DNA from: a virus
Reading direction: 5' to 3' (one strand)
Length of the DNA stretch: 64,000 nt
Virus record (IMG/VR): IMGVR_UViG_3300043632_000006
Coordinates: 1-64,000 of that record
Part shown: piece by piece, positions 1-64,000 of the stretch
How positions within the stretch are numbered: position 1 is the stretch's first letter
Layout: each line of letters begins with the position of its first letter
Translations under genes and position numbers: made by a program
Notes under the pieces: generated by a model
Seen by the model: the letters and a program-made list of their open reading frames with translations, nothing else
Databases searched by the model: none
What the model was told of the DNA's origin: nothing

Positions 1-250
1 GTTCACCAGTCAGTGTTGCGCTGCCTGCGGCCATGTCGCACGAGAGTCGAGAGAGAGCCAATCTCGGTTCCGGTGCGTCGCCTGCGGGCACACGGCCAAC
101 GCTGACCTGAATGCAGCCAGGAACATCGCCGCGGGGCACGCGGTGACTGCGCGGGGACGGGATGGTCAGCAAGACGCCCGGTCGAACCGTGAACCTCAGC
201 CCTCGGGCTGGAATCCTTCGGTATCAGCCGGGGGAGGATGTCAAGAGGGC
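1..250 (+). mobile_element. Right end of IS605/IS607-type element, presumably carrying the 3' part of the TnpB omega/reRNA scaffold
   Basis: Subterminal hairpin CAGCC-ctcg-GGCTG (197-210); terminal ggaggatgtcaagag (233-247) that translates GILRYQPGEDVK in another frame, a signature I recognise from TnpB 3' ends; exact boundary not determinable. Confidence 0.5.
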
Positions 251-307
251 CGCGCGGAGCATTGGCGGAGAGTCAAGCACAGACGCCGCTTAGCGTCCAC
301 TACGTGA
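2..307 (+). CDS. tnpB: IS200/IS605-family TnpB (OrfB) RNA-guided endonuclease, C-terminal fragment (5' part outside window)
   Basis: Frame-2 translation FTSQCCAACGHV...FRCVACGHTANADLNAARNIAAG: CxxC..CxxC zinc finger followed by RuvC-III-type AD-NAARNI motif; stop TGA 305-307. Confidence 0.7.
   Translation, partial: FTSQCCAACGHVARESRESQSRFRCVACGHTANADLNAARNIAAGHAVTARGRDGQQDARSNREPQPSGWNPSVSAGGGCQEGRAEHWRRVKHRRRLASTT
285..297. promoter_or_regulatory. Operator-like palindrome copy (GCCGCTTAGCGTC; consensus GACGC-TTA-GCGTC)
   Basis: 1 mismatch to the perfect copy at 59786-59798; intergenic, 35 bp from a second inverted copy. Confidence 0.45.
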
Positions 308-315
308 CTCCCGAA

Positions 316-347
316 TGGTGGCGCTAAGCGTCGTGTCGGGCTAGAAT
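316..347 (+). promoter_or_regulatory. Putative promoter for a leaderless transcript of the first MerR-like gene
   Basis: -10 TAGAAT 342-347 ends 7 nt before ATG 355; -35 poor (TGGTGG 316-321, 20-nt spacer). Confidence 0.35.
320..332. promoter_or_regulatory. Operator-like palindrome copy (GGCGCTAAGCGTC)
   Basis: Reverse complement GACGCTTAGCGCC, 1 mismatch to consensus; lies between weak -35 and the TAGAAT -10. Confidence 0.45.
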
Positions 348-354
348 TTCACTC

Positions 355-684
355 ATGCAAGTTCTCGCCGTGGTCCCGTCGCCTCCTGCCGATGCGGAGC
401 CGCGTACCTACTCCTCATACGAGGTCATGGAGATGACTGGGGCCAGCTACCGACAGGTTGACCACTGGTCACGGAGCGGATGGATACAGGGGATGCCACG
501 GAAGATGGGCTGCGGCTACCAGCGTGCATGGACTCCCGAGATGGTTGAAGAAGTCCGATGGCTGTTGAGAGCGTCGAAGGCGTTCCTGGGCCCGGCCGGA
601 GCGTTCGGCCATCGAGCGATGCCCGACCTCCCCAAGCTGGCTGCCTTCGTCAAGAGGGCTGCCGAGGCGGGAGTGCGTCCCTAA
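355..684 (+). CDS. MerR/excisionase-type HTH DNA-binding protein, paralog 1
   Basis: 109-aa ORF; HTH-like YSSYEVMEMTGASYRQVDHWSRSGWI; about 88 percent aa identity by eye over ~93 aa to ORF 1248-1571. Confidence 0.7.
   Translation: MQVLAVVPSPPADAEPRTYSSYEVMEMTGASYRQVDHWSRSGWIQGMPRKMGCGYQRAWTPEMVEEVRWLLRASKAFLGPAGAFGHRAMPDLPKLAAFVKRAAEAGVRP
395..684 (+). repeat. Direct repeat copy 1 (~290 bp) covering MerR-like gene
   Basis: Aligns with 1282-1571, including identical run gggctgcggctaccagcgtgcatggactcccgagatggttgaaga. Confidence 0.8.
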
Positions 685-693
685 CCCGAAAGG

Positions 694-1251
694 ATGGTGA
701 GGAAGTTGCCCAAGGATCCCACCCGCTGGATTGAGGCACCCGAGGTCAAGGACATCGCGGACAGGCTGATCCCCAAGTACCACGCCCACCTGCGGTCGTG
801 GGCCGAAGAGATTCGCTACGTGTTCCGCAACGAGGCGCAGGTCAGCAAGGGGCGGACCGTCTGGGGGAAGGCCCACAAAATCGCCGGCCTCCCCTGCTAC
901 CTCGCCACGAACGCTCCGGGCGACTTGAACGCCTTCGACGACGTTCCACCTCCGCCAGCGGATATGTTCGTCATGGAGATCGCCGCCGATATCTGGGCGA
1001 AGCTGACGCCCAAGCAGCAAGAGGCGCTGGTCGATCACGAGCTGATGCACTTCACGATCGAGATGGACGACAACGCCGGGCTTGTGCGGGGGATCCGCGG
1101 ACACGACGTAGAAGAGTTTTCGGCCATCGCCGAGCGCCACGGCGCTTGGAAGCCCGACCTGGCCGAGTTCGCTGAGGCCCTGCAGCTCAGCCTCAACGTT
1201 GACGCCATGCCGGGAGGTGTCCGGTTCCCCTCGGGACGTGACGAGGAATGA
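694..1251 (+). CDS. Phage metallopeptidase-domain protein (HExxH)
   Basis: 185 aa, RBS gaaagga; ALVDHELMHF zinc motif followed by HDVEEFSAIAERHGAW, pattern of the 'putative phage metallopeptidase' family. Confidence 0.7.
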   Translation: MVRKLPKDPTRWIEAPEVKDIADRLIPKYHAHLRSWAEEIRYVFRNEAQVSKGRTVWGKAHKIAGLPCYLATNAPGDLNAFDDVPPPPADMFVMEIAADIWAKLTPKQQEALVDHELMHFTIEMDDNAGLVRGIRGHDVEEFSAIAERHGAWKPDLAEFAEALQLSLNVDAMPGGVRFPSGRDEE

Positions 1252-1571
1252 CCCTCTCTGCTCTTGTCGAAGCCCCAGCCGCCGATGAGCGCACCTTCTC
1301 GTCGTACGAGGTCATGGAGATGACCGGGGCCACCTACCGACAGGTCGATCACTGGAGCCGCAGGGGCTGGATCCTGGGGATGCCACTGAAGGTGGGCTGC
1401 GGCTACCAGCGTGCATGGACTCCCGAGATGGTTGAAGAGGTCCGGTGGCTGGTGAGAGCGTCGAAGGCGTTCCTGGGCCCGGCGGGAGCGTTCGGCCATC
1501 GAGCGATGCCTGACCTCCCGAAGTTGGCTGACTTCGTCCGCCGTGCCGCCGAGGCGGGGATCTTCCCGTGA
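1248..1571 (+). CDS. MerR/excisionase-type HTH DNA-binding protein, paralog 2
   Basis: 107-aa ORF, ATGA overlap with upstream gene; FSSYEVMEMTGATYRQVDHWSRRGWI. Confidence 0.7.
   Translation: MTLSALVEAPAADERTFSSYEVMEMTGATYRQVDHWSRRGWILGMPLKVGCGYQRAWTPEMVEEVRWLVRASKAFLGPAGAFGHRAMPDLPKLADFVRRAAEAGIFP
1282..1571 (+). repeat. Direct repeat copy 2 (~290 bp)
   Basis: See 395-684. Confidence 0.8.
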
Positions 1572-2377
1572 AGCCTCTCGTGATCTACCACGGCCCAACC
1601 TGCTGGGACGGGTTCTGTGCTGCATGGCTGATGCACCACTTCAGCGGGATCGACGCCGACCACCATCCCGCCCAATATGACGAACCGCCTCCGGATGTCA
1701 TCGGGCGCGAGGTCTTCGTGCTGGATTTCTCCTACCCTCGCCCAGTCCTTGAGCAGATGCATCGGGACGCCAAGTCGCTCGTCGTGCTTGACCACCACAA
1801 AACGGCGCAGGCCGCCCTTGAAGGGCTCACGTTCTGCACGTTCGACATGACTCTGTCCGGTGCCCAACTGACGTGGCGGATGCTCAAGCCGGATGTCCCA
1901 CCAGATCCGTGGCTCGTCGCCTATACGGCCGACCGGGATCTATGGGAATGGCTCCTGCCCAACTCCAAGGAGGTCAACGCCGCCCTCCGGTCCTACCCGC
2001 TGGACTTTGAGGTCTGGGATCGGCTGTGGGCTGAGGAGTCCCCCGAGACGCTGAGGCGAGACGGGACGGCAATTCTTCGGGCCGAAGAGGTCACGATCCA
2101 GGACCACGTCAACCGGGCTCGAGAGATCGAGTTCGATAGGCACAAGATCCTGTCGGTCAATGCCACCTCCCTCTTCTCCGAGATCGCAGGCAGACTGGCC
2201 GAGGGTCGTGCCTTTGGCATGGTCTGGTTCGAGAGGGACAACGGAGTACGTCAGTACAGCCTCCGCTCTCGGGGCAACGGAGTCGACGTCTCCGAGATCG
2301 CCAAGGCTCATGGTGGCGGTGGACACCAGCATGCAGCCGGTTTCGAGGTCACCGACGAGGCTGTGGCCGATTCGTGA
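1568..2377 (+). CDS. DHH/DHHA1-family phosphoesterase (NrnA/RecJ-like fold)
   Basis: 269 aa; GTGA start overlap; DHH motif in SLVVLDHHKT; DHHA1 motif GGGGHQHAAGF near C-terminus. Confidence 0.75.
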   Translation: MKPLVIYHGPTCWDGFCAAWLMHHFSGIDADHHPAQYDEPPPDVIGREVFVLDFSYPRPVLEQMHRDAKSLVVLDHHKTAQAALEGLTFCTFDMTLSGAQLTWRMLKPDVPPDPWLVAYTADRDLWEWLLPNSKEVNAALRSYPLDFEVWDRLWAEESPETLRRDGTAILRAEEVTIQDHVNRAREIEFDRHKILSVNATSLFSEIAGRLAEGRAFGMVWFERDNGVRQYSLRSRGNGVDVSEIAKAHGGGGHQHAAGFEVTDEAVADS

Positions 2378-2751
2378 AGCACTCCGCTCCCCTCCAGCGC
2401 CGCACCGGCCTCAAGCCCTCCGGCAAGCCCCTGCGGCGCACCACGGGCCTCCCACGCTCCCGCTCCGCCCTCAAGCCGTTCAGCGAAAAGCGCCTAAGCG
2501 AGCAGCCGGCACGCGACGCCTGCGAGGCGGAGGTACTGGCTCGAGACGTGCTCTGCTGCTATCCCGGCTGCACCTTCGCTTCGACGGAGGCCCACGAGTT
2601 GCAGCGTGGGCAGATGCGCGCGTCCACCTACCTTGATCCTGAGAAGTGCATCGGCCTCTGTGGGTTCCTCGGAGCCAACCATCATTTTTGGGTAACCACC
2701 CATCCCCAGGAGGCTCACGACCTCGGGCTGGCGAAGTGGAGCTGGGAGTGA
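2374..2751 (+). CDS. Putative HNH/His-Me finger endonuclease-like protein
   Basis: 125 aa; basic N-terminus (LKPSGKPLRR, LPRSRSALKP), Cys/His cluster CCYPGC..AHELQRG..LCGFLGANHH; function tentative. Confidence 0.45.
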   Translation: MKHSAPLQRRTGLKPSGKPLRRTTGLPRSRSALKPFSEKRLSEQPARDACEAEVLARDVLCCYPGCTFASTEAHELQRGQMRASTYLDPEKCIGLCGFLGANHHFWVTTHPQEAHDLGLAKWSWE

Positions 2752-2936
2752 CGGATCTGATTATCGTGACCATCGACGCTCCGGGCTATCGCTCCAGCGT
2801 GGAGATCCCAGTTGACCATCCTGACAAGGCGGAGGTGTTTGTCGGCTGGTTCCAGATGCAGATGGAGCACCTTGCCCGCTGGAAGCCTGGTGCGTCCATG
2901 TCGGTCAGTGAGAAGATCCCGGTGGCCAGTCCGTGA
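2748..2936 (+). CDS. Hypothetical protein (62 aa)
   Basis: GTG start in GTGA overlap with upstream stop; in-frame part of track ORF 2646-2936. Confidence 0.5.
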   Translation: MTDLIIVTIDAPGYRSSVEIPVDHPDKAEVFVGWFQMQMEHLARWKPGASMSVSEKIPVASP

Positions 2937-3160
2937 GATTCATCATTGACGGGTTCGGCTGCGTTCCGCCCGTTGATGGCGTCTCGGAGATTGAGCCAAG
3001 TTGCCCACGTTGCCTCGGCTCGGGATCGGTCTGCGAGGATCACCCGCACCTGCCTTGGGGTGGGCTGCTCCCCGCTGGCTGCCAGTGCGGCGCTGCCGGG
3101 ATGCCCTGCTGGGAGGGGAAGGCGAAGTCGAACGGTCTGTTCCCGAGGCTTGGGCGGTGA
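2933..3160 (+). CDS. Small Cys-rich hypothetical protein
   Basis: 75 aa; GTGA overlap; CPRCLGSGSVCEDHP...CQCGAAGMPC suggests zinc binding. Confidence 0.55.
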   Translation: MRFIIDGFGCVPPVDGVSEIEPSCPRCLGSGSVCEDHPHLPWGGLLPAGCQCGAAGMPCWEGKAKSNGLFPRLGR

Positions 3161-3264
3161 GGCTAACTCCTGTCATCTACATTCTCGTGGGCGTGGTGGA
3201 GATGGAAATCTTTCTCATTGCGATCATCTGGGGCGAGCGGGGCGTTCATTGGTGGAAGCACTGA
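3157..3264 (+). CDS. Possible 35-aa membrane peptide
   Basis: GTGA overlap; hydrophobic VIYILVGVVEMEIFLIAIIW; below ORF-track size cutoff. Confidence 0.3.
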   Translation: MRLTPVIYILVGVVEMEIFLIAIIWGERGVHWWKH

Positions 3265-3357
3265 TGGCTCGCCCCGTTGCCATCAAGTCCGACATCTGGG
3301 AATTGTGGCTCCGTGCCGACCGTCAGGAGCCGGTGAGGGCCGATTCCCGCAGCATCC

Positions 3358-3597
3358 TCACGCCTCCTGTTCGAGTGCTGCCGCGATCAGAATTCCGTCC
3401 TTGCTGCGCACCGTCCGGGCCTGTAGCCACGCCTCTACGTCGGCCCAGTCCCACACCGGCCCCATCTCGAGCTGGACGGGGGCCGGGAAGTCGCTGTGGC
3501 GCTTCTGCCAGCTCCAGACCGTGGCCTTGACCACGCCCGCCCGCCTGGCAATCTCGCCCGCCCCAACGGGGTCCGAGATGGGCTTCACTGCACCCAC
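3358..3597 (-). CDS. HTH_17/excisionase-family DNA-binding protein
   Basis: 79 aa; GAGEIARRAGVVKATVWSWQKRHSDFPAP...WDWADVEAWL pattern of AlpA/Xis-type HTH. Confidence 0.7.
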   Translation of the reverse strand: MGAVKPISDPVGAGEIARRAGVVKATVWSWQKRHSDFPAPVQLEMGPVWDWADVEAWLQARTVRSKDGILIAAALEQEA

Positions 3598-3872
3598 TGG
3601 CGACCGGATTCCACGGCCGGGTCGACATGCAGGACGTAGGTAGCAAGCTCACTCCGATACTCGTCGTCGCTCAGGATGCGTACTTCGATGGTGCGAGGCA
3701 TTGTGTGCCAGGACGTGTTCTCCAGGGCGACCTCGGCGAGATCCTTGGCGACCTCTGTTAGTTCGTCTCCAGTCACGTAGTTGACCCCGGCCGTGATCGG
3801 CTCGTCCTGCCACTCCTGCGTCCCGTTTACCAGCGTCTCAATCTCATAGCTCTGATTCTGTGCTCTGCCCAT
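3585..3872 (-). CDS. Hypothetical acidic protein (95 aa from ATG 3872)
   Basis: Track ORF 3585-3899; ATG at 3872 has RBS gagagggagacgaa; overlaps downstream HTH gene by 13 nt. Confidence 0.65.
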   Translation of the reverse strand: MGRAQNQSYEIETLVNGTQEWQDEPITAGVNYVTGDELTEVAKDLAEVALENTSWHTMPRTIEVRILSDDEYRSELATYVLHVDPAVESGRQWVQ

Positions 3873-3909
3873 TTCGTCTCCCTCTCGCTCGGTGTTCACT
3901 GTGCCTCAC

Positions 3910-3938
3910 ATCTTACGGCACCAGGGGGGGGATGTCAA
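3910..3938 (-). promoter_or_regulatory. Near-consensus sigma70-type promoter for the reverse 2-gene operon
   Basis: Minus strand reads TTGACA (3938-3933), 17-nt spacer, TAAGAT (3915-3910), about 30 nt upstream of RBS/ATG 3872. Confidence 0.6.
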
Positions 3939-4153
3939 GAGATGTGGGGCAGTGGACCAGTGGACCAGTAGAACTTTGGGGGCCCGGTAAGATTCCGGCA
4001 TGGGCCGACTGCAAGTAATGGTTCAGGCGCTCTTGGCAGCCGTGGGCCGGCAGCGATCATCCGCTCATGTGGCTCGGGTTGCTCAGTGGCCTCATGTTCG
4101 CCGTCGTGGCGTTCGGGCTCCCCGCTGGCCAAGGGGTAGGTCCCCCTGACGCG

Positions 4154-4190
4154 CTGACGGCCACCCCCAAGGAAGTGGGGTGGCCGTCAG
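4154..4190. other. Perfect 14-bp stem / 9-nt loop hairpin
   Basis: CTGACGGCCACCCC (4154-4167) caaggaagt GGGGTGGCCGTCAG (4177-4190); in ~490-bp divergent intergenic region. Confidence 0.8.
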
Positions 4191-4389
4191 GTATGCCCAG
4201 CGCACGGGTTTGAGTCTACCCCTCCGCTGAGACAATCTCGTGGCACCTCCCCAGCCATACCGCCCAGCCGAGGACGAAGAGATCCACGGCTCCAACCACG
4301 GCGAGGGCCGCAAGCATCTGATGCACAGCCCAATCTTTTCACGACGGTATGCGTCGGGTTACACTTCGCGCGGCATGGGCAGGCAAGCG

Positions 4390-4713
4390 ATGGCTACGAA
4401 GGACCCCGGCCTCTCCGCTGTTGAGGTCGCCGTGACCGCGCTGGGGACCTTCCGCCTAGTCCGAATCGTCACCACCGATGACTTCCCGCCGATCGAGTTG
4501 GCCCGTGCCCGGATCATCGAATGGGTAGGCAAGGACTCGGCTCTGGCGAAGGCGATTTCCTGCCCTTGGTGTTCGGGATGGTATGTCTCGCTCGCCGTTG
4601 TCGCCCTGGCCCTCCGCTACCCCGCTGCCCGCAAGGCGCTCCTCGTGCCTGCTGTCTCCGGGGCTGTGGGGCTGCTGGCCACCGCCGATGCCGCGATGGG
4701 GAGAAGCGGGTGA
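4390..4713 (+). CDS. DUF1360-like membrane protein
   Basis: Track ORF 4240-4713, likely ATG 4390; FRLVRIVTTDDFP...ISCPWCSGWYVSLAVVALAL matches the DUF1360 CPWC pattern. Confidence 0.6.
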   Translation: MATKDPGLSAVEVAVTALGTFRLVRIVTTDDFPPIELARARIIEWVGKDSALAKAISCPWCSGWYVSLAVVALALRYPAARKALLVPAVSGAVGLLATADAAMGRSG

Positions 4714-4802
4714 GAGATTTCCTCGCGGGACTCATCCTGGGGTCCGTCGCCAGCCTGTACATCTTCCTGATCCTTCGGGGGAGAGGAGGGCTGCTTGCTT
4801 GA
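4710..4802 (+). CDS. Possible 30-aa membrane peptide
   Basis: GTGA overlap; FLAGLILGSVASLYIFLIL hydrophobic helix. Confidence 0.3.
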   Translation: MRDFLAGLILGSVASLYIFLILRGRGGLLA

Positions 4803-5071
4803 TCCTGGCCGCCCTCATGCTTCCCCGGGATTTCTCGGTCCCCATCGTTGCCGCCTGGATCTGGCTCGGCTTCTGGACGAGCGCCCCGCCCGATCCCTAC
4901 GAGGACGTCGGCCGGTACCTCGTGGAGCGCTGGCTGGGGTTCGCCTCGTGGCCGAAGAGATCAGGACTCGAGCGTTTCCGAAACGGCTGGACGTTCATCG
5001 GCGGGACGCTGCTCTCCGCTGGCCTCATCGTCCTGATCTACGCCACGGACCCGTACCTGTGGGTGCTGTAA
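4799..5071 (+). CDS. Membrane protein (about 90 aa)
   Basis: TTGA overlap (alt ATG 4817); two hydrophobic segments (PIVAAWIWLGFW; FIGGTLLSAGLIVLIYA). Confidence 0.5.
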   Translation: MILAALMLPRDFSVPIVAAWIWLGFWTSAPPDPYEDVGRYLVERWLGFASWPKRSGLERFRNGWTFIGGTLLSAGLIVLIYATDPYLWVL

Positions 5072-5090
5072 CCAGCCGCCGGGTGTTCGC

Positions 5091-5234
5091 ATGAAGCGCA
5101 TCGGTAGGGGTCTTGGCCGGTCCACCGGGACCCGGATGAGCCGACGTCTCGGGTGGGCGCTGACCGTTGAGGGCGTGGTCTGGTCGGTTGCGGTCTGGGC
5201 GGGGCTGACCTACGCCCTGCGGGTGACGCTGTGA
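5091..5234 (+). CDS. Possible 47-aa membrane protein
   Basis: ATG 5091; basic N-terminus then VVWSVAVWAGLTYAL; stop overlaps next GTG start. Confidence 0.35.
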   Translation: MKRIGRGLGRSTGTRMSRRLGWALTVEGVVWSVAVWAGLTYALRVTL

Positions 5235-5806
5235 GTCCCGAGGGAATGACTGTTGACTGGAAGGTCTACGTGGACACGCTGCACGACGGGCTTGAGAAGG
5301 CGCTGGCGGCGAAGGACCTGCGGGACGAGCAACGGTTCCAGGGGCAGGGGGAGGCGCTGGCCCAGGCCCTGACCACCGTGAACCAGGCCGTGAGCGAGGC
5401 CAAGATCACCCAGGGGGCCGAGATGAAGTCCCTGAGCGACAAGATCGACCAGCTCAGCACTCGGGCCGGCGGGAGCGTTCCACGGGGCGAGATGGAGGCG
5501 CTGCTGACGACAGTCGGGTCGCGGGCGGAGACAGAGATTTCTGATGCCGTTGCAAGCATGACCTCCCGGTTCTCGGGCGACATCTCCCGTCTGACGGCTG
5601 CCATCGAGAGTCAGTCGAAAATGTGGGGCAATGAGTTCGGCGTGCTGAATACGAAGGTGGCAGCGTTGGACGAGTCCATCACTGCCCAGCGTTCCAAGAT
5701 CGCCGGGGCCACGCTCACCGGAAAGACGTTGGTGACTATCGCCGGGGCAATCCTCACTCTCCTCCTGATTGCCACCACCGCCTACAACTTCTGGCCGAAG
5801 AAATGA
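5231..5806 (+). CDS. Coiled-coil protein with C-terminal membrane anchor
   Basis: 191 aa; C-terminal LVTIAGAILTLLLIATTAYNFW. Confidence 0.65.
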   Translation: MSPEGMTVDWKVYVDTLHDGLEKALAAKDLRDEQRFQGQGEALAQALTTVNQAVSEAKITQGAEMKSLSDKIDQLSTRAGGSVPRGEMEALLTTVGSRAETEISDAVASMTSRFSGDISRLTAAIESQSKMWGNEFGVLNTKVAALDESITAQRSKIAGATLTGKTLVTIAGAILTLLLIATTAYNFWPKK

Positions 5807-6393
5807 GCACCTTCCCGAGACCGGACCAACCGGCACCCGCCCACTCCCTGCTGGCTACGCCTCTCGTCGGCCCAGTTCCGAAGGCCAAAAGTACCTTCTG
5901 GCAATGCGCTCTGATCGGCTTCGGGCTCCTCCTTGCCATCGCTGCGGTGGCGTATTTGGGCAACGCCAAGCTGGGCCTGGTGAGCAAGGATGCAGTGAAG
6001 GCGAAGGATGCCTCTGACGCCGCGCTCAAGGTGGCGACCGACCAGCGGGACTCCAACGCGGGGCTGCTCCAGAGCATCGGGCAGACGCTCTCCAACTTGA
6101 AGGCGACGGGGCTGCTGACCCAGGAGCAACTCTCGGCCATCGCCGCAGGCATCCAGGCGAACCAGAAGGCGCAAGGGGGAGCGAAGGCGCAGGCCGGGAC
6201 TACGCCGGGGATCCCGGGCTCACGCAGCGGAGGCGGGATGAGCGCGACACCGGGCGTTCCCGGCTCCGCTGCAGCCAAGCCGGTCGCCTCCCAGACGACA
6301 CCGCCCCCGCATTCGTCGGACACCAGCCGCTGCCTGCTCACGGCTGGCATCCCCACAATCCTCAAGCTCGACGGAACCGTGTGCCCACCCTGA
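5803..6393 (+). CDS. N-terminally anchored membrane protein
   Basis: 196 aa; ATGA overlap; TM FWQCALIGFGLLLAIAAVAYL, Pro/Gly/Ser-rich C-terminal half. Confidence 0.65.
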   Translation: MSTFPRPDQPAPAHSLLATPLVGPVPKAKSTFWQCALIGFGLLLAIAAVAYLGNAKLGLVSKDAVKAKDASDAALKVATDQRDSNAGLLQSIGQTLSNLKATGLLTQEQLSAIAAGIQANQKAQGGAKAQAGTTPGIPGSRSGGGMSATPGVPGSAAAKPVASQTTPPPHSSDTSRCLLTAGIPTILKLDGTVCPP

Positions 6394-6464
6394 AAGGAGA
6401 AGCCGCCCATCATCGGCTAGACCCGCACCATCCACGCAGGACCGACCAAACAGGGAGGGAACAC

Positions 6465-6707
6465 ATGGGATTCTTTTTGAAGCTGACGACGTTGCTCGGC
6501 CACGCCAAGGACATCGCCTCTCACCTCTTGGCACTGGCCGACAAAGGCATGGCAATCGACCAGTCCATGTTGGACAAGGCCAAGGCCATCGAGGGGACGA
6601 TCGAGAAGTTCATCCCCGCCCAGCAGGCCGCGCCGACCACGATCATGCTCCCCGTTCCCGACGCCCACGCCGCGACGCTTGGCGCGACGCCCCTCGGAGG
6701 GAAGTAG
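6465..6707 (+). CDS. Hypothetical protein (80 aa)
   Basis: ATG 6465 with RBS gggaggga; in frame of track ORF 6381-6707. Confidence 0.55.
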   Translation: MGFFLKLTTLLGHAKDIASHLLALADKGMAIDQSMLDKAKAIEGTIEKFIPAQQAAPTTIMLPVPDAHAATLGATPLGGK

Positions 6708-6709
6708 TC

Positions 6710-6892
6710 ATGGGGTTCCTGACCTTCGCCATCGCCGCTCTGCAGTTCCTCGCCTCCCTCTTCGGGACGTTCGGCCACGTCGGGTCGGCGTGCGTGAACG
6801 TCCCCGTCGCGATCCATGCCTCGGCGAACGCCGGCCTCGAGCTCGACCCGCACCTGGCGGGAGCGGTCATTGGGGCGACCCCGGCTTGTTGA
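6710..6892 (+). CDS. Small membrane protein (60 aa)
   Basis: MGFLTFAIAALQFLASLFGTF hydrophobic N-terminus. Confidence 0.5.
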   Translation: MGFLTFAIAALQFLASLFGTFGHVGSACVNVPVAIHASANAGLELDPHLAGAVIGATPAC

Positions 6893-7016
6893 TGAGGATG
6901 AAAAGGCGGTGGGTGGCATGGGGCCCGGAAGGCTTCCCGATCAGGCACTTTCGGTTCCGATGGCAGGCCAAGCGGGCTGTGGCCCGGAGGGTGGAATGGC
7001 TCTCTGACTTTGGCCG

Positions 7017-7379
7017 GTGTCCATGAACTTCAAGTGGCTTCCGGGGAAGGTCGGGACGCCGGTCACCGTGACGGTTCCGGTCCCACCTTCCCCGTCGTCG
7101 GCGCCTGACGCCCCTTCGGCTCCAGATGCCCCCTCTGCGCCGAACGCTCCATCGGCCCCGACAATTACGGGAGTCGTCGTCCCGCCAGCCGTCGATACGG
7201 TGCTCCGGGGAGTGCATTCGACGTGGGAGGCCTCCCTCGCCGCCCTCCTCGTCGGTGCCCTCGCGCTCGTAGGCGTTCATCTCCCGCTAGCGGCGACGAT
7301 CATCATCACCGGGCTCCTTACCGGCGCAGCTGCGGTAGCCAGGTCGGTCCTCGCCCGGAAGACGGGGGCCAAGGCGTGA
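7017..7379 (+). CDS. Membrane protein with APDAPS repeats
   Basis: 120 aa; 18-nt tandem repeat 7101-7160 (APDAPS APDAPS APNAPS AP); two C-terminal hydrophobic helices (holin-like topology, unproven). Confidence 0.6.
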   Translation: MSMNFKWLPGKVGTPVTVTVPVPPSPSSAPDAPSAPDAPSAPNAPSAPTITGVVVPPAVDTVLRGVHSTWEASLAALLVGALALVGVHLPLAATIIITGLLTGAAAVARSVLARKTGAKA

Positions 7380-7510
7380 GGCTCGCCATGACGCTGCTCG
7401 CCCGGTTCCTGCGCTGGTGGAGGTGCATGCGGGACTGGCTCGTCTGGGGCCATACCACAGCGGACCTGCTGGCGGAACTAGACGCCTACCGACTCGGAGA
7501 GGAGCACTGA
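7376..7510 (+). CDS. Possible 44-aa protein
   Basis: GTGA overlap; alt ATG 7388. Confidence 0.3.
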   Translation: MRLAMTLLARFLRWWRCMRDWLVWGHTTADLLAELDAYRLGEEH

Positions 7511-7535
7511 CACGCTAGAGATCCTGCGCTTCGCC

Positions 7536-7847
7536 TTGGAGCACATCACCGGGCACGAGGCCCGCATCAAACGACTGGAGGAACGAATGGCAACGCTCGA
7601 AGAGGAAGAGGCTCGCCTGACCGCCGACGTAGCCGCAGCAGGCATCGACCGAGACGAACTACGTCAGCACGTGACCGCCCTGGAGGCTGCCGCCGCCGAC
7701 CCGAACGCCTCCCCGGCCGTTCAGGCCGCCGCCGCCTTCATGTCCAAGATGGCCGACACGTTGGAAGCCCAAGCCGCCCCGGCCACGCCACCACCCGCCC
7801 CACCCGCTCCAGCCCCGGCCGACGTTCTTCCACCCGCTACGCCATAG
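7536..7847 (+). CDS. Coiled-coil / Pro-Ala-rich hypothetical protein
   Basis: 103-aa ORF (non-ATG start). Confidence 0.5.
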   Translation: MEHITGHEARIKRLEERMATLEEEEARLTADVAAAGIDRDELRQHVTALEAAAADPNASPAVQAAAAFMSKMADTLEAQAAPATPPPAPPAPAPADVLPPATP

Positions 7848-7862
7848 GAAGGGAAACGGCCG

Positions 7863-9093
7863 ATGGCACAGCCCATCTGGCAGTCCCGTATCGTCGGGGA
7901 AGGCGAGGAGGATCCTGAGGCCCTCCTCGCGAACCCCTTCAACTTCCGTGTCCATCCCAAGCCTCAGCAGGCGGCGCTCAACGGTGCTCTGAACGAACTC
8001 GGCTGGATCCAGCGGGTACTGGTGAACCGCACGACCGGGCATGTCGTAGACGGGCATCTTCGGATCGAACTGGCCCTGAGCACCCATCAGCCGACCGTCC
8101 CAGTGTCCTACGTGGAGCTATCCGAGGACGAGGAGAAGCTGGCGCTCCTGACGCTCGACCCCATCGCGGCGATGGCAGCCAGCGACAGGGAGGCCTTGGA
8201 GGCGCTGCTCGCTGACGTGCGGACCGAAGACCCGGCGCTGAGCGCCATGCTGGACGATCTGGCCAAGGGGGCAGGGATCGGGCTGGGCGGGCCGCTGGAG
8301 GACGACGATGCGCCCGTAGATCAGGCCGCTGAGCTACTGGAGAAGTGGGGTGTCGTCAGGGGTCAAGTCTGGGAGGTCGGACGCCACCGGATTCTGTGCG
8401 GGGACTCCACGAGCGAACAAGATGTCAAGCTTCTGCTGGACGGTGACGAGCCTCGACTGTGTGTAACCGATCCGCCCTACGGCGTGGACTACGACCCATC
8501 ATGGCGCTCAGAGGCAGCGAAGAACGGCCACCTCGCCTACGCGGCTCGGCGCGTAGGCGAGGTGGCCAACGATGACCGATCAGACTGGACGGACACGTTC
8601 AAGCTGGCTCCGAGCAAGGTGATCTACTGTTGGGCCCCGCCGGGGCCCAACAGTTTCGAGTTCGTCAATAGCCTCGGAGCAGCGGGGTTCGAAGTCCGCA
8701 TGCAGATGATCTGGGCCAAATCCAACTTCCCGATTTCTAGGGGCCACTACCACATTCGGCATGAGCCCTGCTGGGTATGCGGTGAGGAAAGGCGAGACGG
8801 CAGCATGGATCGGTGGCCGTGACCAGACCACCCTCTGGGAGATCAACCTTGACCACAACGTGGAGGGAGGCCACTCCACCCAGAAGCCGCTGGAGTGCAT
8901 GGCCCGACCGATCCGAAACCACGAAGGCGACGTCTACGACCCCTTCCTCGGTTCAGGGACGACGCTGGTGGCCGCCGAGCAGCTAGGGCGCAGGGCCTTC
9001 GGTATGGAGATCGAGCCGAAGTACGTTGCGGTATCTCTGGAGCGTCTCGCCAACCTCGGCCTCACGCCGAAGCTTCTGACGGCAGCGCCATGA
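7863..9093 (+). pseudogene. ParB-like nuclease domain / beta-class N4-N6 DNA methyltransferase fusion, interrupted by a +1 frameshift
   Basis: ORF 7863-8822 (ParB-like NPFNFRVHP...VDGHLRIELA; motif IV CVTDPPYGV) continues in ORF 8761-9093 (motif I DPFLGSGTT). ...HEPCW | YAVRKGETAAW joins if one G of GGG 8773-8775 is removed. Confidence 0.75.
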
Positions 9094-9590
9094 ACGACCG
9101 GCCCCTCTCCGTTGTCAAGCCCCAAAGCAATAAGGAAGACGGCCGCGGCGGATCTCCCTCGCCCTCCAGCGTGCGCCGCGCCAAGGCAGCCGAGCGCCAG
9201 CGCCAGGTCGTGGCTCTCCGTCTCCACGGCCATACGTTCCAGGCCATCGCGGAGCGTCTCGGCTACAAGACGGCCTGGAGCGCCCAGCAGGCGTTCACGG
9301 CCGGTCTGGAGCGCTGGGGCCAGCAGGACGTAGCCGAGTACCGGGCAGTCGAGATCGCCCGACTGGACTCCTATCTCGCCTCCATCGCCCCCCAGGTAGC
9401 CAAGGGCAGCCTCTTCGCCATCGACCGTGCCGTGAAGATCAGCGAGCGCCGCTCCAAACTCCTCGGGCTTGATGCCCCCACACGTCTGACCATCACCGAT
9501 GAGGCTCTCGAAGCCGAGCGGGAGAAGCTCAAGGGGGAGGTCGTCCATCTCCGCTCAATCGCAGGAGGCACGACGTCTTCAGCTACTTGA
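9090..9590 (+). CDS. Terminase small subunit (putative)
   Basis: 166 aa from ATG 9090 (ATGA overlap); HTH VVALRLHGHTFQAIAERLGY; immediately upstream of the large subunit. Confidence 0.6.
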   Translation: MNDRPLSVVKPQSNKEDGRGGSPSPSSVRRAKAAERQRQVVALRLHGHTFQAIAERLGYKTAWSAQQAFTAGLERWGQQDVAEYRAVEIARLDSYLASIAPQVAKGSLFAIDRAVKISERRSKLLGLDAPTRLTITDEALEAEREKLKGEVVHLRSIAGGTTSSAT

Positions 9591-11088
9591 CGAGGTCGCG
9601 GGGCTCCGTGCCGAGAAACAGGCGCTCCTTGCCGCCATCGAAGCCTCGAAGTGGAGCGAATACCGCCAGGCCCCGGCGCGCTGGATCCGGGACGTCCTGC
9701 GGGAGAAGCTCTGGCGGCTCCAAGAGGAGATCGCAGACGCCCTCTTCGAGCACCGCCGCGTCGTCGTCTCGTCGTGCTTCTCGTCCGGTAAAACTTTCCT
9801 GGGCGGAAGGCTTGTCGCCCACTGGATCTCGACCGACCCCGCGGCGATCGCCATCACCACGGCCTCTGTGGGCCGCTCCGTCCGCAAGCAGCTGTGGGGG
9901 GAGATCCGCCAGCTTCACGGCCGCTACGCCCTCGCCGGCCGTCTGGGAGGCGTGGACGATGCAGGCAGCCTCGAATCGCTCCCCGGGCAGCTTCTCCCCA
10001 AGGCGGCGGAGTGGAACATCTCGCCCTCCAACTTCGCCCTCGGGTTCAGCACGAAGGACCCCAACAAGTTCGCCGGCTGGCACGGTGGCCGCGTCTTGCT
10101 AGTTCTGGACGAGGCCGAGGGTATCCCCGAGGGGCTCTGGGACATCATGGAGGGCCAGCTCGCCTCAGCGGACGTGGCCGTGCTCGCCATCGGAAACCCC
10201 GACCCGTCGGGCATCGGGGGAGGCTTCGAGCGCGCGGCTCGCTCCCCGCTCTGGCACCACATCACCATCAGCGCCTTCGACACTCCCAACCTTGTGGCAG
10301 GACGCGACGACGTGATGCCCAACCTCGTGACCTGCCGCTGGGTGGAGGAGATGCGCCAGGCCGGTGGGGACTGGTCGGACGGGGATGGGGATCCGGCCAA
10401 GGCGGGCCCGCTGTGGAAGACGAAGGTGCTCGGACAGTTCGTAGAGGGCTCCGGCGCCAAGCATGTCGTCCTCCTGGCCTGGTTCGAGCGGGCCGAGAAG
10501 GCGAGCAGTCTCGCAGCGGTCAACGACGAGCCGCAGGCCGGCCTCGACATCGCGAGATTCGGGGGGGACGACAGCGCCGTCGCCATCCGCCAGGGCCCCG
10601 TCGTGCTCCATCTCGAGCGCATCCACGGCTTCGACGGCGTGCAGGTCGGGTCATGGGCCATAGAGCGGATGCGGCGCCACGGCTGCCGGCGGGTCAACGG
10701 CGACTCCACGGGCCTCGGCGGGCCCGTGCTGGACGTCATGCGCCAGACGCCGGGGATCCACGTCAACGACGTCAACGCCGGGGAACGGGCCAAGGACCCC
10801 GAGAAGTTCGTCCGCCGGCGGGACGAGCTCTGGTGGGGGCTACGGGAGCGCATGGAGGAGAACCGCATCAACTTGGCGCGTCTGGACGGTCCTACCCGGG
10901 CACGCCTGCGGGCTCAGGTCTGCTCCATCACGTACGACTACCGGCTCGGGGGGCGCATCGAAGTCGAGTCGAAAGAGTCCCTCAAGCGCCGTGGCCTGCC
11001 CTCGCCCGACGACGCCGACGCCCTGTGCCTCTCGCTCCTGAGCAGCCACAAGGGCAGTACCAACTTGGCGTCTCTCATGAGCGGTTGA
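9499..11088 (+). CDS. Terminase large subunit
   Basis: Walker A-like VVSSCFSSGKTF, Walker B LLVLDEAEG, C-terminal nuclease-like GLDIARFGGDDSAVA...PDDADAL; start uncertain (ATG 9499 overlaps upstream gene by 92 nt). Confidence 0.85.
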   Translation: MRLSKPSGRSSRGRSSISAQSQEARRLQLLDEVAGLRAEKQALLAAIEASKWSEYRQAPARWIRDVLREKLWRLQEEIADALFEHRRVVVSSCFSSGKTFLGGRLVAHWISTDPAAIAITTASVGRSVRKQLWGEIRQLHGRYALAGRLGGVDDAGSLESLPGQLLPKAAEWNISPSNFALGFSTKDPNKFAGWHGGRVLLVLDEAEGIPEGLWDIMEGQLASADVAVLAIGNPDPSGIGGGFERAARSPLWHHITISAFDTPNLVAGRDDVMPNLVTCRWVEEMRQAGGDWSDGDGDPAKAGPLWKTKVLGQFVEGSGAKHVVLLAWFERAEKASSLAAVNDEPQAGLDIARFGGDDSAVAIRQGPVVLHLERIHGFDGVQVGSWAIERMRRHGCRRVNGDSTGLGGPVLDVMRQTPGIHVNDVNAGERAKDPEKFVRRRDELWWGLRERMEENRINLARLDGPTRARLRAQVCSITYDYRLGGRIEVESKESLKRRGLPSPDDADALCLSLLSSHKGSTNLASLMSG

Positions 11089-11164
11089 GCGCGATGGTAG
11101 ACACGAGGGGCGAGGCGACACTAAACTTCGCATATTCCTTGAACACTGAGGGGCAGGAGAGCGC

Positions 11165-11419
11165 GTGGCGGATGCGGTAATCACCCCTCAGATGGCTATC
11201 GCCCTCTTGGCGACCGTGGCCGACAGCAGGGACCTCCTCGAAGCCGATTCGGGCCGCGTCATGACCCCTCCCCGCCGTCTCCACCTCCTGGCGATGATGG
11301 CTGACTGTGAGGGCATTCTGGAGACGGACCGCCAGCGGATAGCCGACGAGGAGCGCCAGCAGGAGGCGACACAGCGCAAGCCTGGGAGGTCCGCACTGGC
11401 TCCTGAGCCGCCCTCCTGA
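11165..11419 (+). CDS. Hypothetical protein (84 aa)
   Basis: GTG start with RBS aggaga. Confidence 0.5.
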   Translation: MADAVITPQMAIALLATVADSRDLLEADSGRVMTPPRRLHLLAMMADCEGILETDRQRIADEERQQEATQRKPGRSALAPEPPS

Positions 11420-11751
11420 TGACTACGGTGCAGGTTCCTCCAGCAATTACCTGCGAGAGTTGGGCCGCATGTCCCCTCAAGGGCACTCGGTACTGTTGCG
11501 GCGGCACCAAGGACGGCCCCCTGCCCGGTGCCGAAGCCGAAGTGGAACGTTACCTACATCTCCACCAAGCGTTTCAAGCTGTTGCCGAGGTGTTCCGGAA
11601 GCAGGGTGTGGACGAGGTTGGCTATGAGCCGAACAGGCGATGGACTGAGGATGCCTCCAAGGATGTGCTCCTAGCTCTGGCGCCGTTCTTGTTCCCTGGT
11701 TGCGAACAAGCAATACGGGAGTTGCGTCTCTCTGCCGAGTCCACCTCCTGA
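11419..11751 (+). CDS. Hypothetical protein (110 aa)
   Basis: TGATG-type overlaps at both ends. Confidence 0.55.
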   Translation: MTTVQVPPAITCESWAACPLKGTRYCCGGTKDGPLPGAEAEVERYLHLHQAFQAVAEVFRKQGVDEVGYEPNRRWTEDASKDVLLALAPFLFPGCEQAIRELRLSAESTS

Positions 11752-14306
11752 TGGCGAGCGACAACGCTCTTGCCGTAGCCCTCTCCCGTCCGAGCAACGC
11801 CCTCGTCTCACCGCGCCCGAACGGCCGCATCCTGACGCCTGTGGTTCGCCACCCGACGGTCATCGCCAGCGCCGCCCCGATGGCGATCAACACATCTGCG
11901 GCGATGGACCTACGGCAGACCCGGCAGGCATACCAGCACAGGGCGTGGCAGTACTTCCGCACCATCGGCATCGTCTGGTACGCAGCTGTCTTCTCCGCCA
12001 ACGCCATCTCCGGAGTCAAGATCTTCCCGGCCGAAATCGCCGGTCCCCGTCAGGCCCCGAACCCCATAGACGACGTGAACTCGCTCCAGCAGGTCGTCTT
12101 GGACGACATGGCGGAGGGATTCTCGGGTCTCGCGCTCGGCCACGGCCCCATGCTCGCCTCCCTGACGCTGCATGACCTAGTCCCCGGTGAATGCTTCTGG
12201 TACGGCACCACGGACCCCGAGACCGGCAGGAACCGCCACGAAATCCTCTCCACGGAGGAGCTAGAGCCCGGTCCCAGCGGTTTTCAGATCCGCAGGACCC
12301 CTGGCGAGCCTCCTGAGCCCATCTTGGAGAAGGGGACCCTGTTGGCGCAGATGTGGACGCCTGATCCGGTGTTCAAGAAATTCGCCACGTCTCCCATGCT
12401 CTGCCAGTCCGACACGCTTGAGCCGTTATGGCTCCTGACCCAGTCGATTATCGCGGCGGCGAAGTCCCGCCTGTGGTCGTCAAAGATCATGACCCTCCCC
12501 TCGGAGCTCGATATCGAAGGAACAATTGGCCCTGACGGAGAACCGACCAAGTTTGAGGATGAACTCCTGCAGGGCGCAAAGACAGCGATCAAGACGCCGA
12601 ATAGTCCAGCCGCCTGGTTCCCGCTCATCATCAAAGGCAAGTCGGACTACCTGAAACCCGAGTTCCTGCGGACGGTGGACCTCTTCAAGGACATGCCAAA
12701 GGAGATCCGGGACCAGATCACGGAACTTCGCTCCCAGTTTGCCCACGACTACCCCCTGCCGACGGAACTCCTGACCGGGCTGGGCGACATGACACATTGG
12801 AACGCTTGGATCGTGGACTCCATGACCTGGCCGCACCTCCGCCCCATCGTGGAGCGGATCCTGGCCAACTTGACCATGAGCGTCTACCGGACGCTGCTTA
12901 TCACGGGAGGAATGGATCCACGAGAAGTACGCCGCCAGGTGCTCTGGTACGACGAATCGCTGGTGGTCTCAAAGCCGGACCTCTCGGCAGCGGCCACAAC
13001 CGGGCTGCAGGCGGGCATTGTGGCTCCCCACGCTTGGCTCAGGGCCAATGGGTTTGACCCCGAGTCGGATTATCCGGATGAGACCGAGAGGGCGCGGATG
13101 TTCGGTGAGCGATGGGGCGACCCCGGCCTGGCCTCCGCCGGTGGGGATCCCGAAATCTGGGCCAAGGCAACAGGCCGTATCGCCACCCGAGTGACCGAAG
13201 AGGAGAAGGGCATCCCCGGAGAGGGCCCGGTCGCGGAAAACGCCCCCGAGCGCCCGACATCCGGAGCACCTGTCCCCGGTCCACCCAAGTCGGGCCCACC
13301 GGCGCCTACTGCTGCCCCGCCAGCCGTCACGCCTACCCCGGCAACTCCCGCCGTGGCTGCCTCGGGCAACGGCCACGCCCGATCGGGAACCTTCGCCGCG
13401 CGCTCGCACATGAACGGCAAGCTGGATCGCAAGCGGGCAAAGCTCAAGGCGCTCGGGCGCAGGCTGGGCGCCGTGGATCGGTCCCTCCTCCAGCGCATCT
13501 CCGTCCTGGCCGACGAGAGGCTGCATGCCGTCGTCAAGACTGCAGGCAACAAGCTCCGCTCCGCTGCCCAGGGCCGCCCCCTGCTGGCCGCCAGCATCCG
13601 AGGCGTGGAGCCGCTCTATGTCCCCCGCATGCTCGGGCCGGCCAATGCCCACCAGCTGGGGCTGGACGAAACGCTCCTGATCGACCAGGCCGCCCGCTCG
13701 TTCTCCCGGACGGCAGCGCCGTGGCTCTCCGATGCCCAGTACGCCGTTATCCAGCGCATCGCTGAGGCCACGGACCAGGATCCTGAGGAACTGGCCGCGC
13801 AGGTAGCCGATGGCGGCGCCGACTGGCTCACCGCGGCCACGGATGCCCTGACGGCAGGGTTCCTGACCGAAGCGGGCCGGTTCCTGTTCGATCCATCGTC
13901 GCCCACGGGCCCGGGCGAGATGCCTAGCCTCGTGGCCCCACGGGGTGCCATCCGGGATGCCTTGGCGCTCATGGGAGGCGGGGATCCGTCCCAGACGCCG
14001 AGCCCGGGGTTGGGTTGGGGGCCGATGGCTCAGGATGCTCTCGGCGAGGGCGGAGCAGCGGTGGACGGCTGGACGTGGGTCTACACAGACCTGGCGCGTA
14101 CCACCTTTCCGGGGCATCTGATGCTGGACGGAATCGAGTTCACCTCGTGGGATGACGACCAGTTGGCTACGCAGCCTGAGGACTCATGGATCGGGGATTT
14201 CGCGTATCCGGGGGACCATGACGGCTGCGCCTGCCTAGTGGAACCACTGGTGACTTCGCTTGATGGTGCTGACCTCTCTGGGGACCTGATCGGAGCCGAA
14301 GCGTGA
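11751..14306 (+). CDS. Portal protein fused to MuF-like head morphogenesis domain
   Basis: 851 aa from ATG 11751; position after terminase; Pro-rich linker; C-terminal ...TTFPGHLMLDGIEFTSW...FAYPGDHDGCACLVEPL resembles SPP1 gp7/Mu F family ends. Confidence 0.7.
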   Translation: MASDNALAVALSRPSNALVSPRPNGRILTPVVRHPTVIASAAPMAINTSAAMDLRQTRQAYQHRAWQYFRTIGIVWYAAVFSANAISGVKIFPAEIAGPRQAPNPIDDVNSLQQVVLDDMAEGFSGLALGHGPMLASLTLHDLVPGECFWYGTTDPETGRNRHEILSTEELEPGPSGFQIRRTPGEPPEPILEKGTLLAQMWTPDPVFKKFATSPMLCQSDTLEPLWLLTQSIIAAAKSRLWSSKIMTLPSELDIEGTIGPDGEPTKFEDELLQGAKTAIKTPNSPAAWFPLIIKGKSDYLKPEFLRTVDLFKDMPKEIRDQITELRSQFAHDYPLPTELLTGLGDMTHWNAWIVDSMTWPHLRPIVERILANLTMSVYRTLLITGGMDPREVRRQVLWYDESLVVSKPDLSAAATTGLQAGIVAPHAWLRANGFDPESDYPDETERARMFGERWGDPGLASAGGDPEIWAKATGRIATRVTEEEKGIPGEGPVAENAPERPTSGAPVPGPPKSGPPAPTAAPPAVTPTPATPAVAASGNGHARSGTFAARSHMNGKLDRKRAKLKALGRRLGAVDRSLLQRISVLADERLHAVVKTAGNKLRSAAQGRPLLAASIRGVEPLYVPRMLGPANAHQLGLDETLLIDQAARSFSRTAAPWLSDAQYAVIQRIAEATDQDPEELAAQVADGGADWLTAATDALTAGFLTEAGRFLFDPSSPTGPGEMPSLVAPRGAIRDALALMGGGDPSQTPSPGLGWGPMAQDALGEGGAAVDGWTWVYTDLARTTFPGHLMLDGIEFTSWDDDQLATQPEDSWIGDFAYPGDHDGCACLVEPLVTSLDGADLSGDLIGAEA

Positions 14307-14833
14307 GCCAAACCGAACCTCGCACCTACCGGGCCCCAGGTGATCCTCCCCTCCTCTGTGCCTTCTGCCGGATCGTTCACGGCGAACACGCTGAGGGTGA
14401 CCCAGTCCCCTTGGTCGTCGGAGACTTTCCCCACGCGCTGGCGTTCGTCCCACTCGCTCCCGCTGCTTGGGGCCATACGCTGGTCATCCCAAAGCGCCAT
14501 GTTGAGTCACTAGGGGAACTCCGCCCTGGCTACTTAGTAGAGGCGGTGCTGACGGCAGTGCAGAGGATGGATGCGCGGCTTCGGGGAGCGCTCAACCCTG
14601 ACGGCATGAACCTCATCCAGTCCACAGGAGCGGCAGCAGGCCAGACCGTGCCTCATCTCCATTTCCACCTCGTGCCCCGCTGGGACGACGACCACCTTGG
14701 CGACCTGTGGGCTAAGGGTCGGGAGCGGTGGAATGGCTACCGAGGCAATGAGACCTGGGATCAGCGGCGGGCACGTATGGCTGAGGCGCTCAAAACTGCT
14801 GACCCTGAGTCCCTACGTGGAGTCGAAGCGTGA
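14303..14833 (+). CDS. HIT-family (histidine triad) nucleotide hydrolase/transferase
   Basis: 176 aa; histidine triad TVPHLHFHLVPRWDDD; GTGA overlap with portal gene. Confidence 0.8.
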   Translation: MSQTEPRTYRAPGDPPLLCAFCRIVHGEHAEGDPVPLVVGDFPHALAFVPLAPAAWGHTLVIPKRHVESLGELRPGYLVEAVLTAVQRMDARLRGALNPDGMNLIQSTGAAAGQTVPHLHFHLVPRWDDDHLGDLWAKGRERWNGYRGNETWDQRRARMAEALKTADPESLRGVEA

Positions 14834-15027
14834 TCGGCCAGGGCGCTGTCCCCAGCCACCTCCATGTCGTCGTGGAATCCACGGGTGACCGATGTACATT
14901 TTTCCCGCATTATCTGTCCACTTCGTGTCTCCATGAATGCCATGACCAGTGCAAGGGCAAATGCAAGTTCTGCGAGGAGCGCTGCCGGTGCGACTGCCAC
15001 AAGGAAGCGGTGGGAGCCGAGACGTGA
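14830..15027 (+). CDS. Cys/His-rich small protein
   Basis: 65 aa; CLHECHDQCKGKCKFCEERCRCDCH. Confidence 0.5.
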   Translation: MIGQGAVPSHLHVVVESTGDRCTFFPHYLSTSCLHECHDQCKGKCKFCEERCRCDCHKEAVGAET

Positions 15028-15125
15028 GGCGAACCGTGATCGACCTCGCTCTGGCCGGGGTCTACCTAGGCGCGCTGGTTGGCCTGTTCCTCCTGCTGAG
15101 ACCTCCGAGGCCGCCCGATGATTGA
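15024..15125 (+). CDS. Possible 33-aa membrane peptide
   Basis: GTGA overlap; LALAGVYLGALVGLFLLL. Confidence 0.3.
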   Translation: MRRTVIDLALAGVYLGALVGLFLLLRPPRPPDD

Positions 15126-15291
15126 GAGCGGGATCTACCGGACCTTTGAGGACGCTGCGGAGTGGTGGCAGCCCATACCGCTCTCGCCGTTGCTGCTCCT
15201 ACAGCCGACATGGATCCCTCCTAGCCGGTTACTACATCCGATGCGCCGCACTCTGAATCCGTGGCTGGCGCTCTGGCGCTTTGAGCCATGA
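15118..15291 (+). CDS. Possible 57-aa protein
   Basis: ATG 15118, stop in ATGA overlap with ATG 15288; fills a gap in a coupled gene chain. Confidence 0.35.
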   Translation: MIESGIYRTFEDAAEWWQPIPLSPLLLLQPTWIPPSRLLHPMRRTLNPWLALWRFEP

Positions 15292-15701
15292 GCCGCCTCG
15301 ACGCCATCCGGGAGGCGCGCACCTTCGAGGAGCTGTACGCCCTCATTCCGTCCCCACGAGGCTGCACCAGGCAATGCGCCGCCTCCTGTGGTCCCATAGG
15401 CTTCTCTACCGAGGAGGGACGCCGCTTGGATGCCGCAGGCTGCCACATCCCGAACATCCACGAACGGGACATCCTGGCTGTGGAGACCTGTCCGGCGCTG
15501 GTCGACGGGCGCTGCTCTGTGTACGAATCAAGGCCCACGCTCTGCCGGGTCTGGGGGGCATGCGAGCCTATGCCGTGCCCGTACCTCGGGTGCTCGGTTC
15601 TCGACCCGCTGACCACGGAGGAGACCGAGGCGGTGTCGTGGCGAGCCTTCGAGTTGGGCGGCATGCCGGGAGTCATTGAGTGGGGAGGGGTGCTGCGGTG
15701 A
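15288..15701 (+). CDS. YkgJ/UPF0153-type Cys-cluster (zinc/iron-chelating) protein
   Basis: 137 aa; CTRQCAASCGP ... CPALVDGRCSVYESRPTLCRVW. Confidence 0.55.
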   Translation: MSRLDAIREARTFEELYALIPSPRGCTRQCAASCGPIGFSTEEGRRLDAAGCHIPNIHERDILAVETCPALVDGRCSVYESRPTLCRVWGACEPMPCPYLGCSVLDPLTTEETEAVSWRAFELGGMPGVIEWGGVLR

Positions 15702-16123
15702 ACCTCGTCGTGCCGCCGATCCGCAATCAGGATCAGGAGACGCCCGAGCGGGCCCGGGTTGGTCCCTACTACCTCTGCTGGGAGAAGGACGAGCACGGGA
15801 CCGCGTGCGATATGCGAGCGGGTCATTATGGCGACCACACCTGGCAGTTACGGGCCGAGAGGGGTACTGCGATGAGCGACGTGCAGAAACCCGTCCTGAC
15901 GGAGCTTGAGACCCGATTCACCTATCACCCTCCCCAGTCGTGGCAGATCCCCTTCTACGAGGAGATGCGGGTCCGAGGGTTCACCCTTGCCGAGTGGATC
16001 GACCAGCGCCTACCCGACTGCCGTGAGAAGTCCCTTGCTCTGACCAGCATCGAACAGGCCATCATGTGGGCCAACGCGGGCATGGCTCGCCGCGGCACGA
16101 AACCGGAGGAGGATCACCCATGA
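15698..16123 (+). CDS. Hypothetical protein (alt start ATG 15872)
   Basis: GTGA overlap; C-terminal TYHPP...REKSLALTSIEQAIMWANAGMAR looks like a conserved phage family I cannot name. Confidence 0.55.
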   Translation: MNLVVPPIRNQDQETPERARVGPYYLCWEKDEHGTACDMRAGHYGDHTWQLRAERGTAMSDVQKPVLTELETRFTYHPPQSWQIPFYEEMRVRGFTLAEWIDQRLPDCREKSLALTSIEQAIMWANAGMARRGTKPEEDHP

Positions 16124-18354
16124 CAACGAAGACCCGGCGTCCCCCGAAGGCTGGCGAAGGTAGGAGCCTGGTTGACCTTGACGCCCTCGCCAAGACGCTG
16201 ACGGCTGCCACGCCTCCGCCCGAAGCACCGCCAGAGCCAGCCCCAACTGACGCTCCCGCCGATCCGATGCCTACCTCGGGTATGGTCTGCCTGCTGCTGG
16301 ACGACGACACGGCTACGGCGCTACAGACTGCCTTCCCGCCACCGGAGGGAGCGTCGATACCCGTGCCGCCACACATCACCTTGGCATTTCTCGGGCCGGT
16401 CGATGCGCTGGACCGCCCGACCGTGGAAGCCGCCATCAACGCCGCCCTCAGCGCGGCCGACACGGAAGAGGACACGGAAGAAGGCGGCGAGGGTTCACCG
16501 GGCGACACCGACACCGTTACGGGTGTGTTCGGCGGCTGGGGACGCTTCGCTGCCGAGTCGGACGACAACGGGAACGAGGGAGGCAACCTGACGCCCATCG
16601 TGGCCCTGTTCGACTCCCCCGACCTTGACGAGATCCAGGCAGCACTTGAGGACGCCCTGGAAGATGCCGGGATGCCCGAGCCCACCCACGGCTTCACAGC
16701 CCACTCCACGCTCTGCCGGGTGGCGCTGGGGGATACCGACACCATTGCGTTCCCGGCTCCCCCGATGCTTGAGGCGACCTTCTCGGAGGTGGCGCTCGTC
16801 TGGGGCGACTACACGGATCCTGCCAATATCACGATGTTCCCCATCGCCGGAGCAGAGGCTCCTGCGCCCGAGGCCGTGCCCGCTGAGCCAGCGCCGGCGA
16901 TGGGACTGGCTACCGACGTCCCGCCCGACGCGCCGAGCGCCGAGCCGATGCCCGAGGATGAGGAGCGCACCATTCCCGTTCCGGGCCCGCTGGGCATGTT
17001 CGAGGCGTGCCTCGTCACGGAGGGCGTCCCGACCGACGAGGTGTTTCCTATCGGTGACCAGACCGAGGTGCGAGGGCGCTTCATCCCAGACGGGGTGGCG
17101 AAGTGGCGTACCCCTCCCCTTCCCGGCGGCTTCGCTATGGACGCGATGGGCAACCCCGCCGACAACGGGCACGACAAGGCTCCCATCGCCTGCTCCGCTC
17201 TCGAGATCGTCCGGGAGGGCAGCAGGATCATGGCCCGCGGCCCCTATCTGGACAATGTCGCCGGCGCCGCGCTCAAGGCAGCCGTGGACGGCGGGGCACC
17301 GATCGGGCCCTCCATCGCCTTCGTGGGCGACGTCTGGGATATCACCGTGGATGCTGAGGGCAAGGCGCAGCAGACGCTCTTGGAGGGCACCATCGACGGC
17401 TTCGTAGTTCTGCCCTACGAGGCGATGCATTCCACGGAGGACGGAGAGTGGCTGACGTGGTTCCGCTCCGCCCCCGACACCGCCCTGACACCGCCGGAGG
17501 CCATGCCCGAAGAGATGCCCGCGCTGGTGCCTGTCGCTGCCTCAGCGGTCGTCGCCTGCGGAGCCGGATCGTTCGGCGCCCCGCTGTACCCGCCTCGCTC
17601 GTGGCTCGAGAAGCCGCCTCCGGGCGACGGCGAGATCGTCCCGTTCACGGTCACCGACGAGGGTCAGGTCTTTGGACACGCCTCGGGCGGGACGTGCCAC
17701 ATCGGCATCCCGGGGACCTGCCTACGGGTGTCAAACGACATGCTCGACCGAGACTTCCGGGTATTCCACAAGGGGCTCGACGGCAAGGGGCAGGGGATCA
17801 AGACGGCCGAGGGCGACTTCGTCAAGGTCGGCCAGATCACCCTTGCTGGAGGCCACGCCGACACGGCTCTCGGAGCGGCAGCGGCCCGCAAGCACTACGA
17901 CGACACGGATTCGGTGATCGGCAACGTCCACATCGAATGGGACCCCAAGGCCGACGATGGTGCTGGTGCGCCGTGGATGGCGGGGGCGATCCAGCACACG
18001 GCGACCGAGGGCCAGGTACAGCAGATGCGGGCGGCCGGGGAAGTCTCGGTGGACTACCGGCAGCTGGAGGACGGCAGGCTGCACCTCATCGCCCTGCCCG
18101 TCGTCCCCCGTGGTGGCTTCCCCCCACTGCGCGCCCTGTCGGCCGGCGGCGAGCTCAAGACTCTGATCCTGACCGCGGCTGGGGAGGCCGAGACGCCGGA
18201 GGCTCCGAGCGACGCCTCGACGCCGAGTGCCGCGGACGGTCTCATCCTGGAGATCGGGAGGGATCTCTATCTCCGCAAGTTCGGGGAGGAAGCAGCGTTG
18301 CTGGCCTCAGCGCATCAGGCAGAGAAGGAGCGGCTAGCGACGCTGGTGCGGTAG
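16120..18354 (+). CDS. LigT-like 2H phosphoesterase domain fused to capsid maturation protease
   Basis: 744 aa from ATG 16120 (ATGA overlap); two HxT motifs PHITLAFLG and FTAHSTLCRV within aa ~55-245. The rest (..GHADTALGAAAARKHYDDT..SVDYRQ..) resembles actinophage prohead proteases and sits between portal and capsid genes. Confidence 0.65.
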   Translation: MTTKTRRPPKAGEGRSLVDLDALAKTLTAATPPPEAPPEPAPTDAPADPMPTSGMVCLLLDDDTATALQTAFPPPEGASIPVPPHITLAFLGPVDALDRPTVEAAINAALSAADTEEDTEEGGEGSPGDTDTVTGVFGGWGRFAAESDDNGNEGGNLTPIVALFDSPDLDEIQAALEDALEDAGMPEPTHGFTAHSTLCRVALGDTDTIAFPAPPMLEATFSEVALVWGDYTDPANITMFPIAGAEAPAPEAVPAEPAPAMGLATDVPPDAPSAEPMPEDEERTIPVPGPLGMFEACLVTEGVPTDEVFPIGDQTEVRGRFIPDGVAKWRTPPLPGGFAMDAMGNPADNGHDKAPIACSALEIVREGSRIMARGPYLDNVAGAALKAAVDGGAPIGPSIAFVGDVWDITVDAEGKAQQTLLEGTIDGFVVLPYEAMHSTEDGEWLTWFRSAPDTALTPPEAMPEEMPALVPVAASAVVACGAGSFGAPLYPPRSWLEKPPPGDGEIVPFTVTDEGQVFGHASGGTCHIGIPGTCLRVSNDMLDRDFRVFHKGLDGKGQGIKTAEGDFVKVGQITLAGGHADTALGAAAARKHYDDTDSVIGNVHIEWDPKADDGAGAPWMAGAIQHTATEGQVQQMRAAGEVSVDYRQLEDGRLHLIALPVVPRGGFPPLRALSAGGELKTLILTAAGEAETPEAPSDASTPSAADGLILEIGRDLYLRKFGEEAALLASAHQAEKERLATLVR

Positions 18355-18756
18355 AGGAAGAGCGACCACAGTCACCGGGCCGTAGTTGCCCGCGATCTTG
18401 GTCCACGATTCGGGATCGTCTTTGCCGTCCAACCGCCCCCAACTGAGTTCCCATCGCCGCCAGAGGTTCCCCATGCAGGACACGACGCTCCCGATGGGGG
18501 GCTGCGGATCTTGGGCCGTGAGGGTACGGCCGACGAGTTCCATACCGGGGCTAATCGCGGCAACCGACCTGTCGGGCACATCGCTGACTGCTCCGTGGAC
18601 GGCGTTCCAGTGGTCGATGCCCGCCTGCTTGGCCGCGGCCATTTGATCCACGTTCCACTCGGACTCTTGCGACCAATCGCATCCTGGTTCTTGGCAGTAG
18701 TACGTAGGGGAGTCGTAGTAGTCGATGGCATCCTCAGCGCGTGCGAACTTAGTCAC
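18334..18756 (-). CDS. Island gene 7, hypothetical (140 aa)
   Basis: GTG start overlapping upstream stop by 8 nt; converges on and overlaps the protease gene end by 21 nt. Confidence 0.6.
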   Translation of the reverse strand: MTKFARAEDAIDYYDSPTYYCQEPGCDWSQESEWNVDQMAAAKQAGIDHWNAVHGAVSDVPDRSVAAISPGMELVGRTLTAQDPQPPIGSVVSCMGNLWRRWELSWGRLDGKDDPESWTKIAGNYGPVTVVALPLPHQRR

Positions 18757-18928
18757 CGACGGGACCTTCTACCCAACACCCACGCTCTGGATCCGGATCA
18801 GGAATGTGGTAGAGGTTCGGATGGACGGGCTCCCCGCAATATTCGCAAACATACTTAGCGCGCTTACCATCAGGGAAGACGAAGTCCGGAGGGTCCTCGG
18901 TTCTATCTTCCTCCACGGGTTCGCTCAT
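18749..18928 (-). CDS. Island gene 6, 59-aa protein with CxxC
   Basis: MSEPVEEDRTEDPPDFVFPDGKRAKYVCEYCGEPVHP...; ATGA overlap with upstream gene. Confidence 0.45.
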   Translation of the reverse strand: MSEPVEEDRTEDPPDFVFPDGKRAKYVCEYCGEPVHPNLYHIPDPDPERGCWVEGPVGD

Positions 18929-19170
18929 GGCCGCGCCTTCACGGACAGGGGCTCAAAGGTCAGAGTCCACATACCGTCATCGTGCTTCTGCCAAGTGCCG
19001 CCCTTCATCAGGTGCCCGCACGGTTCCAACTCTAGATAGTCGAATCTAGGGAGGGCGACCAAGATTTTCATCGGGTGCGGCTCGAATCTGGAACGGCTTG
19101 GTACCACTCGCTTCACTTCCGAATGGCAGGAGGGACAGGTAGTACCGAGAGGTGGCCTGAATGGGTTCAT
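18925..19170 (-). CDS. Island gene 5, 81-aa zinc-ribbon-like protein
   Basis: MNPFRPPLGTTCPSCHSEV...EPCGH; C-terminal part of track ORF 18925-19812; ATGA overlap with upstream stop. Confidence 0.5.
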   Translation of the reverse strand: MNPFRPPLGTTCPSCHSEVKRVVPSRSRFEPHPMKILVALPRFDYLELEPCGHLMKGGTWQKHDDGMWTLTFEPLSVKARP

Positions 19171-19553
19171 GGCCGTGCCTTCACTGCCGCACACACGTCC
19201 GCAAGATGCCCCCATGCCGACGTCACACGCTGCATCTGATCCGGTGTGGCTCCCAGGGGCGGGGAGACTGCCGCTGCCGCTCCGTAGGCGTCCCGAACGT
19301 AGGGCGAGGCGGAGTTGAAGGCTACCGCCCCCACCGCGGGATCCTGCCAGTCCCCTGACGCCCCGAGAGGCCCCCGGGACACATGGGCGCAGACCTCGCG
19401 GTCCGCTTCGGCGCTGCTGAGCGAGGACGATGCGTTGTTTGCCGGTGGGTGCGCTCTGCCCCACAACGCTCCTAAGCCGAGCCCGAGAACGAGGGTGGCG
19501 ACGGGAACCAGGATGGTGACGAGAAAGCGGGAGCGGGTCACCATTGCCTCCAC
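19167..19553 (-). CDS. Island gene 4, secreted or membrane-anchored protein
   Basis: 128 aa; N-terminal RSRFLVTILVPVATLVLGLGLGALWG signal/anchor. Confidence 0.6.
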   Translation of the reverse strand: MEAMVTRSRFLVTILVPVATLVLGLGLGALWGRAHPPANNASSSLSSAEADREVCAHVSRGPLGASGDWQDPAVGAVAFNSASPYVRDAYGAAAAVSPPLGATPDQMQRVTSAWGHLADVCAAVKARP

Positions 19554-19870
19554 TCGGCCACGTCAGCATCGGAGACCATGACAACCCGAATCTCGGCCAC
19601 TCGTTCCCCCAGGCCGTGATCAGGTCCGTAGTCCACGATTCGTCCCCACACTTCGTATCCACCATCGCCAAGGCCCGGATGGAACCACACTCCGCCTTGC
19701 GACCAAGGAGCACCGTGAGATCCCTCCGGGATGGGCTGGCAGTCAGTCGGAAAAGGTTCGCACGCCAGGTACGTCGGATCCACAAGCCCCATCGACGCTC
19801 CATCCACACCAACCTCGCCCAGTAGCTCCCATCTCTCGGAGATGCCCTTCGCTGGTTCGGGACGGTTCAC
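19538..19870 (-). CDS. Island gene 3, DUF4241-like small protein
   Basis: 110 aa; GVDGASMGLVDP...HPGLGDGGYEVWGRIVDYG resembles the GDGxY core of DUF4241; tentative. Confidence 0.45.
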   Translation of the reverse strand: MNRPEPAKGISERWELLGEVGVDGASMGLVDPTYLACEPFPTDCQPIPEGSHGAPWSQGGVWFHPGLGDGGYEVWGRIVDYGPDHGLGERVAEIRVVMVSDADVAEWRQW

Positions 19871-20223
19871 GATGTCTCCTCGCCTGTCAGCACCTTGACG
19901 GCGTAGTCGCCATCATCGGTGATCTCCACCATCGCCTGTGACCGTGTCCGCTGCCGCTCCTCGGGTGTCAACTCCCAGCGGTAACGCAGGAGGCCAGCCT
20001 CCACCAGTCTGTCGATGTAGGCGTACCGGCTGCCGACGCTGACCGTGCCGCGCTGACCGCCGTAGGCCCACGCTGTGACATCGCCTCGTGGCACGCAACG
20101 CTCCCGGGCCATGCGGATCAGGTAGTCGGCTCCGGTGCTGCCCACCCGGACCAGCCGACCATCGGGGAGCCGGACGTCCGTGTGGGGCATGGAGAGGCCG
20201 GTGGTGTCGTGAACGGGGATCAT
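19867..20223 (-). CDS. Island gene 2, possible winged-helix protein
   Basis: 118 aa from ATG 20223 (track start 20229 GTG); YIDRLVEAGLLRYRWELTPEE. Confidence 0.55.
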   Translation of the reverse strand: MIPVHDTTGLSMPHTDVRLPDGRLVRVGSTGADYLIRMARERCVPRGDVTAWAYGGQRGTVSVGSRYAYIDRLVEAGLLRYRWELTPEERQRTRSQAMVEITDDGDYAVKVLTGEETS

Positions 20224-20393
20224 CACCACACCCCGTTTGCGTCACCGTTGTACGCGGCGTCCTGGCACTCGTCACAGGTCCCCCACCGATTCTCGACTGG
20301 GTTCCCGCAAGCGCACTTTGCCTTCGGCTTGCGATCAGCAGGAACCTTGGTGATCCCTGCAAGTACGTCTCGTGGGCTTAGTGTCTTCTTCAT
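20223..20393 (-). CDS. Island gene 1, 56-aa zinc-ribbon-like protein
   Basis: MKKTLSPRDV...KCACGNPVENRWGTCDECQ; RBS gggggaacgaa before ATG 20393. Confidence 0.5.
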   Translation of the reverse strand: MKKTLSPRDVLAGITKVPADRKPKAKCACGNPVENRWGTCDECQDAAYNGDANGVW

Positions 20394-20425
20394 TTCGTTC
20401 CCCCTTGGTTGTTTGCTGTAGCTAG

Positions 20426-20455
20426 ATTCTACGCCAGAGTTCTACGCCATGTCAA
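20426..20455 (-). promoter_or_regulatory. Near-consensus sigma70-type promoter of the reverse island
   Basis: Minus strand TTGACA (20455-20450), 18-nt spacer, TAGAAT (20431-20426); spacer carries direct repeat tggcgtagaa x2 (plus-strand ttctacgcca 20427-20436 and 20440-20449). Confidence 0.6.
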
Positions 20456-20543
20456 GTGGCTGAACCGAAAAGATTCCTTGCACCTACACGACGCTATGTG
20501 GCATGCTCTCCGCAACCAGACCAGCGTCCACGAACGGGCGTAG

Positions 20544-22481
20544 GTGGCGAGGGCGTCTGTGAGGCGTCCGGCAAGCGAAGCACCTGGGAGCCCGAATGGC
20601 CCCGGAGACCTTGTCGGCGCGCTACGAAAGGCCCTCCCCGTGCAAGTCCCCCGAGCGGCCTCCTTAGGTCGTTTCCAGTTCCCCCCCGGCACCTTCCCCC
20701 TCTGGCGACCGTTCCAGGTCGTCTTCGCCCCACCGGACGACACCGGCACCACGACACAGCCCCTCATCCCCGAAGACCTCACCGCCCTCGACGCCAAGAC
20801 GCTGGCGAAGACCGAGGCGGACCTCCTCAAGCGTGGCAACCGCCTCAAGGACCAGGCCGCATCCGGAGAGACGGTCGCCGAGCTCCGGGAAGTGGTCGAC
20901 GCGCTCGGCAAGGTCCGGACCGAAGTCACCCGCCGTGCTGACGAGTCGGCACAGCACGAGGCCGAGAAGCAGGAGCTGCTCTCCGCTCTCGAGCCCGTTG
21001 CCCCCGCAGCAGAAACCGATCCCAATGCCCCCGAAGAAGAGGAACCGCCTGCCGAACCCGAGCCGGAGAAAAAGCCGGAGGCCCCGACCGTCGAAGCCAT
21101 CGCCGCTGCCGCCGAGCCCCGGGAGCCCATCCGCACCCGTCCCCGTGCCCCCTCCGTGGCCAACATCCCCTCCAGTGCCGTGCGGCCCGAGTCCCGCCCG
21201 AACCTCGCCCCTGCCCAGCCCCAGGTGACCCTCACCGCCGGCGGCGACATCCCGGGCTTCTCGGCGGGCATGCCGATTGAGGAGCGGGACATCGGCAAGG
21301 CATTCGCTGAGAAGGCCCATGCCCTCCAGTTGAACGGACATGGGTCAGGCTCCGTCATGTCGATGCAGGTCAAGTATCCGGAGGACCGCCAGCTGTCCCC
21401 CAAGGACACAGCCGCATCCGTTGAGGAACGGGTGACCGCCGTCACGGCCTCCGCGGCCCGCACCCGCGGGCTGACCGTCAACCAGGGCACCCCGAAGGCT
21501 CTGGTGGCTGCTGGTGGGCTCTGTGCCCCCGCGGCGGTGGACTACTCGTTCATGTCGCTCGGAACCATGCGCCGGCCTGTCCGGGACGCTCTGGTTCGCT
21601 TCGGCGCCGAGCGGGGTGCGATCCGTTTCATCACCCCTGCCCACCTCTCGGATGTGGCCCCAGGCTCCTCCCTGTGGACCAATGCGACCGACGCAGCGTG
21701 GCAGCCGGGTATGCCCACCAAGCCGTTCCTCACGATCACCTGTGGTGCCGAGATTCTCGTCAAGGTTGACGCGCTCGTGCTGGCGATCGTCGTCGGCAAC
21801 TTCGACCGTATGACCTTCCCCGAGCACTTCGCCGACTGGTGGGAGAAGGCGCAAATCTACTTCGCTCGGTACGCCGACTCCCGCCTTCTGTCCCTGATCT
21901 CAGCCTCCTGCACCGCCACCACCACGGCTCAGGATCTCGGCTTCGCCCGGGATTACCTCGTCCACATCGGCACCGCAGCCGACGGCTACCGGGACCGGAA
22001 CCGCATGGAGGACGACGAGATCGTGCAGATCCTCGCCCCCCACTGGGTGAAGGGCGCCATGCGGAGAGACTTCACCAGGCAGGAACCCGGTGACGAGGCC
22101 GTGCAGCAAGCCGATGCGGAGATCGCCGGTTACTTGGCCGCCGACCACATCGAGCCGACGTGGTACCTCGACACGCCCTCGACCGGCGTCAACCAGAACT
22201 TCACCGTCCAGGGGGTCGGACCCTTGGAGGGCTATCCGGCCAAGGCGCAGACCTTCATGTTCTCCCCAGGATCCTTCCTCCACCTCGATGGCGGGGAACT
22301 CAACCTCGGGACAGAGATCCGCGACTGGACGCTTGACCGCCAAAACCAGGTTGCAGGATTCGTGGAGACACTGGAAGGGGTCGCGTTCAAGGGTATTGAG
22401 GCGCTCAGGGTTGATATCTCAGTCTGCCCGAATGGCTGGACGTCGGCGCCACAAACGCTGGCTGCCTGCGGGGGTTCCTGA
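20544..22481 (+). CDS. Major capsid protein with long N-terminal scaffold/delta-like domain
   Basis: 645 aa; coiled-coil and acidic N-terminal ~230 aa, then ..ALVAAGGLCAPAAVDY..RRPVRDALVRFGAERGAIRF.. and C-terminal ..NQVAGFVETLEGVAFKG.., which I recognise from actinophage capsid proteins; start uncertain. Confidence 0.6.
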   Translation: MARASVRRPASEAPGSPNGPGDLVGALRKALPVQVPRAASLGRFQFPPGTFPLWRPFQVVFAPPDDTGTTTQPLIPEDLTALDAKTLAKTEADLLKRGNRLKDQAASGETVAELREVVDALGKVRTEVTRRADESAQHEAEKQELLSALEPVAPAAETDPNAPEEEEPPAEPEPEKKPEAPTVEAIAAAAEPREPIRTRPRAPSVANIPSSAVRPESRPNLAPAQPQVTLTAGGDIPGFSAGMPIEERDIGKAFAEKAHALQLNGHGSGSVMSMQVKYPEDRQLSPKDTAASVEERVTAVTASAARTRGLTVNQGTPKALVAAGGLCAPAAVDYSFMSLGTMRRPVRDALVRFGAERGAIRFITPAHLSDVAPGSSLWTNATDAAWQPGMPTKPFLTITCGAEILVKVDALVLAIVVGNFDRMTFPEHFADWWEKAQIYFARYADSRLLSLISASCTATTTAQDLGFARDYLVHIGTAADGYRDRNRMEDDEIVQILAPHWVKGAMRRDFTRQEPGDEAVQQADAEIAGYLAADHIEPTWYLDTPSTGVNQNFTVQGVGPLEGYPAKAQTFMFSPGSFLHLDGGELNLGTEIRDWTLDRQNQVAGFVETLEGVAFKGIEALRVDISVCPNGWTSAPQTLAACGGS

Positions 22482-22502
22482 TAGCCGGTAGCAGTCGCCT
22501 GG

Positions 22503-22536
22503 GGCGGGGTTTCCGGTTCATTCCGGAGGCCCCGCC
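22503..22536 (+). terminator. Stem-loop terminator after capsid gene
   Basis: GGCGGGGTTTCCGG ttcatt CCGGAGGCCCCGCC, 14-bp stem (2 G-U), 6-nt loop, 21 nt after the stop; no strong T-tract. Confidence 0.55.
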
Positions 22537-22602
22537 TTGCGCTATCCGCATCACGCTTGTCCCGCTTCTCATCGACGCCGTGGCGCCTACGGCCAGCGCC
22601 GC

Positions 22603-23691
22603 ATGAGCGTCCAAGGGGTGGGCGAGACGGTCGTGCCCGACGAGAAGCCCCCCGGCCTCCCGGGCGCGGCCGGTCTCCGTGTCTCGTTCCTCGGCAACTT
22701 CCAGCCTGGTTTCGAGCCCGGGCCGACGCACCCCACGCCTTGGTCAACCGAGAGTCACCTGGCACTGTCCCTGGAGTCGCTCGGCTGCACGGTGCAGCGG
22801 CTCCAGGAGGGCGAGGTGCGGGCCGTGGACGTGGCCGAACGGGCGCGAGACTTCGGGGCCAAATTGCTGGTCTGGGTACAGACGTACGGCTTGGCGGTCA
22901 CGGGAGGCACCTCGGAGGAGCGTCACGGCTTCGTCTCGGACCTCCGCGCCTCGGGCATCCCGACCCTCTCCTACCATCTCGACAAGTGGTGGGACGTGGC
23001 CGACGGCAGGGCGGATCGCATCCCCACGGAGGCCTTCTTTCGGACGGATCTTTTCTGTACCGCCGACGAGGGCGGAGGGCGCTGGCAGGAGCTCGGCATC
23101 AACGCCGTCTGGTGCCCGCCGGCCATCTACCACGGCGAGGCGGTCACGGGCGCGCTTCGTCCCGAGTACCAGACCCCCATCGCCTTCGTCGGCTCCTGGC
23201 GGGGTCACTACCACCCGGAGTGGACGCACCGGGCCGATCTCGTCTCCCACCTCCAGCGCCGCTGGGGCCGGGAGACGGGCTTCTGGCCGAAAGGACACCA
23301 GCAGATCCGGGGCCGCGTACTCTCCGACCTCTACGCGTCGGCCAAGGTCGTCGTGGGCGATTCGTTCATGACTTCCGGAAGTCGGGCGTTCCACAGTGAC
23401 AGAATTCCGGAAACCCTTGGAAGGGGCGCATTCCTTTTGCACCCCTTCAACGAGGGGCTCGAGGATCTCTACCAGGACGGGGTTCACCTCCGCTACTGGC
23501 CGCTCGGGGACTGGGCCGAGCTCGACCGGCTCATCGCCTACTACCTCCAGCACGACGACGAACGGCGACGGATCGCCGCAGCGGGGCAGGCTCACGTCTT
23601 GGAGCATCACACCTATGCCCAGCGGCTGGAGTGGGTTGTACCGATGGCCATCGCGGCGCACACGAGGGATCGAACGGAGGTACCGGCATGA
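22603..23691 (+). CDS. CgeB-like glycosyltransferase (Glyco_trans_1_2-type C-terminus)
   Basis: 362 aa from ATG 22603; ..SDRIPETLGRGAFLLHPFNEGLEDLYQDGVHLRYW..RRRIAAAGQAHVLEHHTYAQR. Confidence 0.55.
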   Translation: MSVQGVGETVVPDEKPPGLPGAAGLRVSFLGNFQPGFEPGPTHPTPWSTESHLALSLESLGCTVQRLQEGEVRAVDVAERARDFGAKLLVWVQTYGLAVTGGTSEERHGFVSDLRASGIPTLSYHLDKWWDVADGRADRIPTEAFFRTDLFCTADEGGGRWQELGINAVWCPPAIYHGEAVTGALRPEYQTPIAFVGSWRGHYHPEWTHRADLVSHLQRRWGRETGFWPKGHQQIRGRVLSDLYASAKVVVGDSFMTSGSRAFHSDRIPETLGRGAFLLHPFNEGLEDLYQDGVHLRYWPLGDWAELDRLIAYYLQHDDERRRIAAAGQAHVLEHHTYAQRLEWVVPMAIAAHTRDRTEVPA

Positions 23692-23906
23692 TCAAGATCG
23701 CCCCGCCGATTCCAGGACTGGAGGGTTCGGTAGGACCGTTCCCAGCCCAGTATTCCGAGCTCCACGTCTACGCCCGAGACGTTCACTCTGGCGCTGGCAA
23801 CTGTGTCTGCGGCAAGAGACTCGGGGCCAAAGTACACGCCCAAGCCGCCCCCGGTGTTCCCGTCCCTGATCGGCTGCGACGAACCGGGGAGGTTCCAAGC
23901 CTATGA
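23688..23906 (+). CDS. Hypothetical protein (72 aa)
   Basis: ATGA overlaps at both ends. Confidence 0.45.
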   Translation: MIKIAPPIPGLEGSVGPFPAQYSELHVYARDVHSGAGNCVCGKRLGAKVHAQAAPGVPVPDRLRRTGEVPSL

Positions 23907-24550
23907 GCACCGCCCTTGCCTACGGTGTCGAAGCGGAGCGCGCCTACTGGGACGCTGCCGCCGCTGGCGATGGGCGAGCGGAGCTGTTCTCCGTCCCCGG
24001 CATCGAGGGCTGGGATGCGGGGGTGGAAGCCTGCCTCGACCAGATCATCCCGGCCTTGGCGCCAATCCTGTTGACAGCCAAGGCCACCATTCTCGACCTT
24101 GGGTGCGGCATCGGCCGGCTCACGCTCCCCTTGGCCCGGGCCTTCCAGGCCGTAACTTTCATCGGTCTTGACCTCTCGCCGAACATGGTCACGACGGCGC
24201 GCACCTCGGCCAAGCAACACGGTCAGCGCAACGTCCGGTTCCTGACCGGAGACGGTCGGACGCTGCCCAAGACGCTGCCACGGCTCGCCGGGGCGTTCTC
24301 CGTGCTCACCTTCCAGCACGTCCCGCTTGAGGCGCAGGAGGGCTACGTCAAGGCCCTGAGCGCCAAGCTCGAGCCGGGAGGGGCGCTCTGCCTCCAGTTC
24401 GTCATCACGGAGGTTGACCACTTCCTCTCCCACGGCGTCTCCCCCGGCACGGTGGCCGGGTGGTGCGACACCGCTGGGCTCTCCGTGACCGCCATCGACG
24501 CCGGAGTGATTGACGAGTCGTGGGCATGGCTCAGGGCGGTGAAGCCGTGA
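23903..24550 (+). CDS. Class I SAM-dependent methyltransferase
   Basis: 215 aa; motif I ATILDLGCGIGRL, FIGLDLSPNM, LEPGGALCL. Confidence 0.75.
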   Translation: MSTALAYGVEAERAYWDAAAAGDGRAELFSVPGIEGWDAGVEACLDQIIPALAPILLTAKATILDLGCGIGRLTLPLARAFQAVTFIGLDLSPNMVTTARTSAKQHGQRNVRFLTGDGRTLPKTLPRLAGAFSVLTFQHVPLEAQEGYVKALSAKLEPGGALCLQFVITEVDHFLSHGVSPGTVAGWCDTAGLSVTAIDAGVIDESWAWLRAVKP

Positions 24551-24759
24551 ACGAGTTCGTGGCCGACGCCAACTGGGAGACATCAGCAGATTGGGCTGCG
24601 CTTATGGAGGCAATGCAGGCGGGCTATCTCAAATGCGACGAGTGCGGGCGTGACCCGCTTTGCATTGCGACAACGCCGCTTGGCCTCAAAGCACTGTGTA
24701 GCGAGCATGTCAGCCGGTCCTCGCACGTTCGGAAGGTTTCCGGGGAAGGGCTCACATGA
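24547..24759 (+). CDS. Hypothetical protein (70 aa) with CxxC
   Basis: GTGA overlap; KCDECGRDPLC. Confidence 0.45.
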   Translation: MNEFVADANWETSADWAALMEAMQAGYLKCDECGRDPLCIATTPLGLKALCSEHVSRSSHVRKVSGEGLT

Positions 24760-25592
24760 AGGCGACTGCGCACCGCAACGACATGCGGGCATGGCCTGAG
24801 ATCGCCTGCCAGCGGGGGCACGAGACGCACGAGACGAAGCTGGCTGAGGTCATGCTGGCGGGCCAGAGCGGCTACAGGGACTACCCGCCGATCCCGGCCC
24901 GCATCGCCCGACGCTTCGAGATGATGGTCTTCAACTGGCGCTCCTACCCGGTCGGGGAGTCCTACTGCCCCGGCTGCGACGCCGTCTCGGAGACGATCGA
25001 CCTCGTAGGCATCTGGGAGCCGCGGGAGACGATCCTCGCCCTGACCGTCTTCGAGAGCGCCCCGGGCGGATCGGTGTTCCTCGACCTCGGCGCACAGGTC
25101 GGCTGGTTCTCCCTGCTGGCGGCCAGCGCCGGGCTCGACACGATCTCCGTGGACGCCGATGCGGAGCCGCTGCGGCTGCTCTCCGAGTCCGCGAAGCGTA
25201 ACGACTGGCACGGGATGGTGCATCCCTGGCAGATGCGGATCGACGCCGAGACGCCTGTCCTGCCGGTGGCCGACTACCGCCTCGCCAAGCTGGATCTGGA
25301 GGGCGCGGAGTTCGATGGCATCCGGATCCTCCGGCCGTCCATCGAGGCGGGTTTGGTGGACCACATTCTCATGGAGGTTTCGCCGGTCTTCGCTGACGGC
25401 TATCCGCATCTCGTCACGTCGGTCATGGAGGCTGGCTACAGCGCCTACCTGTTGCCGCCGAAGGCCCTGCCGCCTCACCGGCTGGACGACCCCGAGCGGG
25501 ACCTGACGCCGCTCACCGGGGACGTAGAGGCGGCCGTGGCGTCGTGGCATCAGGAAATGCTGTGGTTCAAGCGGGACGGTGCCTCGTGGTGA
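24756..25592 (+). CDS. FkbM-family methyltransferase
   Basis: 278 aa; VFLDLGAQVGWFS and AKLDLEGAEFDGI. Confidence 0.65.
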   Translation: MKATAHRNDMRAWPEIACQRGHETHETKLAEVMLAGQSGYRDYPPIPARIARRFEMMVFNWRSYPVGESYCPGCDAVSETIDLVGIWEPRETILALTVFESAPGGSVFLDLGAQVGWFSLLAASAGLDTISVDADAEPLRLLSESAKRNDWHGMVHPWQMRIDAETPVLPVADYRLAKLDLEGAEFDGIRILRPSIEAGLVDHILMEVSPVFADGYPHLVTSVMEAGYSAYLLPPKALPPHRLDDPERDLTPLTGDVEAAVASWHQEMLWFKRDGASW

Positions 25593-26296
25593 CCTTCGCC
25601 CCCGGCCTGATCTGCGACCTGTGGAAACTCTGGCTACCCGACTTCCGGGTGGCCTTTCACCAGGAGCGCCCGGACTGGGAGCGGGGGCGGCTGGAGTCTG
25701 CCCACGAGCGCCTCAAGCCCGGCATGCGGGTCTGGGACATAGGAGCCGAGCACGGCGATTTCAGTGCGCTCTACCGTTCCTGGGGGGCCGATGTGGTTCT
25801 CGTGGAGCCGTCCCCGCCGTACTGGCCGTGCGCTCGTAGAACCTTCGAGGCCAACGGCTTCGACCCGCCCTCGGCATGGTTCAACGGGTTTGCTGCGGAT
25901 ACGACCCGCTGGCGCTCCGGTGACTTCGGGACGGACGGCTGGCCGTGGTGCTCCGAGGGCCTGGTTGTGGCCGACTACGGCTTCCGCCATCTGGCGCAGG
26001 ATCTGGAGACACCCCGCATCACACTTGACGCCCTGGCTGACCTGACCGCACCTCCCGATGCCCTCATGATCGACGTGGAAGGCGCTGAGCATGCCGTCCT
26101 CTCCGGGGCTCGCCGCGTCCTGGCCTCTGGCGACGTCCTGGTGTGGGTGTCGGTCCATGAGCCCACGATGCTGGACTGGTATGGGCGCACGCTGAACAAC
26201 CTCCATGCCCTCATGGCGAGCATCGGCTACACCGGGGAGCTCCTGCCAGGACACGGAGAAGCGGAGACGTTCTGGCTCTATGAGCGTGCGGCATGA
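25586..26296 (+). CDS. FkbM-family methyltransferase (second copy)
   Basis: about 236 aa from GTG 25586/25589; VWDIGAEHGDFS and LMIDVEGAEHAVL. Confidence 0.65.
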   Translation: MVTFAPGLICDLWKLWLPDFRVAFHQERPDWERGRLESAHERLKPGMRVWDIGAEHGDFSALYRSWGADVVLVEPSPPYWPCARRTFEANGFDPPSAWFNGFAADTTRWRSGDFGTDGWPWCSEGLVVADYGFRHLAQDLETPRITLDALADLTAPPDALMIDVEGAEHAVLSGARRVLASGDVLVWVSVHEPTMLDWYGRTLNNLHALMASIGYTGELLPGHGEAETFWLYERAA

Positions 26297-26526
26297 CCAC
26301 GGCCTACGGGGTGCCGGACCATCTTGCACGTACCAGCGGAAGTCGGTACCGACTCGTCGCTGTGCACAATCCGGCGCGTGGCCCACACCGTAGATCCGAC
26401 ACCCCGGCGGGGGGAAGACCGTCATCAACCCGTAGCCCCGCTTTTCGGAGCGCCCCTCGCCTTGCCATCGGCATACTCACGCCCCGCGTGGACAGTTTAC
26501 GTCCAGGCCAGGAGCAGACGCCATGA
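26293..26526 (+). CDS. Questionable 77-aa Arg-rich ORF
   Basis: ATGA overlaps at both ends argue for translation; composition is weak. Confidence 0.25.
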   Translation: MTTAYGVPDHLARTSGSRYRLVAVHNPARGPHRRSDTPAGGRPSSTRSPAFRSAPRLAIGILTPRVDSLRPGQEQTP

Positions 26527-28244
26527 ACGTTCCCGTCCTGTGGATTTCCCGCCACGCCGACATCCTCTCGCGCGGGTACGCCGACCAAGGATTTTGCGAG
26601 GCGATGCTCGCTGGCGAAGTGTGGGGCCCGCCTGGGGCCTTCATCTTCGAGCACTACGTAGACGTGGGGCGACCGGGAAGCATAGACGCCGATGCCTTCC
26701 CGAATGTGGCTGGGGCAGTCGTCGTCCTGCCAGCCCGCCACCACGCCTCCGAGGCGGACGTCTCGTGGTTCCTGACCCAACTTGACCGGCTCTCGTGGTC
26801 CGTCGTGATCTTGGCCGGGGACGAGGAATGGAGCTTCCCCTGGGCCCGCGTGGAGCGCACTCCGACACGGCGCGTGTGGGTCATGCAGCCGCGCCCGGAG
26901 CACTCCGGGATGGACGGGCTACTCCCCGGAGGCTGGTACCCGGGAACGCGCGAGGGCATCGCCCCACACGGCGTCATGGGGGGCAGGCCGCTCGACTGGT
27001 TCTTCGGGGGCCAGGTCACGCACTCACGCCGGCAGGAGGCCGCTCACGTCCTGCGCCGGCTCATGCCCGACTTTCCGTGCCGCCTGGTCGAGACGGCTGG
27101 CTACCTCCAGGGCGTTCCGATGCCCGAGTACATGGCCTTCCTCTCGTCGGCCAAGGTCGTCCCCTGCCCGTCCGGTCCCTGCACCGTGGACACCGCACGC
27201 CCCTTGGAGGCGCTGGAGGCGGCCTGTGTTCCCGTGGTGGACATGGTGACGCCGCGCGGCGAGGACTATGACTACTGGGCGCTGTGCTTCGGGGAGGACT
27301 GCCCGCTGCCCCGCATCCGCAACTGGGAGGACTTCCCGGCGATCCTGCGGCGGGAACTGGCTGACTGGCCCGCCAACGCGAACCGCCTGAGCGCGTGGTG
27401 GCAGGGCTGGAAGCGCTCCATCGTCCACCGGCTCCACGACGATATCCGGGCCGTGAGCGGGACGACTCTCGAGCCGGTGGGACCCGACGACCTCCTGACG
27501 GTCATCGTCACGACTTCCCCGGTGCCCGGTCATCCCTCGACGGCGGATCTGGAGACGACGATCGCTGGCATCCGGGAGCAGCTGCCCCGCGCCGAGATCA
27601 TCCTTGCCGCCGACGGCGTCCGGCCCGAGCAGGAGGACTCCCGAGCCGCCTATGACGAGTACCTGCGCCGTGTCTGCTGGCTGGCCAACTTCGAGTGGCG
27701 CAACGTCGTCCCCTTCCTCGCCTCCGAGTGGCTCGCCCAGGCCGAGCTCACCCGGCAGGCGCTGGCGCTGGTCCGCACTCCCCTGGTTCTCTTCGTGGAG
27801 CACGACAGACCTCCGATGGGAGTCATCGACTGGCCGGGGATCTGCCAGCTTGTGCGCTCGGGCCAGGTCAACGCGCTCCGCCTGCACGCGGAAAGTGAGA
27901 TCCATCACGACCACATGCACCTTATGGTCGATGCCAACGCGCTGCAGGTCGATGGCGTGCCGTACCGCCGCACGATGGCCTGGTGGCAACATCCCCACGT
28001 CATCCGCACCGTCGTCTACCGGATTTTCCTGGAGGATTACTTCGATCCCCGAGAGCGGACGATGATCGAGGACCGGCTCTACCAGGCCGCTGAAAACGAC
28101 TGGTTCGACAACGGCCCGCCTGCTTGGAGCCGTTGGAGACTGGCAATCTACTCGCCGCCGGGGAACATGAAGCGGTCCACGCACCTCGATAGCCGAGGCG
28201 CTGAGCCGAAGTGGCCGAACGTGTCCGCGGAGGTGTCGGCGTGA
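26523..28244 (+). CDS. Large two-domain putative glycosyltransferase
   Basis: 573 aa; C-terminal half begins LLTVIVTTSPVPGHPST (GT-A-like), with LFVEHDRP acidic motif; N-terminal half unassigned. Confidence 0.45.
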   Translation: MNVPVLWISRHADILSRGYADQGFCEAMLAGEVWGPPGAFIFEHYVDVGRPGSIDADAFPNVAGAVVVLPARHHASEADVSWFLTQLDRLSWSVVILAGDEEWSFPWARVERTPTRRVWVMQPRPEHSGMDGLLPGGWYPGTREGIAPHGVMGGRPLDWFFGGQVTHSRRQEAAHVLRRLMPDFPCRLVETAGYLQGVPMPEYMAFLSSAKVVPCPSGPCTVDTARPLEALEAACVPVVDMVTPRGEDYDYWALCFGEDCPLPRIRNWEDFPAILRRELADWPANANRLSAWWQGWKRSIVHRLHDDIRAVSGTTLEPVGPDDLLTVIVTTSPVPGHPSTADLETTIAGIREQLPRAEIILAADGVRPEQEDSRAAYDEYLRRVCWLANFEWRNVVPFLASEWLAQAELTRQALALVRTPLVLFVEHDRPPMGVIDWPGICQLVRSGQVNALRLHAESEIHHDHMHLMVDANALQVDGVPYRRTMAWWQHPHVIRTVVYRIFLEDYFDPRERTMIEDRLYQAAENDWFDNGPPAWSRWRLAIYSPPGNMKRSTHLDSRGAEPKWPNVSAEVSA

Positions 28245-28546
28245 GGACCTACGAGCAACTAGGAGAACGATCCGGCGTCCTCCCCTGCATTGATGGCACT
28301 TGGATGGCGGTGTGTCCCCATTGCCGACAGATCGTGATCTGGCTGGAACAGTCTCAGGCAAGGGTGCGGGATGTGCTGGCCGTTCACGTTTGCAACCCAC
28401 CTCCTGACTGGCACGACGCTCTGACATCCTGCACCCAGGCGATGGGCTGGCTGTCTGTGATGTGTCGCCATCTACGCCCTGAGGACCGTGGCGCTCTTGC
28501 CGACGAACTTGAGCAACGCTTGCAGGAACTCCGGGGCCCAAGATGA
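28241..28546 (+). CDS. Hypothetical protein (101 aa)
   Basis: GTGA overlap; CPHCRQ. Confidence 0.5.
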   Translation: MRTYEQLGERSGVLPCIDGTWMAVCPHCRQIVIWLEQSQARVRDVLAVHVCNPPPDWHDALTSCTQAMGWLSVMCRHLRPEDRGALADELEQRLQELRGPR

Positions 28547-29625
28547 CCGTCCGTACCGCGCTTCTCGTGCGCTCCGACAACCGGGGATTGGGCCGGCAGA
28601 CCTTCGACTACTGGAAGCATCTCCAGCCAGCCAAGACGCTCCACATCCGCATGGCATCCTCCGTTGGCTCGTGGACGCCCTACCAGGAGCATCCCGAGTG
28701 GTACCCCGGCGTCCGTAGCGCCGACTTCAACGGGCACTCAGGGACAGTCGATGAGGATGCCTACCGCTGGCTCCTGACCGACACGGATGTCCTGCTGACC
28801 GCCGAGACCGCCTACGACCACCGGGCATGGGGCTGGGCGCGCGAGATGGGCGTCCGGACGGTACTGGTTGGCAACCCGGAGTTCCTGGGCCCCGACAAGG
28901 TCGGCACGGGGGGCCCCGACCAGATCGTGCTGCCGTCCCCTTGGCGGGTCGGAACGATCCCCGGTGCCGCCCACCTTCCACAGCCCGTGGACCGGGACGT
29001 GTTCGCCTTCTCGCCTCGGCCGCTCAACGACCCGCCACGCTTCCTCCATGTGGTGGGGAACCGGGCCACCCGGGACCGCGCCGGCACGGACATCGTGCTT
29101 GACTGCCTGCGCTTCCTGCGGCACCGGGTGAACCTCACCATCCGCTGCCAGGGCCCGCTCTCCGCTCCCCAGGAACTGCTGCTGCGGGGCCTGCGGCGCC
29201 ACCAGATCCCGAACGTCATGCGGGCCGATATCGAGGACCCCCGGGAGTTGTACGAGGGCTTCGATGTCCTCTTGGCTCCCCGGCGCTACGGGGGCCTCTC
29301 GTTGCCGCTCAATGAGGCTGCTTCCTGCGGCTTGGCGATCCTCGCTGGCGACCGGGAACCGGAATCGTCCATCCTTCCGCCCGAGGCGCTGATGCCTGTG
29401 GTGAACGGCCGGGAGACGAGCTTCCAGGGCGGGATGTTCCGGCTGGAGGATGTCCGACCGCAGGACTTGGCGGCGGGCATCGACTGGCTCGTGGAGGATC
29501 CCGGCGCGGTCGCACGACTCTCCGAGGCATCAAATCGATACGCAGAGAGCATCGCCTGGCCGGTGCTTCTCCCCCGGTGGCTTGACCTTCTCGAGCGCGT
29601 GGCGAGCTTGGCGGTGGTGCCATGA
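28543..29625 (+). CDS. GT-B (GT4-like) glycosyltransferase
   Basis: 360 aa; ..FDVLLAPRRYGGLSLPLNEAASCGLAILAGDRE.. resembles the GT4 EX7E region. Confidence 0.6.
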   Translation: MTVRTALLVRSDNRGLGRQTFDYWKHLQPAKTLHIRMASSVGSWTPYQEHPEWYPGVRSADFNGHSGTVDEDAYRWLLTDTDVLLTAETAYDHRAWGWAREMGVRTVLVGNPEFLGPDKVGTGGPDQIVLPSPWRVGTIPGAAHLPQPVDRDVFAFSPRPLNDPPRFLHVVGNRATRDRAGTDIVLDCLRFLRHRVNLTIRCQGPLSAPQELLLRGLRRHQIPNVMRADIEDPRELYEGFDVLLAPRRYGGLSLPLNEAASCGLAILAGDREPESSILPPEALMPVVNGRETSFQGGMFRLEDVRPQDLAAGIDWLVEDPGAVARLSEASNRYAESIAWPVLLPRWLDLLERVASLAVVP

Positions 29626-30629
29626 TTGATGCCTACGCGGGCCGGAGTCACTATTTGGCTCACCTCCTGCCTGTGTGGCGTGCCCTACCGCCTGAGCGTC
29701 GCGGGACGCTGTACGTCGGTGGTCGGCTTGTGGGCAACCCGCAGGCCACCGCGGCCGGGGCGGTGCCGAAGAACATGACGCTGCTCTCCCGCGGGCCCCG
29801 CGTCCTCGTGGCCTCGCAGCTGGACTACCAGACGGTCACGACGCACCGCCGAGTGGTCTATATGAACCACGGCAGCGGTCAATCCTACAGCGGCGACAGC
29901 GATCCGGCTGTCTCGCAGGCATCCTCGTATGCGGGGGGCGACAACCAGGACCGCACGGACCTGTTCCTCGTTCCCGGCCCGCATCCCGCGCAACGCTGCA
30001 AGGCCCGATATCCCCACATCCCTGTGGCGGAGATCGGCTGCCCCGCCCTCGACCGCTGGCTCATGGACTCGCCCTATGACGGTGGCGCCGATCCTCCCGT
30101 CGTGGCTCTCGCCTGGCACTGGGAGAACCAACTCTGCCCGGAGACCCGCTCGGCGCTCCCCCACTTCCGATCGGCGCTGCCGGACCTAACAAGCCGCTAC
30201 CTCGTCATCGGCCACGGCCATCCCCGGGCGCGCGATCTCGCCCAGAGCGTCTACGAGCCGCTCGGGATCCCCTGGGTGGACTACGACACCGTCATGACGA
30301 TGGCTTCGGTCTTGGTGGTGGACAACTCCAGCATCGGCTTCGAGTTCGCCGCCACGGAACGGCCGGTGGTCTGGATGACCCCACCCTGGTACCGGCGAGA
30401 CGCAATGCACGGGTTGCGCTTCTGGGATGAGGCTCAGGTACAGGTTGAGAGTTCCGACGACCTGCTGGGGGCCGTGGCCGACGCTCTCGACCATCCGCCC
30501 ACGGCCGATCTCTCCGGCGTCTACACGCACCTCGACGGCCACTCCGCCGAGCATGCCGTAGCGGCCATCCTCGCCCTTGACGAAACGGAGGCTGGAGCCA
30601 TGAGACCTCTTGCGGGGGTGACGCCTTGA
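29622..30629 (+). CDS. TagB/TagF-like (glycerophosphotransferase-type) or GT-B-like transferase
   Basis: 335 aa; ..MASVLVVDNSSIGFEFAATERPVVWMTPPWYRRD.. resembles the C-terminal pattern of CDP-glycerol glycerophosphotransferases; tentative. Confidence 0.35.
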   Translation: MIDAYAGRSHYLAHLLPVWRALPPERRGTLYVGGRLVGNPQATAAGAVPKNMTLLSRGPRVLVASQLDYQTVTTHRRVVYMNHGSGQSYSGDSDPAVSQASSYAGGDNQDRTDLFLVPGPHPAQRCKARYPHIPVAEIGCPALDRWLMDSPYDGGADPPVVALAWHWENQLCPETRSALPHFRSALPDLTSRYLVIGHGHPRARDLAQSVYEPLGIPWVDYDTVMTMASVLVVDNSSIGFEFAATERPVVWMTPPWYRRDAMHGLRFWDEAQVQVESSDDLLGAVADALDHPPTADLSGVYTHLDGHSAEHAVAAILALDETEAGAMRPLAGVTP

Positions 30630-31486
30630 CCGTCCACGGGCCCCGGGTCCCCATCGAACCTCCGGAGATCCTGCCCCCCACCCAGAGCCTCGTGGCAGCT
30701 GCATTCAGCCCGTCCGCGCAGGAGATGGCCGAGATGGGCAACCACTGGGGGCTGGGCATGGAGTTCCGGTCCATCCTCTGTACGGGCAACCCGACCGCCT
30801 ATGACATCTGCGCCCCGGCCAGCAAGCCCGAGGGGACGCGCTCCGTGCTCCAGGATGTGGACCCCTTCGCCGTGGTCATCACGGACACCTGCTCCACCTT
30901 CGGGTTCAAGTACAACGACTATGTGGGGCGCGTGCTCCGCAAGCACAAGGCGCAGGAGTCATACGTCATCGCCCACGAGTTCTGGGCAGGCGCCGTCGCC
31001 CCCGCCTCGTTCCATCTTGCCGCGGGCGGAGCGGTCACCGACATCAACCCCGGGCAGACGGTTATCGCTCCTGAGGCGCTGGCGCTGCTCGACCAGGAGC
31101 TCGGGGAATGTCTGCACGGCGCCCGTGGAATGATCTTCTGCACGGCCCGGTGCTTCCTCAACCTCTTCCTGAGCGTCGGGCTCTACCGACCCCCCGGCTC
31201 CCGCCAGACCTTCACCCACATGGACAACCTCATCGTTCCCGACGCCGGCTTCCCGGGGACGGATCCGAATGGCGGGGTGGAGTCATCGACCATCGAATGG
31301 ATGTACGCCACCGCCCCGGCCAAGGTCTACCGCAGCCAGCCCAAGGTCTTTCCGAACGACGGGGACCCGATGTGGCAGGCCGTGGCCCGGGATCGAAATG
31401 ACGTGACGTTCCGTGCTGAATCACTTGCTGCTGTCGTAGTGGATCCGTGCTGCCTGCTGGGAATTCAGGTGTCTCTGCCCGCTTAA
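30626..31486 (+). CDS. Second, HK97-family-like capsid protein (no delta domain)
   Basis: 286 aa, TTGA overlap. ..ESYVIAHEFWAGAV.., ..ALALLDQELGECLHGARGMIFCTARCF.., ..NLIVPDAGFPG.., ..NDVTFRAESLAAVVVDPC.. follow the spacing of HK97-type major capsid proteins. Confidence 0.45.
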   Translation: MTVHGPRVPIEPPEILPPTQSLVAAAFSPSAQEMAEMGNHWGLGMEFRSILCTGNPTAYDICAPASKPEGTRSVLQDVDPFAVVITDTCSTFGFKYNDYVGRVLRKHKAQESYVIAHEFWAGAVAPASFHLAAGGAVTDINPGQTVIAPEALALLDQELGECLHGARGMIFCTARCFLNLFLSVGLYRPPGSRQTFTHMDNLIVPDAGFPGTDPNGGVESSTIEWMYATAPAKVYRSQPKVFPNDGDPMWQAVARDRNDVTFRAESLAAVVVDPCCLLGIQVSLPA

Positions 31487-31513
31487 CCGAACGAGAAAGG
31501 AAGGGAGAAGAAC

Positions 31514-32167
31514 ATGGCGAACCTAACGTGCCAAACGGCCTCGTTCGGTGCCTGTGGCATCCGCGTGTGTGCGCTTGGCCCAACTGGTATCCCGACTCCG
31601 GGACCGAACAACCTGTACATCACGGGCGCTCCGATCGAGGTCAAGGCGACGTGGCAGGTCAAGGCAGGAAACCGCTTCGAGCAGCGCAACGCCTGCGGCG
31701 GGGTCTGCACGGTCGTCCAGCAGCAGGACGACATCCAGGGCCTCACGCTCACACTGCAACTCTGCCAGCTCGACGCTGAGTTGATGTGGATTCTCTCCAC
31801 CGGCACTCTGATCCAAGTCGGCGGGAATTCGCTCGGCCACATGGTGCCGCCACTCGGCCAGCAGCAGGCGAATGGCGTGAGCATGGATGTGTGGACCCAG
31901 AATCAGAAAGGTGGCTCTCAGGACCCGAACTATCCCTACATCCATTGGGTGTATCCAAGGGTGACGTGGAGGGCCGGCGACGACACGTTTAACGAGGGAA
32001 TTCTCAACGTCCCTTACACCGGAGTCTGCTACGAGAACCCGAACTTCGAAGACGGCCCCTTCGAGGAATGGAACGTTCCTGGGGGGATTACGTCAATCAG
32101 GGCTTGGCAACTTGAGACCTCCCTCCCGGCGCCGCTGTGCGGATTGCAAACACTTCCCCACTCCTGA
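31514..32167 (+). CDS. Virion structural-like protein, possible major tail (tube) protein
   Basis: 217 aa, strong RBS aaggaagggaga; no other tube candidate between tail terminator and chaperones; assignment by exclusion and vague pattern memory. Confidence 0.3.
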   Translation: MANLTCQTASFGACGIRVCALGPTGIPTPGPNNLYITGAPIEVKATWQVKAGNRFEQRNACGGVCTVVQQQDDIQGLTLTLQLCQLDAELMWILSTGTLIQVGGNSLGHMVPPLGQQQANGVSMDVWTQNQKGGSQDPNYPYIHWVYPRVTWRAGDDTFNEGILNVPYTGVCYENPNFEDGPFEEWNVPGGITSIRAWQLETSLPAPLCGLQTLPHS

Positions 32168-32208
32168 TCCCTTGACCAACTGACAGGTCGGAACCGAAAG
32201 GTCACCAC

Positions 32209-32526
32209 ATGGCAGATATCGCACTAGGGCAGAGATACAAGCTGCTCCGCAGGATCGGCAACGACGTCAACGAGGACGGCTCCACGGGCGATCCGCTGCA
32301 TCCCGGCTGGGTGGGAACCGTTATCGGCTTCTCGCCGGCCGACGAACTGGGGGCCTCGCACCATGACGGGGACTGCTGGGTGCTGGCCTTCCCGGTTCCG
32401 GCCATCGCCTACGGGGAGGACGGCCAGCCGTTCATGGGGCAGGTCTCCCGCAACTACCCCGTCACGGCGGCGGAACTCAACGATCCGACCCACTACGAGC
32501 CCGTGGCTGAGGAGGTGACGACGTAA
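32209..32526 (+). CDS. Hypothetical protein (105 aa)
   Basis: ATG with RBS gaaagg. Confidence 0.55.
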   Translation: MADIALGQRYKLLRRIGNDVNEDGSTGDPLHPGWVGTVIGFSPADELGASHHDGDCWVLAFPVPAIAYGEDGQPFMGQVSRNYPVTAAELNDPTHYEPVAEEVTT

Positions 32527-32939
32527 TGGCAGGCGAATTCAGCAGGCTCGGCAAGTCCAGAGGTCTCGACGCCGCCGACGGGCGGGTGAGCGTCTCCACC
32601 TACACGCCGTTCATCGCTCTCAACTCCACGGCTCCGACCGACAGCACCCTCGGAGGCGAGTACACGGCAACCGGTTACGCACGGCAGTCCGTGGCCTTCT
32701 CGGCACCCACCGCGGCCGACCCGCCCGTCACATCGAACTCTGGCGGGTTGACCTTCGGCCCGTTCACCGCGAACACGGGGGCCACGCTCAGCTACGCCTC
32801 GCTCATGGACGGCGTCTCGGGTGGCACCGCGACGGCCAATATGTATGCCTGGTGGACCTTGACAACGCCCAAGACGCCCGCGAACGGGGACTCGGCAACC
32901 GTTGCCGTGGGAGCGATCACCTTGAGCTATACGGTCTGA
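32526..32939 (+). CDS. Hypothetical, possibly virion-associated protein (137 aa)
   Basis: Thr/Ser/Ala-rich, beta-rich looking; TAATG overlap. Confidence 0.5.
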   Translation: MAGEFSRLGKSRGLDAADGRVSVSTYTPFIALNSTAPTDSTLGGEYTATGYARQSVAFSAPTAADPPVTSNSGGLTFGPFTANTGATLSYASLMDGVSGGTATANMYAWWTLTTPKTPANGDSATVAVGAITLSYTV

Positions 32940-33172
32940 TGGCTACGTACTCCGTGGCTGTCGCCGGTGAGGTGGAGAACGCCCAGGTCAAGCTGGATAT
33001 GTTCGCCCATACCTTGGAGGACGGCGAGGCTCTCGTGACGCCCATCCCTCGGGGCTTCCCGATGCAGGCCGTGCCCGAGGTGGCGGCACGGGTCGCCTTC
33101 ATGCTGCGCCAGTACGTTGACCTCTACGCGCCTAAGGAACCCGAGCCCGAGAAGGAACCTGCCCAAACGTGA
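32939..33172 (+). CDS. Hypothetical protein (77 aa)
   Basis: TGATG overlap; in frame of track ORF 32852-33172. Confidence 0.5.
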   Translation: MATYSVAVAGEVENAQVKLDMFAHTLEDGEALVTPIPRGFPMQAVPEVAARVAFMLRQYVDLYAPKEPEPEKEPAQT

Positions 33173-33789
33173 GCGAGGCCGACGTGGTTGACAAGCGGGC
33201 ATCCGTGCTGGCGTGGTTCCGGCAGGGGGCCGAGGGCACTCAGAAGATCGCGGAGGACATCGCCCGTTACCGCACCATCGTGGCGAGCGTCCAGCCTGCC
33301 GTTGTGGTTGAGAGCGGCACCGGGTCGGGGCACTTCGCCCTCTTCCTGTCGCTTCTCGGCTGCGGGGTCGTCACGGTGGACATCGACCCTTGGCCGAGCT
33401 ACGACACGGTCATGGGGTGGCGGGACAATGTCATCCAGGTCGTAGGGAACAGCATTGACCCCGGGATCGTGGAGGCGGTCAGAGAGGCCGTAGGGGATGC
33501 AAGCCCTGTCGTGGTGTCGCTGGACTCGGACCACTCCGCTTCGCACGTCAGGGCCGAGATGGAGGCCTATAGCGGTCTCGTGACACCGGGCTCCTACATG
33601 GTGGTGGAGGACTCGGTCCTCGACTGGATGCCACCGAACGCGCCGGCCCGGGCACGCTACCGCGGGACGCCGATGGAGGCCGTCGAGGACTTCCTGACCG
33701 CTCATCGTGACTGGCAAGTTGACCGGGATCTGGAGGGCATGTTCGCAGCGACACAGAATCCGGGTGGCTGGCTTCGGAGATGGGCATGA
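33169..33789 (+). CDS. CmcI-family (rhamnosyl/cephalosporin-hydroxylase-like) O-methyltransferase
   Basis: 206 aa; VVVESGTGSGHFALFL, VVSLDSDHSASHVRAEMEAY, GSYMVVEDS. Confidence 0.6.
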   Translation: MSEADVVDKRASVLAWFRQGAEGTQKIAEDIARYRTIVASVQPAVVVESGTGSGHFALFLSLLGCGVVTVDIDPWPSYDTVMGWRDNVIQVVGNSIDPGIVEAVREAVGDASPVVVSLDSDHSASHVRAEMEAYSGLVTPGSYMVVEDSVLDWMPPNAPARARYRGTPMEAVEDFLTAHRDWQVDRDLEGMFAATQNPGGWLRRWA

Positions 33790-34115
33790 GCGAGCCCGTC
33801 CCCATCGTGAGGACAGATCTCCCTCTCTGCGGGGCGGAGACCTTCTATGGCGACGCTCACCTTCCGATCTCCTGCGGGTTCAAGGCCGGTCATGCCGGGC
33901 CTCACGCGTGGGAGAGTCTTCCGTCTCTCACTGGCCCCCGGCCTGAGCCTCATGGCAACGACCTAGCCACTTTGTTGGAGTTCGTCAAAGGGCTCGGCGA
34001 CCCGTGGGATACCGGCGAGGGAGTGAACGTTTGCCGGTACTGCCAGAGCGCGTGGCGACACGCTGACGACTGCGCATGGGTTGCACTGGCAAACTACGCC
34101 GGGTTGGAAACGTGA
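33786..34115 (+). CDS. Hypothetical Cys-containing protein (109 aa)
   Basis: ATGA overlap. Confidence 0.5.
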   Translation: MSEPVPIVRTDLPLCGAETFYGDAHLPISCGFKAGHAGPHAWESLPSLTGPRPEPHGNDLATLLEFVKGLGDPWDTGEGVNVCRYCQSAWRHADDCAWVALANYAGLET

Positions 34116-34741
34116 GCGAGAAGCCGCGGGTCGTCATCGCCACGCCGCTCTACGGGCATCCCTCGCCGTGGTTCATGGTGGCCTTTGAGCGCCTCCGGGT
34201 CGGTGTCGTGGCTTCTGGCGTTGAGGCTGAATGGAAGTTCACCACCATCCCCTATATCGATCAGGCGAGGAATGATCTGGTGCGACAGGCGTTGGCGTAC
34301 GACGCCACGCATATTTTTTGGGTTGATCACGATGTGACCTGCCGACCTGACGCTGTAGCAAAACTCCTAACTCACAACCTTCCTGTTGTGGGGGGGATGT
34401 ACCACTCCAAAGACAAGCCATATGGGCCGGTGGCGTTCGGGCTGGACCCCTTCGAAATGTACCAGGAGATCCCGCCCACAGAGAGCCTGCATCTCGTGGG
34501 TGGCCTCGGGATGGGCGCGACGCTCGTCAAGGCCGATGTCTACCGGCTCATGAAGATGCAGTACGAGGACGAGCGCTGGTATCAGGTCTCCATACAGCCC
34601 GACATCGGTGAGGACGTCCACTTTGCCATGCGTCTCCAGGAGATGGCTGTGCCAGCCTTCTTAGACCCCACCGTGCAGTGTGGGCATATCAGAGACTACG
34701 AGGTGACGATCCTCGACTACCTCGCAGCACGAAGGGGGTGA
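34112..34741 (+). CDS. GT-A (family 2-like) glycosyltransferase
   Basis: 209 aa from GTG 34112; PRVVIATPLYGHP.., ..THIFWVDHDV.., ..GEDVHFAMRL.. Confidence 0.5.
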   Translation: MSEKPRVVIATPLYGHPSPWFMVAFERLRVGVVASGVEAEWKFTTIPYIDQARNDLVRQALAYDATHIFWVDHDVTCRPDAVAKLLTHNLPVVGGMYHSKDKPYGPVAFGLDPFEMYQEIPPTESLHLVGGLGMGATLVKADVYRLMKMQYEDERWYQVSIQPDIGEDVHFAMRLQEMAVPAFLDPTVQCGHIRDYEVTILDYLAARRG

Positions 34742-34747
34742 GCGCCT

Positions 34748-35824
34748 GTGGCGGTCACTCTCGTCCAGAAAAAGGGGGCTCAGAGCGCCGGGAACACCAG
34801 CGGCCTCGTGGTCACGCTTGACGCCCCACCCACACCCGGAAACCTCCTCGTGGCAGCTTGCAACTCGGATGCCACGGTCTCCACGCCGGCCGGGTTCACC
34901 CTCGCCGTGTCGGCTGTCAGCGGACAGGGGCTCTACATCTTCTACCGAGTGGTGCAGGCTGGCGACGGGTCCAGCGTGACCTTCGCGCCCAGCGTGGCAG
35001 ACTCGTGCGCGGGTGGAGTAATCGAATACTCGGGCCTCACCGCCACACCGCTCGACCAGACCGCCTCCAATACGATCAACTCGTCAGCTTCAAGCCTCGC
35101 CACGGGAACCACGCCCACGACCACTCAGGCCAGCGAGCTCGTTATCGTGGTCGTGGGTCCCCACGCCGGCAACAACCACCCGTGGGTGCTCTCGTCATGG
35201 TCCGCGGGCTACACCTCGCAGATCGAGGAGCCGAACGGACTGGCAACCGTCGGCTCCGCATCCTCGGCCTGCCACATCGGCGATCAGATCGTCGGGGCAA
35301 CAGGCACCTACTCGGCAACCGGCACTTGGTCCCCGGCCTCGAGCGATGCAGGGGCTGCCATTGCCACATTCAAGGCTGTGGCGGGCACCGTTCACGTCCT
35401 CGCTGCCATTGGCCTCGCTGCCACGTCGGGCTCGGCAGCGCTCAACGTGACCATCGTCCTTGCGGCAACCGGCTTGGCTGCCACCACGGGCTCCGCCGCC
35501 CTCAGCGTGAACATCACACTCTCTGCCACGGGACTCGCTGCCACGGCCGGGACGATGGATCTGGTGGTCCGACGGGGGCTGTCCTCCGATGCGCTGGCTG
35601 CCACCACAGGGTCCGCGAGCATGACCATGAAGTGGTCATTGGCCGCTGCCGGGCTGGCCTCGACCAGTGGCGGCATGAACGTAGGGTTACCGGTCCCGAT
35701 GGCCGCGGCAGGACTCGCTGCCACCACGGGATCCTTTGCGTTCGCCTCAGCGACTCCATTCACTCCGGGCCCGACCAAGATTGCTCTCGGCGTTTCGGGC
35801 TGGCCGACGAAGGCAGGGATATGA
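34748..35824 (+). CDS. Structural-like protein: beta-rich N-domain plus six 19-20-aa LAATGLAATxGS repeats
   Basis: 358 aa; N-domain resembles modules of the 1004-aa tail protein; repeats at aa 217-334. Confidence 0.65.
   Translation: MAVTLVQKKGAQSAGNTSGLVVTLDAPPTPGNLLVAACNSDATVSTPAGFTLAVSAVSGQGLYIFYRVVQAGDGSSVTFAPSVADSCAGGVIEYSGLTATPLDQTASNTINSSASSLATGTTPTTTQASELVIVVVGPHAGNNHPWVLSSWSAGYTSQIEEPNGLATVGSASSACHIGDQIVGATGTYSATGTWSPASSDAGAAIATFKAVAGTVHVLAAIGLAATSGSAALNVTIVLAATGLAATTGSAALSVNITLSATGLAATAGTMDLVVRRGLSSDALAATTGSASMTMKWSLAAAGLASTSGGMNVGLPVPMAAAGLAATTGSFAFASATPFTPGPTKIALGVSGWPTKAGI
35396..35749 (+). repeat. Six tandem 57-60-nt coding repeats
   Basis: VLAAIGLAATSGSAALNVTI / VLAATGLAATTGSAALSVNI / TLSATGLAATAGTMDLVVR / RGLSSDALAATTGSASMTMK / WSLAAAGLASTSGGMNVGL / PVPMAAAGLAATTGSFAFAS. 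Confidence 0.85.
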
Positions 35825-36999
35825 CAACTCCCGCCATCGCATCCACGGTCTCCGTCCGCTCCGGGGACATCCTCGTGATCCCCGCTGTCCTCGCCAACCC
35901 CGATGGATCCGTGGTGAACCTCACTGGGAAGACGGTTGCGTTCCAGATGTACCCGAAGGCGGGAGGGACGCTGATCGTCAATGGGGTCGCCGCAGTCACG
36001 AACCCCGCAGGCGGAACGGTCACCTACACGGGGACGGCCACGGACACAGCGCTGGCCGGTCAGTTCACCGGCTATTTCATGGTGACGACTCCCGGTGCCG
36101 CGCCGGTTGCCTACCCGGCCGACGGGATCACGGTGGCCATCTACCCCGTCGTCGGTGCTATCACGGGGCCCGGTGCAGGGCCGTGCTTCCCCTGGACAAC
36201 TGCCGATGCGGTCCGGGGGGCGGTGGCGGGTATCGACCCTCTGGCGGACCTCACGGAGTGGATAGAGGCCGCGGGCGAGGTTCTCTATGCCCTGACGGGG
36301 CGACAGTTCAAGGGGCTCTGCCGGGCCACCATCCGCCCCGGCCACGAGTCGTGCTCGTGCGGAGGGCTCTGTGCTGCCCATGCCTTCGGCTGGCCGCTCT
36401 CGGGGGGCTTCGGGCTCTACGGCTCGGGCTGGCCGGTAGGGTTCGGCGCTTGGCTCGGTGGGACGCAGGAGGGGCCACGGAACACGCTGATCTGCGCTTC
36501 GGAGATCGACCTGGGGCACGATGCGCGGGTGGTGGAGTCCATCAAGATCGATGGGGCTGAGATCGACCCGACCACGTGGCGCCTTGATCCGCTCGGAAAG
36601 CTGGTACGTCAGCCTGACGCTAACGGCAACCAACTCGTCTGGCCGTGCTGTTCTCGAGTGGGCCCGTCAAGCGGATCCGTGGGGACCTTCGAGATCCGCT
36701 ACCTCTACGGGCAAGATCCACCGGCCTCGGTTGTGATGGCGGTGAACGTCCTAGCGGGCCAATTCTGGCTTGCATCGAACGGGTCGGGGCAGTGCAAGCT
36801 GCCCTCTCATATTCAGACAATGACGAGACAAGGTGTAACTGCGACGTTCGTAACGGACACGTCAGTGTTCCTCGCCAAGGGCTTCACCGGGCTGCCTCTG
36901 GTGGATCAGGTCATCGCTGCATTCAATCCGAACCACCTGACTCGGCGTGCCCGGGTCATCAGCATCGACGTTGAGCCGCACAGGCGGATGACCCCTTGA
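35821..36999 (+). CDS. Head-to-tail adaptor with N-terminal Ig-like extension
   Basis: 392 aa from ATG 35821. N-terminal beta-sandwich-like ~110 aa, then ..CFPWTTADAV.. and ..CKLPSHIQTMTRQGVTATFVTD..GFTGLPLVDQVIAAFNP.., as in actinophage adaptor proteins. Confidence 0.5.
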   Translation: MTTPAIASTVSVRSGDILVIPAVLANPDGSVVNLTGKTVAFQMYPKAGGTLIVNGVAAVTNPAGGTVTYTGTATDTALAGQFTGYFMVTTPGAAPVAYPADGITVAIYPVVGAITGPGAGPCFPWTTADAVRGAVAGIDPLADLTEWIEAAGEVLYALTGRQFKGLCRATIRPGHESCSCGGLCAAHAFGWPLSGGFGLYGSGWPVGFGAWLGGTQEGPRNTLICASEIDLGHDARVVESIKIDGAEIDPTTWRLDPLGKLVRQPDANGNQLVWPCCSRVGPSSGSVGTFEIRYLYGQDPPASVVMAVNVLAGQFWLASNGSGQCKLPSHIQTMTRQGVTATFVTDTSVFLAKGFTGLPLVDQVIAAFNPNHLTRRARVISIDVEPHRRMTP

Positions 37000-37415
37000 C
37001 CTTCCAGACCGATCTTGAGGCGCGGGTGAGGTACGAAGCGGCCGTCATCGCCGGAAAAGCGAGGGAGACGCTTGAGCGGGAGCTCCAGCGGGCAGCGCCG
37101 GTCGGAACGCCGAATCCCTACCAGGACCACGAGCCGGGAATGCTCAGGAATTCCATCGCGGTCAATGTCAGGTTTGACCAGACCACCTTCACCTTCCACG
37201 CCGTGGCATCGGCGCCTCACGCCTCGTTCACGAACACCGACACCCCGCCTCATCCCATCGTGGCCGTGAACACGAGGGTTCTTCGATTCGAGTGGCCGCG
37301 CGCAGGACTTCATCCGGCCTTTATGCCGCATGTCCAGCACCCCGGCACGACTGGCACGGGTTGGTGGACGAAGACCCTTGAACGCTGGCCCGACATCTTG
37401 GCATCGGTGCAATGA
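36996..37415 (+). CDS. HK97 gp10-like head-tail joining protein
   Basis: 139 aa; ..EPGMLRNSI.. pattern; position. Confidence 0.5.
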   Translation: MTFQTDLEARVRYEAAVIAGKARETLERELQRAAPVGTPNPYQDHEPGMLRNSIAVNVRFDQTTFTFHAVASAPHASFTNTDTPPHPIVAVNTRVLRFEWPRAGLHPAFMPHVQHPGTTGTGWWTKTLERWPDILASVQ

Positions 37416-37912
37416 GCCAGCCCTCAAACCTCTCGGAGACCGCCGAGGCGATCCTAGCTGCCGCGGTCATCGCTCTCGGGGCCCGCGTCCCGGCTCGCCA
37501 GTACATCGCCACCGGTCTCATTTCATATGACGGCTGCGAGCAAACCACCGTGGCTTGGCAGCCACCGGGGCTTTACATCGTGGATCCATTCCCGGCTCAG
37601 TCCCGTAAGCCCGTGCGTTGCGCGGCGGTGCTGGCAGCAGATTTCATCCTCGAGAGCACGAGATGCATGCCCGTCATCCAGGGCGACACCTTCCCGGATC
37701 CCGCGGCTATCACGAACGCCCACGAGGAGGTCATGGCCGACGCCGAGATCCTGATGTGCGGGCTGCTCGCCCAGGCGCAGGCCGGGACCCTCTTCGGAGC
37801 GTGCCGTCTCTACACGCTCGGCCCCGCCACGCCCTACGGGCCTTCGGGCGCCATCGGAGCGGTCCGGATCCCGATCACCGTGCAGATGTCCTGCACGCCC
37901 GCAGACAGTTGA
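37412..37912 (+). CDS. Head-tail connector / tail terminator-like protein
   Basis: 166 aa, ATGA overlap; position directly upstream of the tail chaperones. Confidence 0.35.
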   Translation: MSQPSNLSETAEAILAAAVIALGARVPARQYIATGLISYDGCEQTTVAWQPPGLYIVDPFPAQSRKPVRCAAVLAADFILESTRCMPVIQGDTFPDPAAITNAHEEVMADAEILMCGLLAQAQAGTLFGACRLYTLGPATPYGPSGAIGAVRIPITVQMSCTPADS

Positions 37913-37962
37913 CCGATCAGCCCGTCGATCTGGCGGGATACCGAGAGAGAAGGGAGTTACGC

Positions 37963-38358
37963 ATGGCCGATGCGACTGTCGGTGACGAGATATCGCTGGA
38001 GCCGAACGGCACCATCCGTCTCACGCTGACCGGGACGCACTTCCGGTGGCGCCGGCCCACCTTCGGGCAGTTCCGCAAGTTCGAGGAGCTGTGGGCGGAG
38101 GTGGCCGCTCAGGAGAAGGTCATCGTCGATCGGGCCAACGCGGTTCCCGAGGCGGAGCGCACCGTTGCGTGGCGCACCACCTTCGAGACGGAACTCCGCG
38201 ACAGCGTCCTCGCGTGGGTGCTGGACGTGTGGCGGGTGCTCTGCGACAAGGAACCACCGGCCACCGACGACTGCGCGCCGTGGATGGCGAACACCTCGTT
38301 TCACCAGATGCTCAAGGACCACTGGACCACGGTCCCTTTGGCTGCTTCGAGCCGCTAG
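37963..38358 (+). CDS. Tail assembly chaperone (G-like)
   Basis: 131 aa from ATG 37963 (RBS gaagggag); directly upstream of the tape measure. Confidence 0.7.
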   Translation: MADATVGDEISLEPNGTIRLTLTGTHFRWRRPTFGQFRKFEELWAEVAAQEKVIVDRANAVPEAERTVAWRTTFETELRDSVLAWVLDVWRVLCDKEPPATDDCAPWMANTSFHQMLKDHWTTVPLAASSR

Positions 38359-38648
38359 GCCCTGGTGCCACGCCTTCGGCTCTGGCAGGTCTCGGACTCG
38401 GAGAGGCCGAGTCGCTGTACCGCGTGTTCTTCGAGCTCAAGGGCTGGGAGCCCCGCCAGGTCGACGCGTGCGAGATATGGCAGCTCGCCGTGATGCTCGG
38501 CGTCGGCAAGGCGGATCAGCCTACGGGGATGCTCACCGGTCGGGCGCTGCTCGCCGCGCGGGTCAAGGCCGCGCAGGAGGGGCGTCCTCCCCCCTCGATC
38601 TCGCTTGTCCCCACGGCCCTGCCTGACCCGTCCGAGGGAATGCCCTAA
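37963..38648 (+). CDS. Tail assembly chaperone -1 frameshift product (GT-like)
   Basis: -1 slip at 38334-38340 joins ..TTVP to FGCFEPLGPGATPSALAG... (frame of track ORF 38046-38648), ending 1 nt before the tape measure start. Confidence 0.65.
38334..38340 (+). promoter_or_regulatory. Programmed -1 ribosomal frameshift heptamer CCCTTTG
   Basis: X_XXY_YYZ in zero frame (gtC CCT TTG), 18 nt before the G stop; canonical G/GT arrangement. Confidence 0.65.
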
Positions 38649-41600
38649 GTGGCCGGGCTAACTGAGGAGTTAGAGCTAAATATCCAACCTGCCTTATCCG
38701 CGGTTGGGGACCTCGCAAGCGAACTGACCAAGGCGGCGCTGGACTTCTCCGCCACGCTTTCGGAGTCGCTCTCGACGGCCGTGCAGGGCGTTGACAACTC
38801 GCTGACGCTGAGCCCTGACGTGTCGGCGATCACATCTGAGGGAGACTCCGCCGTCCAGGCCATCGATCCCACGGTAGTCCTCCAGGCCGATACCGCGGAT
38901 CTGGTCGCCCAGGGTGACGCGGCGATGCAATCCGTCTTCGAGGCACAGGTCTCCAACGTCGCCACGGGAACCGGCAACGCCCAGGGGATCATTGCCAGCG
39001 GAGCAGAGGCGGCTACGGCCGCGGAGGGGATCAACGCCCTTTCGAGTGCCACCCGAGGCGCTGAGGTAGCCACCGCGGGGCTGGAGGGCAACGCTGGAGG
39101 AGTCGCCTCGGCGCTCGGTCCCTTCGGGGCGGCAGTGGCCGCCGGGGCCGGGGCGATGGGGATCTTCTTCACCGCGGCCGTCAACGAGGAAACGGCGCTC
39201 AACCGGCTGAACTTCGTCTACGGGGCTTCGGTCACCGCCGTACAGCAGGTCACGCTTGCCAACAACAACTTCAGCCAGTCCCTCCAGCAGATTGCCACAT
39301 CGACCGGCGCATCTCTCCCCGGTTTGGAGCAGGCCAACTCCAAGATCGGGTCTATCGGTTTCTCGGCGGGAGCCACCGCGCCGGCCATCACACAGACCGC
39401 GAACCAGATCACTGCCCTCGCCACTTACCTGGCCGTGACCAACCCGGCGCTCGGTTCGGCCGACACGATCATGAACTCCCTGACGGGCTCCCTAGCCCGA
39501 GGTGGGCGAGCCGCTGCAAGCCTCGGGCTATCCCTCACGTCCACCGAGATCGCCGCCAAGGCGCACGCTCTGGCCACCGCCGACGGGCGGGACACCGTCT
39601 CCCAGTTCGACAAGATCGCGGCCGGCGCCGCCATCACGACCGACAAGCTGGGGACCTCGCTTGGGGACGCGGTGGCGAAGGGCTCCAACTCCGCTGCCCT
39701 CGCTCTGCCCAAGCTGACGGAGAGCCTCAAGGAGACCATTGCCACGGTCGGCGCTCCGCTCATCGGCCCGATAACCCAACTGTTCACCGACATCGGCCCG
39801 TTGCTCGCAGGGCTGGCCACCACCATCGGGCGTCTCCTGGAGGCCGCCACGCCTCTCCTCGGTGTCCTGGGGCTTCTCGCTGGGGCACTCAGCGTGCTGG
39901 CCGGGATCATCAATGCGATCCCCCTGCCGATCCTGACGACTGCCGTCGAGGCGTTCACAGCGGCCATCGTCATCGACAAGGTCTCCACCTTCGCCGCTGG
40001 CCTGTTCACCCTCGGAGCGAACGCTACGGCTGATGTGGGAGCCGTTGGGCTACTCACCGGGGCCGTGGACGGCCTTGTCGCATCCCTCGGACCGGTAGCG
40101 GTTGCCGTCGCAGCGATCGGAGCCGTCGCGCTCATCAGCAACGCGGCGGCTTCCTCGAACACCGACAATGCCAACAAGCTGGCACTCGCCGTGGCAGGGC
40201 TCAAGTCGAATACCGATGTTGCCAAGGAGTCCGTCTCGGAACTCCAGACGCAGTTGGACGCGGTGAACACCAAGATTGCGGACCTCAAGAAGCAAAACCC
40301 TGCCGGCAGCAGCCTTGTTCCGACCCTCAACACCGTGGATGGGCAGAAGCAGATCGGTGACTACGCCTCCGGCATGAAGGCGCTCACGGGGGAAGCCGCG
40401 ACTCTCAAAACCGCCCTCGACACCACGAAGACCTCTACGGATTCACTCTCCGGTTCCCAGGCCAACGGTGCCCAGACGGCGCAAGCTTTTGGGGATGCCA
40501 TCGCAGCCTCGGCCGCCAAGCTCGATGGAGTCAATGTCGCCATCGCGTCCGTGGAGTCGGCCAACAACTCTCTCGTCACGGGGGCCACCGGAAAGCTGAC
40601 AGGGGTCTCCACGGTATTCGGGGACGTCTCCACGGCCATCGATGCCGCTGCGAAGGCTGCCGACAAGCAGGCGACATCGAGCAACAGCGGGGCATCGGCG
40701 CTTGCCACTCAGGCGACCCACGCCAAGGATCTACGGGACGCCACAGCGGCGCTTACTGCGGCGGAGGCAGCCAGAGACACCTTGGCCGCCGGGCCTACAC
40801 AGGACCAGAGAACAGCCGGACTGCTCTCCGAGGAAGCAGCGTTAAAGACCGTCCGGGATGCTCTCCAAAAGGTCAACGATACCCAGACCGCTTTCGATAC
40901 CTTGGCAGCGGGACAGACCGCCGAGGAGTTAGCTGCCGGGCTGCTATCCATCGCACAGGCGGCGCAGACCACCCATTCTGCCGAGCAGACCGTTATCGCT
41001 GACGAGGTAGCCCTGAAAGCCTTGGCGGGCGGTCCCTCTGGGGATACCAAGGCGCTAGCAGCCGAGAACGTAGCCAAGGCGCAAACGAACCAAGAGAAGA
41101 CGACTCTTGCTCTCTCGGATGCCGTGGCTGCCCAAACGCTTTTGCTCGCGGCGGGGACCGCCACTGACCGGCAGAAAGAGGATGCGCAGATCAAGGTCAC
41201 TGAGGCGGACTTCGCCTGGACCGATGCCGTCCGGACCCTGAATGACGCCCTCGCTGCTCAGGCCAAACTCACGACGGATTCGCTTCCTGGGTCGGCGGCG
41301 ATGCAGGCGGCCAAGGACAAACTGGCTAGCTCGGAACTAGCTCTCCAATCGGCCCAGCAGTCTCAAGAGGCTACCCAGGACAAGCAAGCCCAGACCATCG
41401 CCGACTCGCTGCCCGGTTCGGCGGCCATGACGACAGCACGGAACAATCAGGCCGATGCGGAACTATCCCTCGCTCAAGCCCAGCAGACCCAGGAAACAAC
41501 TCAGGACGCCCAAAACAAGCTATTCGTCGATTCCTTACCGGGATCCGCGGCGATGGTGGCTGCTATCCAGAAGGTCTCGGATGCTGAGGACCATCTCACC

Positions 41601-42599
41601 ACCGTCGTGGAGTCGGGGAACGCCAAGCAGGGATCGTCCACGGCTGCCGCAGCCAAGACGCATGTGGACGCCCTCGCCTCGCTGCAACAGGGGCTTGACG
41701 AGCAGATCGCCGCTGAGAACAAGTTCTTCACCGACCTGGAGAAGATCCAGGCCGAGGGCGGCACGGAGATCGTGGCGGAGCTGCTCGCCCAGGGTCCGAA
41801 GACGGGGGCAGCCGAAGCATCAGCAGTGGCCGGAGCGACCGTCACCGTCGTGGCTGCACTGGAGACGAAAGCGGAGACCCTCAAGACGGATGAGGACAAG
41901 CATGCGCAGGAGATAGCGACCATCTTCGGGGCCAGCCTGAACGCGAACCTACTGAAAGCGTTCTCGACCCAGTTGACGAACGAGGTCAACTTTTACGCCA
42001 ACGTCCAGAAGATCTTTGAGGCAGGGAACACGGTACTGGCGAACGCCCTGCTGGCACAGGGGCCAATCCAGGGAGGTGCGCTCGCCGGCGCTGTCGCCAA
42101 TGCGACGCCCCTCGTCCAGCACGCCCTGGAGGTTCAAGCGGAGCAACTCAAAACGGCTGAGGCCACAGCAGGTACGGATGTCGGTAAAAGTTTCGGTGAC
42201 GGGTTGTTCGCTGGGATCAACGGAGCCAACGCGCGGGTCTTTGCCGCGGCGCAGGCATTGGGAACCTCTGCCCAGTCGGGAACGGCCGCGGCTATCAAGC
42301 CCGGATCTCCGTCAAGGGTGGCGATGGAACTCGGGAGCCAGTGGGCGGAGGGGCTTGCTCTCGGCATGACCGGAGGGATACCCCTCGTCGCCTCCGCGGC
42401 CTCACAACTGGCGAGCGCTCTCGTGGTCAACCCGAACGCCCCAGCACTGTCTACGGGCTCCACGACGACCACCACGGCTCAGGCGGCGTCGGCACCGGGG
42501 GCTGTGGTGCAGCACGTCACCGTCAACGAGGTGGCGCAGGATCCGCAGGCTACGGCATTCGCTGTAGCTTCCCGCCTCGGCCAGCAGGCGACCCGCTGA
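38649..42599 (+). CDS. Tape measure protein
   Basis: 1316 aa, GTG start right after TAA; Ala/Gly/Thr-rich; hydrophobic central segments; ~42-aa periodic repeats. Confidence 0.85.
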   Translation: MAGLTEELELNIQPALSAVGDLASELTKAALDFSATLSESLSTAVQGVDNSLTLSPDVSAITSEGDSAVQAIDPTVVLQADTADLVAQGDAAMQSVFEAQVSNVATGTGNAQGIIASGAEAATAAEGINALSSATRGAEVATAGLEGNAGGVASALGPFGAAVAAGAGAMGIFFTAAVNEETALNRLNFVYGASVTAVQQVTLANNNFSQSLQQIATSTGASLPGLEQANSKIGSIGFSAGATAPAITQTANQITALATYLAVTNPALGSADTIMNSLTGSLARGGRAAASLGLSLTSTEIAAKAHALATADGRDTVSQFDKIAAGAAITTDKLGTSLGDAVAKGSNSAALALPKLTESLKETIATVGAPLIGPITQLFTDIGPLLAGLATTIGRLLEAATPLLGVLGLLAGALSVLAGIINAIPLPILTTAVEAFTAAIVIDKVSTFAAGLFTLGANATADVGAVGLLTGAVDGLVASLGPVAVAVAAIGAVALISNAAASSNTDNANKLALAVAGLKSNTDVAKESVSELQTQLDAVNTKIADLKKQNPAGSSLVPTLNTVDGQKQIGDYASGMKALTGEAATLKTALDTTKTSTDSLSGSQANGAQTAQAFGDAIAASAAKLDGVNVAIASVESANNSLVTGATGKLTGVSTVFGDVSTAIDAAAKAADKQATSSNSGASALATQATHAKDLRDATAALTAAEAARDTLAAGPTQDQRTAGLLSEEAALKTVRDALQKVNDTQTAFDTLAAGQTAEELAAGLLSIAQAAQTTHSAEQTVIADEVALKALAGGPSGDTKALAAENVAKAQTNQEKTTLALSDAVAAQTLLLAAGTATDRQKEDAQIKVTEADFAWTDAVRTLNDALAAQAKLTTDSLPGSAAMQAAKDKLASSELALQSAQQSQEATQDKQAQTIADSLPGSAAMTTARNNQADAELSLAQAQQTQETTQDAQNKLFVDSLPGSAAMVAAIQKVSDAEDHLTTVVESGNAKQGSSTAAAAKTHVDALASLQQGLDEQIAAENKFFTDLEKIQAEGGTEIVAELLAQGPKTGAAEASAVAGATVTVVAALETKAETLKTDEDKHAQEIATIFGASLNANLLKAFSTQLTNEVNFYANVQKIFEAGNTVLANALLAQGPIQGGALAGAVANATPLVQHALEVQAEQLKTAEATAGTDVGKSFGDGLFAGINGANARVFAAAQALGTSAQSGTAAAIKPGSPSRVAMELGSQWAEGLALGMTGGIPLVASAASQLASALVVNPNAPALSTGSTTTTTAQAASAPGAVVQHVTVNEVAQDPQATAFAVASRLGQQATR
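41277..41654 (+). repeat. Three tandem 126-nt repeats within the tape measure gene
   Basis: DSLPGSAAM-initiated units start at 41277, 41403 and 41529 (exact 126-nt period); looser ~42-aa periodicity extends upstream to about 40780. Confidence 0.8.
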
Positions 42600-43645
42600 T
42601 GGTTGGCTACCTCGTCTTGGCGAACAGGGAGATCGCCAACGCGGCGCGGACGCTGGCCTACCTCAAGCGTTTCCTGCCGCTCCAGGTGCAGGCCCGATCG
42701 GACCCGAACTGCTCGTGCTCCGCCATCGACGGAACGTGGGGATCGCCCTATTCCGATCCCGCCCCGTGGTACGAGGCCAGCCGACCCGAATCCCAGTTCT
42801 TCTATGGGCTCCTGCTGGACTCCGTCGTCGTGCCTCCTGTGCTCACGCGTCCCGCCAAGCCCCGGGCGAACGGTGGGCAGTCCCTCGGGCGGCTCATCCC
42901 CAAGGGGCGCACGGTGCAGGTCAGCGGGGCCATGTACGGCGGGAGCGAGATGAGCATGGAGTGGGGTACGCGCTGGCTCACGGCGGCGCTGCGGGGCAAC
43001 TGCGAGGACCCCTGCAACCTGTCGTCGGCCTGCCTGCTGCCCGCCTGTCCCGACGTCGGCCAGCCAGCGCGGTGGCGGCACCTCTACGGGGCGGGGCTCA
43101 TCGACGGGCCGACCATCTCGCCCATCTCGGGGCTCAACGGGTGCATCGTGCGGACCGTGGCGTTCCAACTCGGCAGCGAGATCGCCTACCTGTTCGCCGA
43201 CCCGGCGACGCTCGTCAACCAGCCCCTCCTGGCGAACACAACCGTCTGTGGCACGGCCTCGACTACCCAATGGATCGGGGACTCCACCACCCGGATCACC
43301 GTCACGAGCGGGGGGCCGGGCTACGTGACGGGGCTGTCGTTTTCGCTGGCGCCGCTGCGGAGCAACGAGACCTGTCCCTCGCCCTCCACTCCCACGGTCA
43401 GCTTCACCGTCGCCCAGATCCCGCCCGGTTGCACCCTCGTCATCGACGGGACCACCCGGACGGTGCAGGTCATTGAGGCGGCTTCGGGGCTGCTCATCGG
43501 GGGGCTCGACGTGATCTCCACGGGTGGCGCTCCGCTGGACTGGATGGACATCGGGCCGTGCGCGCGGGCGTGCATCTGTGTCCGGGCGACGGCGGTCAAT
43601 GGAAATTCGAAGGTGCTACTGGAGCAGATCGACCGAGAACTATGA
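42599..43645 (+). CDS. Minor tail protein (distal-tail position), Cys-rich
   Basis: 348 aa, TGATG overlap with the tape measure. Confidence 0.55.
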   Translation: MVGYLVLANREIANAARTLAYLKRFLPLQVQARSDPNCSCSAIDGTWGSPYSDPAPWYEASRPESQFFYGLLLDSVVVPPVLTRPAKPRANGGQSLGRLIPKGRTVQVSGAMYGGSEMSMEWGTRWLTAALRGNCEDPCNLSSACLLPACPDVGQPARWRHLYGAGLIDGPTISPISGLNGCIVRTVAFQLGSEIAYLFADPATLVNQPLLANTTVCGTASTTQWIGDSTTRITVTSGGPGYVTGLSFSLAPLRSNETCPSPSTPTVSFTVAQIPPGCTLVIDGTTRTVQVIEAASGLLIGGLDVISTGGAPLDWMDIGPCARACICVRATAVNGNSKVLLEQIDREL

Positions 43646-43660
43646 GAGGAGGCGGGAGCG

Positions 43661-44287
43661 ATGGCATGTATTGACAACTCGTCGGGCTGCGGCTGCCACC
43701 TGAGCGGCGGGAACTGCATCTCCATCACCGGGGATGGCTCCACGGGCAACCCCTACGTCATCGCACCAATCATCGACCCGAGTGGCAGCAATGCCCTGAC
43801 ATGCGGTGCTGCCGGACTGTTCGTCGCCTCTGCGATGGTTCCGGGTGCCACAATCCTCTATCCATCCAACACTCCCCCGGCAGGTTACCTAGCGTTGCTC
43901 GGGCAAGCGGTATCCCGAGTGACCTACGCGGCACTCAACGCGCTCGCCTCGGCGGCTTCTTATGCGGGGCTGTGGGGACCGGGGGACGGTGTCACCACAT
44001 TCAACGTTCCCAACATGCAGGGGATGTTCCCAGCCGGTGTGTCGGGGTCGGACGCGTCGTTTACCATCGGAGCCACCGGGGGTGAGAAAAACCACACGCT
44101 CACCACAGCCGAGATGCCGTCGCATACCCACACCTACCCGAATACAGGTGGCGTCGGTGGTGGGCCGAACATAGCGGAGGGTGCACCCAACGTCGGCACG
44201 GGGGCTCTCATCAACGCCACGGGTGGCGGAGCCGCGCACAACACGCTGCCTCCGTACCGTACGTGGGCGTTCATGATGAAGACATAA
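43661..44287 (+). CDS. Tail-collar-domain fibre protein
   Basis: 208 aa; ..PAGYLALLGQAVSRVTYAALNAL..GDGVTTFNVPNMQGMFP..GGEKNHTLTTAEMPSHTH..GGGAAHNTLPPY matches the phage tail collar pattern. Confidence 0.7.
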   Translation: MACIDNSSGCGCHLSGGNCISITGDGSTGNPYVIAPIIDPSGSNALTCGAAGLFVASAMVPGATILYPSNTPPAGYLALLGQAVSRVTYAALNALASAASYAGLWGPGDGVTTFNVPNMQGMFPAGVSGSDASFTIGATGGEKNHTLTTAEMPSHTHTYPNTGGVGGGPNIAEGAPNVGTGALINATGGGAAHNTLPPYRTWAFMMKT

Positions 44288-44294
44288 CGCCCAT

Positions 44295-44522
44295 ATGGCG
44301 CTCGTTAAGGGAAGCCTGCCGCTGGCGGCGATGGTCGCCGGGCGTACGTATCAGGTCACCTTCATGGGCACCGACGCGCGCTCTCTGAACGTCGTCGCCA
44401 AGCACTCCGGCACAGGGGCCACCCAGGTCGCGCTGGCATACAAGAGCGGGGCTATGGCAATCGACGTGGCCGCCATCACGAACATCGCTCTCAGCACCTC
44501 GGCGCTCACGGATCCGGCCTAG
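44295..44522 (+). CDS. Hypothetical protein (75 aa)
   Basis: ORF between tail genes. Confidence 0.5.
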   Translation: MALVKGSLPLAAMVAGRTYQVTFMGTDARSLNVVAKHSGTGATQVALAYKSGAMAIDVAAITNIALSTSALTDPA

Positions 44523-47500
44523 ATGGCAATCACCGTTGTCGGGAGCCTCGACTCTGCCACCGGGACCGCCCTTACCACCCTGACCCTGACCGCAGTCGCT
44601 GCCGTCGGGGACGTGCGGGTGCTTGTCACCAAGCTCGCGACGAGCACGATCAATGTCTCATCCATCAGCGGCGGGAACGCCACAACGTGGACGAAAGTGG
44701 CCGGGCCCACCAACGATACGAACGGGACCGTCAAGCGCCACGAGATGTGGATCGGGACGGTGGCAAACGGGAACACGTCGGGCCACGAGACGATCACCAT
44801 CACCTGGGCTTCCTCGACGGCGGGGCTGGCAACCGACCTCGACTGCCGGACGTTCTCCAACGGCAACACGGCGACGACATGGGCGCGCGATGGTTCGCAG
44901 TCCGGATTCAACAACAACGCCTCGGCGGCTACCATCACCTACCCAAGCCTCACCGCAGCAGGCTCGGGCGAACTTGCCGTCTACGGAGCGCGCGTACCGA
45001 GTGGAGGCTCCTACGGCACGCCGACGGGTGGGGGCTTTACGTGGGTCACCGCGACCGACGCCAACGGGAACCCGTACATCTACTCGGTGTCAGCCGGTTC
45101 GGGGACCGTGGCGCCGACACAGAGCACCACGGCAAGCGTCTCTCACGCCATCGGTGTCCTGCTCATCGCCTCGGCGGCGACCACCCACGTGCTGGCTGCT
45201 ACCGGGCTTGCCTCCACCACGGGCTCATTCGATATGTGCCTGCCTCCGGTGGTCACCGCGATCTCACCCGCCACTGGGACGGGATCGGGCGGGACCGCTG
45301 TCACCATCTCGGGACGGAACCTCTGGAACGCCACGGCTGTCAAGTTCGCCGCGGCCAGCGCCACGTCGGTTGTGGCCGGGACTATTGCCACCATTACGGC
45401 CGTCGGGACGCTCATCTCTGCGGTGGCGGCGCAGCAGACCACCCTCTCTGTCTCCCCTGCGGCGGCTGGGAACGTGCTCTGCCTGGCGGTGGAGACCAAG
45501 TTCACAGCGGGCCAGAACTATTCCTGCACGGGAGTCTCGGGAGGCGGTGTGCCTGCGGCCGGGAACTTCGGGGCGTGGACCCGCGCCATGCAGCTGCTCC
45601 CCGATGCCCAGGGGATCCACGAGATCTCCATCTGGTTCGGCATCGTCACAACGCCGGGAGCGGCCACCATCACGGCCACCTACAGCAACGCCGGGACGGT
45701 CTCTACGGAGATGGCCTGCCAGGAGTTCTCACCCTCGACGGGAGCCAACACGGCATGGGTGATCGATGTCGTGGGCGGCATCTCCAGCGGCGCTTCGACA
45801 TCCCCCCCCTACCCGTCCCTGACCCCGACCTCTACCGGAGAGTTCTATTTCGGCTTCATCCAATGGCCAGGGTCCGGCAGCGCCGGGGGGACTACCGGGT
45901 TCACCTATCAGACCGATGCGAACGGCAACCAGGTTGCCTACAACCTGAACGTCTCGGGCACGGTGTCACCGGTCGCCTCCAGCGCCTCCCAGGTGTCGTC
46001 CGCCGGCGGCGTGCTCCTACGGGCGATGGCCTCTCGGGTGACGTGCGTCTCACCATCGGGCAGTGGAGTGGTGGACGTCACGGTCGTCACGCCCTGCGGT
46101 ACGAGCGCCACCGTGGCGGCCGACCAGTTCACCTACACCGCCCTCGTGCTGGCGGCAGCGGGACTGGCATCCACGAGCGGGTCGTTCGCCCTTGCTGTGC
46201 TCAGGCCCCTCGCCTCGACAGGGCTGGCCGCGACGTCAGGCTCGTTCCTGATGGGCATCCCGCAGCCCTTGGCCGCTACCGGACTCGCGGCTACCACGGG
46301 CTCGTTCCTCATGGGCATTCCCCAGGTTCTCGCTGCCACCGGGCTTGCGTCCACCACAGGAGCGATGGCCCTGGTGGTAACGAGTCCCCTGGCGGCTACC
46401 GGGCTCGCCGCCACGTCGGGCTCGTTTGGCATCTCCGTTGGGCATGGGGTGGACCCGTTCGGCGCCGTGATGTCGGCAGCGCGGCCCAACATCCTCGACT
46501 GCGGGGTTTGGCGGGTGTTCGTCGCCACCCGGGGCGGGGGGCAGCTGCTGGCCGAACTTGACTACGAAACCCTCACCCTCAGCCGTAAGCTTAATGATGT
46601 GTCTACGTGCTCCGTGACCGTGCTGGCTGCCAAGAACGAGGACTGCATACCGGTCCTCGGGGATCTCGAGCCGTTCCAGCACGAGATCGTGGCGTTCCGC
46701 AACTACCGGCCCGGGGATGCTCCCTCGTGGGCCGGCCCGGTCACGGTGCCCTCCTGGGACCCGCTCAACCTCAACATCGGAGCCCGGGACCTCTTCACAT
46801 GGATTGAGCGCCGCACGCTGCCATTCACCCGGATCTTCAACGCTACGGACCTCGCGGACATCTTCGGCGGCTACCTCGCCGATGCGCTCGTGCAGGACGC
46901 CTCTCCCAACATCACGGCGTTCTTCCTGGGGGAGATCGGTATTACCGGCGCGCGGACGGTCACGGCGGCGTCGAACACCATCGCCGGGGACGCCCTGCGG
47001 GAGCTCAGCCGGTCGGGAGTGGACTTCACCTGTATCGGGCGCACGCTGCGCTACGGGGGCAAGGCGGCGAAGACTGCCAGCACCATCCTCTACGAGCCTG
47101 CCGTCCACCAGGACCCTGGGGGCAGCACGCCGAAGCTCACCAAGCAGGGGCTCAACATGGCGACGCGCGTGGTCGTGAAAGCAGCGCAGGACGCCGCCCT
47201 GAACCAGATCGTCAGCACCGTGGGATTCCCCGACGACGCGCACGGGCTCATCTCTCAGGTGGTCTCCGAGCCGCTGATCCTCGACCGGCTCTCGGCCACC
47301 CACGCCGCCGCCGACCGGCTGGCGTTCCTCAACCCAGCGCCGCTCTACCTCAACCTCCAGTTGACCCCGCAGGCACCGATCCGATTCGATGAGCTCATCC
47401 CTGGCATCCGCATCGACACCGCCTTTTCCCTCGGGCTGACGACCGCGCAGGGGACGTTCCGGCTCCAGGCCGTTGATGTGACGAGCGGGGCCGCTGGCGA

Positions 47501-47537
47501 GATCGTCGGGCTGACCCTCGTGCCGCTGGTGGTCTGA
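44523..47537 (+). CDS. Large multidomain minor tail protein
   Basis: 1004 aa. Two beta-rich modules, two IPT/TIG-like segments (PPVVTAISPATGTGSGGTAVTISG; RVTCVSPSGSGVVDVTVVTPCG), six LAATGLAATxGS repeats, and a C-terminal ~360 aa (VWRVFVATRGGGQLLAEL..) like actinophage tail-tip (Dit/Tal-type) proteins. Confidence 0.7.
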   Translation: MAITVVGSLDSATGTALTTLTLTAVAAVGDVRVLVTKLATSTINVSSISGGNATTWTKVAGPTNDTNGTVKRHEMWIGTVANGNTSGHETITITWASSTAGLATDLDCRTFSNGNTATTWARDGSQSGFNNNASAATITYPSLTAAGSGELAVYGARVPSGGSYGTPTGGGFTWVTATDANGNPYIYSVSAGSGTVAPTQSTTASVSHAIGVLLIASAATTHVLAATGLASTTGSFDMCLPPVVTAISPATGTGSGGTAVTISGRNLWNATAVKFAAASATSVVAGTIATITAVGTLISAVAAQQTTLSVSPAAAGNVLCLAVETKFTAGQNYSCTGVSGGGVPAAGNFGAWTRAMQLLPDAQGIHEISIWFGIVTTPGAATITATYSNAGTVSTEMACQEFSPSTGANTAWVIDVVGGISSGASTSPPYPSLTPTSTGEFYFGFIQWPGSGSAGGTTGFTYQTDANGNQVAYNLNVSGTVSPVASSASQVSSAGGVLLRAMASRVTCVSPSGSGVVDVTVVTPCGTSATVAADQFTYTALVLAAAGLASTSGSFALAVLRPLASTGLAATSGSFLMGIPQPLAATGLAATTGSFLMGIPQVLAATGLASTTGAMALVVTSPLAATGLAATSGSFGISVGHGVDPFGAVMSAARPNILDCGVWRVFVATRGGGQLLAELDYETLTLSRKLNDVSTCSVTVLAAKNEDCIPVLGDLEPFQHEIVAFRNYRPGDAPSWAGPVTVPSWDPLNLNIGARDLFTWIERRTLPFTRIFNATDLADIFGGYLADALVQDASPNITAFFLGEIGITGARTVTAASNTIAGDALRELSRSGVDFTCIGRTLRYGGKAAKTASTILYEPAVHQDPGGSTPKLTKQGLNMATRVVVKAAQDAALNQIVSTVGFPDDAHGLISQVVSEPLILDRLSATHAAADRLAFLNPAPLYLNLQLTPQAPIRFDELIPGIRIDTAFSLGLTTAQGTFRLQAVDVTSGAAGEIVGLTLVPLVV
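46143..46440 (+). repeat. Five tandem ~60-nt coding repeats of the same motif as 35396-35749
   Basis: LVLAAAGLASTSGSFALAV / LRPLASTGLAATSGSFLMGI / PQPLAATGLAATTGSFLMGI / PQVLAATGLASTTGAMALVV / TSPLAATGLAATSGSFGISV; a sixth isolated copy at about 45186-45245. Confidence 0.85.
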
Positions 47538-48193
47538 TGACCTACTCCGGGCAGCCCCAGGAACTGCCGGGAATCGTCGCGGACCTGGACGAGCGGCTCC
47601 GGGCGCTGGAGGCGCGGTTCCTTGTCGCCGGCCCGCAGGGACCGACCGGGCCCGCGGGATCAAGTTCCACGGGCATCTCGCCGTGGCTGCCGATCAAGAG
47701 CGCCCTTGTGACGCCTGGGCTCTCGCCGGTCGCCTCCGTGAACTTCCCCATCCCGCTCGGCTTCCACCACCTCGTCATGTTCTGGAAGGGCCGCTCGGAC
47801 GCCGCGGTGACGAACCAGGCCTTGGTGGCGCAGTTCAACGGGGACTCGGGCAACAACTACTACTGGGAGCCGCTGGATGCCACGAACACGACCGTGGCCG
47901 CTTCCGGCTCTGGCGGTGTCAACGCCCTCCGCGTGGGGATCATCCCGGGGGCCAATGCCACGGCCAACATCTTCGGCGGCGGGATGGTCACATTCCCCTT
48001 CCACGCCGACGCTCACTACAAGCTCGGTCTGGCGTCATCGAACGCCTCCACGACGCTACTGGGAACCGGCCAGCAGCTCGAACTCAGCGGAGGCTTCTGG
48101 GCCAACGCCGCGGCCATCACGTCCGTCCTCGTCTTCCCCAGCGCCGGGGGGCTCATCACCGACAGCGAATTGACGATGTGGGGAATCGTATGA
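47537..48193 (+). CDS. Minor tail protein with short collagen-like stretch
   Basis: 218 aa; GPQGPTGPAG; TGATG overlap. Confidence 0.6.
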   Translation: MTYSGQPQELPGIVADLDERLRALEARFLVAGPQGPTGPAGSSSTGISPWLPIKSALVTPGLSPVASVNFPIPLGFHHLVMFWKGRSDAAVTNQALVAQFNGDSGNNYYWEPLDATNTTVAASGSGGVNALRVGIIPGANATANIFGGGMVTFPFHADAHYKLGLASSNASTTLLGTGQQLELSGGFWANAAAITSVLVFPSAGGLITDSELTMWGIV

Positions 48194-48209
48194 GCGAAGG
48201 GAGTCAGGG

Positions 48210-48521
48210 ATGACGAATCGGATCGTGTTCACCGGGCAGGGTCAGGTGGTGATGCCGCTCAGCGCAGCGGAGCAGGCCGACTACGACGCCCGCCTGGCCG
48301 ATGCACCCAATGTCGAGGCCGCTGCCCAGACGCAGCGGTCGAACGGCGTCACGCTCCGCCAGCGGGCACAAGGGGCTCTAGCGGCCAACGCTGCCTTTCT
48401 TGCCCTTCCGGCCGCTCAGCAGCAGGTCCAAGCGGTCGCTCAGACCGTTCGGCTTACCCAGCAGGTCACAGGACTGATCCGGCTCGCCATCGGGGCGCTG
48501 GACTCAACAGCAGGCTCATAG
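48210..48521 (+). CDS. Hypothetical protein (103 aa)
   Basis: RBS-preceded ATG. Confidence 0.55.
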   Translation: MTNRIVFTGQGQVVMPLSAAEQADYDARLADAPNVEAAAQTQRSNGVTLRQRAQGALAANAAFLALPAAQQQVQAVAQTVRLTQQVTGLIRLAIGALDSTAGS

Positions 48522-48534
48522 AAGGGGGGAGAGC

Positions 48535-49395
48535 ATGAGATGCCCATTCGCTGAGTGGCGAGGACCCATCTCCAACCGATACCCCGGTGGGATGGTGAAG
48601 CCGATCCTGGGAGCCATCGAACACGCCATGGACGGCTCCTGGCACGGCGGGGTGTTCTACGCCGGGACGCTGCTCGGCACCGACGGCTGGTTCCGCAATC
48701 CTGCCTCCCAGTCGAGCTCCAACTTTGGCACCGCCCGGGATGGAACCCTCTTCCAATGGGTCGACACCGACGACGCAGCATGGGCGCAGGAAGCGGGCAA
48801 TCCCTACTACGTGAGCATCGAGAACGAGGCCGTAGCCTCCGTGTGGGCGCAGCACCCCGCTCCGGACGCACTGACGGACGCGCAGATCGCTACGAACGGC
48901 AAGCTCATCCGCTGGCTCCACGAGGCCGAGGGGATGGCTCTCCAACTCTCGGATGCCCCGGGCGCCAAGGGGCTCGGCTGGCACGGGATGGGTGGGGCCA
49001 GTTACGGGGGGCACACCGCGTGTCCCGGCAACCCGATCAAGGCTCAGCGCGTCCATATCCTGGCGCTGGCAGCCGGCCAGCCCGTTCCTCCCCCACTCCC
49101 GAAAGGAGCCGCCATGTTCAGCCCTCCCCTGCAGGTCGTCGCCCTTCTCCAGCCGAGCGCCGGGGGAGGCGGATGGAACCTCCTCGCCGACGGTGGTGTC
49201 GAGAACGTCGGCAACGCCCCTCTGCGCGGCTCCCCCGTCGGCCAGCCCTACTGGGCAGGGCACACCGCCCATCACCTTGACTGGCCGACAAGCGCCGCCG
49301 AGAAACAGCAGGCGCAGGCGAGGGGCTGGGGGCTCACCGACTGCTACATCGTGGTCGATGACAAGGGGGCACGCTACGGACCCGTTTTCAGCTAG
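48535..49395 (+). CDS. Endolysin, N-acetylmuramoyl-L-alanine amidase (Amidase_2/PGRP-type) with C-terminal domain
   Basis: 286 aa; ..NFGTARDGTLFQWVD..AWAQEAGNPYYVSIENE..LGWHGMGG..HTACPGNP.. Confidence 0.8.
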   Translation: MRCPFAEWRGPISNRYPGGMVKPILGAIEHAMDGSWHGGVFYAGTLLGTDGWFRNPASQSSSNFGTARDGTLFQWVDTDDAAWAQEAGNPYYVSIENEAVASVWAQHPAPDALTDAQIATNGKLIRWLHEAEGMALQLSDAPGAKGLGWHGMGGASYGGHTACPGNPIKAQRVHILALAAGQPVPPPLPKGAAMFSPPLQVVALLQPSAGGGGWNLLADGGVENVGNAPLRGSPVGQPYWAGHTAHHLDWPTSAAEKQQAQARGWGLTDCYIVVDDKGARYGPVFS

Positions 49396-49479
49396 GGCGC
49401 TGTGCGGCTGACACGCAGGGATCTAGCCCTGATGGTCGTGGGGGCGCTGATCGTCGGCGGGTCGTGGGTCCGGGATGGC

Positions 49480-49713
49480 CTATGTCCTGCGGGCGGTGGT
49501 CCGGTGAGTCCTTGTCGGTTTGACCTTTGTCGCCTGCTTCTTCTCGGCCTGCTCATGGGCTCGCTCGCTGACAGCACGGCAGATCAGTCGGAAGGCGCAG
49601 TAGGCATTAAAGACTTCCTCCCAGTCCCGAGCGGTTAGCGGGCACTCACGGAGAAACTCGTGGCCGCAGTCCGGGCGCTGACGATAGCCGTCCAGCGGGG
49701 AGGAGGGGTTCAT
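49480..49713 (-). CDS. Hypothetical Cys-containing protein (77 aa)
   Basis: ATGA overlap with upstream gene; C-terminal extent uncertain. Confidence 0.5.
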   Translation of the reverse strand: MNPSSPLDGYRQRPDCGHEFLRECPLTARDWEEVFNAYCAFRLICRAVSERAHEQAEKKQATKVKPTRTHRTTARRT

Positions 49714-50249
49714 TTGGTCGTCGCTCCCTTCCGCTTCCGGACCCGTTTGGACGCTGTCTGCTCATGCTGGAGCCTTCCGGCCAGAACGCGCTCGGCCAGA
49801 TACTCAGCGATATCGGAGGGCGACACTGCCCGCGGGCCCCGGCGCTCCCGAGCGAAGGCTGCCTGCGCTGCTTCCCGGTACTTCTCGAGGGCTTGCCGGT
49901 CGCCCCTCGGCACGACCATCCTCCTGCCCCCCTGGGGCACCCTGGGCCGGTCGCTCAGCGCCCCAGGCTCCAGGTCCGGAATCTCATAGACCTCCAGAAG
50001 CGCCAGGACGTGGCCGATCTCGTCTCCCCACCGAAACGGATAGGGACCCGAACCGCGGAGCTCTGGCGTGAACCGGGCCAGCACGTCGGCGGCGCGGTCG
50101 GTGAGGCGCAGCGTCGTCATATCCGGCTGCTCCCCCACCGGCAGGTCGTAGGTGTCCCGCAACTTGGCGGTGCTGATGATCCCCTCTTCGTCCAGCGCCC
50201 GGTAGAGCTTGTCTAGCTCGTCGCGTGGCTCCCGGTAGCGGCGGGTCAT
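49710..50249 (-). CDS. Hypothetical protein (179 aa), basic C-terminus
   Basis: ATGA overlaps both sides. Confidence 0.6.
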   Translation of the reverse strand: MTRRYREPRDELDKLYRALDEEGIISTAKLRDTYDLPVGEQPDMTTLRLTDRAADVLARFTPELRGSGPYPFRWGDEIGHVLALLEVYEIPDLEPGALSDRPRVPQGGRRMVVPRGDRQALEKYREAAQAAFARERRGPRAVSPSDIAEYLAERVLAGRLQHEQTASKRVRKRKGATTK

Positions 50250-50692
50250 GCGCCACCACGTATACGGCGGATGGCTTCCTCGGGGCTGGGCGAACCTGGG
50301 GGCGCTGGCGCTATGCCTCGGGCTTTCTTATAGTCGTCAGTGGGGGGGTCGGTGAGGTGTTGCATGCGCTCCCACGCTTCTCGCCACGGGATACCGTTGA
50401 TCCCGATATGTCCACCGTCAAGCAGAGTCTCTGCGAACTCCAGGCGCTTCATGCTGGGCTCGTAGTACGCCTCCAGGATAGGCAGAGCGGCGTCTAGGGT
50501 GGCCTGGACGGACGCGGCGTCCAGAGCTTTGGCGGCGTCGCTCAGGTCGCTGTAGGGCACCATCAGTTCCTCGCCTGTCTCGCTCTTGCGGCTGGTGACG
50601 CCTTGGGAGAACTTCGCTCCCATCCAGGCGTCATGGACCGCTTCGCAGGCGGCGGCTTCGATCTCAACTCGGAGCGTTTCGGGGATCGTCAT
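50246..50692 (-). CDS. RyR-domain-like protein
   Basis: 148 aa; ..AVHDAWMGAKFSQGV..LMVPYSDLSDAAKALDAASV.. resembles the RyR repeat pattern; tentative. Confidence 0.45.
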   Translation of the reverse strand: MTIPETLRVEIEAAACEAVHDAWMGAKFSQGVTSRKSETGEELMVPYSDLSDAAKALDAASVQATLDAALPILEAYYEPSMKRLEFAETLLDGGHIGINGIPWREAWERMQHLTDPPTDDYKKARGIAPAPPGSPSPEEAIRRIRGGA

Positions 50693-50721
50693 GCGGGCTC
50701 CTTTCCAGGGCTAGACGCTAG

Positions 50722-50955
50722 CTACAGCCCTATTGGCGGGTGATAACCACCGCCGTACCTCGGCACTGGTGTATGACAGCGTGCATGCCCGAGGTAAAGT
50801 TCCTTGGGACCGTCCACCTCATTCCCGACGCACAGGCACTGACACTCACAGCCCTCATGCATGCACTCGGTGGTGTCGTCGTCCGGTCCTGAGGCGTGAT
50901 CAGAGCTGGGGTGTCCGCAGTCACAGATCATCTCGTCCTCTTCCATCTCTGGCAC
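50722..50955 (-). CDS. Small Cys/His-rich protein
   Basis: Track ORF 50722-50991; GTG 50955 has RBS gagaggggag; ICDCGHPSSDH..CMHEGCECQCLC. Confidence 0.5.
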   Translation of the reverse strand: MPEMEEDEMICDCGHPSSDHASGPDDDTTECMHEGCECQCLCVGNEVDGPKELYLGHARCHTPVPRYGGGYHPPIGL

Positions 50956-51000
50956 TTGGGCTCCCCTCTCTGTCGGTTTCCCGCGTATCATAACTGCCTA

Positions 51001-51030
51001 TGGACATCCTCGTCCCGTATTTGGTAGGAT
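51001..51030 (+). promoter_or_regulatory. Conserved phage promoter (copy A)
   Basis: TGGACA 51001-51006, 18-nt spacer, TAGGAT 51025-51030 with upstream TG; 22-nt block ctgcctatggacatcctcgtcc is 20/22 identical to 59743-59764. Confidence 0.5.
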
Positions 51031-51105
51031 GAATCCAGAAAACGTTGCTCCCGGCACCCGCTGTAACGGGCCCGGGAGCTGCCCGAACCTGATTGGAGGT
51101 CCGAG

Positions 51106-51285
51106 GTGCCAGAGCCTACTGCTTCGCAGCCCGTTCCTGCCCCAGAACCCGCCACCGCGCCCAACGCCCTTTGGGCACGGCTGCGCGACGTGTCGGTGCG
51201 TCCCAGCCGTCAGGAGGTACTCGTCTCCATCCCGAACCTGGCGGGCGGGGCTCACCTGGGAGTAGTGCAGGTCAGCCGGAACTGA
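51106..51285 (+). CDS. Possible 59-aa protein
   Basis: GTG 51106 preceded by ttggaggtccgag; below track cutoff. Confidence 0.3.
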   Translation: MPEPTASQPVPAPEPATAPNALWARLRDVSVRPSRQEVLVSIPNLAGGAHLGVVQVSRN

Positions 51286-51307
51286 TTTTCCGACGCGGCC
51301 AAAAGGT

Positions 51308-51320
51308 GCCGCTTAGTGTC
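51308..51320. promoter_or_regulatory. Operator-like palindrome copy (GCCGCTTAGTGTC), also the loop and arms of hairpin GGTGCCG..CGGCACC 51305-51326
   Basis: 2 mismatches to GACGCTTAGCGTC. Confidence 0.35.
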
Positions 51321-51363
51321 GGCACCCACCGTTACGATTAGAGAGGGACAAGGGGGAACGAAG

Positions 51364-51561
51364 ATGGAATCGGCAGCAGAGTACCTGCGGGACTGCGTTG
51401 AGGCAATGGCAGACGGCCCGTTGGAGTCGGCGGTGAGCACCATCGTGCGGCTAGAGCAGATCGCAGACGACCTCGACGCACTTCTAGGCTCGCCGCTACC
51501 ACCCCCCTGGGGTAGCAAAGGCCACAGTGCCGAGCAGCGGTTGCGGCGGGGCGGCGATTGA
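51364..51561 (+). CDS. Hypothetical protein (65 aa)
   Basis: ATG 51364 with RBS agggggaacgaag. Confidence 0.55.
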   Translation: MESAAEYLRDCVEAMADGPLESAVSTIVRLEQIADDLDALLGSPLPPPWGSKGHSAEQRLRRGGD

Positions 51562-52514
51562 TGAGCGATATCGCAGAAGAGGCGCTGCGGGAGCAGATCA
51601 AGCCGTTGATCGAGCGGGCCGTCTTGGCGGGCAACCCAGAGGACACCGATATCCAGACCGCCGAGCGTGCTGTTCGCCTGGCCTTGGCGACTGACCCTAA
51701 CTCCAAGGCCATGTCGCATGCCGTTCGCATCCTCACGGCTCAACGCTTCTACGTTGAGCGCGTTGAGTCTGTGCGGCTGGAAGAGCACACCAAGCGCGGC
51801 ATCGTGCGCTTCGTCTCACCCGTGACGGCCAAGAGCAAGAAGGGATGGGACGAGCTTCGGACCGATCCACTTTGGACCGAAGAGGGTCGGCAGATGTTCG
51901 ACCGCATGAAGGCTTCCATTGGCCACGGCGGCATGGTGTTCAAGCAGGTGGAGGACGCTGGTGTATTCCCCGAGGACACGAAGTTGAGGGACGCCGACGG
52001 CAACAGCCTGGCAGGGCAGATTCGCAAATCCAAGGTCATCGTCTACTTCATCGACCAAGGCGAACAGGACGGGGCGGTGCCTGAGAGGGTTGACGAACCA
52101 ACCGCGCGGGTCGCGCACGAGAAGCCCTACGACCCGGCACCGAAGGTGGAGACGCTCACCGCCCCCCGGGTCAAGCCCACGCCGATGCGGGAGGAGGACC
52201 GGCAGGCCCAGGCCGCCGCGGATGCTGCGATGGGATCGCCTGAGCCGGCGGAGCCCGTCGGGGAGGATTGGAAGCGGGACGAGACCGTGGCGCCGACGGG
52301 GAGCCCCACGGAACAGCGCAACAAGATCCTGGAGCTGGCGCAGCACATCGGGCGCGCGGATGCTCGGGACCGTGCCTCGGCTGCCGTGGGCTACGACGTG
52401 AGCGCTCTCATCGTCCCGGAGCTCCGCAGCGCCGCGGATGCCGCCAAGGTCATCGTCGCCCTCCAGAACGCCTGGAATGAGATCCAGGTGCAGCGCAAGC
52501 AGGCGGCGTCGTGA
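51558..52514 (+). CDS. Hypothetical protein (318 aa)
   Basis: ATGA overlap; no motif recognised. Confidence 0.65.
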   Translation: MMSDIAEEALREQIKPLIERAVLAGNPEDTDIQTAERAVRLALATDPNSKAMSHAVRILTAQRFYVERVESVRLEEHTKRGIVRFVSPVTAKSKKGWDELRTDPLWTEEGRQMFDRMKASIGHGGMVFKQVEDAGVFPEDTKLRDADGNSLAGQIRKSKVIVYFIDQGEQDGAVPERVDEPTARVAHEKPYDPAPKVETLTAPRVKPTPMREEDRQAQAAADAAMGSPEPAEPVGEDWKRDETVAPTGSPTEQRNKILELAQHIGRADARDRASAAVGYDVSALIVPELRSAADAAKVIVALQNAWNEIQVQRKQAAS

Positions 52515-53152
52515 AGGCGCTGACGCTGACCCAGCCTTGGGCAAGTCTTGTGGCCCTCGGGGAGAAGCGCATCGAAACCCGGTCTTGGTCCACAAACTAC
52601 CGGGGCGAGTTGGCGATCCATGCCGCGGCTAGCATTCCCCCGGCTTGGTCTGCGGAGGGAGTGGGCTGGGTCCCGGCCCTGGAACGACGGTCTCGAAGCA
52701 GGCGTTACCTCTGGCTCAACCGGTCCCCGGACGGCGGGACGTGCTTGGCGTGCGGGCCTCCCGAGAGCGATAACAGGACGCATGCACCGCTGGATCACAC
52801 GTATACCTTGCCGCGGGGAGTGGTGGTGGCGACCTGCCGCTTGGTGGACTGCCTGCCGATGGTGGCGTGGGCCCCGGTGTCGATGCGGTTAGGTGAGACC
52901 CGCCCGGTATGGGCGGCGCGCCTGCTGACCGGCGACACCCCTGAGATCCTGGTGCGAGACCATCTGGATGTCCCCCGGGTGCCCACCGGGGACCCCTACG
53001 CCGAAGACCTGACCGATCAGATCCCCTTCGGAGACTTCACCCCCGGCCGGTTCGGCTGGATCTTGGAAGACATCACACCCCTGCCTGAGCCAATCCCCGC
53101 CAAAGGCTTTCAACGCCTATGGGAGTGGAGCCCGACGGTGGCGGCGTCGTGA
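52511..53152 (+). CDS. ASCH-domain protein
   Basis: 213 aa; MKALTLTQPWASLVALGEKRIETRSW...GRFGWILEDITPLPEPIPAKGFQRLWEW. Confidence 0.6.
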   Translation: MKALTLTQPWASLVALGEKRIETRSWSTNYRGELAIHAAASIPPAWSAEGVGWVPALERRSRSRRYLWLNRSPDGGTCLACGPPESDNRTHAPLDHTYTLPRGVVVATCRLVDCLPMVAWAPVSMRLGETRPVWAARLLTGDTPEILVRDHLDVPRVPTGDPYAEDLTDQIPFGDFTPGRFGWILEDITPLPEPIPAKGFQRLWEWSPTVAAS

Positions 53153-53379
53153 GCCTCCCCATCCTGATCCTGGTCTGGCTCGGGGGCAATGCCGTGATTG
53201 CCTTGGCTGCCCTCCTTTTCGGCTGGCTGCGCCGACGGGAAGCGCGGGCAACGGACAGGGCGTACACCGTGTGGATCTACCAGCCGGGATTGCAGGACGA
53301 CTACACGGACAGGGTCATCGCGGAGGCGTTCTTCGCCGTGCCTGAGTTCATGGAGAAGGTCCGAGAGGAGGAGCTGTGA
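53149..53379 (+). CDS. Membrane protein (76 aa)
   Basis: GTGA overlap; LPILILVWLGGNAVIALAALLFGWL. Confidence 0.5.
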   Translation: MSLPILILVWLGGNAVIALAALLFGWLRRREARATDRAYTVWIYQPGLQDDYTDRVIAEAFFAVPEFMEKVREEEL

Positions 53380-53594
53380 GGACTGACCTGCCCGGCGTGG
53401 GCACCGTCTGGCGGGACCGCTACGCCCCGAGGCGCACCGTCCAGGTGGTGGGCTCTGAGGGAAACGTCGGCCCCGTGGTCAGCAGCGTCCTCACCGATGA
53501 CGCCGGGGAGGCACCGGGTGCCGCTTGGACCAACCACACGCCGCTCGACGCGTGGGATTGGATGTACGAGCCAGTCGGGCTGGGGGCGTCGTGA
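53376..53594 (+). CDS. Hypothetical protein (72 aa)
   Basis: GTGA overlaps. Confidence 0.5.
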   Translation: MRTDLPGVGTVWRDRYAPRRTVQVVGSEGNVGPVVSSVLTDDAGEAPGAAWTNHTPLDAWDWMYEPVGLGAS

Positions 53595-53890
53595 GCGAGG
53601 ACCCGAAGGTCTATGTGGGACAAGAGGGATGGGCATCGTCTCACCCTAGCCACAAGCGTCATCGTGCTGTCGTTACATGGGTGTGGTGGAACCGCGAGGT
53701 TCTGACAGCCAGCACTTTCTGCGGCGCCGGGGTCACGGCGTTCAATCCGTACCCGTTCCGCGCCGGCATCCCCGACGCCTGCAAGAAATGCGTCGCCAGT
53801 TTGGGGCGGCCGTTCACGGTGCCTCCGAGTGTGGACGAACTGCTAGAGGCGTACGCCATAAACGAGTCCTTCGGCAAGGTGCCGTCGTGA
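53591..53890 (+). CDS. Hypothetical protein (99 aa)
   Basis: GTGA overlaps. Confidence 0.5.
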   Translation: MSEDPKVYVGQEGWASSHPSHKRHRAVVTWVWWNREVLTASTFCGAGVTAFNPYPFRAGIPDACKKCVASLGRPFTVPPSVDELLEAYAINESFGKVPS

Positions 53891-54168
53891 TCCTCGCAGG
53901 GGACAACCTCAAGGCGCTTGAGGGCGTTACGTGCCTCGCTGAGATGGCCTCGTCGGACGAGTGGGGCGACGTCAAACAATTTGAGGGCCCGTTCCGCCTG
54001 ACGGACGAGGGGATCCTGATCCAGCCCTACAGGGGCGGCTACGACGGGGACCGGCCGTGGACGTTCGATGGCGGGGTGCTGTTCCGCTGGCCGCGGATGG
54101 TTGCCGGGGTGCCTGAGCAGTCCGTCGTATCGTTCACGTTCGGCTATGCCAACGGTCCGAAACTGTGA
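53887..54168 (+). CDS. Hypothetical protein (93 aa)
   Basis: GTGA overlaps. Confidence 0.5.
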   Translation: MILAGDNLKALEGVTCLAEMASSDEWGDVKQFEGPFRLTDEGILIQPYRGGYDGDRPWTFDGGVLFRWPRMVAGVPEQSVVSFTFGYANGPKL

Positions 54169-54431
54169 AGACCACAGTCGTCAATCTGCGGGCCGAGGCC
54201 TACGACATTCGCATCGACCGGATCACCTGTTGGGGCAACCCGTTCAAGATCGGCAAGGACGGGGACCGGGCTACGGTCATCGCCAAATATGAGGAATGGA
54301 TCCTCACTCGGCTGGACCTGCTAGCCGATCTCCCCGCGCTCCGCGGGAAGCGGCTGGGGTGCCACTGCAAGCCGCTCGCGTGCCACGGTGACGTGCTGGC
54401 CCGGTTGGCGGATCTCGGATCGTCATCGTGA
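54165..54431 (+). CDS. DUF4326-domain protein
   Basis: 88 aa; ..IRIDRITCWGNPFKIGKDGDRATVIAKYEEW..LRGKRLGCHCKPLACHGDVL. Confidence 0.55.
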   Translation: MKTTVVNLRAEAYDIRIDRITCWGNPFKIGKDGDRATVIAKYEEWILTRLDLLADLPALRGKRLGCHCKPLACHGDVLARLADLGSSS

Positions 54432-54817
54432 GCCTCCGCCGCGTCCTCGAGCCTCGCCCAGCACCGCAGCGCCAGCCGGCCTCTTCCACGTTCCGGGCGT
54501 GGGTCGATGCACAGAGCACGCTCACGCTCACAGTGCGAGGGATCCAAGCTGGGAGCTACGACATCTCCCACTGCCTCGACGGGGACCGGGTGGAGCTCGT
54601 CCCGGAGCCGAACAATGAATTTGACCCTCGTGCCATCCGCGTGGATGCCGTGACGGGCGAGACGCTGGGCTATCTGCCGGCCGACTACGCGGCTGTTATG
54701 AACGCGCGGGAGTGGTCTGCGAGCATCTTGGCGGTGGTGCTGCATCCGGCCACGGGAGCACCCGCGGGGCTGCGGCTGACACTGAGGCAACGTCGGGTGG
54801 AGGCGCAGGTGAGGTGA
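54428..54817 (+). CDS. HIRAN-domain protein
   Basis: 129 aa; ..LDGDRVELVPEPNNEFDPRAIRVDAVTGETLGYLPADYA.. Confidence 0.55.
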   Translation: MSLRRVLEPRPAPQRQPASSTFRAWVDAQSTLTLTVRGIQAGSYDISHCLDGDRVELVPEPNNEFDPRAIRVDAVTGETLGYLPADYAAVMNAREWSASILAVVLHPATGAPAGLRLTLRQRRVEAQVR

Positions 54818-55236
54818 GGAAGCTTCCCGCTAAGCCCAGCCCACCTCCGATCAACGAGGCCCTACGGGCACATCTCACACGGATTCAGTTCGACCTCTCG
54901 TTGGGGAAGACGCATATTGCCTGCCTTGTCTGGGTGGAGTACGTGAACCGGACCGACAGCTACATCGACACGCACAAGATTCCTGACCTCGGGATGAGGC
55001 GGACCTTCGGTTTGAACATGGCCGCGACAGTCGGGCTTTTAGAGCGCGGCCTAATCTGGCACCGCCCGACTTCAAACGAGGAGTTCGCCAAGACAGTTGA
55101 AGAGCACGGCGCTTTCAAGGGATGGGCTGAGGTGTACGGTCTGACGCGAGCCGGTGAACTAGTTCGGGACCTGCTCAAAGAAGCGGGGATCTGGCAGGAA
55201 TACGCTGCCATGCTGCCTGCGGAGAAGTCGGCGTGA
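54814..55236 (+). CDS. Hypothetical protein (140 aa)
   Basis: GTGA overlap. Confidence 0.55.
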   Translation: MRKLPAKPSPPPINEALRAHLTRIQFDLSLGKTHIACLVWVEYVNRTDSYIDTHKIPDLGMRRTFGLNMAATVGLLERGLIWHRPTSNEEFAKTVEEHGAFKGWAEVYGLTRAGELVRDLLKEAGIWQEYAAMLPAEKSA

Positions 55237-55454
55237 CGGACCTCGACAAACTCTCCGTGGCTCTGAGGGATCTTGAGCACGCTCGTATGGCTGTGCGCCC
55301 GTGGACACCCGAGATGGAGGAGCACGCCGAGACTGTCCGGCGCTTCGAGCGGGCCGTTGCGGTCAGGGCGCTGTTCGCTGCTCGCCAGCCTGAGACTGAT
55401 CGGCTACAGATAGCGATCCAGCGGGCCGTCAACGCCGGGGTGCCGCTGCGATGA
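55233..55454 (+). CDS. Hypothetical protein (73 aa)
   Basis: GTGA overlap. Confidence 0.5.
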   Translation: MTDLDKLSVALRDLEHARMAVRPWTPEMEEHAETVRRFERAVAVRALFAARQPETDRLQIAIQRAVNAGVPLR

Positions 55455-55494
55455 TCGTCGCGACAATGGTAAGCCAGCGAAAGGGAGGACTGTA

Positions 55495-55674
55495 ATGGCC
55501 TACGAGGACATGACTGAGGAACAGGTTGCGGAGGCGTGGGAGTGCGATCCATGCTTCGTCGGGGCCTGCCACCGCTGCACCGGGCGGCCACCGTGCAAGT
55601 GCCCGCACACGGCATGGGAGGCACGAGATGCCGAGGAGCGAGAAGTGCTGCGGGAGTACCTGGACTACGGCTAA
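55495..55674 (+). CDS. Small Cys-rich protein (59 aa)
   Basis: ATG 55495 with RBS aagggagga; WECDPCFVGACHRCTGRPPCKCPH. Confidence 0.45.
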   Translation: MAYEDMTEEQVAEAWECDPCFVGACHRCTGRPPCKCPHTAWEARDAEEREVLREYLDYG

Positions 55675-55699
55675 AACCCTCACGCTGCCGATGCTGGGA

Positions 55700-55723
55700 A
55701 GCCCTTCGGGGCTCTCTTGTTTT
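55700..55723 (+). terminator. Intrinsic terminator candidate ending the rightward operon
   Basis: AGCCC-ttcg-GGGCT followed by ctcttgtttt. Confidence 0.45.
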
Positions 55724-55732
55724 GGGGGTTAT

Positions 55733-56116
55733 TCAGCCCACGCGTTGAGTGCGGTGCGTCTCCATGTCGAGCACCTGGGCGTCATCCTCGGGGGCCTGAA
55801 GGGCTTTCCGAGCCCGGTAGCCCATCGCCTCCAGGAACCGGATGAAGGTGCGGATCGCCTCCATGCCCTTTTCACCCAGAACCCGCCCATCAGCCGATGC
55901 GCTCCAGGCGTCGATGTCCGACCGCTGCGCTGCCACCATGGGGAGGCGATGCCTTGCCAGCCACTGCTCGGCAGTGGTGACCACCAGCCACTGCTCGGCA
56001 AGGACGTCCGGGGCCAGACCCTGCTCGGCGCCCCAGGCGAGGAACTCGTCGCGGAGTGCCGCCGGTTCCAGGTCCGCGACATGACGAAGGTCGGCCGGCC
56101 CGTCCACGACTCCCAC
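55733..56116 (-). CDS. Tyrosine-recombinase N-terminal (SAM-like core-binding) domain only; possible integrase remnant
   Basis: 127 aa; ..LRDEFLAWGAEQGL..SDIDAWSA..GEKGMEAIRTFIRFLEAMGY.. follows the phage-integrase N-terminal SAM-like pattern; no catalytic domain downstream. Confidence 0.4.
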   Translation of the reverse strand: MGVVDGPADLRHVADLEPAALRDEFLAWGAEQGLAPDVLAEQWLVVTTAEQWLARHRLPMVAAQRSDIDAWSASADGRVLGEKGMEAIRTFIRFLEAMGYRARKALQAPEDDAQVLDMETHRTQRVG

Positions 56117-56239
56117 CCTTCTCGACGGCCGATGGAGACAAACGTTACCGACCGGAAGGAAGTTTAGAACCTTACGGATAGGGCTGCAACGAGTTACGCC
56201 CCTGCCGGGGGTGAGAGTTTCCTTATGTCGTTGGGCGGG

Positions 56240-56551
56240 TCACCCGGCCGACGGCGGCTCCAGGACGTCCAGGTCCACGTTCCTGATGTTGTCGGGGTTC
56301 AACTGCTCGAGGGAAACCCCGATCGCGTCTCCGATCAGCTTGACGAAGAAGATCGGCGGGCTGTGCTTGATCTCCCCCGCCTCCAACCGCTGCCACTGGC
56401 GCACCGACATGCCCATCCGCTCGGCCAGGTCCTTCTGGAGTATCCCAGCCATCTCCCTGTGCGTCGTGATGAGCTGTCCCAGTTTCCGGTTGTACTCCTG
56501 CTGCCGCTCTGCCAGATCCTCGTCACCTTCGGCCCACGGCCTCTCAGGCAC
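56240..56551 (-). CDS. XRE/CI-type HTH repressor
   Basis: Track ORF 56240-56605; GTG 56551 has RBS ggggggaaaggt; HTH GILQKDLAERMGMSVRQWQRLEAGE. Confidence 0.75.
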   Translation of the reverse strand: MPERPWAEGDEDLAERQQEYNRKLGQLITTHREMAGILQKDLAERMGMSVRQWQRLEAGEIKHSPPIFFVKLIGDAIGVSLEQLNPDNIRNVDLDVLEPPSAG

Positions 56552-56732
56552 ACCTTTCCCCCCGGTCCTGCCCCCCCTGATTTGTCGGCAAGAAAGATAC
56601 TCCATTTAGTTCGGTGGCGCACCTACCAAATAGTGTCCTAAAACTCCGGGGCGAACCGTACCCGATGCGGTCCTGACGTGCAACGAGTCAGCACAATCTG
56701 TAAAAACCTCCCCTCGCCAGGCGACGCGGTGT

Positions 56733-56761
56733 TGGACACTAAGCGTCGGGTGAGGTAGGGT
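56733..56761 (+). promoter_or_regulatory. Promoter of Cro-like gene (near-leaderless)
   Basis: TGGACA 56733-56738, 17-nt spacer, TAGGGT 56756-56761; ATG at 56772. Confidence 0.5.
56735..56747. promoter_or_regulatory. Operator-like palindrome copy (GACACTAAGCGTC) overlapping the -35
   Basis: Reverse complement GACGCTTAGTGTC, 1 mismatch; partial partner TAGTGTCC at 56631-56638. Confidence 0.45.
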
Positions 56762-56771
56762 AAGCGCCGCT

Positions 56772-57050
56772 ATGCGTCATGTCCCCGCTCGCAGTCACGT
56801 CGCCTCCGGTGGCCGCCGTCCCAAGTGGCCTCCGGAGCACTACTGGAAGCGCTTCTGGTTCGACGTCGACCATCCCTCGATGCCGGCGCTGTGCAAGGAG
56901 CTCGGGGTGAACCGTAGGACGGTCTACCACCACCTCTGGAAGCACCCTGAGTACGAGCGGCTCATGGCCAGGCGGCAGGAGCAGGGCTTCCGCTGCCCAG
57001 ATGGCCGGATACGTCGACCTCCGGGGCCGCGAGTGGACTGGGCAGCGTGA
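56772..57050 (+). CDS. Cro/antirepressor-like HTH protein
   Basis: 92 aa; HTH MPALCKELGVNRRTVYHHLWKH; divergent from XRE repressor. Confidence 0.55.
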   Translation: MRHVPARSHVASGGRRPKWPPEHYWKRFWFDVDHPSMPALCKELGVNRRTVYHHLWKHPEYERLMARRQEQGFRCPDGRIRRPPGPRVDWAA

Positions 57051-57203
57051 TGGCGCGCGCAGACGCGCCCGGAGCATCGGGCCCGCGTGCAGGCGGGGGG
57101 CCCGCGGTGGTGGCGCGCGCGGATGTGTGCTCAAAATCACACACGTGTAACTCGAGCTGGGCTAGGATCGGGCGACGGGGCGGAATAGCCCAGAAAAGCA
57201 ACA

Positions 57204-57224
57204 GGGCCACCGAGAGGGTGGCCC
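57204..57224 (+). other. 8-bp GC hairpin in non-coding region
   Basis: GGGCCACC gagag GGTGGCCC. Confidence 0.7.
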
Positions 57225-57400
57225 AGAGACTGTTTCCCAAACTGAGTGCCGCTCGATGGCCTGGCAGCGAGAGAGCGTCACACCCAAGGAGGACACGTGG
57301 AGCGTACACCACGGTCTAGGTCGCTGCAACCATTTGGCGGCCGGCAGACCCCAGCATCCCCCAACAGCGCCGATGTCACCCGTGAGGGCGCTCTCGAGCT

Positions 57401-58120
57401 ATGAGCGCCGAGGCTACCGGGTACGTCTACCGCTTCTGCCCCTACCGAGGCACGACGTTTCAGGTCCATCACGCCGTGGCCGACTCCGTCAACGACCAGA
57501 ACGACAACAAGTTTTGGATGCGGCAAGGCCCACTGGCGCGGAAGGCCAGGTGCGGTCGCGAAGCTGCCAACGAGGCCCTCGCGACTCTGGTGACCGATGG
57601 GTTCATCGAGCTGCTACAGCAAGGCGGCGGCAGAGGAAGGCCGTCGCTCTACAGGTTCTTGTTCCCGGATGTTCCTGTGATCTACGACAGCAGGAAAGTG
57701 TCGGATGAGACCACAGTTTCTAAAGTGTCGGGTAGACCGACAGTTTCTAAGGAAGTGTCGGATGAGACCACAGAAACCCCCGGCAAACTGTCGGGTGGGC
57801 CCGGGAAAACTGTGGTCCCAGGCCACAGGCATATAACCCAAGAGGAACCCAAGAAAGCTTTTGAACCCAAGAAATCAAGATCTTCTTTGCCTTCGGCCAA
57901 AACCGAGGCACCCCCACCCCACCCCATCGCAGCTAGTCCATCCGTTGCTAGCAAGGAAGAACCGTCTCCACTGGATCTGGCTACTCGGCTCGAGCGAGTG
58001 AGGCTGGCACACGACTCCAACACTTCCGCCCGGGCCGCCGACCGCAAGCGCCGGGAGCAAGCGCAGTCCGTCAGTCCGCCCGGGGTGAATCCCCGGCGAC
58101 TCGTAGGAGGCCAGAAGTGA
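57401..58120 (+). CDS. Putative replication initiator/organiser (winged-helix N-domain) containing iterons
   Basis: 239 aa; ..LARKARCGREAANEALATLVTDGFIELL.. wHTH-like; internal iterons (57695-57828); low-complexity C-terminal half. Confidence 0.5.
   Translation: MSAEATGYVYRFCPYRGTTFQVHHAVADSVNDQNDNKFWMRQGPLARKARCGREAANEALATLVTDGFIELLQQGGGRGRPSLYRFLFPDVPVIYDSRKVSDETTVSKVSGRPTVSKEVSDETTETPGKLSGGPGKTVVPGHRHITQEEPKKAFEPKKSRSSLPSAKTEAPPPHPIAASPSVASKEEPSPLDLATRLERVRLAHDSNTSARAADRKRREQAQSVSPPGVNPRRLVGGQK
57695..57828 (+). repeat. Iteron cluster (putative origin)
   Basis: AGTGTCGGATGAGACCACAGTTTCTAA (57697), AGTGTCGGGTAGACCGACAGTTTCTAA (57724), AGTGTCGGATGAGACCACAGAAAC (57754), ACTGTCGGGTGGGCC.. 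(57787), then inverted repeat CTGTGG-n7-CCACAG 57810-57828. Confidence 0.7.
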
Positions 58121-58665
58121 CACCACAGGAGCAGGAGGTCGCTGTCCGTCGCGAGGGACGCGCCCTGACCCCGGTCGGGGAATTCGTGAACCGAGGCACC
58201 TTACGAGCGGTGATCGTGAGTGTCCTGGGACTTCGCGAGGGGTCCAGGAACCTTGCCGACATTGAATCAGTAATCGATCTCTTGGCCACAGAAAGAGACC
58301 TGCTCCTCGTGTACGGCTCGGAGCCGGCCCCGATCGAGGAACGGTTCGCGGCACTCCTCCGGGAAGCTGCTGGAGGTTCGTTCGAGGGCGAGGATTGCAA
58401 CTTCTTCTACGAAGACGTGGAAGAGGACGGAGTTGTCCGTGCCTACACGTATCAGGAGTTTCTCCGCTCGGAGTACTGGCAGATCGTGGCGGCCTACGTG
58501 AAATGGCTCCGTGGCGGCCGCTGCCAGATGTGTGACTCGGATAGGAACCTTCATACCCACCACAAGACGTACAAGCACAAGGGCCTGGAGTACAAGCACC
58601 TGGACGATCTCGTTGTCGTCTGCGCCAAGTGCCACGGCAACCATCACGGGAAGGTCAATCCATGA
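58117..58665 (+). CDS. HNH endonuclease-domain protein
   Basis: 182 aa; C-terminal RCQMCDSDRNLHTHHKTYKHKGLEYKHLDDLVVVCAKCHGNHH. Confidence 0.6.
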   Translation: MTPQEQEVAVRREGRALTPVGEFVNRGTLRAVIVSVLGLREGSRNLADIESVIDLLATERDLLLVYGSEPAPIEERFAALLREAAGGSFEGEDCNFFYEDVEEDGVVRAYTYQEFLRSEYWQIVAAYVKWLRGGRCQMCDSDRNLHTHHKTYKHKGLEYKHLDDLVVVCAKCHGNHHGKVNP

Positions 58666-58979
58666 AGCGCCCCGGCACCGCGTCCTACACCGCCGACGAG
58701 CTCGCCTACGCCGTGCTCTGCCTCACGGACAAGCAGAATCCACGCCGGCTAGGGGATATCGCCGACGAGCTCGGACGGGATCGCTCAGGCCTCCACGGCA
58801 AGCTTAAGAGCCTCGGGCTGCCGACCTCTCCGCCGCCGGGTCTGCTTCCCTACGTCCGCAAGGAGGATGTCGAGGCCAAGGTCGACGAGTTCCGGGCGCT
58901 GTCCCGCGACGAGGTCAAGGCCCGCATCCTCAAGAACCTCCGAGCCGCCAACCGGCCGCAGATGCGGGTGGTGTCGTAG
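58662..58979 (+). CDS. Hypothetical protein (105 aa)
   Basis: ATGA overlap. Confidence 0.55.
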   Translation: MKRPGTASYTADELAYAVLCLTDKQNPRRLGDIADELGRDRSGLHGKLKSLGLPTSPPPGLLPYVRKEDVEAKVDEFRALSRDEVKARILKNLRAANRPQMRVVS

Positions 58980-59738
58980 GTGGGTGCCGAACTCCCGCGC
59001 CGGATCCTGGAGAACGCGGCCGACGCGATGGTGCGCTTCCTACCCGGTGCGCCGTGGCAGGGACTGCGCCCGATGGCGCTCGCCCGGGAGGCCCTGACCG
59101 CGGCAGCGCCCATCGTGGAGGCCCTCTGCCACTGGACCCTAGAGAGCGCCGAGACGCACGAGGAGTTCCACTTCGGCAACCCCTGTCCCTACGCCGTCGT
59201 GGCGGCCGTCCTTCGAGGCGAGGCGGATCGCCGGGAGGGCAGGCCGGGAAGCACGCTGGTAGCGGATCTGCGGGCGCAGCTGGCCGAGCTGGGCAGAAGC
59301 GCTCTCAGGGCGCAAGCATCGGGAGCAGAGGAACGCGATCACCTCAGGGAGCGCCTCACCGCCCAGCGCCGCGAGTTGGCAGCGCTCCAGAGGACGCTGA
59401 ATCGCCTCAGGGACTCGGCGCCGGCCGAACCCACGCCAGAGGAAGCCGCCCGGGCCACCGAGCTGCACGAGGCGTTCATCGCCGCGGTCCGAGAGCGCGC
59501 CGCCGCTGGGGATGTCGAGTGGCTCGCGGAGCACCTGATCGGCAAAGACGCCAAGCACGTAGCCACCATCGCCCGCCTCGAGAACCAGCGCGAGGCGCTG
59601 CGGGGAGCGAACCGTCTGCGCCGTGAGCGCAACGGCCAGGCGGAGCGGGCGAACCGGCTGGAAGCCGAACTCAAGGCGAACCGTACGCCCGCTGGCGGCG
59701 ACTCTCCCCCACCGGGACCCTCGGTAAAGGAATCCTAA
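58980..59738 (+). CDS. Coiled-coil hypothetical protein (252 aa)
   Basis: GTG directly after TAG. Confidence 0.6.
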   Translation: MGAELPRRILENAADAMVRFLPGAPWQGLRPMALAREALTAAAPIVEALCHWTLESAETHEEFHFGNPCPYAVVAAVLRGEADRREGRPGSTLVADLRAQLAELGRSALRAQASGAEERDHLRERLTAQRRELAALQRTLNRLRDSAPAEPTPEEAARATELHEAFIAAVRERAAAGDVEWLAEHLIGKDAKHVATIARLENQREALRGANRLRRERNGQAERANRLEAELKANRTPAGGDSPPPGPSVKES

Positions 59739-59749
59739 GAAATTGCCTC

Positions 59750-59779
59750 TGGACATCCTCGCCCTAAGCGGCTTATCAT
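59750..59779 (+). promoter_or_regulatory. Conserved phage promoter (copy B)
   Basis: TGGACA 59750-59755, 18-nt spacer, TATCAT 59774-59779; shares the 22-nt block with 50994-51015. Confidence 0.5.
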
Positions 59780-59785
59780 CTACAC

Positions 59786-59798
59786 GACGCTTAGCGTC
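59786..59798. promoter_or_regulatory. Operator-like palindrome, best copy GACGCTTAGCGTC
   Basis: 5-bp inverted arms GACGC/GCGTC around TTA; sits at about +1 to +13 of promoter copy B. Confidence 0.5.
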
Positions 59799-59868
59799 AT
59801 CAACGACAAGGCCCCAGGCGAGCAGTCACTCTCCCGGGGCCGGCGAGTCACCCCAGGAGGTAACCCGC

Positions 59869-60234
59869 ATGGCAAACCGTAACGCATCCGTACCACGATT
59901 CTTCGGCTCTCCGGTTGACGTGGACTCCACGGCTCCCAGCCCGAGATACCACTCGGATCTCCTACAGCGCAAACCCCACGACGTCGAGCCCCAGCCCGCA
60001 ACCTGCGAGTCCTGCGGAGCCCCCACGCTCCGAGCTTGGGCATCCGACCCGAACGGCCCCGTCGGCTCCCGCACGAAGGACTTCGACCCGGAGCTTTCCG
60101 AGGCGGGCCGCTGGTTCATGGGTGGCGACGGCTCCCTCACCTGGGACCCGAAGCACGGCACTTACAGGCTCCACGACTGCACCCGCCTCGCTGCCCATCC
60201 CGTGGCCGAAACGCTCACCGAGGCGGTGGCCTAG
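59869..60234 (+). CDS. Hypothetical protein (121 aa)
   Basis: ATG 59869 with RBS ccaggaggt. Confidence 0.6.
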   Translation: MANRNASVPRFFGSPVDVDSTAPSPRYHSDLLQRKPHDVEPQPATCESCGAPTLRAWASDPNGPVGSRTKDFDPELSEAGRWFMGGDGSLTWDPKHGTYRLHDCTRLAAHPVAETLTEAVA

Positions 60235-60618
60235 ATGCCCGAGACCCCGCAGGAGCTCACTCAGGCGGTCACCGCGGCTCTGTGGGGTGCCAGCGATATC
60301 ACCAATGCTCAGCTGACCGCTCAGCGTGCCGTCGAAGCCGTTCCCGATGGCTGGGCGAAGGTAGCGGGCGAGTGGGTTCGTCTGGAACCGGCATCGGTCA
60401 CGGAGTGGAGAGTTGTCAGCCCCCAGGGTGGGATCTCGTACAGCGCCAACAGTCGGGACGACGGCCGGTGGGGCATCACGAGGGCCCAGCATTGGCTGGA
60501 AACGATGCGTGGGTACGGCCGGGACGATCACCTGGAGATCTGGGAGGAGACGTGGGGATCCACGCCTTCCACTTGGCGCAGGGTGGAGACTGAGGCCGAA
60601 GGGCGGAATGCCTCATGA
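60235..60618 (+). CDS. Hypothetical protein (127 aa)
   Basis: ATG right after TAG. Confidence 0.6.
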   Translation: MPETPQELTQAVTAALWGASDITNAQLTAQRAVEAVPDGWAKVAGEWVRLEPASVTEWRVVSPQGGISYSANSRDDGRWGITRAQHWLETMRGYGRDDHLEIWEETWGSTPSTWRRVETEAEGRNAS

Positions 60619-60923
60619 GCGAAACGAGCGCCCAGCGATCAGCACTCCCCCCACTGTCTCCAGACTTGGCCCAGATGCTGGCGAAGATGGAGGCAAGCCA
60701 GCGACGACTCCGGGACGACAAGCGGGCAGACTTCGCAGCGCAGCACGACCCCGCCATCCCGGCCCTGGAGTTCCTGACGCCCGATTGTCCCGTGTGTGGG
60801 CTTTCCACCGAGTGCGATGGAGACAGTTTCTGGTGCGTCGAGTGCCGTATCTCGTGGGGCCTAAACGGCGAGGACGGCGAGCGGTGGGACAAAGATCCTG
60901 AGGCCGAAGGGAGTGCCGAGTGA
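60615..60923 (+). CDS. Zinc-ribbon-like hypothetical protein
   Basis: 102 aa; CPVCG..CVEC. Confidence 0.55.
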   Translation: MSETSAQRSALPPLSPDLAQMLAKMEASQRRLRDDKRADFAAQHDPAIPALEFLTPDCPVCGLSTECDGDSFWCVECRISWGLNGEDGERWDKDPEAEGSAE

Positions 60924-61330
60924 CCCTCCCCGAGATCCGCAAGACCGTGATGCGCCCGACCTTCCGGGCCCCCGTCTCCCGCCCCGGTGCCGACACCCGC
61001 ATGGAGTGCTGGCAGGCGATGACCACCGACGGCGTATGGGTCATGGACCGCATCGAGGACGACCACTACTGCAAATGGGCGTTGAGCGTCCAAGGCTGGA
61101 ACGTCGAGCTCACGCGCTGCCACAGCCTGCGCTCCTGCCGGGAACTCATCGCCCTCGGAGGGTCAGCGGTGTGGACCGCAGAGGACCGCTACGTCCCCTG
61201 GGAGTCGCTCCAAGCGGACTTCACCCCCACGGCGTGGGCGATCCGCTGGAAGGGCAACGACGTGCAGCGAGCCGAGTTCGATGACTCCGCCGAAGCGCAG
61301 GCGTGGGCAGCAGACAAGGCGGCTGCGTGA
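60920..61330 (+). CDS. Hypothetical protein (136 aa)
   Basis: GTGA overlap. Confidence 0.55.
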   Translation: MTLPEIRKTVMRPTFRAPVSRPGADTRMECWQAMTTDGVWVMDRIEDDHYCKWALSVQGWNVELTRCHSLRSCRELIALGGSAVWTAEDRYVPWESLQADFTPTAWAIRWKGNDVQRAEFDDSAEAQAWAADKAAA

Positions 61331-62100
61331 TGGTGACTATTCCCAGCCCTGTTCTCAGCGTGCTACGTGCAGGAACCGCCGAGGGATCGGTCTTCCGCCT
61401 CCCCGGCGAGCAGCTTGATCGGGCGCTGTACCTGTCCGTCAACGAGGTGCTGGCGCGCTTGGGCGGCAAGTGGAATCGCAAGGTCAAGGGCCACGTCTTC
61501 GATGACGTGGAGCCAGCCCCGCTGATCGACCTCGTGCTGACCACGGCCGAGATGCCACCGAAGAACCCCACGGCGTTCTTTGCTACTCCCGTAGATGTGG
61601 CAGAGCGGCTTCTCACCGATCCTGCGCTCCCGAGCCTCCCAGCAGGGGCCAAGCGGATCCTGGAGCCGTCGGCTGGCCGTGGAGCCCTACTGGACGCACT
61701 GAGCGGGACAGGGGCAAGGGTGGAGTGCTGCGAAATCCTCCCCCGGTTCCGGGACCTTCTCACGGAGCGTGAAGCGAACCTCATCCCCGAGCCCAACTTC
61801 CTCGCCTACCGTCCAGGGCCCGTTTATGACGGCGTGGTGATGAACCCTCCGTTTGCCGTCGAGGGAGACGCTCTGGCCTACGTGACACACATTGAGCACG
61901 CCTTGGACTGCCTAGCGCCGGGTGGAGTGCTTCTGTCTGTGGCCCCCGGTGGATTCGCCTCTCGGCAGGACCGACGAGTGCGGGAACTACGGGAGCGCGT
62001 CGAGGCATCGGGCGCTTGGGTGAAGGTTGAGGGCGAAGCATTCAAAGCTTCGGATACCGGAGTGCGAACCGTACTTCTCGGAATCAAGGTGGCAGCGTGA
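61330..62100 (+). CDS. N6-adenine DNA methyltransferase (gamma-type motif order)
   Basis: 256 aa from ATG 61330; motif I RILEPSAGRGALL, motif IV VVMNPPFAV. Confidence 0.7.
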   Translation: MVTIPSPVLSVLRAGTAEGSVFRLPGEQLDRALYLSVNEVLARLGGKWNRKVKGHVFDDVEPAPLIDLVLTTAEMPPKNPTAFFATPVDVAERLLTDPALPSLPAGAKRILEPSAGRGALLDALSGTGARVECCEILPRFRDLLTEREANLIPEPNFLAYRPGPVYDGVVMNPPFAVEGDALAYVTHIEHALDCLAPGGVLLSVAPGGFASRQDRRVRELRERVEASGAWVKVEGEAFKASDTGVRTVLLGIKVAA

Positions 62101-62411
62101 TGCCCCACAGCCCCGGCCCCTTCACCGTGGAGGAACTTCCCGACACCGCCGAGCGTGCCCTCGGCCTGACCCACATGATCTGCGGTCCCTGCCAGATTCC
62201 CGAGGAACAGGGCGAGCCCGTAGCGGTGGCTTTCACGTTCTCCGCCGACGACGCGATCCTCTTCGCCTCCGTCCTGGACCTGCTGGCGGCCTGTGAGATG
62301 GCTGACCGCCACATAGATCCAGATCCCGAGTCCTTGGCGCCGTGGCCGGACTGGGAGGAAACGGTTACTGCGCTCCGAGCGGCCGTCGCCAAGGCAAGGA
62401 CGGTGGCGTAG
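62097..62411 (+). CDS. Hypothetical protein (104 aa)
   Basis: GTGATG overlap. Confidence 0.55.
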   Translation: MMPHSPGPFTVEELPDTAERALGLTHMICGPCQIPEEQGEPVAVAFTFSADDAILFASVLDLLAACEMADRHIDPDPESLAPWPDWEETVTALRAAVAKARTVA

Positions 62412-62603
62412 ATGGGTCGGCCAAGGGTTTATCTGGAGCCCCGACTCGGGACGAAGTTGCGAATCCCAGCGAGCCTCCACGAGCGCATGGTTGCGCTGGC
62501 AACTGAGCGTGAAGTCTCGGTTAACTACCTATACGAGAAGGCAGCCCGCAGGTACTTGGAACACCCCCCACCCTTGGAGCTAGTAGAGGAAGGGGGATCG
62601 TAG
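62412..62603 (+). CDS. Ribbon-helix-helix (Arc/CopG-like) protein
   Basis: 63 aa; ..TKLRIPASLHERMVALATEREVSVNYLYEKAARRYL. Confidence 0.45.
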   Translation: MGRPRVYLEPRLGTKLRIPASLHERMVALATEREVSVNYLYEKAARRYLEHPPPLELVEEGGS

Positions 62604-62900
62604 ATGGATCCCATCCTGCGCCTCGCCCCGCTCTGGCTGTTCATCACCATCTGCATCCCCTTGGCCATCCTCGTCTGGGAGGCAGCCAGCATCGGCTCGT
62701 CGCACCTCCAAGCAGACCGAGAGCAACGGGACGCCACGAACCGTGCCGCCAAGCGCGACGCCATGCGTCGAGCGGTGTGCCATGAGGCACGAGAGGCCAA
62801 CCGCGAGGCAGCGCTTATCGAGCTCCTTGCCGCTGAGCCCGAGCCGATCTTCTGGGACTATCCCGTGAGGCAACTTGAGCGAGAGGGCCTCCTGCCATGA
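62604..62900 (+). CDS. Membrane protein (98 aa)
   Basis: LAPLWLFITICIPLAILVW. Confidence 0.55.
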   Translation: MDPILRLAPLWLFITICIPLAILVWEAASIGSSHLQADREQRDATNRAAKRDAMRRAVCHEAREANREAALIELLAAEPEPIFWDYPVRQLEREGLLP

Positions 62901-63145
62901 GCAGGGTCATGGAGCAGCCGTCAGGTGCCCTCAGATGGCAGGCGCTGGCCCGCTGCCTTGAGGTCGATCCCGAGATTTTCTTCCCAGAGCGGGGAGGTTC
63001 TTCCCGGGCTGCCCGTGCCGTCTGCAATCAGTGTCCCGTCCGCACACTGTGCCTGCGGTACGCGCTGACCAACCGGGAGCAGTTCGGCATCTGGGGCGGC
63101 ACAAGCGAGCGTGAGCGCCGCAAACTCAAGAAGCTGGCCTCGTGA
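62897..63145 (+). CDS. whiB: WhiB-family transcriptional regulator
   Basis: 82 aa; C..(ARAVCNQCPVRTLC)..GIWGGTSERERRKL: four Cys plus the GIWGG turn and a basic tail. Confidence 0.85.
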   Translation: MSRVMEQPSGALRWQALARCLEVDPEIFFPERGGSSRAARAVCNQCPVRTLCLRYALTNREQFGIWGGTSERERRKLKKLAS

Positions 63146-63291
63146 GTGCCTCCACTCCCCCGCCGCCGCTGATAGCCGCCTTCACCGGGGTTGTCCGCTT
63201 CCTTGTTGACCGTATCGCCTCGGCCAACTCGGTACCCGTGGAGGATCTCTACAGCGCCATCCTGGCCGAGCTCGGAAGGCGAGCAGAATGA
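63142..63291 (+). CDS. Possible 49-aa protein
   Basis: GTGA and ATGA overlaps at the ends. Confidence 0.35.
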   Translation: MSASTPPPPLIAAFTGVVRFLVDRIASANSVPVEDLYSAILAELGRRAE

Positions 63292-63851
63292 AAAAGATCC
63301 CAACTCTCTACCGGAGGAATCCGGAGAACCCTCGGGAGTTGCTAGCCGAGGTTCACCCCGATTGCGAGTGGGTGCTCGCCGGGGAAGGTATCCCAACCCG
63401 CAAGTTCGACGGTACCTGTGTCATGTTCGATGGGACCTCATGGTGGGCGCGTCGAGAAGTGCGAGCCGACGCCAAAGCGCCTGCCGGATGGGTGCAGGAG
63501 GATCACGATCCGGCGACGGGTAAGAGCGTGGGCTGGGAACCGATAGAGCAATCCTCGTTCGCCAAGGCGTTTCGTACCACGGACCATGAGGGTCTGCTGC
63601 TCGGGACTTACGAACTCTGCGGCCCAAAGGTCAACGGTAACCCCGAGCACTTCCCGGTTCATACGCTGATCGAGCTCTCCCGCCTCATGCCCGCCGGCGG
63701 GCCCGTCCCCGACGACCTGAGTTTGGAAGGACTTCGGACGTGGTTTCAAGGCCCCCAGTGGCCGGGATACGAAGGCATCGTCTGGCATCACCCCGATGGC
63801 CGCATGGCGAAGATCAAGGCTCGGGACTTTCCCCGCCCAAGGGCCCTATGA
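63288..63851 (+). CDS. Minimal ATP-dependent nucleic-acid ligase (RNA/DNA ligase-like nucleotidyltransferase)
   Basis: 187 aa; motif I TRKFDGT (KxDG), ..YELCGPKVNGNP.., motif IV/V-like GYEGIVWHHPDGRMAKIKARDF. Confidence 0.55.
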   Translation: MKKIPTLYRRNPENPRELLAEVHPDCEWVLAGEGIPTRKFDGTCVMFDGTSWWARREVRADAKAPAGWVQEDHDPATGKSVGWEPIEQSSFAKAFRTTDHEGLLLGTYELCGPKVNGNPEHFPVHTLIELSRLMPAGGPVPDDLSLEGLRTWFQGPQWPGYEGIVWHHPDGRMAKIKARDFPRPRAL

Positions 63852-64000
63852 GCGCCCCTGTGCTCCCCGCTCCCGCCGTGTTCGCCCAGTGGTGGACCAG
63901 CGCCCCCAGCGCCGTCACGGGCTTCTCCGACGACTTCCTGAAAGCCCGCGGCCTGAAACGGCTGGAGGACATCCCCCCCGCCGACTGGCAGGCCTACGCC
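63848..64000 (+). CDS. Hypothetical protein, 3' end outside window
   Basis: ATGA overlap at 63848; open to the window end. Confidence 0.45.
   Translation, partial: MSAPVLPAPAVFAQWWTSAPSAVTGFSDDFLKARGLKRLEDIPPADWQAYA

Follow-up and report, generated by a model that had tools for sequence, protein, structure and literature searches.

A 2H phosphoesterase domain joined to a predicted capsid maturation protease in a viral head-assembly gene

Why should a gene of a viral head-assembly module also encode a phosphoesterase? The question is raised by a reading frame within the window analysed here, a 64,000-nucleotide stretch of DNA comprising positions 1 to 64,000 of the IMG/VR virus record IMGVR_UViG_3300043632_000006. 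The open ORF at 16120-18354 lies on the plus strand, as do all features below whose coordinates are written with two dots, and it encodes 744 amino acids. Based on the ORF list, the ribosome-binding site and a family alignment, the whole frame (16120..18354) can be divided into a 2H phosphoesterase, a linker, two protease-family domains and a C-terminal helix. We hold with about even confidence that its product is a head-assembly polyprotein in which a 2H phosphoesterase is tethered to a capsid maturation protease module. The ribosome-binding site GGAGGAGGA is found about 8 nt 5' of the ATG, and a GTG at 16066 offers an alternative start that would give 762 aa. An identical gene call of 690 aa (P0001) is present on a JGI contig of 98,873 nt, and 14 homologues were found besides.

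The 2H phosphoesterase domain

The protein begins with a basic, Pro-rich leader (aa 1-52; 16120..16275) that is weakly conserved and gapped in the family alignment, and that is probably disordered, judging from the low pLDDT of the first modelled residues. The LigT-like 2H domain follows at aa ~53-242 (16276..16845). It matches PF13563 (2_5_RNA_ligase2) at 29.4 bits (GA 27, E 9.4e-7) and PF02834 (LigT_PEase) at 24.8 bits (cut-off 23.3), and 11 of 14 family members match PF13563 as well. The AlphaFold model of the domain (pLDDT 79.7, pTM 0.78) has the two-lobed 2H fold, and its top 50 Foldseek matches in the PDB are all 2H-superfamily proteins, the best of them being E. coli LigT 5ldm (E 3e-7), Thermus TT0787 and Deinococcus CPDase, with Usb1 further down. 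The first-pass annotation had recognised the domain from two HxT motifs and had named this structural comparison as a check; profile and structure searches both bear it out.

The first catalytic motif, H85-I-T87, is embedded in PHITLAFLG (aa 84-92; motif at 16372..16380), and the second, H195-S-T197, in FTAHSTLCRV (aa 192-201; motif at 16702..16710); both are invariant in the alignments. Across 30 diverse protease-fused 2H domains that share merely 22-45% identity with one another, both His residues are present in every one and each Thr in 29. The catalytic motifs thus appear to be retained in the fused domain, and the enzyme is apparently active, as far as residue conservation can indicate. 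An acidic insert of low model confidence separates the two 2H halves (aa ~112-160; 16453..16599), as had been noticed from the sequence at the outset. It contributes 14 D/E within aa 109-165, is poorly ordered (pLDDT < 50 at model residues 76-84 and 105-110), and is shortened or missing in two relatives (P0013 and P0081).

Two more specific identities were considered for the domain and set aside. In an NCBIfam scan the sole match was TIGR02258 (RNA 2',3'-cyclic phosphodiesterase), at 25.1 bits against an equivalog cut-off of 65.7. Because this score is so far below the cut-off, the domain is a superfamily relative and not a LigT/ThpR orthologue. Membership of the Acb1 family was likewise rejected: the window protein has no match to PF23474, the Pfam Acb1 family, at E <= 0.1, and the Foldseek E-value for Acb1 (7t27) is 1.6e-3 as against 3e-7 for LigT, so the link to this anti-CBASS enzyme drawn in the first-pass annotation was not upheld. 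Among the relatives, one of 14 matches PF23474 at E 0.077, and GMA2 Orf10 matches it at 7.9e-4, below the cut-off.

The protease module and its genomic setting

A flexible linker rich in Pro, Ala and Glu (aa 243-285; 16846..16974) leads from the 2H domain into the remainder of the protein, and the model of aa 262-744 begins disordered. Within the linker, 10 close relatives, two of them without the 2H core, preserve the motif PAMGLATD (aa 259-266, nt 16894-16917), which may be a site for processing or docking.

The first protease-family domain (aa ~286-451; 16975..17472) is most likely an HK97-type (S78-like) prohead protease core, judged from a well-folded, beta-rich model and from profile comparison, for which 696 representative relatives were found. 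An R, H, G and S are invariant across 68 diverse proteins with this core, and they include the candidate catalytic residues H351 (nt 17170-17172) and S398 (nt 17311-17313). Pfam Peptidase_S78 (PF04586) is matched by four of the 68 (best E 7.8e-4), and the window protein itself has no direct S78 match in Pfam or NCBIfam. When the core profile was aligned with HK97 gp4 by hhalign (E 4.5e-4, probability 33%), S398 fell on the Ser of the gp4 motif GMSVGF.

The second conserved domain (aa 488-690; 17581..18189) was delimited from tblastn, phage annotations and PHROGs. In a tblastn search, the region aa 488-683 aligned with proteins of Microbacterium, Gordonia and Arthrobacter phages that are annotated as capsid or head maturation proteases (62 phage records), and the domain matches phrog_18402, 'head maturation protease'. 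It has 61 homologues and also exists alone, as proteins of 250-370 aa annotated 'capsid/head maturation protease' in many actinophages. Six residues (H579, H592, Y593, S643, D645 and R647) are invariant in 78 sequences. Against HK97 gp4 the domain is colinear, with no significant similarity. The model of aa 262-744, taken as a whole, shows a herpesvirus-assemblin/gp21-like fold in Foldseek: T4 gp21 (5jbl) is matched at E 4e-4 with probability 0.99 and herpesvirus proteases come next, a result that covers the two-domain model together and does not specify which domain is matched. In the BFVD, the same model finds many 'HK97 family prohead protease' and COG3740 entries (E 1e-8 to 1e-4). These searches agree with the earlier suggestion that the rest of the protein is a prohead protease.

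At its C-terminus the protein has a long amphipathic helix (aa 704-743; 18229..18348), corresponding to model residues 443-482 and preceded by a disordered stretch, and all full-length relatives in the family alignment conserve AADGL..L..D.Y.R..GE.A..LASAH there. HK97 gp4 reportedly has a C-terminal targeting region, as Duda, Oh and Hendrix are said to have described in 2013, and by analogy with it the helix may serve as a capsid-targeting or scaffold-contacting tail.

The gene stands in the order portal (11700-14306), 2H-protease (16120-18354), capsid (20544-22481), a layout that relatives share. The placement between a portal-MuF gene and the capsid gene claimed in the first-pass annotation therefore holds as to order and fails as to direct adjacency, because ORFs intervene on both sides: four or five on the plus strand between portal and fusion, including HIT, CxxC-type and Acb2/Tad1-like ORFs, and three on the minus strand (18334-20229) between fusion and capsid. 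The portal ORF (11700..14306; 868 aa) matches phrog_776 over aa 48-614 (E 4.9e-58). Its C-terminal extension is possibly MuF-like, a resemblance at the level of motifs (BLASTP E 0.25) for which Pfam gives no MuF match. The major capsid protein (20544..22481; phrog_777, aa 75-642, E 9.4e-65) has a long N-terminal coiled coil and a Pro/Glu-rich region, and this delta/scaffold-like part is the expected substrate of the protease.

Three genes of the window suggest small-nucleotide chemistry. Directly after the portal ORF, and 1.3 kb upstream of the 2H-protease gene, lies a HIT-family nucleotide hydrolase/transferase (14303..14833; PF01230, E 1.8e-20) that matches 44 HIT proteins in the PDB, the best at E 7e-19. 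The 2H-protease start codon is overlapped (ATGA) by an upstream ORF whose true start may be an internal ATG near 15872 and whose small product has an Acb2/Tad1 hairpin domain (15680..16123; PF24729, E 6.9e-16, 58.6 bits against GA 27; phrog_1454); the best PDB sequence match of this product, 'Acb2 homolog 43', is weak (E 0.85). A DHH/DHHA1 gene is located at 1568-2377, and in one related locus (L010) a DHHA1-like gene is immediately upstream of the homologous fusion gene. The relatives examined do not share the HIT and Acb2-like neighbours, so this nucleotide 'island' may be incidental.

Distribution of the fusion and possible roles of the enzyme

At least 12 metagenomic homologues conserve the fusion of 2H and protease, while two others (P0008 and P0012) have lost the 2H core and still possess leader, linker motif and protease. 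In a wider set of 147 clusters of representative protease-core relatives, 26 carry a 2H domain and 121 do not. Since P0008 and P0012 deleted the 2H core and most protease relatives never had one, the 2H part is not needed for assembly; on this comparative evidence it is accessory and dispensable for the protease module. Relatives also carry MuF, NUDIX, ferritin-like and AAA domains on the same protease chassis. Conversely, the same 2H subfamily is found on several carriers, namely MuF (GMA2 Orf10), MuF plus protease (Maih gp11) and a protease-type domain (RoadKill gp15, Tangent gp14), as well as under portal annotations. Cultured phages with a fusion of 2H and protease are known (Maih gp11, RoadKill gp15, Tangent gp14 and Tardus), PHROG 18402 contains such fusions as well, and a tblastn search of the phage collection with the window's own 2H domain gave no match, even at E = 10.

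The architecture is not new, contrary to what had been supposed from the sequence alone: it is common among phages of actinobacteria, although our literature search found no experimental work on such fusions, and the concept of a head-packaged 2H effector was published in 2017 by Iyer, Burroughs, Anand, de Souza and Aravind (J Bacteriol; PMC5512222). In GenBank and PHROGs the fusion proteins are named variously 'RNA ligase', 'head maturation protease', 'portal protein' and 'hypothetical', and these inconsistent names conceal a widespread two-part 2H/protease architecture.

In the mechanism we propose, entry into the procapsid would follow the example of HK97 gp4, with the protease module and C-terminal helix bringing in the entire protein. 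There the protease would trim the N-terminal scaffold-like region of the capsid protein and cut the linker, freeing a 2H domain of ~22 kDa within the shell. The freed enzyme would stay in the head and pass with the DNA into the next cell, or might act in the cytoplasm before assembly, hydrolysing a 2',3'-cyclic-phosphate nucleotide or an immune second messenger with 2'-5'/3'-5' linkages and so blunting a signalling defence. The HK97 protease, for its part, digests itself and its fragments leave the shell, and the fused 2H domain might therefore likewise be destroyed or lost. Encapsidation and counter-defence are plausible, and both are helped by the adjoining HIT and Acb2/Tad1-like genes. Loading of the procapsid through fusion also fits the recurrence of 2H domains on three head-internal carriers (MuF, portal and protease), and a precedent is provided by a preprint (10.1101/2025.07.23.666291) on an ejection protein of the virion by which CBASS is blocked. 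A more general proposal, which we regard as fairly unlikely, is that the actinophage maturation protease is a cargo loader for 2H, NUDIX, ferritin-like, AAA and MuF domains alike, releasing enzymes for retention and injection, with the 2H cargo destroying immune signals before phage gene expression.

Alternatively, the 2H domain could act on RNA ends instead of immune signals, whether packaged or not, which we consider rather unlikely. As a 2',3'-cyclic phosphodiesterase it could heal tRNA or mRNA after cleavage by host anticodon nucleases, HEPN RNases or toxins, and as a Usb1-like RNase it could trim host RNAs. The ranking of structural matches, from LigT/ThpR, TT0787 and the Deinococcus CPDase down to Usb1, argues in this direction and against an immune-signal target: in its model the domain is structurally nearer to LigT/ThpR and CPDase, cellular enzymes whose substrates are the 2',3'-cyclic ends of RNA, than it is to Acb1. 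An RNase was also one of two options offered by Iyer et al. (PMC5512222), and SEA-PHAGES annotators named the relatives 'RNA ligase'. However, a partial scan of the window's ORFs found neither RNA ligase nor polynucleotide kinase, though such a partner may lie outside these 64 kb of the 98.9-kb contig, and head-protein versions of 2H were never linked to RNA ligases in the 2017 survey (PMC5512222). The RNA 2',3'-cyclic phosphodiesterase model, although the sole NCBIfam match, was reached with less than half of its cut-off score, and the Acb2/Tad1-like, HIT and DHH/DHHA1 neighbours favour small nucleotides over RNA repair.

Where the enzyme would work is a separate matter. The fusion might simply secure late, high and stoichiometric expression, the enzyme acting in the producing cell against, for example, signals triggered by capsid assembly, and being cut off or degraded at maturation without delivery. 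Anti-signalling proteins such as Acb1, Acb2 and Tad1 need not be virion components, the Acb2/Tad1-like protein of this late operon is encoded unfused, by an ORF of its own, HK97-type proteases self-digest and exit the capsid, and the long flexible linker with its conserved motif could serve as a release site. Yet an adjacent gene would suffice for co-expression, with no need of fusion, and 2H domains recur, in different orders, specifically on portal, MuF and protease, all internal head components (PMC5512222), a recurrence from which it can be argued that physical localisation was selected; we judge the expression-only explanation unlikely. Far less probable is a non-catalytic role, in which the 2H fold would be a scaffold, a spacer or a protease-regulating pro-domain. 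The large, acidic, disordered insert would suit such a role, and actinophage proteases and capsid proteins often carry fused scaffolding functions (PMC7302621), but the near-perfect conservation of the catalytic His and Thr across such divergent fused domains speaks against it, as do the two close relatives that dropped the 2H core yet kept the protease, and the many protease relatives that never had one.

If the enzyme is indeed carried in the capsid, the consequences extend to how phages meet signalling defences. Known phage enzymes and sponges directed at the signals of CBASS, Pycsar, Thoeris and type III CRISPR are made after infection, and they therefore race the host signal. A capsid-carried phosphodiesterase entering with the DNA would remove that delay by acting before phage gene expression, and the list of injected counter-defences would grow from anti-restriction factors to anti-signalling enzymes; to our knowledge, delivery of a pre-made phosphodiesterase against immune signals by the capsid has not been demonstrated for any phage. 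The hypothesis is directly testable: phages of Streptomyces, Gordonia and Mycobacterium hosts that are in culture and genetically tractable carry the same fusion.

Comparison with known systems

The closest published concept is that of Iyer et al. (2017), who described fusions of 2H with MuF or portal among the 'polyvalent' and head proteins of phages, predicted virion packaging, injection and either degradation of 2-5A/cyclic-nucleotide signals or RNase action, and found these head-protein versions never associated with RNA ligases (PMC5512222). The window protein resembles them in having both HxT motifs, a head-internal carrier, a place in the late head-assembly module and no link to an RNA ligase; it differs in that its carrier is a capsid maturation protease, and Pfam and PHROG searches detect no MuF or portal domain within ORF 16120-18354. 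The 2H section of that paper makes no mention of protease fusions (PMC5512222); that study and the present one are both computational. It is an evenly balanced judgement that the window protein represents a 2H 'cargo' on a protease 'carrier', a permutation of the predicted MuF-2H and portal-2H head-effector fusions.

Among cultured phages, Streptomyces phage Maih gp11 (1192 aa, 'capsid maturation protease and MuF-like fusion protein') has the same order of 2H, S78-like core and C-terminal domain, and differs in an extra N-terminal MuF. Gordonia RoadKill gp15, Tangent gp14 and Tardus, annotated 'RNA ligase' or 'head maturation protease', join 2H to the same protease-family domain in one polypeptide; in contrast to the window protein, they place the C-terminal-type domain first and 2H centrally, have long additional C-terminal regions and contain no detectable S78-like core. 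The Maih and Gordonia fusions share the 2H subfamily with the window (22-29% identity, colinear, both HxT motifs present), and their genes likewise sit between portal/MuF and capsid genes. No functional characterisation of these proteins was found.

As an enzyme, the domain is closest in structure to LigT/ThpR and 2',3'-cyclic phosphodiesterases (5ldm, 1iuh, 5h7e, 1vdx; E 3e-7 to 6e-5, TM up to 0.68 on target), with which it shares the two HxT motifs and PF13563/PF02834. Sequence identity to these enzymes is 16-20%, and the window domain adds the large acidic insert and the virion-assembly fusion. Acb1 (7t26/7t27; PF23474), coronavirus ns2, the rotavirus VP3 C-terminal domain and the poxvirus cGAMP PDE share the 2H fold (Foldseek E 7e-4 to 3e-3). 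Acb1 and the viral 2H PDEs destroy nucleotide immune signals, and their structural match is weaker than that of LigT; rotavirus VP3 is itself a virion-core protein carrying a fused 2H domain.

The carrier half resembles HK97 gp4 and T4 gp21 in its protease fold, His/Ser pair, gene position between portal and capsid, and C-terminal tail, and the accompanying capsid protein likewise has an N-terminal scaffold-like region. The window protein departs from them in its two tandem conserved domains, where they have one, and gives no direct Pfam S78 match. Targeting sequences can load heterologous proteins into phage heads (PMC9024508), and the T4 IPs, Alt and P1 DarB are head-packaged effectors delivered by capsid-targeting signals. 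Whereas these known effectors rely on a short targeting peptide that is cleaved by the protease, the cargo encoded in the window is fused to the protease itself.

Domain architecture of the 2H-protease protein

Judged from its sequence, the window protein is a catalytically conserved 2H enzyme covalently tethered to a capsid maturation protease module. Its 744-aa ORF (16120-18354, plus strand) was defined by its reading frame and ribosome-binding site, with GGAGGAGGA lying about 8 nt 5' of the ATG. The two HxT motifs described in the first-pass annotation are present as PHITLAFLG (aa 84-92) and FTAHSTLCRV (aa 192-201), separated by an acidic, poorly ordered insert. Curated Pfam thresholds are passed for both 2_5_RNA_ligase2 (PF13563; 29.4 bits against a cut-off of 27, E 9.4e-7) and LigT_PEase (24.8 bits against 23.3), PF13563 is matched by 11 of 14 homologues, and H85, T87, H195, and T197 are all invariant in family alignments. 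An AlphaFold model of aa 45-247 (pLDDT 79.7, pTM 0.78) retrieved only 2H-superfamily proteins among its first 50 PDB matches, led by E. coli LigT/ThpR (E 3e-7), Thermus TT0787, and Deinococcus CPDase, and followed by Usb1 and AKAP18; further down the list were the viral enzymes MHV ns2, Acb1 (E 1.6e-3), rotavirus VP3, and poxvirus cGAMP PDE. Because Pfam thresholds, homologues, invariant residues, and model matches agree, the HxT pair is beyond chance, and the 2H assignment is borne out. The fold is closest to LigT/CPDase enzymes, with Acb1 a weaker match, and the Acb1 profile was unmatched. Membership in the Acb1 family was therefore rejected, and "Acb1-like" describes a possible mode of action.

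The remainder of the protein had been read as an actinophage prohead protease, which is supported by both annotated and structural matches. When the whole protein was compared by tblastn with 50,697 phage records, the only part matched was aa 488-683, and the matching genes, from phages of Microbacterium, Gordonia, and Arthrobacter, bear the annotation "capsid/head maturation protease". The predicted structure of aa 262-744 (pLDDT 79.9) contains two well-folded domains (aa ~291-451 and ~483-664), then a disordered stretch and a 40-residue C-terminal helix (aa 704-743). Among PDB structures, Foldseek matched this model to T4 gp21 (E 4e-4, probability 0.99) as well as to proteases of herpesviruses. 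The model's BFVD matches include capsid maturation proteases of actinophages (E 2e-25) together with numerous prohead proteases of the HK97 family (E 1e-8 to 1e-4). Taken together, the domain assignments are almost certainly correct.

The first protease-region domain (16975-17472, plus strand) appears, from its profile, invariant residues, and model, to be a canonical S78-like core. A search for its relatives yielded 696 representatives; in 68 of these, R, H, G, and S never vary, and 4 of the 68 match Pfam Peptidase_S78. The profile of the domain aligns to HK97 gp4 (E 4.5e-4), placing S398 opposite the Ser in the gp4 motif GMSVGF. The second domain (17581-18189, plus strand), delimited by conservation and annotated relatives, is found mostly as a stand-alone protein of 250-370 aa and is the one that annotators have named the protease. 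H579, H592, Y593, S643, D645, and R647 are invariant over 78 sequences, and its colinearity with HK97 gp4 is at the motif level, the match itself being non-significant. Each domain has its own invariant His and Ser (H351/S398 versus H579, H592/S643). The gp4-like motif order in both domains suggests a tandem pair of protease-like domains. Aligning the two with hhalign was negative in a first run and non-significant with deeper profiles (E 0.02); thus, only the motifs suggest a tandem duplication. An HMM search of PDB sequences with both profiles returned nothing useful, and Pfam and NCBIfam scans of both domains at E <= 10 returned no protease family.

The 2H domain as accessory cargo

Fifteen metagenomic homologues of the window protein were collected, including an identical gene call from a JGI contig of 98,873 nt; a third wide protein search with the 2H profile added only three sequences. 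In the homologue alignment, all parts from the 2H domain through the linker and the two protease-region domains to the C-terminal helix follow one another colinearly. An origin of the fusion by frameshift or assembly error was rejected because the arrangement recurs colinearly in cultured phages and in no fewer than 12 independent metagenomic homologues.

Two close relatives, P0008 and P0012, lack the 2H core with both HxT motifs while retaining the N-terminal leader, linker motif, and protease. Across 147 representatives of the S78-like core, the second domain is present in 126 and 2H in only 26 (18%), lying N-terminal to the protease core in 25 of the 26, as in the window protein. The 2H-deleted relatives and these counts therefore indicate that 2H is accessory cargo on a conserved protease chassis. 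A comparison of 30 fused 2H domains, 26 of them from cluster representatives and 4 from isolates, showed no loss of either His and retention of each Thr in 29, a degree of conservation which indicates that their chemistry is under selection. P0008 and P0012 also constitute a natural "cargo-less" control. In a Pfam scan of 68 representatives of the core (P0083-P0150), 2_5_RNA_ligase2 was found in 13 and MuF in 13, and the chassis also carries ferritin-like (3), AAA (2), and NUDIX (1) domains, and likewise DUF5925, zinc ribbons, and a portal domain. This variety of fusions suggests a general cargo-carrier role.

A flexible Pro/Ala/Glu linker joins the 2H domain to the protease module. Within its disordered stretch, the family alignment identifies the motif PAMGLATD (aa 259-266; 16894-16917, plus strand), which is kept in 10 close relatives, including both that lack the 2H core, and which a six-frame translation of the window placed nowhere but in the linker. 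The motif may serve for cleavage or for docking. Many relatives (P0002, P0003, P0005-P0007, P0010-P0015) also contain an extra module of ~110 aa that is absent from the window protein. It occupies one of two places, either behind the 2H domain or ahead of the C-terminal helix (columns ~340-460 and ~960-1100 of family alignment A1), takes the form "WDGSASRF...CFLPHHEPDGTINRNGVHAAAQRV" or "ADLPIAPRDTSWDASGASKRLAALC...", and has no Pfam match.

A variable neighbourhood within the head module

The 2H-protease gene lies inside the head module, between the portal and capsid genes as the first-pass annotation had placed it, yet it adjoins neither, since other ORFs intervene on both sides. The portal ORF (11700-14306, plus strand; PHROG 776) had been read as a portal-MuF fusion. 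A MuF-like motif pattern, W..V...P.H...DG...YPGD...C.CL..P, occurs at aa ~800-860, and the resemblance of the C-terminus to MuF is at the motif level only (BLASTP E 0.25, no Pfam match), leaving the fusion unconfirmed. Portal-MuF fusions have been reported in Microbacterium cluster EA phages (PMC7302621). On the other side, the capsid ORF (20544-22481, plus strand) matches PHROG 777 from aa 75; its start codon is uncertain, and the ~230 coiled-coil and Pro/Glu-rich N-terminal residues ahead of the HK97-like part are a delta/scaffold-like region. Between the protease and capsid genes, three minus-strand ORFs of 140, 110, and 120 aa (18334-20229; no Pfam match) interrupt the plus-strand head operon, and a comparable minus-strand pair occupies this place in L008 and L009, two loci of relatives.

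Directly 3' of the portal ORF is a gene for a HIT-family (histidine triad) nucleotide hydrolase/transferase (14303-14833, plus strand; PF01230, E 1.8e-20), whose product matches 44 PDB HIT proteins. Small ORFs also lie upstream of the 2H-protease gene, one with a weak CxxCxxCC match. Another (15680-16123, plus strand) contains an Acb2/Tad1 hairpin domain (PF24729, E 6.9e-16; phrog_1454), and its stop codon overlaps the 2H-protease ATG. Its true start may be an internal ATG near 15872, and its best PDB sequence match, "Acb2 homolog 43", reaches only E 0.85; within the head module, this ORF is a candidate sponge for cyclic nucleotides. A DHH/DHHA1 phosphoesterase gene (1568-2377, plus strand; DHHA1 29.9 bits, above the GA of 25.9) may be another nucleotide-degrading accessory gene, and in a third locus, L010, a DHHA1-like gene (7066-7878; 24.7 bits, just under GA) is immediately upstream of the 2H-protease homologue. 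HIT and Acb2-like genes were not found at the corresponding position in L008, L009, or L010, where the upstream genes differ. A conserved HIT/Acb2-like/2H "island" was therefore rejected in favour of a variable accessory slot.

Proposed packaging, possible targets, and known head-protein fusions

In regard to function, the protease module, probably via its C-terminal helix, would enter the procapsid, where the protease would trim the scaffold-like N-terminal region of the capsid protein and cut the linker; the freed 2H domain would then stay in the head and be ejected with the DNA. Procapsid entry is proposed because HK97 gp4 behaves in this way: its C-terminal region reportedly targets gp4 and heterologous fusions into proheads (Duda et al. 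in 2013 are said to have described this). The best argument is comparative. Members of one 2H subfamily are attached to MuF, portal, or protease in differing domain orders, and what these carriers have in common is that they reside inside the procapsid. We favour encapsidation of the 2H-protease, with some reserve; action of the enzyme in the cytoplasm only is the second rival.

The main rival concerns the substrate, as the 2H domain may instead have an RNA-end or RNase role. Both kinds of target were anticipated by Iyer et al. in 2017, who proposed that head-fused 2H domains are packaged and injected, and act as RNases or as degraders of 2-5A/cyclic-nucleotide host-defence signals (PMC5512222). 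The recurrence of nucleotide-acting genes in the neighbourhood is no more than suggestive. We consider an immune nucleotide signal a tentative choice of target, with rather less than an even chance of being correct. The observation in the first-pass annotation is confirmed, and its interpretation, a candidate encapsidated counter-defence or RNA-end enzyme, is partly supported. A pre-packaged anti-signalling enzyme would be important if true, and the idea can now be tested in cultured phages.

The claim of a new architecture fails, given the 26 of 147 clusters, the cultured-phage examples described below, and a concept published in 2017. The fusions in Iyer et al. join 2H domains to MuF or portal, never in association with RNA ligases (PMC5512222); our literature search found no report of a protease-2H fusion, nor of any test of these proteins. 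Head-protein-2H fusions are a widespread class, already noted, with functions that are predicted only. Given the 2017 prediction and the hundreds of such proteins in databases, the locus would surprise a specialist only to a limited degree.

Among the 50,697 phage records, megablast of the 10.8-kb head region gave no match, and tblastn of the 2H domain alone gave none even at E = 10; therefore, the window phage is not close to any isolate. The 2H domains of the cultured phages below are colinear with that of the window protein, keeping both HxT motifs at 22-29% identity. In Gordonia phages RoadKill (gp15, 960 aa, "RNA ligase") and Tangent (gp14, 878 aa, "head maturation protease"), a second-type domain at aa ~17-228 precedes 2H at ~414-568, an architecture covered in its entirety by PHROG 18402. 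A related 2H domain forms the C-terminal end of GMA2 Orf10, a large head protein encoded after the portal gene; homologues of this domain occur in 287 phage records, including Gordonia (171), Mycobacterium (95), Streptomyces (16), and Rhodococcus (4). Labels for homologous head proteins are inconsistent across KU189325, MK977704, NC_055779, NC_070761, NC_048165, and NC_029005, ranging from "RNA ligase", "head maturation protease", and "capsid maturation protease and MuF-like fusion protein" to "portal protein", "putative structural protein", and "hypothetical protein". In Streptomyces phage Maih gp11 (1192 aa), MuF (115-241) is followed by 2H (272-433), which is without any annotation, the S78-like core (463-605), and the second domain (900-1127). 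Apart from its extra N-terminal MuF, Maih gp11 thus has the domain order of the window protein, in which 2H sits directly on the protease in a polypeptide without MuF.

Follow-up and report, generated by a model that had tools for sequence, protein, structure and literature searches.

The window analyzed here, 64,000 nucleotides long (positions 1 to 64,000 of IMG/VR record IMGVR_UViG_3300043632_000006), comes from an uncultured actinobacterial phage that carries, between positions 22603 and 34741, nine genes with ten catalytic domains for glycosyltransferases (GTs) and methyltransferases (MTs). The best reading, held with moderate confidence, is that the phage coats its own virion proteins with a complex methylated glycan. 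This reading is based on the embedding and coupling of the enzyme genes within the late structural operon, the predicted solubility of the enzymes, and the GT precedents in phages Che8, Corndog and Myrna. A preliminary description had proposed just such a methylated virion glycan, and these lines of evidence favor it, but the glycan and its acceptor remain predicted.

The region sits in the operon that encodes siphophage morphogenesis (terminase, portal, major head protein, major tail protein, adaptor and tape measure), and minor tail and endolysin genes are also present. Third-position GC analysis traced a plus-strand gene array without a break from 20544 to 36999; the major head protein gene bounds the island upstream, and the head-tail adaptor gene bounds the region downstream (Table 1). 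The enzyme genes share their strand with the structural genes, and overlapping stop and start codons run the chain into a virion-module gene. Overlaps of 4 nt join the 79-aa ORF to the first FkbM-like gene; the second FkbM gene to an ORF at 26293 and on to the 573-aa GT; the ORF at 28211 to the GT4, TagF-like and phrog_779 genes in turn; and the 77-aa gene to the CmcI gene. A consensus scan of the plus strand from 18000 to 37500 detected no sigma-70-like promoter. The earlier view that a GT/MT gene set lies inside the structural module is correct, and the set is also coupled in translation to the late operon around it. The single island of about 12 kb that had been described consists instead of two enzyme blocks (22603-30629 and 33169-34741) split by five virion-module genes. 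The capsid-gene terminator placed at its start corresponds to a real hairpin, the sole strong one in the two intergenic gaps that were folded (dG -43.4 kcal/mol, z -4.34; none of 200 shuffles reached this stability), but it has no U-tract and appears terminator- or attenuator-like.

Table 1. Features of the enzyme region and its flanks (all on the plus strand), with the supporting matches and dN/dS values
Feature	Positions	Evidence or context	dN/dS
Major head (capsid "hexamer"-type) protein, 645 aa	20544-22481	phrog_777 9e-65	
GC-rich 16-bp stem-loop	22501-22538	directly 3' of capsid stop codon	
GT-B, Glyco_trans_1_2 (CgeB-like) family	22603-23691	PF13524 1.3e-20; phrog_28745 GT 3.6e-25	0.12-0.17
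Class I SAM-dependent MT, generic	23903-24550	Methyltransf_25 5.2e-19	0.15-0.29
Small ORF, 79 aa, CxxC...CxxH	24520-24759	candidate gene; GC3 0.68	
FkbM-like MT 1	24756-25592	TIGR01444 3.8e-4, below cutoff; phrog_8156 2.5e-5 (weak)	0.08-0.22
FkbM-family MT 2	25544-26296	PF05050 4.3e-9; TIGR01444 5.7e-13, 49.5 bits, above cutoff	
Bidomain GT, 573 aa	26523-28244	AF2 model and Foldseek; sequence signal weak	0.13-0.19
Small Cys-rich ORF, 111 aa, CPHC motif	28211-28546	4-nt coupled to GT4	
GT4-type (GT-B) GT	28543-29625	Glyco_trans_1_4 1.9e-7; Glycos_transf_1 1.1e-5	
TagF-family-like GT-B protein, 335 aa	29622-30629	PF04464 Glyphos_transf 7.5e-6	
Virion-module protein, 286 aa	30626-31486	phrog_779 (function unknown) 8e-20	
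Major tail (tube) protein, 217 aa	31514-32167	phrog_792 2.2e-14	
Virion-module gene, 105 aa	32209-32526		
Gp80/head-protein-like gene, 137 aa	32526-32939	PF23140 Gp80 2.7e-16; phrog_240 head protein 5.9e-8	
Virion-module gene, 77 aa	32939-33172		
CmcI/rhamnosyl-O-MT-family MT	33169-33789	PF04989 1.9e-38; accessory block	0.21
Small Cys-rich ORF, 111 aa, CxxC...HxxxC	33780-34115	candidate gene	
Small GT-A	34076-34741, probable start GTG 34112	phrog_1574 1e-17; phrog_12406 GT 2e-5	
Ala/Thr/Ser/Gly-rich protein, 358 aa, ~20-aa tandem repeats	34748-35824	between GT-A and adaptor genes	
Head-tail adaptor with N-terminal extension	35821-36999	phrog_783 6e-46; weak BppU_N match	

The enzymes comprise five transferases (Glyco_trans_1_2, GT4, TagF-family GT-B, small GT-A and the 573-aa two-domain protein) and four methyltransferases (one generic class I, two FkbM-type and one CmcI/rhamnosyl-O-MT type). 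No 19-residue window in any of the nine suggests a transmembrane helix, and no flippase or polyprenyl-phosphate GT was found in the region; the enzymes are predicted to be soluble. Values of dN/dS fall between 0.07 and 0.30 for all nine, with the major capsid protein (MCP) and major tail protein equal or higher, which indicates at the sequence level that the enzymes are under purifying selection and conserved in relatives beyond chance. No gene for nucleotide-sugar or CDP-polyol synthesis was seen among the ORFs sampled, so the sugar and polyol donors must come from the host, a point that weighs against virion decoration.

The core cassette is marked by its signature gene, the 573-aa GT, which by sequence gave only a weak RXYLT1_C match. 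Its AlphaFold (AF2) model (pLDDT 94.1, pTM 0.93) matched human exostosin EXT1/EXT2 best and over the whole length (Foldseek E 1.8e-9), bearing out its earlier description as a two-domain GT, and the C-terminal half matched the GT-A enzymes GalNAc-Ts, SpsA and TarS. The model indicates an N-terminal GT-B domain (exostosin/GT47-like) followed by a C-terminal GT-A domain, in which an E426-x-D428 motif is invariant. Homologs bear PF03016 and PF24785, 719 representative clusters match at E<=1e-30, and in some of them, proteins of ~930 aa (P0007-P0011), a GT4 is fused to the bidomain GT.

The remaining transferases had been described as CgeB-like, GT4-like, TagF-like and GT2-like, and the profile matches agree, the last being assigned here as a small GT-A enzyme. 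The Glyco_trans_1_2 enzyme is 78-80% identical in relatives L004 and L005 and 35-41% in L007, L008, L009, L016, L020, L022, L025 and L026; for GT4, identity is 66-90% among close relatives and falls to 29-36% in distant cassettes. The PF04464 match of the TagF-like protein (25.6 bits; cutoff 22.1) covers only the C-terminal 70 residues. Across its family, in which H83-G84 and H200-P201 are invariant, PF04464 is matched by 41 of 57 members and Epimerase_2 by one, and the best PDB match of the family profile is the TagF-like polymerase Cps3D (6.7e-5). The AF2 model (pLDDT 94.2) resembles UDP-GlcNAc 2-epimerases (TM 0.60-0.66), with Cps3D, TagF and TarL slightly lower (TM 0.55-0.60). The small GT-A gene (GC 0.59), whose GTG start overlaps the upstream stop by 4 nt, encodes a candidate DxD-type motif seen by eye (WVDHDV) and a weak Anp1 match at residues 62-105. 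Its product is 97% identical in L012, by eye about 85% identical to a 213-aa ORF of L013, and 23% identical to the Cluster J gp11-type "glycosyltransferase" and to cyanophage proteins.

The class I and CmcI-family assignments of the methyltransferases likewise stand; of the two FkbM enzymes proposed, the second scores above the family cutoff and the first gives only a weak family signal. This first protein has a SAM motif-I-like stretch (FLDLGAQVGW, by eye) and is 70-94% identical in L004, L005 and L012. The second is missing from L004 and L005, is 81% identical in L012, and shows 31-43% identity in L007, L008, L020, L022, L025 and L026. Rhamnose 2-O-methylases belong to the CmcI family, and the CmcI-type enzyme matched the NF045824 rhamnosyl O-MT model at 3.6e-19, far under the equivalog cutoff; no PHROG matched it. 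At least five of its ~20 close homologs are on contigs equal in size to ones with TagF-like homologs, and the two genes were confirmed together in L012 and L013. The class I enzyme is 64-78% identical in L004 and L005, matched no specific NCBIfam equivalog, and could act on protein rather than sugar, which also counts against the glycan reading; in mycobacteriophages, methylation of tail proteins is reported to matter (PMC13445384). L007 and L009 carry a fusion of an MT domain with the Glyco_trans_1_2 GT.

A core cassette (Glyco_trans_1_2 GT, FkbM MT, exostosin-like bidomain GT, GT4 and usually the TagF-like gene) lies beside virion genes on many contigs of uncultured actinophages, and a prophage of Nocardia sp. 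NPDC049149 has it too. Synteny of cassette and virion genes persists across deep divergence (L004, L005, L012, L013, L008, L009 and L022), and in the Nocardia prophage, of a different structural lineage, the cassette immediately precedes terminase, portal and an HK97-type MCP. The TagF-like transferase, thought unusual in the preliminary description, is a regular cassette member (L004, L005, L007, L009, L012, L013, L016, L022), and the unrelated Virus Rctr41k has a homolog inside its head module. The accessory enzymes (second FkbM, CmcI MT and small GT-A) vary in presence among relatives. In the cassette-free DSL-LC01 and Atuin, the MCP, a ~290-aa gene, the tail gene and the adaptor are contiguous, arguing that the island enzymes are an insertion. 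Deposited phages (50,697 records) were searched by tblastn with six enzymes, the five GTs (E<=1e-3 to 1e-5) and the CmcI MT; three of the six, namely the 573-aa GT, GT4 and CmcI MT, had no match.

Islands of this kind are already known from mycobacteriophage Clusters J, O, F and C and from chloroviruses; the present one is larger and differently composed. In Cluster J phages, 8-10 genes, among them about five GTs, methyltransferases and a kinase, are inserted between the capsid and connector genes (PMC3706429), and in Thibault this type of insertion measures 6.1 kb. The suggestion that the present island exceeds any known cassette is only moderately accurate: with nine enzymes over ~9.6 kb it is bigger than that of Cluster J, yet both belong to one kind. 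Cluster O GT and O-MT genes have been proposed as capsid modifiers (PMC4351075), and capsid and tail-tube proteins of Che8, Corndog and Myrna are reportedly glycosylated by phage-encoded GTs (Freeman 2023, as related in PMC12363180). The PBCV-1 capsid glycan involves cytoplasmic multidomain GTs, rhamnose O-methyltransferases and an exostosin-annotated GT (PMC9614988).

The proposed model for virion decoration is a late-expressed cytoplasmic glycan-assembly pathway. One GT would move the first sugar from a host nucleotide-sugar onto Ser/Thr of a structural protein, and GT4, the Glyco_trans_1_2 GT and the bidomain GT, through its two active sites, would then lengthen the chain, perhaps building an alternating repeat as exostosins do. 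The TagF-like enzyme would add a polyol-phosphate or other capping unit, and the FkbM and CmcI enzymes would O-methylate sugar hydroxyls, giving a hydrophobic, methylated coat on the particle. The turnover among related phages suggests that a surface structure is under diversifying pressure, which might involve shielding, stability or adsorption behavior.

Several observations count against virion glycosylation. The characterized TagF-family enzymes and exostosins are all known to use lipid- or polymer-linked acceptors, and none is known to modify side chains of proteins. The L007 cassette comes after lysin-like genes, not head genes, and neither the MCP nor the tube protein has an obvious Ser/Thr-rich tail. 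Neither Che8 nor Corndog, in which the enzymes gp110 and gp38, respectively, are reportedly essential, appears among the listed deposited-phage relatives of the island GTs.

Candidate acceptors include the major head protein, the tail tube, the Gp80-like protein and the 358-aa repeat protein. The major head protein, with an acidic, Pro-rich N-terminal region, is 33-39% identical (tblastn) to the "major capsid hexamer protein" of Arthrobacter, Gordonia and Microbacterium phages and DSL-LC01. The tube assignment agrees with the preliminary description, and a good ribosome binding site (GGAAGGGAG) precedes the gene. The 358-aa protein, possibly a fibre or decoration protein, contains a 60-nt tandem repeat at 35399-35544 and has homologs in L005 (54%) and L012 (66%); profile searches gave no family match. 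The 286-aa protein had been called capsid-like, a label that the searches did not confirm: comparison with the major head protein detected no similarity, neither PDB nor Pfam gave a match, and only its conserved place ties it to the virion module. It is 98% identical in L012 and 28% identical to the DSL-LC01 gene following the MCP, and in island-free relatives its gene comes directly after the head protein. The 105-, 137- and 77-aa genes keep their order in L005 and L012.

The small coupled ORFs between the enzymes fared unequally. The one at 26293-26526 (GC3 0.63, Pro/Arg-rich) looks like a wrong-frame ORF. That at 24520-24759 has no family match and no homolog in L004, L005 or L012, where an unrelated small ORF fills the slot, and that at 33780-34115 has no homolog in relatives, the GT-A directly following the CmcI gene in L012. 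The 28211-28546 ORF, without a family match in profile searches, is the only one with a homolog in a relative and is probably real: residues 7-59 are 51% identical to a 57-aa CPxC ORF that lies between the GT4 and TagF-like genes of L012.

The cassette sits in what is, judged by its gene content, a siphophage morphogenesis region. The GC content of the window is 63-68%, and GC content at third codon positions resolves a clean array of plus-strand genes. PHROG and Pfam scans of this array identify the packaging, head and tail genes listed in the table, together with minor tail proteins and an endolysin. A tRNA scan found no tRNA genes in the window, and nothing in Rfam matched any part of it. 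Actinomycetia phage DSL-LC01 and phages of Arthrobacter, Gordonia and Microbacterium encode a "major capsid hexamer protein" that shares 33-39% identity with the major head protein (MCP), and because of this resemblance the host is most likely an actinobacterium. A pattern scan of IMG/VR detected no close relatives of the MCP, and its comparison with the PDB by sequence and by profile returned nothing meaningful. No nucleotide-level relative of the cassette region was found among 50,697 deposited phage genomes with megablast or blastn; at the protein level, P0121, from a 98.9-kb JGI metagenome contig, is 100% identical to part of the product of the TagF-like gene. The window copy of the large head-module protein was scanned against PHROGs only. 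Its homologs upstream of the MCP gene in two related loci (L005, 1-1366; L008, 2771-4501) have Pfam matches to the 2',5'-RNA-ligase/2H-phosphoesterase domain, which is unexpected in a head-module protein.

Genes of the morphogenesis region and of the enzyme cassette (GT, glycosyltransferase; MT, methyltransferase)
Feature	Position	Strand	Evidence or remark
Phage metallopeptidase	694-1251		PF18894; upstream of terminase
DHH phosphoesterase	1568-2377		phrog_4771; upstream of terminase
ParB-like/DNA methyltransferase protein	7863-8822		phrog_498; upstream of terminase
Large terminase	9499-11088	+	PHROG/Pfam scans
Portal	11700-14306	+	PHROG/Pfam scans
Large head-module protein	16066-18354	+	phrog_859
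Major head protein, 645 aa	20544-22481	+	phrog_777, 9e-65
Glyco_trans_1_2 GT (GT1_2)	22603-23691	+	1.3e-20
Class I SAM MT	23903-24550	+	5e-19
FkbM-like MT, weak (FkbM1)	24756-25592	+	sub-threshold TIGR01444; phrog_8156; SAM motif I by eye
FkbM MT (FkbM2)	25544-26296	+	above NCBIfam cutoff
Two-domain GT (GT573)	26523-28244	+	AlphaFold model and Foldseek
GT4-type GT	28543-29625	+	1.9e-7
PF04464 (TagF family) protein	29622-30629	+	just above cutoff
Major tail (tube) protein	31514-32167	+	PHROG/Pfam scans
CmcI/rhamnosyl-O-MT family MT	33169-33789	+	PF04989, 1.9e-38
Small GT-A	34112-34741	+	PHROG GT matches; 23% identity to Cluster J gp11-type GT
Head-tail adaptor	35821-36999	+	phrog_783
Tape measure	38649-42599	+	PHROG/Pfam scans

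The preliminary description of this DNA had listed a set of transferase and methyltransferase genes in a single island, and Pfam, PHROG and NCBIfam scans recover every enzyme on that list. They comprise four MTs and five GT proteins, the latter with six GT-type domains between them: in all, ten catalytic domains in about 9.6 kb. The layout is different from the one proposed: the enzymes form two blocks (22603-30629 and 33169-34741), separated by five virion-module genes that encode a phrog_779 protein, the tube protein, a 105-aa protein, a Gp80/head-protein-like protein and a 77-aa protein. The terminator that had been placed after the capsid gene agrees with a GC-rich hairpin with a 16-bp stem that follows the capsid stop codon at 22501-22538 (dG -43 kcal/mol, z -4.3); the hairpin was missed by a consensus scan because it has no U-tract. 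The 211-nt gap between the first two enzyme genes (23692-23902) has no unusual structure (z 0.19). Many of the cassette genes are joined by 4-nt stop/start overlaps. In the first block these run from the ORF at 24520 into FkbM1, from FkbM2 through the ORF at 26293 into GT573, and from the ORF at 28211 through the GT4 and TagF-like genes into the gene at 30626; in the second, the ORF at 32939 overlaps the CmcI-type gene. Among the small coupled ORFs that had been noted between the enzymes, 28211-28546 is the only one of which a relative has a homolog. The ORF at 26293-26526 has low GC3, a Pro/Arg-rich product and no homolog; it was rejected and is probably not a gene.

The gene at 30626-31486, between the two blocks, had been described as capsid-like, and the capsid-like/pentamer label was dropped because none of the sequence methods used bore it out: BLASTP comparison with the MCP and phmmer and profile searches of the PDB were negative, nine members of the family had no Pfam match, and alignment to an MCP alignment with hhalign gave a probability of 0.6%. 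A homolog of this gene lies directly after the head gene in phage DSL-LC01, and phage Atuin has a size-matched gene there. Neither of these relatives has enzyme blocks between the MCP and adaptor genes. The enzyme blocks are therefore inserted into an otherwise contiguous order of MCP, ~290-aa gene, tube gene and adaptor.

Between the small GT-A gene and the adaptor gene lies a gene (34748-35824) for a 358-aa protein rich in Ala, Thr, Ser and Gly, with tandem repeats of ~20 aa (DNA repeat at 35399-35544). The protein is conserved in the related loci L005 and L012 and has no family match; it could be a fibre or decoration protein and an acceptor for the glycan. The stop codon of this gene overlaps the adaptor start by 4 nt, and the adaptor itself is extended by ~120 aa at its N terminus, where there is a weak BppU_N-like match.

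No relative of solved structure was found by sequence for GT573, the 573-aa two-domain GT. An AlphaFold model built on an alignment of 54 homologs (pLDDT 94.1, pTM 0.93) gave human EXT1/EXT2 as its best Foldseek matches over the whole length (E 1.8e-9, probability 1.0), followed, for the C-terminal half, by GT-A enzymes such as polypeptide GalNAc-transferases, SpsA and TarS. On the strength of the model and these matches, GT573 is predicted to be a bidomain enzyme in which a GT-B domain of the exostosin/GT47-like type is joined to a GT-A domain; the GT-A part contains an invariant E426-x-D428 motif. Like the GT47 + GT64 heparan sulfate co-polymerase EXT1/EXT2 (PDB 7sch, 7uqy), it carries GT-B and then GT-A in one chain. 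Identity to EXT1/EXT2 is 10-12%, and the packing of the domains differs, since the whole-chain TM-score is only 0.27-0.32. GT573 is also soluble, whereas EXT1/EXT2 have a membrane anchor. In Pfam there is only a sub-threshold match to RXYLT1_C and no match to GT64, and PF03016 (Exostosin_GT47) is carried by a few of the homologs. GT573 thus shares the exostosin layout but not, by GT47 (PF03016) or GT64 sequence membership, the exostosin family.

The family itself is large. More than 200 full-length homologs were found in 90% clusters, and at 50% identity there are 719 representative clusters at E<=1e-30, at least 150 of which span both domains; tblastn found no match in the 50,697 deposited phage records. 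In homologs P0007-P0011 (~930 aa) the bidomain GT is fused to GT4, and the two enzymes are therefore tied functionally. In another homolog, P0092 (890 aa), a LAGLIDADG (PF14528) insertion points to an intein or to the insertion of a homing endonuclease. Contigs that were binned into MAGs of Saccharibacteria and Bacteroidota (L017, L023, L026) carry full-length homologs too, and these would be either mis-binned phage DNA or a sign that the host range extends beyond Actinomycetota.

The TagF-like protein is harder to place. Its match to PF04464 scores 25.6 bits against a cutoff of 22.1 and covers only the C-terminal 70 residues. Nevertheless, 41 of 57 members of its family match PF04464 (best 5.7e-13), as against one of 57 for Epimerase_2, and the best PDB match of the family profile is the TagF-like domain of Cps3D (6.7e-5); membership in the PF04464 family is supported by these two results. 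Two motifs, H83-G84 and H200-P201, are invariant in the family. H200 aligns to the "GHH" of Cps3D. For the invariant N-terminal histidine, comparison with TagF and TarL by a profile built on the N-terminal half yielded nothing beyond chance matches. The two motifs may correspond to the two catalytic histidines of TagF, H444 and H584. The protein shares the GT-B fold and PF04464 with TagF, TarL and Cps3D, and its C-terminal Rossmann domain aligns to that of Cps3D. It is much shorter than these enzymes (335 aa), lacks their membrane-association region and is at least as similar in structure to UDP-GlcNAc 2-epimerases. In a Foldseek search with its AlphaFold model (pLDDT 94.2), such epimerases took the first 12 places (TM 0.60-0.66, E 3e-9), with Cps3D 13th, TagF 21st and TarL 50th (TM 0.55-0.60, E 3e-8 and weaker), so that the fold is not closer to TagF/TarL than to other GT-B enzymes. 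The family profile also matches the epimerase 8ahe/3beo (E 0.013 over 216 residues), and no cytidylyltransferase gene for the synthesis of CDP-glycerol or CDP-ribitol was seen among the ORFs sampled. Together with the shortness of the PF04464 match, these points favor an enzyme that resembles nucleotide-sugar 2-epimerases, or an ordinary GT-B, over a polyol-phosphate transferase, in which case the glycan would be without a phosphodiester. This is a serious possibility, to which we give somewhat less than an even chance in view of the family-wide PF04464 matches, the Cps3D profile match and the histidine motifs. The estimate concerns this component only; it overlaps the other alternatives considered below and is not to be added to them.

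The CmcI-type MT matches PF04989 over its full length (profile positions 16-205 of 206) and falls below the equivalog level of the mycobacterial rhamnosyl O-MT model NF045824, with 69 bits against a cutoff of 400; it has no PHROG family and no tblastn match in deposited phages. Scores against TIGR01444, with a curated cutoff of 37.7 bits, are 49.5 bits for FkbM2 and 20.9 bits for FkbM1, which is a weak candidate proposed from a weak PHROG match and a motif read by eye. The GT4 gene likewise gave no tblastn match in any deposited phage. The small GT-A gene is 97% identical to L012 10618-11247 and, by a by-eye estimate, ~85% identical to L013 10895-11536, whereas the genes around it are only 53-90% identical to those of the relatives, and its GC content is 0.59 compared to ~0.67. 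The higher identity and lower GC content suggest that this gene was recently exchanged among related phages.

All nine enzyme genes are under constraint, with dN/dS values of 0.07-0.30 in comparisons with L012, L004 or L005 that do not exceed those of the head and tube genes, and a decayed or non-functional island was rejected on this basis. The gene content of the related loci is graded. L012 is 85-90% identical in GT573, GT4 and the TagF-like protein and has the full gene order of the window, including FkbM2, CmcI and GT-A. L004 and L005 (GT573 79-82% identical) share MCP, GT1_2, the class I MT, FkbM1, GT573, GT4, the TagF-like gene, the phrog_779 gene and the tube gene, and are without FkbM2, CmcI and GT-A. 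In L013, only GT4, TagF-like, CmcI and GT-A are kept. At 38-52% identity, GT1_2 (sometimes fused to an MT), GT573 and GT4 are retained in L007, L008, L009, L016, L020, L022 and L026. All of these except L009 have an FkbM homolog, and the TagF-like gene is found as well in L007, L009, L016 and L022. L008 encodes further enzymes, among them a sulfotransferase-like protein. The cassette adjoins head or tail genes in L008, L009 and L022, and follows lysin-like genes in L007, the exception; in L016, L020 and L026 only the enzyme genes were examined.

Two occurrences lie farther afield. Virus Rctr41k, which is unrelated, has a TagF-like homolog with 36% identity within its head module (L015, KX853513.1, 8971-9939). 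In the cultured Nocardia sp. NPDC049149 (L025, NZ_JBICTD010000005.1, 297301-318862 of an 852-kb contig), a core of GT1_2, FkbM, bidomain GT and GT4 lies directly upstream of the terminase, portal and HK97-type head protein genes of a different phage lineage, and because of this position the core is likely to belong to a prophage. The picture resembles that of surface-glycan loci: a core module that is conserved and mobile, surrounded by an accessory shell that varies.

Several smaller features of these loci may be recorded here. The Rctr41k homolog, annotated as hypothetical in an uncultured phage, lies between a capsid-protease fusion gene and head-morphogenesis genes. A 1.2-kb insert separates the bidomain GT and GT4 genes of L012, the closest relative (3920-5149); the 409-aa ORF called in it is Ser/Arg/Pro-rich and nonsense-like, and the insert may be non-coding or a mobile element. 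The sulfotransferase-like reading in L008 (8572-9213, 213 aa) was made by eye from a "GTGRSGTLW" motif, and L013 encodes a pectate-lyase-like protein just after its CmcI/GT-A pair (11548-12546).

Phage-encoded glycosylation cassettes inside actinophage structural operons are already a known kind. The nearest analogy is with the Cluster J mycobacteriophages, which have an 8-10-gene GT/MT insertion at the corresponding place, between the genes for the major capsid protein and the head-tail connector (PMC3706429). As in the window, the block of phage Thibault (gp11-gp20) is a non-structural set of genes right after the capsid gene in the virion operon, with several GTs, SAM methyltransferases and small ORFs with zinc-binding-like features (PMC3706429), and the first gene of this block (gp11-type) has a weak homolog in the small GT-A gene of the window (23%, E 6e-4). 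Cluster J differs in its capsid family and in having a Ser/Thr kinase, which the window cassette lacks. Its block is also smaller, with 10 genes in 6.1 kb compared to nine enzymes in ~9.6 kb, and is not split by virion-module genes. Searches with tblastn gave no Cluster J matches for GT573, GT1_2, GT4, the TagF-like protein or CmcI, and nothing for the MCP in the Thibault locus. Cluster J phages were rejected as close relatives: no Mycobacterium record appears among the 30 MCP matches listed.

Other phages provide evidence of a related kind. GT and O-MT genes of Cluster O have been proposed to modify the capsid (PMC4351075). For Che8 (F1), Corndog (O) and Myrna (C), PMC12363180 and PMC11256854 summarise work by Freeman et al. 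(2023) in which glycans are reported on capsid and tail-tube subunits, and for Corndog these sources, with PMC4351075, describe phage-encoded GTs and an O-methyltransferase whose genes lie inside the structural operon. As far as these sources describe them, all three are actinobacteriophages with GTs of their own, like the phage of the window, and their cassettes have 2-4 enzymes, compared to nine in the window cassette. When the five window GT proteins were compared by tblastn with the 50,697 phage records, no Che8 or Corndog match appeared among the matches listed (for the small GT-A, the best 40 of 68 records), and at this level no homology was found to the GTs reported to be essential, Che8 gp110 and Corndog gp38. 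A more distant likeness, drawn by description, is with chlorovirus PBCV-1 (A064R, A061L, A075L, A111/114R), which also has soluble, cytoplasmic multidomain GTs (PMC9614988). In that system, two SAM methyltransferases O-methylate a terminal rhamnose, an exostosin-annotated GT is involved in the capsid glycan, and antigenic variation maps to these genes (PMC9614988). Unlike the cassette, PBCV-1 is a virus of a eukaryotic alga, its glycan is N-linked, and its genes are dispersed and expressed early (PMC9614988).

The best-supported reading of the cassette is that it glycosylates virion proteins in the cytoplasm during late gene expression. It is based on where the genes lie, on their coupling, on enzymes that are soluble and conserved, and on the interruption of an otherwise contiguous MCP-to-adaptor arrangement by the blocks. 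One of the cassette GTs would initiate the glycan on some virion protein as acceptor, with the MCP, the tube protein, the Gp80-like protein (32526-32939) and the 358-aa repeat protein as candidates; the methyltransferases would act on sugars, and the product would be a glycan coat that presumably serves a function on the virion.

The main alternative is that the enzymes remodel a polymer of the host envelope (teichoic-acid-like, arabinogalactan/LAM-like or capsular) during infection or lysogeny, for superinfection exclusion or to keep progeny from re-adsorbing to debris. PF04464 enzymes such as TagF, TarL and Cps3D do build wall or capsule polymers, and exostosin-type bidomain GTs are polysaccharide co-polymerases. 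Furthermore, the L007 cassette adjoins peptidoglycan-binding/lysin-like genes and the Nocardia core is probably in an integrated prophage, although there it opens the late region, immediately before the terminase gene. Transmembrane segments, flippases, GtrA/B-like proteins and polyprenyl-phosphate GTs are all absent from the region; translational coupling joins the genes within a late structural operon and continues into a virion-module gene, and linkage to head or tail genes is kept across lineages. The absence of membrane, flippase and lipid-carrier components, together with the persistent linkage to virion genes, weakens the case for a host target, and we regard it as unlikely.

Equally improbable, in our estimation, is a more elaborate form of virion modification, in which the particle carries not short oligosaccharides but a long, cell-wall-like coat of methylated, phosphodiester-containing glycopolymer. 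GT573 would then be a processive co-polymerase that extends a disaccharide repeat from a head or tail protein, the TagF-like protein would insert or cap with polyol-phosphate in a chemistry like that of teichoic acids, and three or four O-methyltransferases would render the polymer hydrophobic. Such a polysaccharide coat might mimic or complement the actinobacterial envelope. The genes for it would move as a module between unrelated actinophage lineages and be widespread in viromes of soil and freshwater, while absent from all cultured phage collections searched.

Actinobacteria have cytoplasmic polymethylated polysaccharides, and the cassette enzymes might by analogy make a free methylated oligo- or polysaccharide, cytoplasmic or secreted, that aids replication or lysis rather than being placed on virions. 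The four MTs and soluble GTs, the lack of a recognisable protein-acceptor determinant and the possible polymerase character of GT573 are compatible with such a product. We think it quite improbable, however, given that the genes stay linked to those of the virion, and not to metabolic or early genes, and that cassette composition turns over between close relatives, as for an exposed surface structure; we also know of no precedent in phages. To our knowledge, the FkbM, CmcI, GT4, exostosin-like and TagF-like families act on sugars or natural products and not on DNA. Sugar hypermodification of bases in the phage DNA, which might be thought of in view of the classical glucosylation of DNA by phage GTs (PMC9614988) and the ParB-like/DNA methyltransferase gene elsewhere in the window, is scarcely credible, as the cassette lies in the morphogenesis rather than the replication module and the island showed neither a base-hydroxymethylase gene nor a related one.

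The preliminary impression that the cassette has no precedent holds for the set of enzymes and not for the kind of cassette. What is new is the exostosin-like bidomain GT family, abundant in metagenomes and absent from the deposited phages searched; a TagF-family protein as a regular member of the cassette; a CmcI-type MT with no PHROG or deposited-phage match; and the total of ten catalytic domains. In the open-access literature that was searched, no exostosin-like or TagF-like enzyme is described from a phage structural module. The demonstration of virion glycosylation is recent and concerns a few mycobacteriophages, in which it changes recognition by antibodies, and the enzymes of the present cassette are different and more numerous. 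Because GT573 is represented by 719 clusters at 50% identity and yet by none of the deposited phage genomes, uncultured actinophages may have glycan coats more often, and of a richer chemistry, than would be judged from isolates. The cassette also offers candidate soluble enzymes of the exostosin-like and TagF-like types that may act on protein-bound glycans, and the prophage in the cultured Nocardia strain makes the question testable. The GT573 homolog of that strain is split into two overlapping ORFs (L025 9962-10825 and 10636-11568), by a frameshift or as a natural split.
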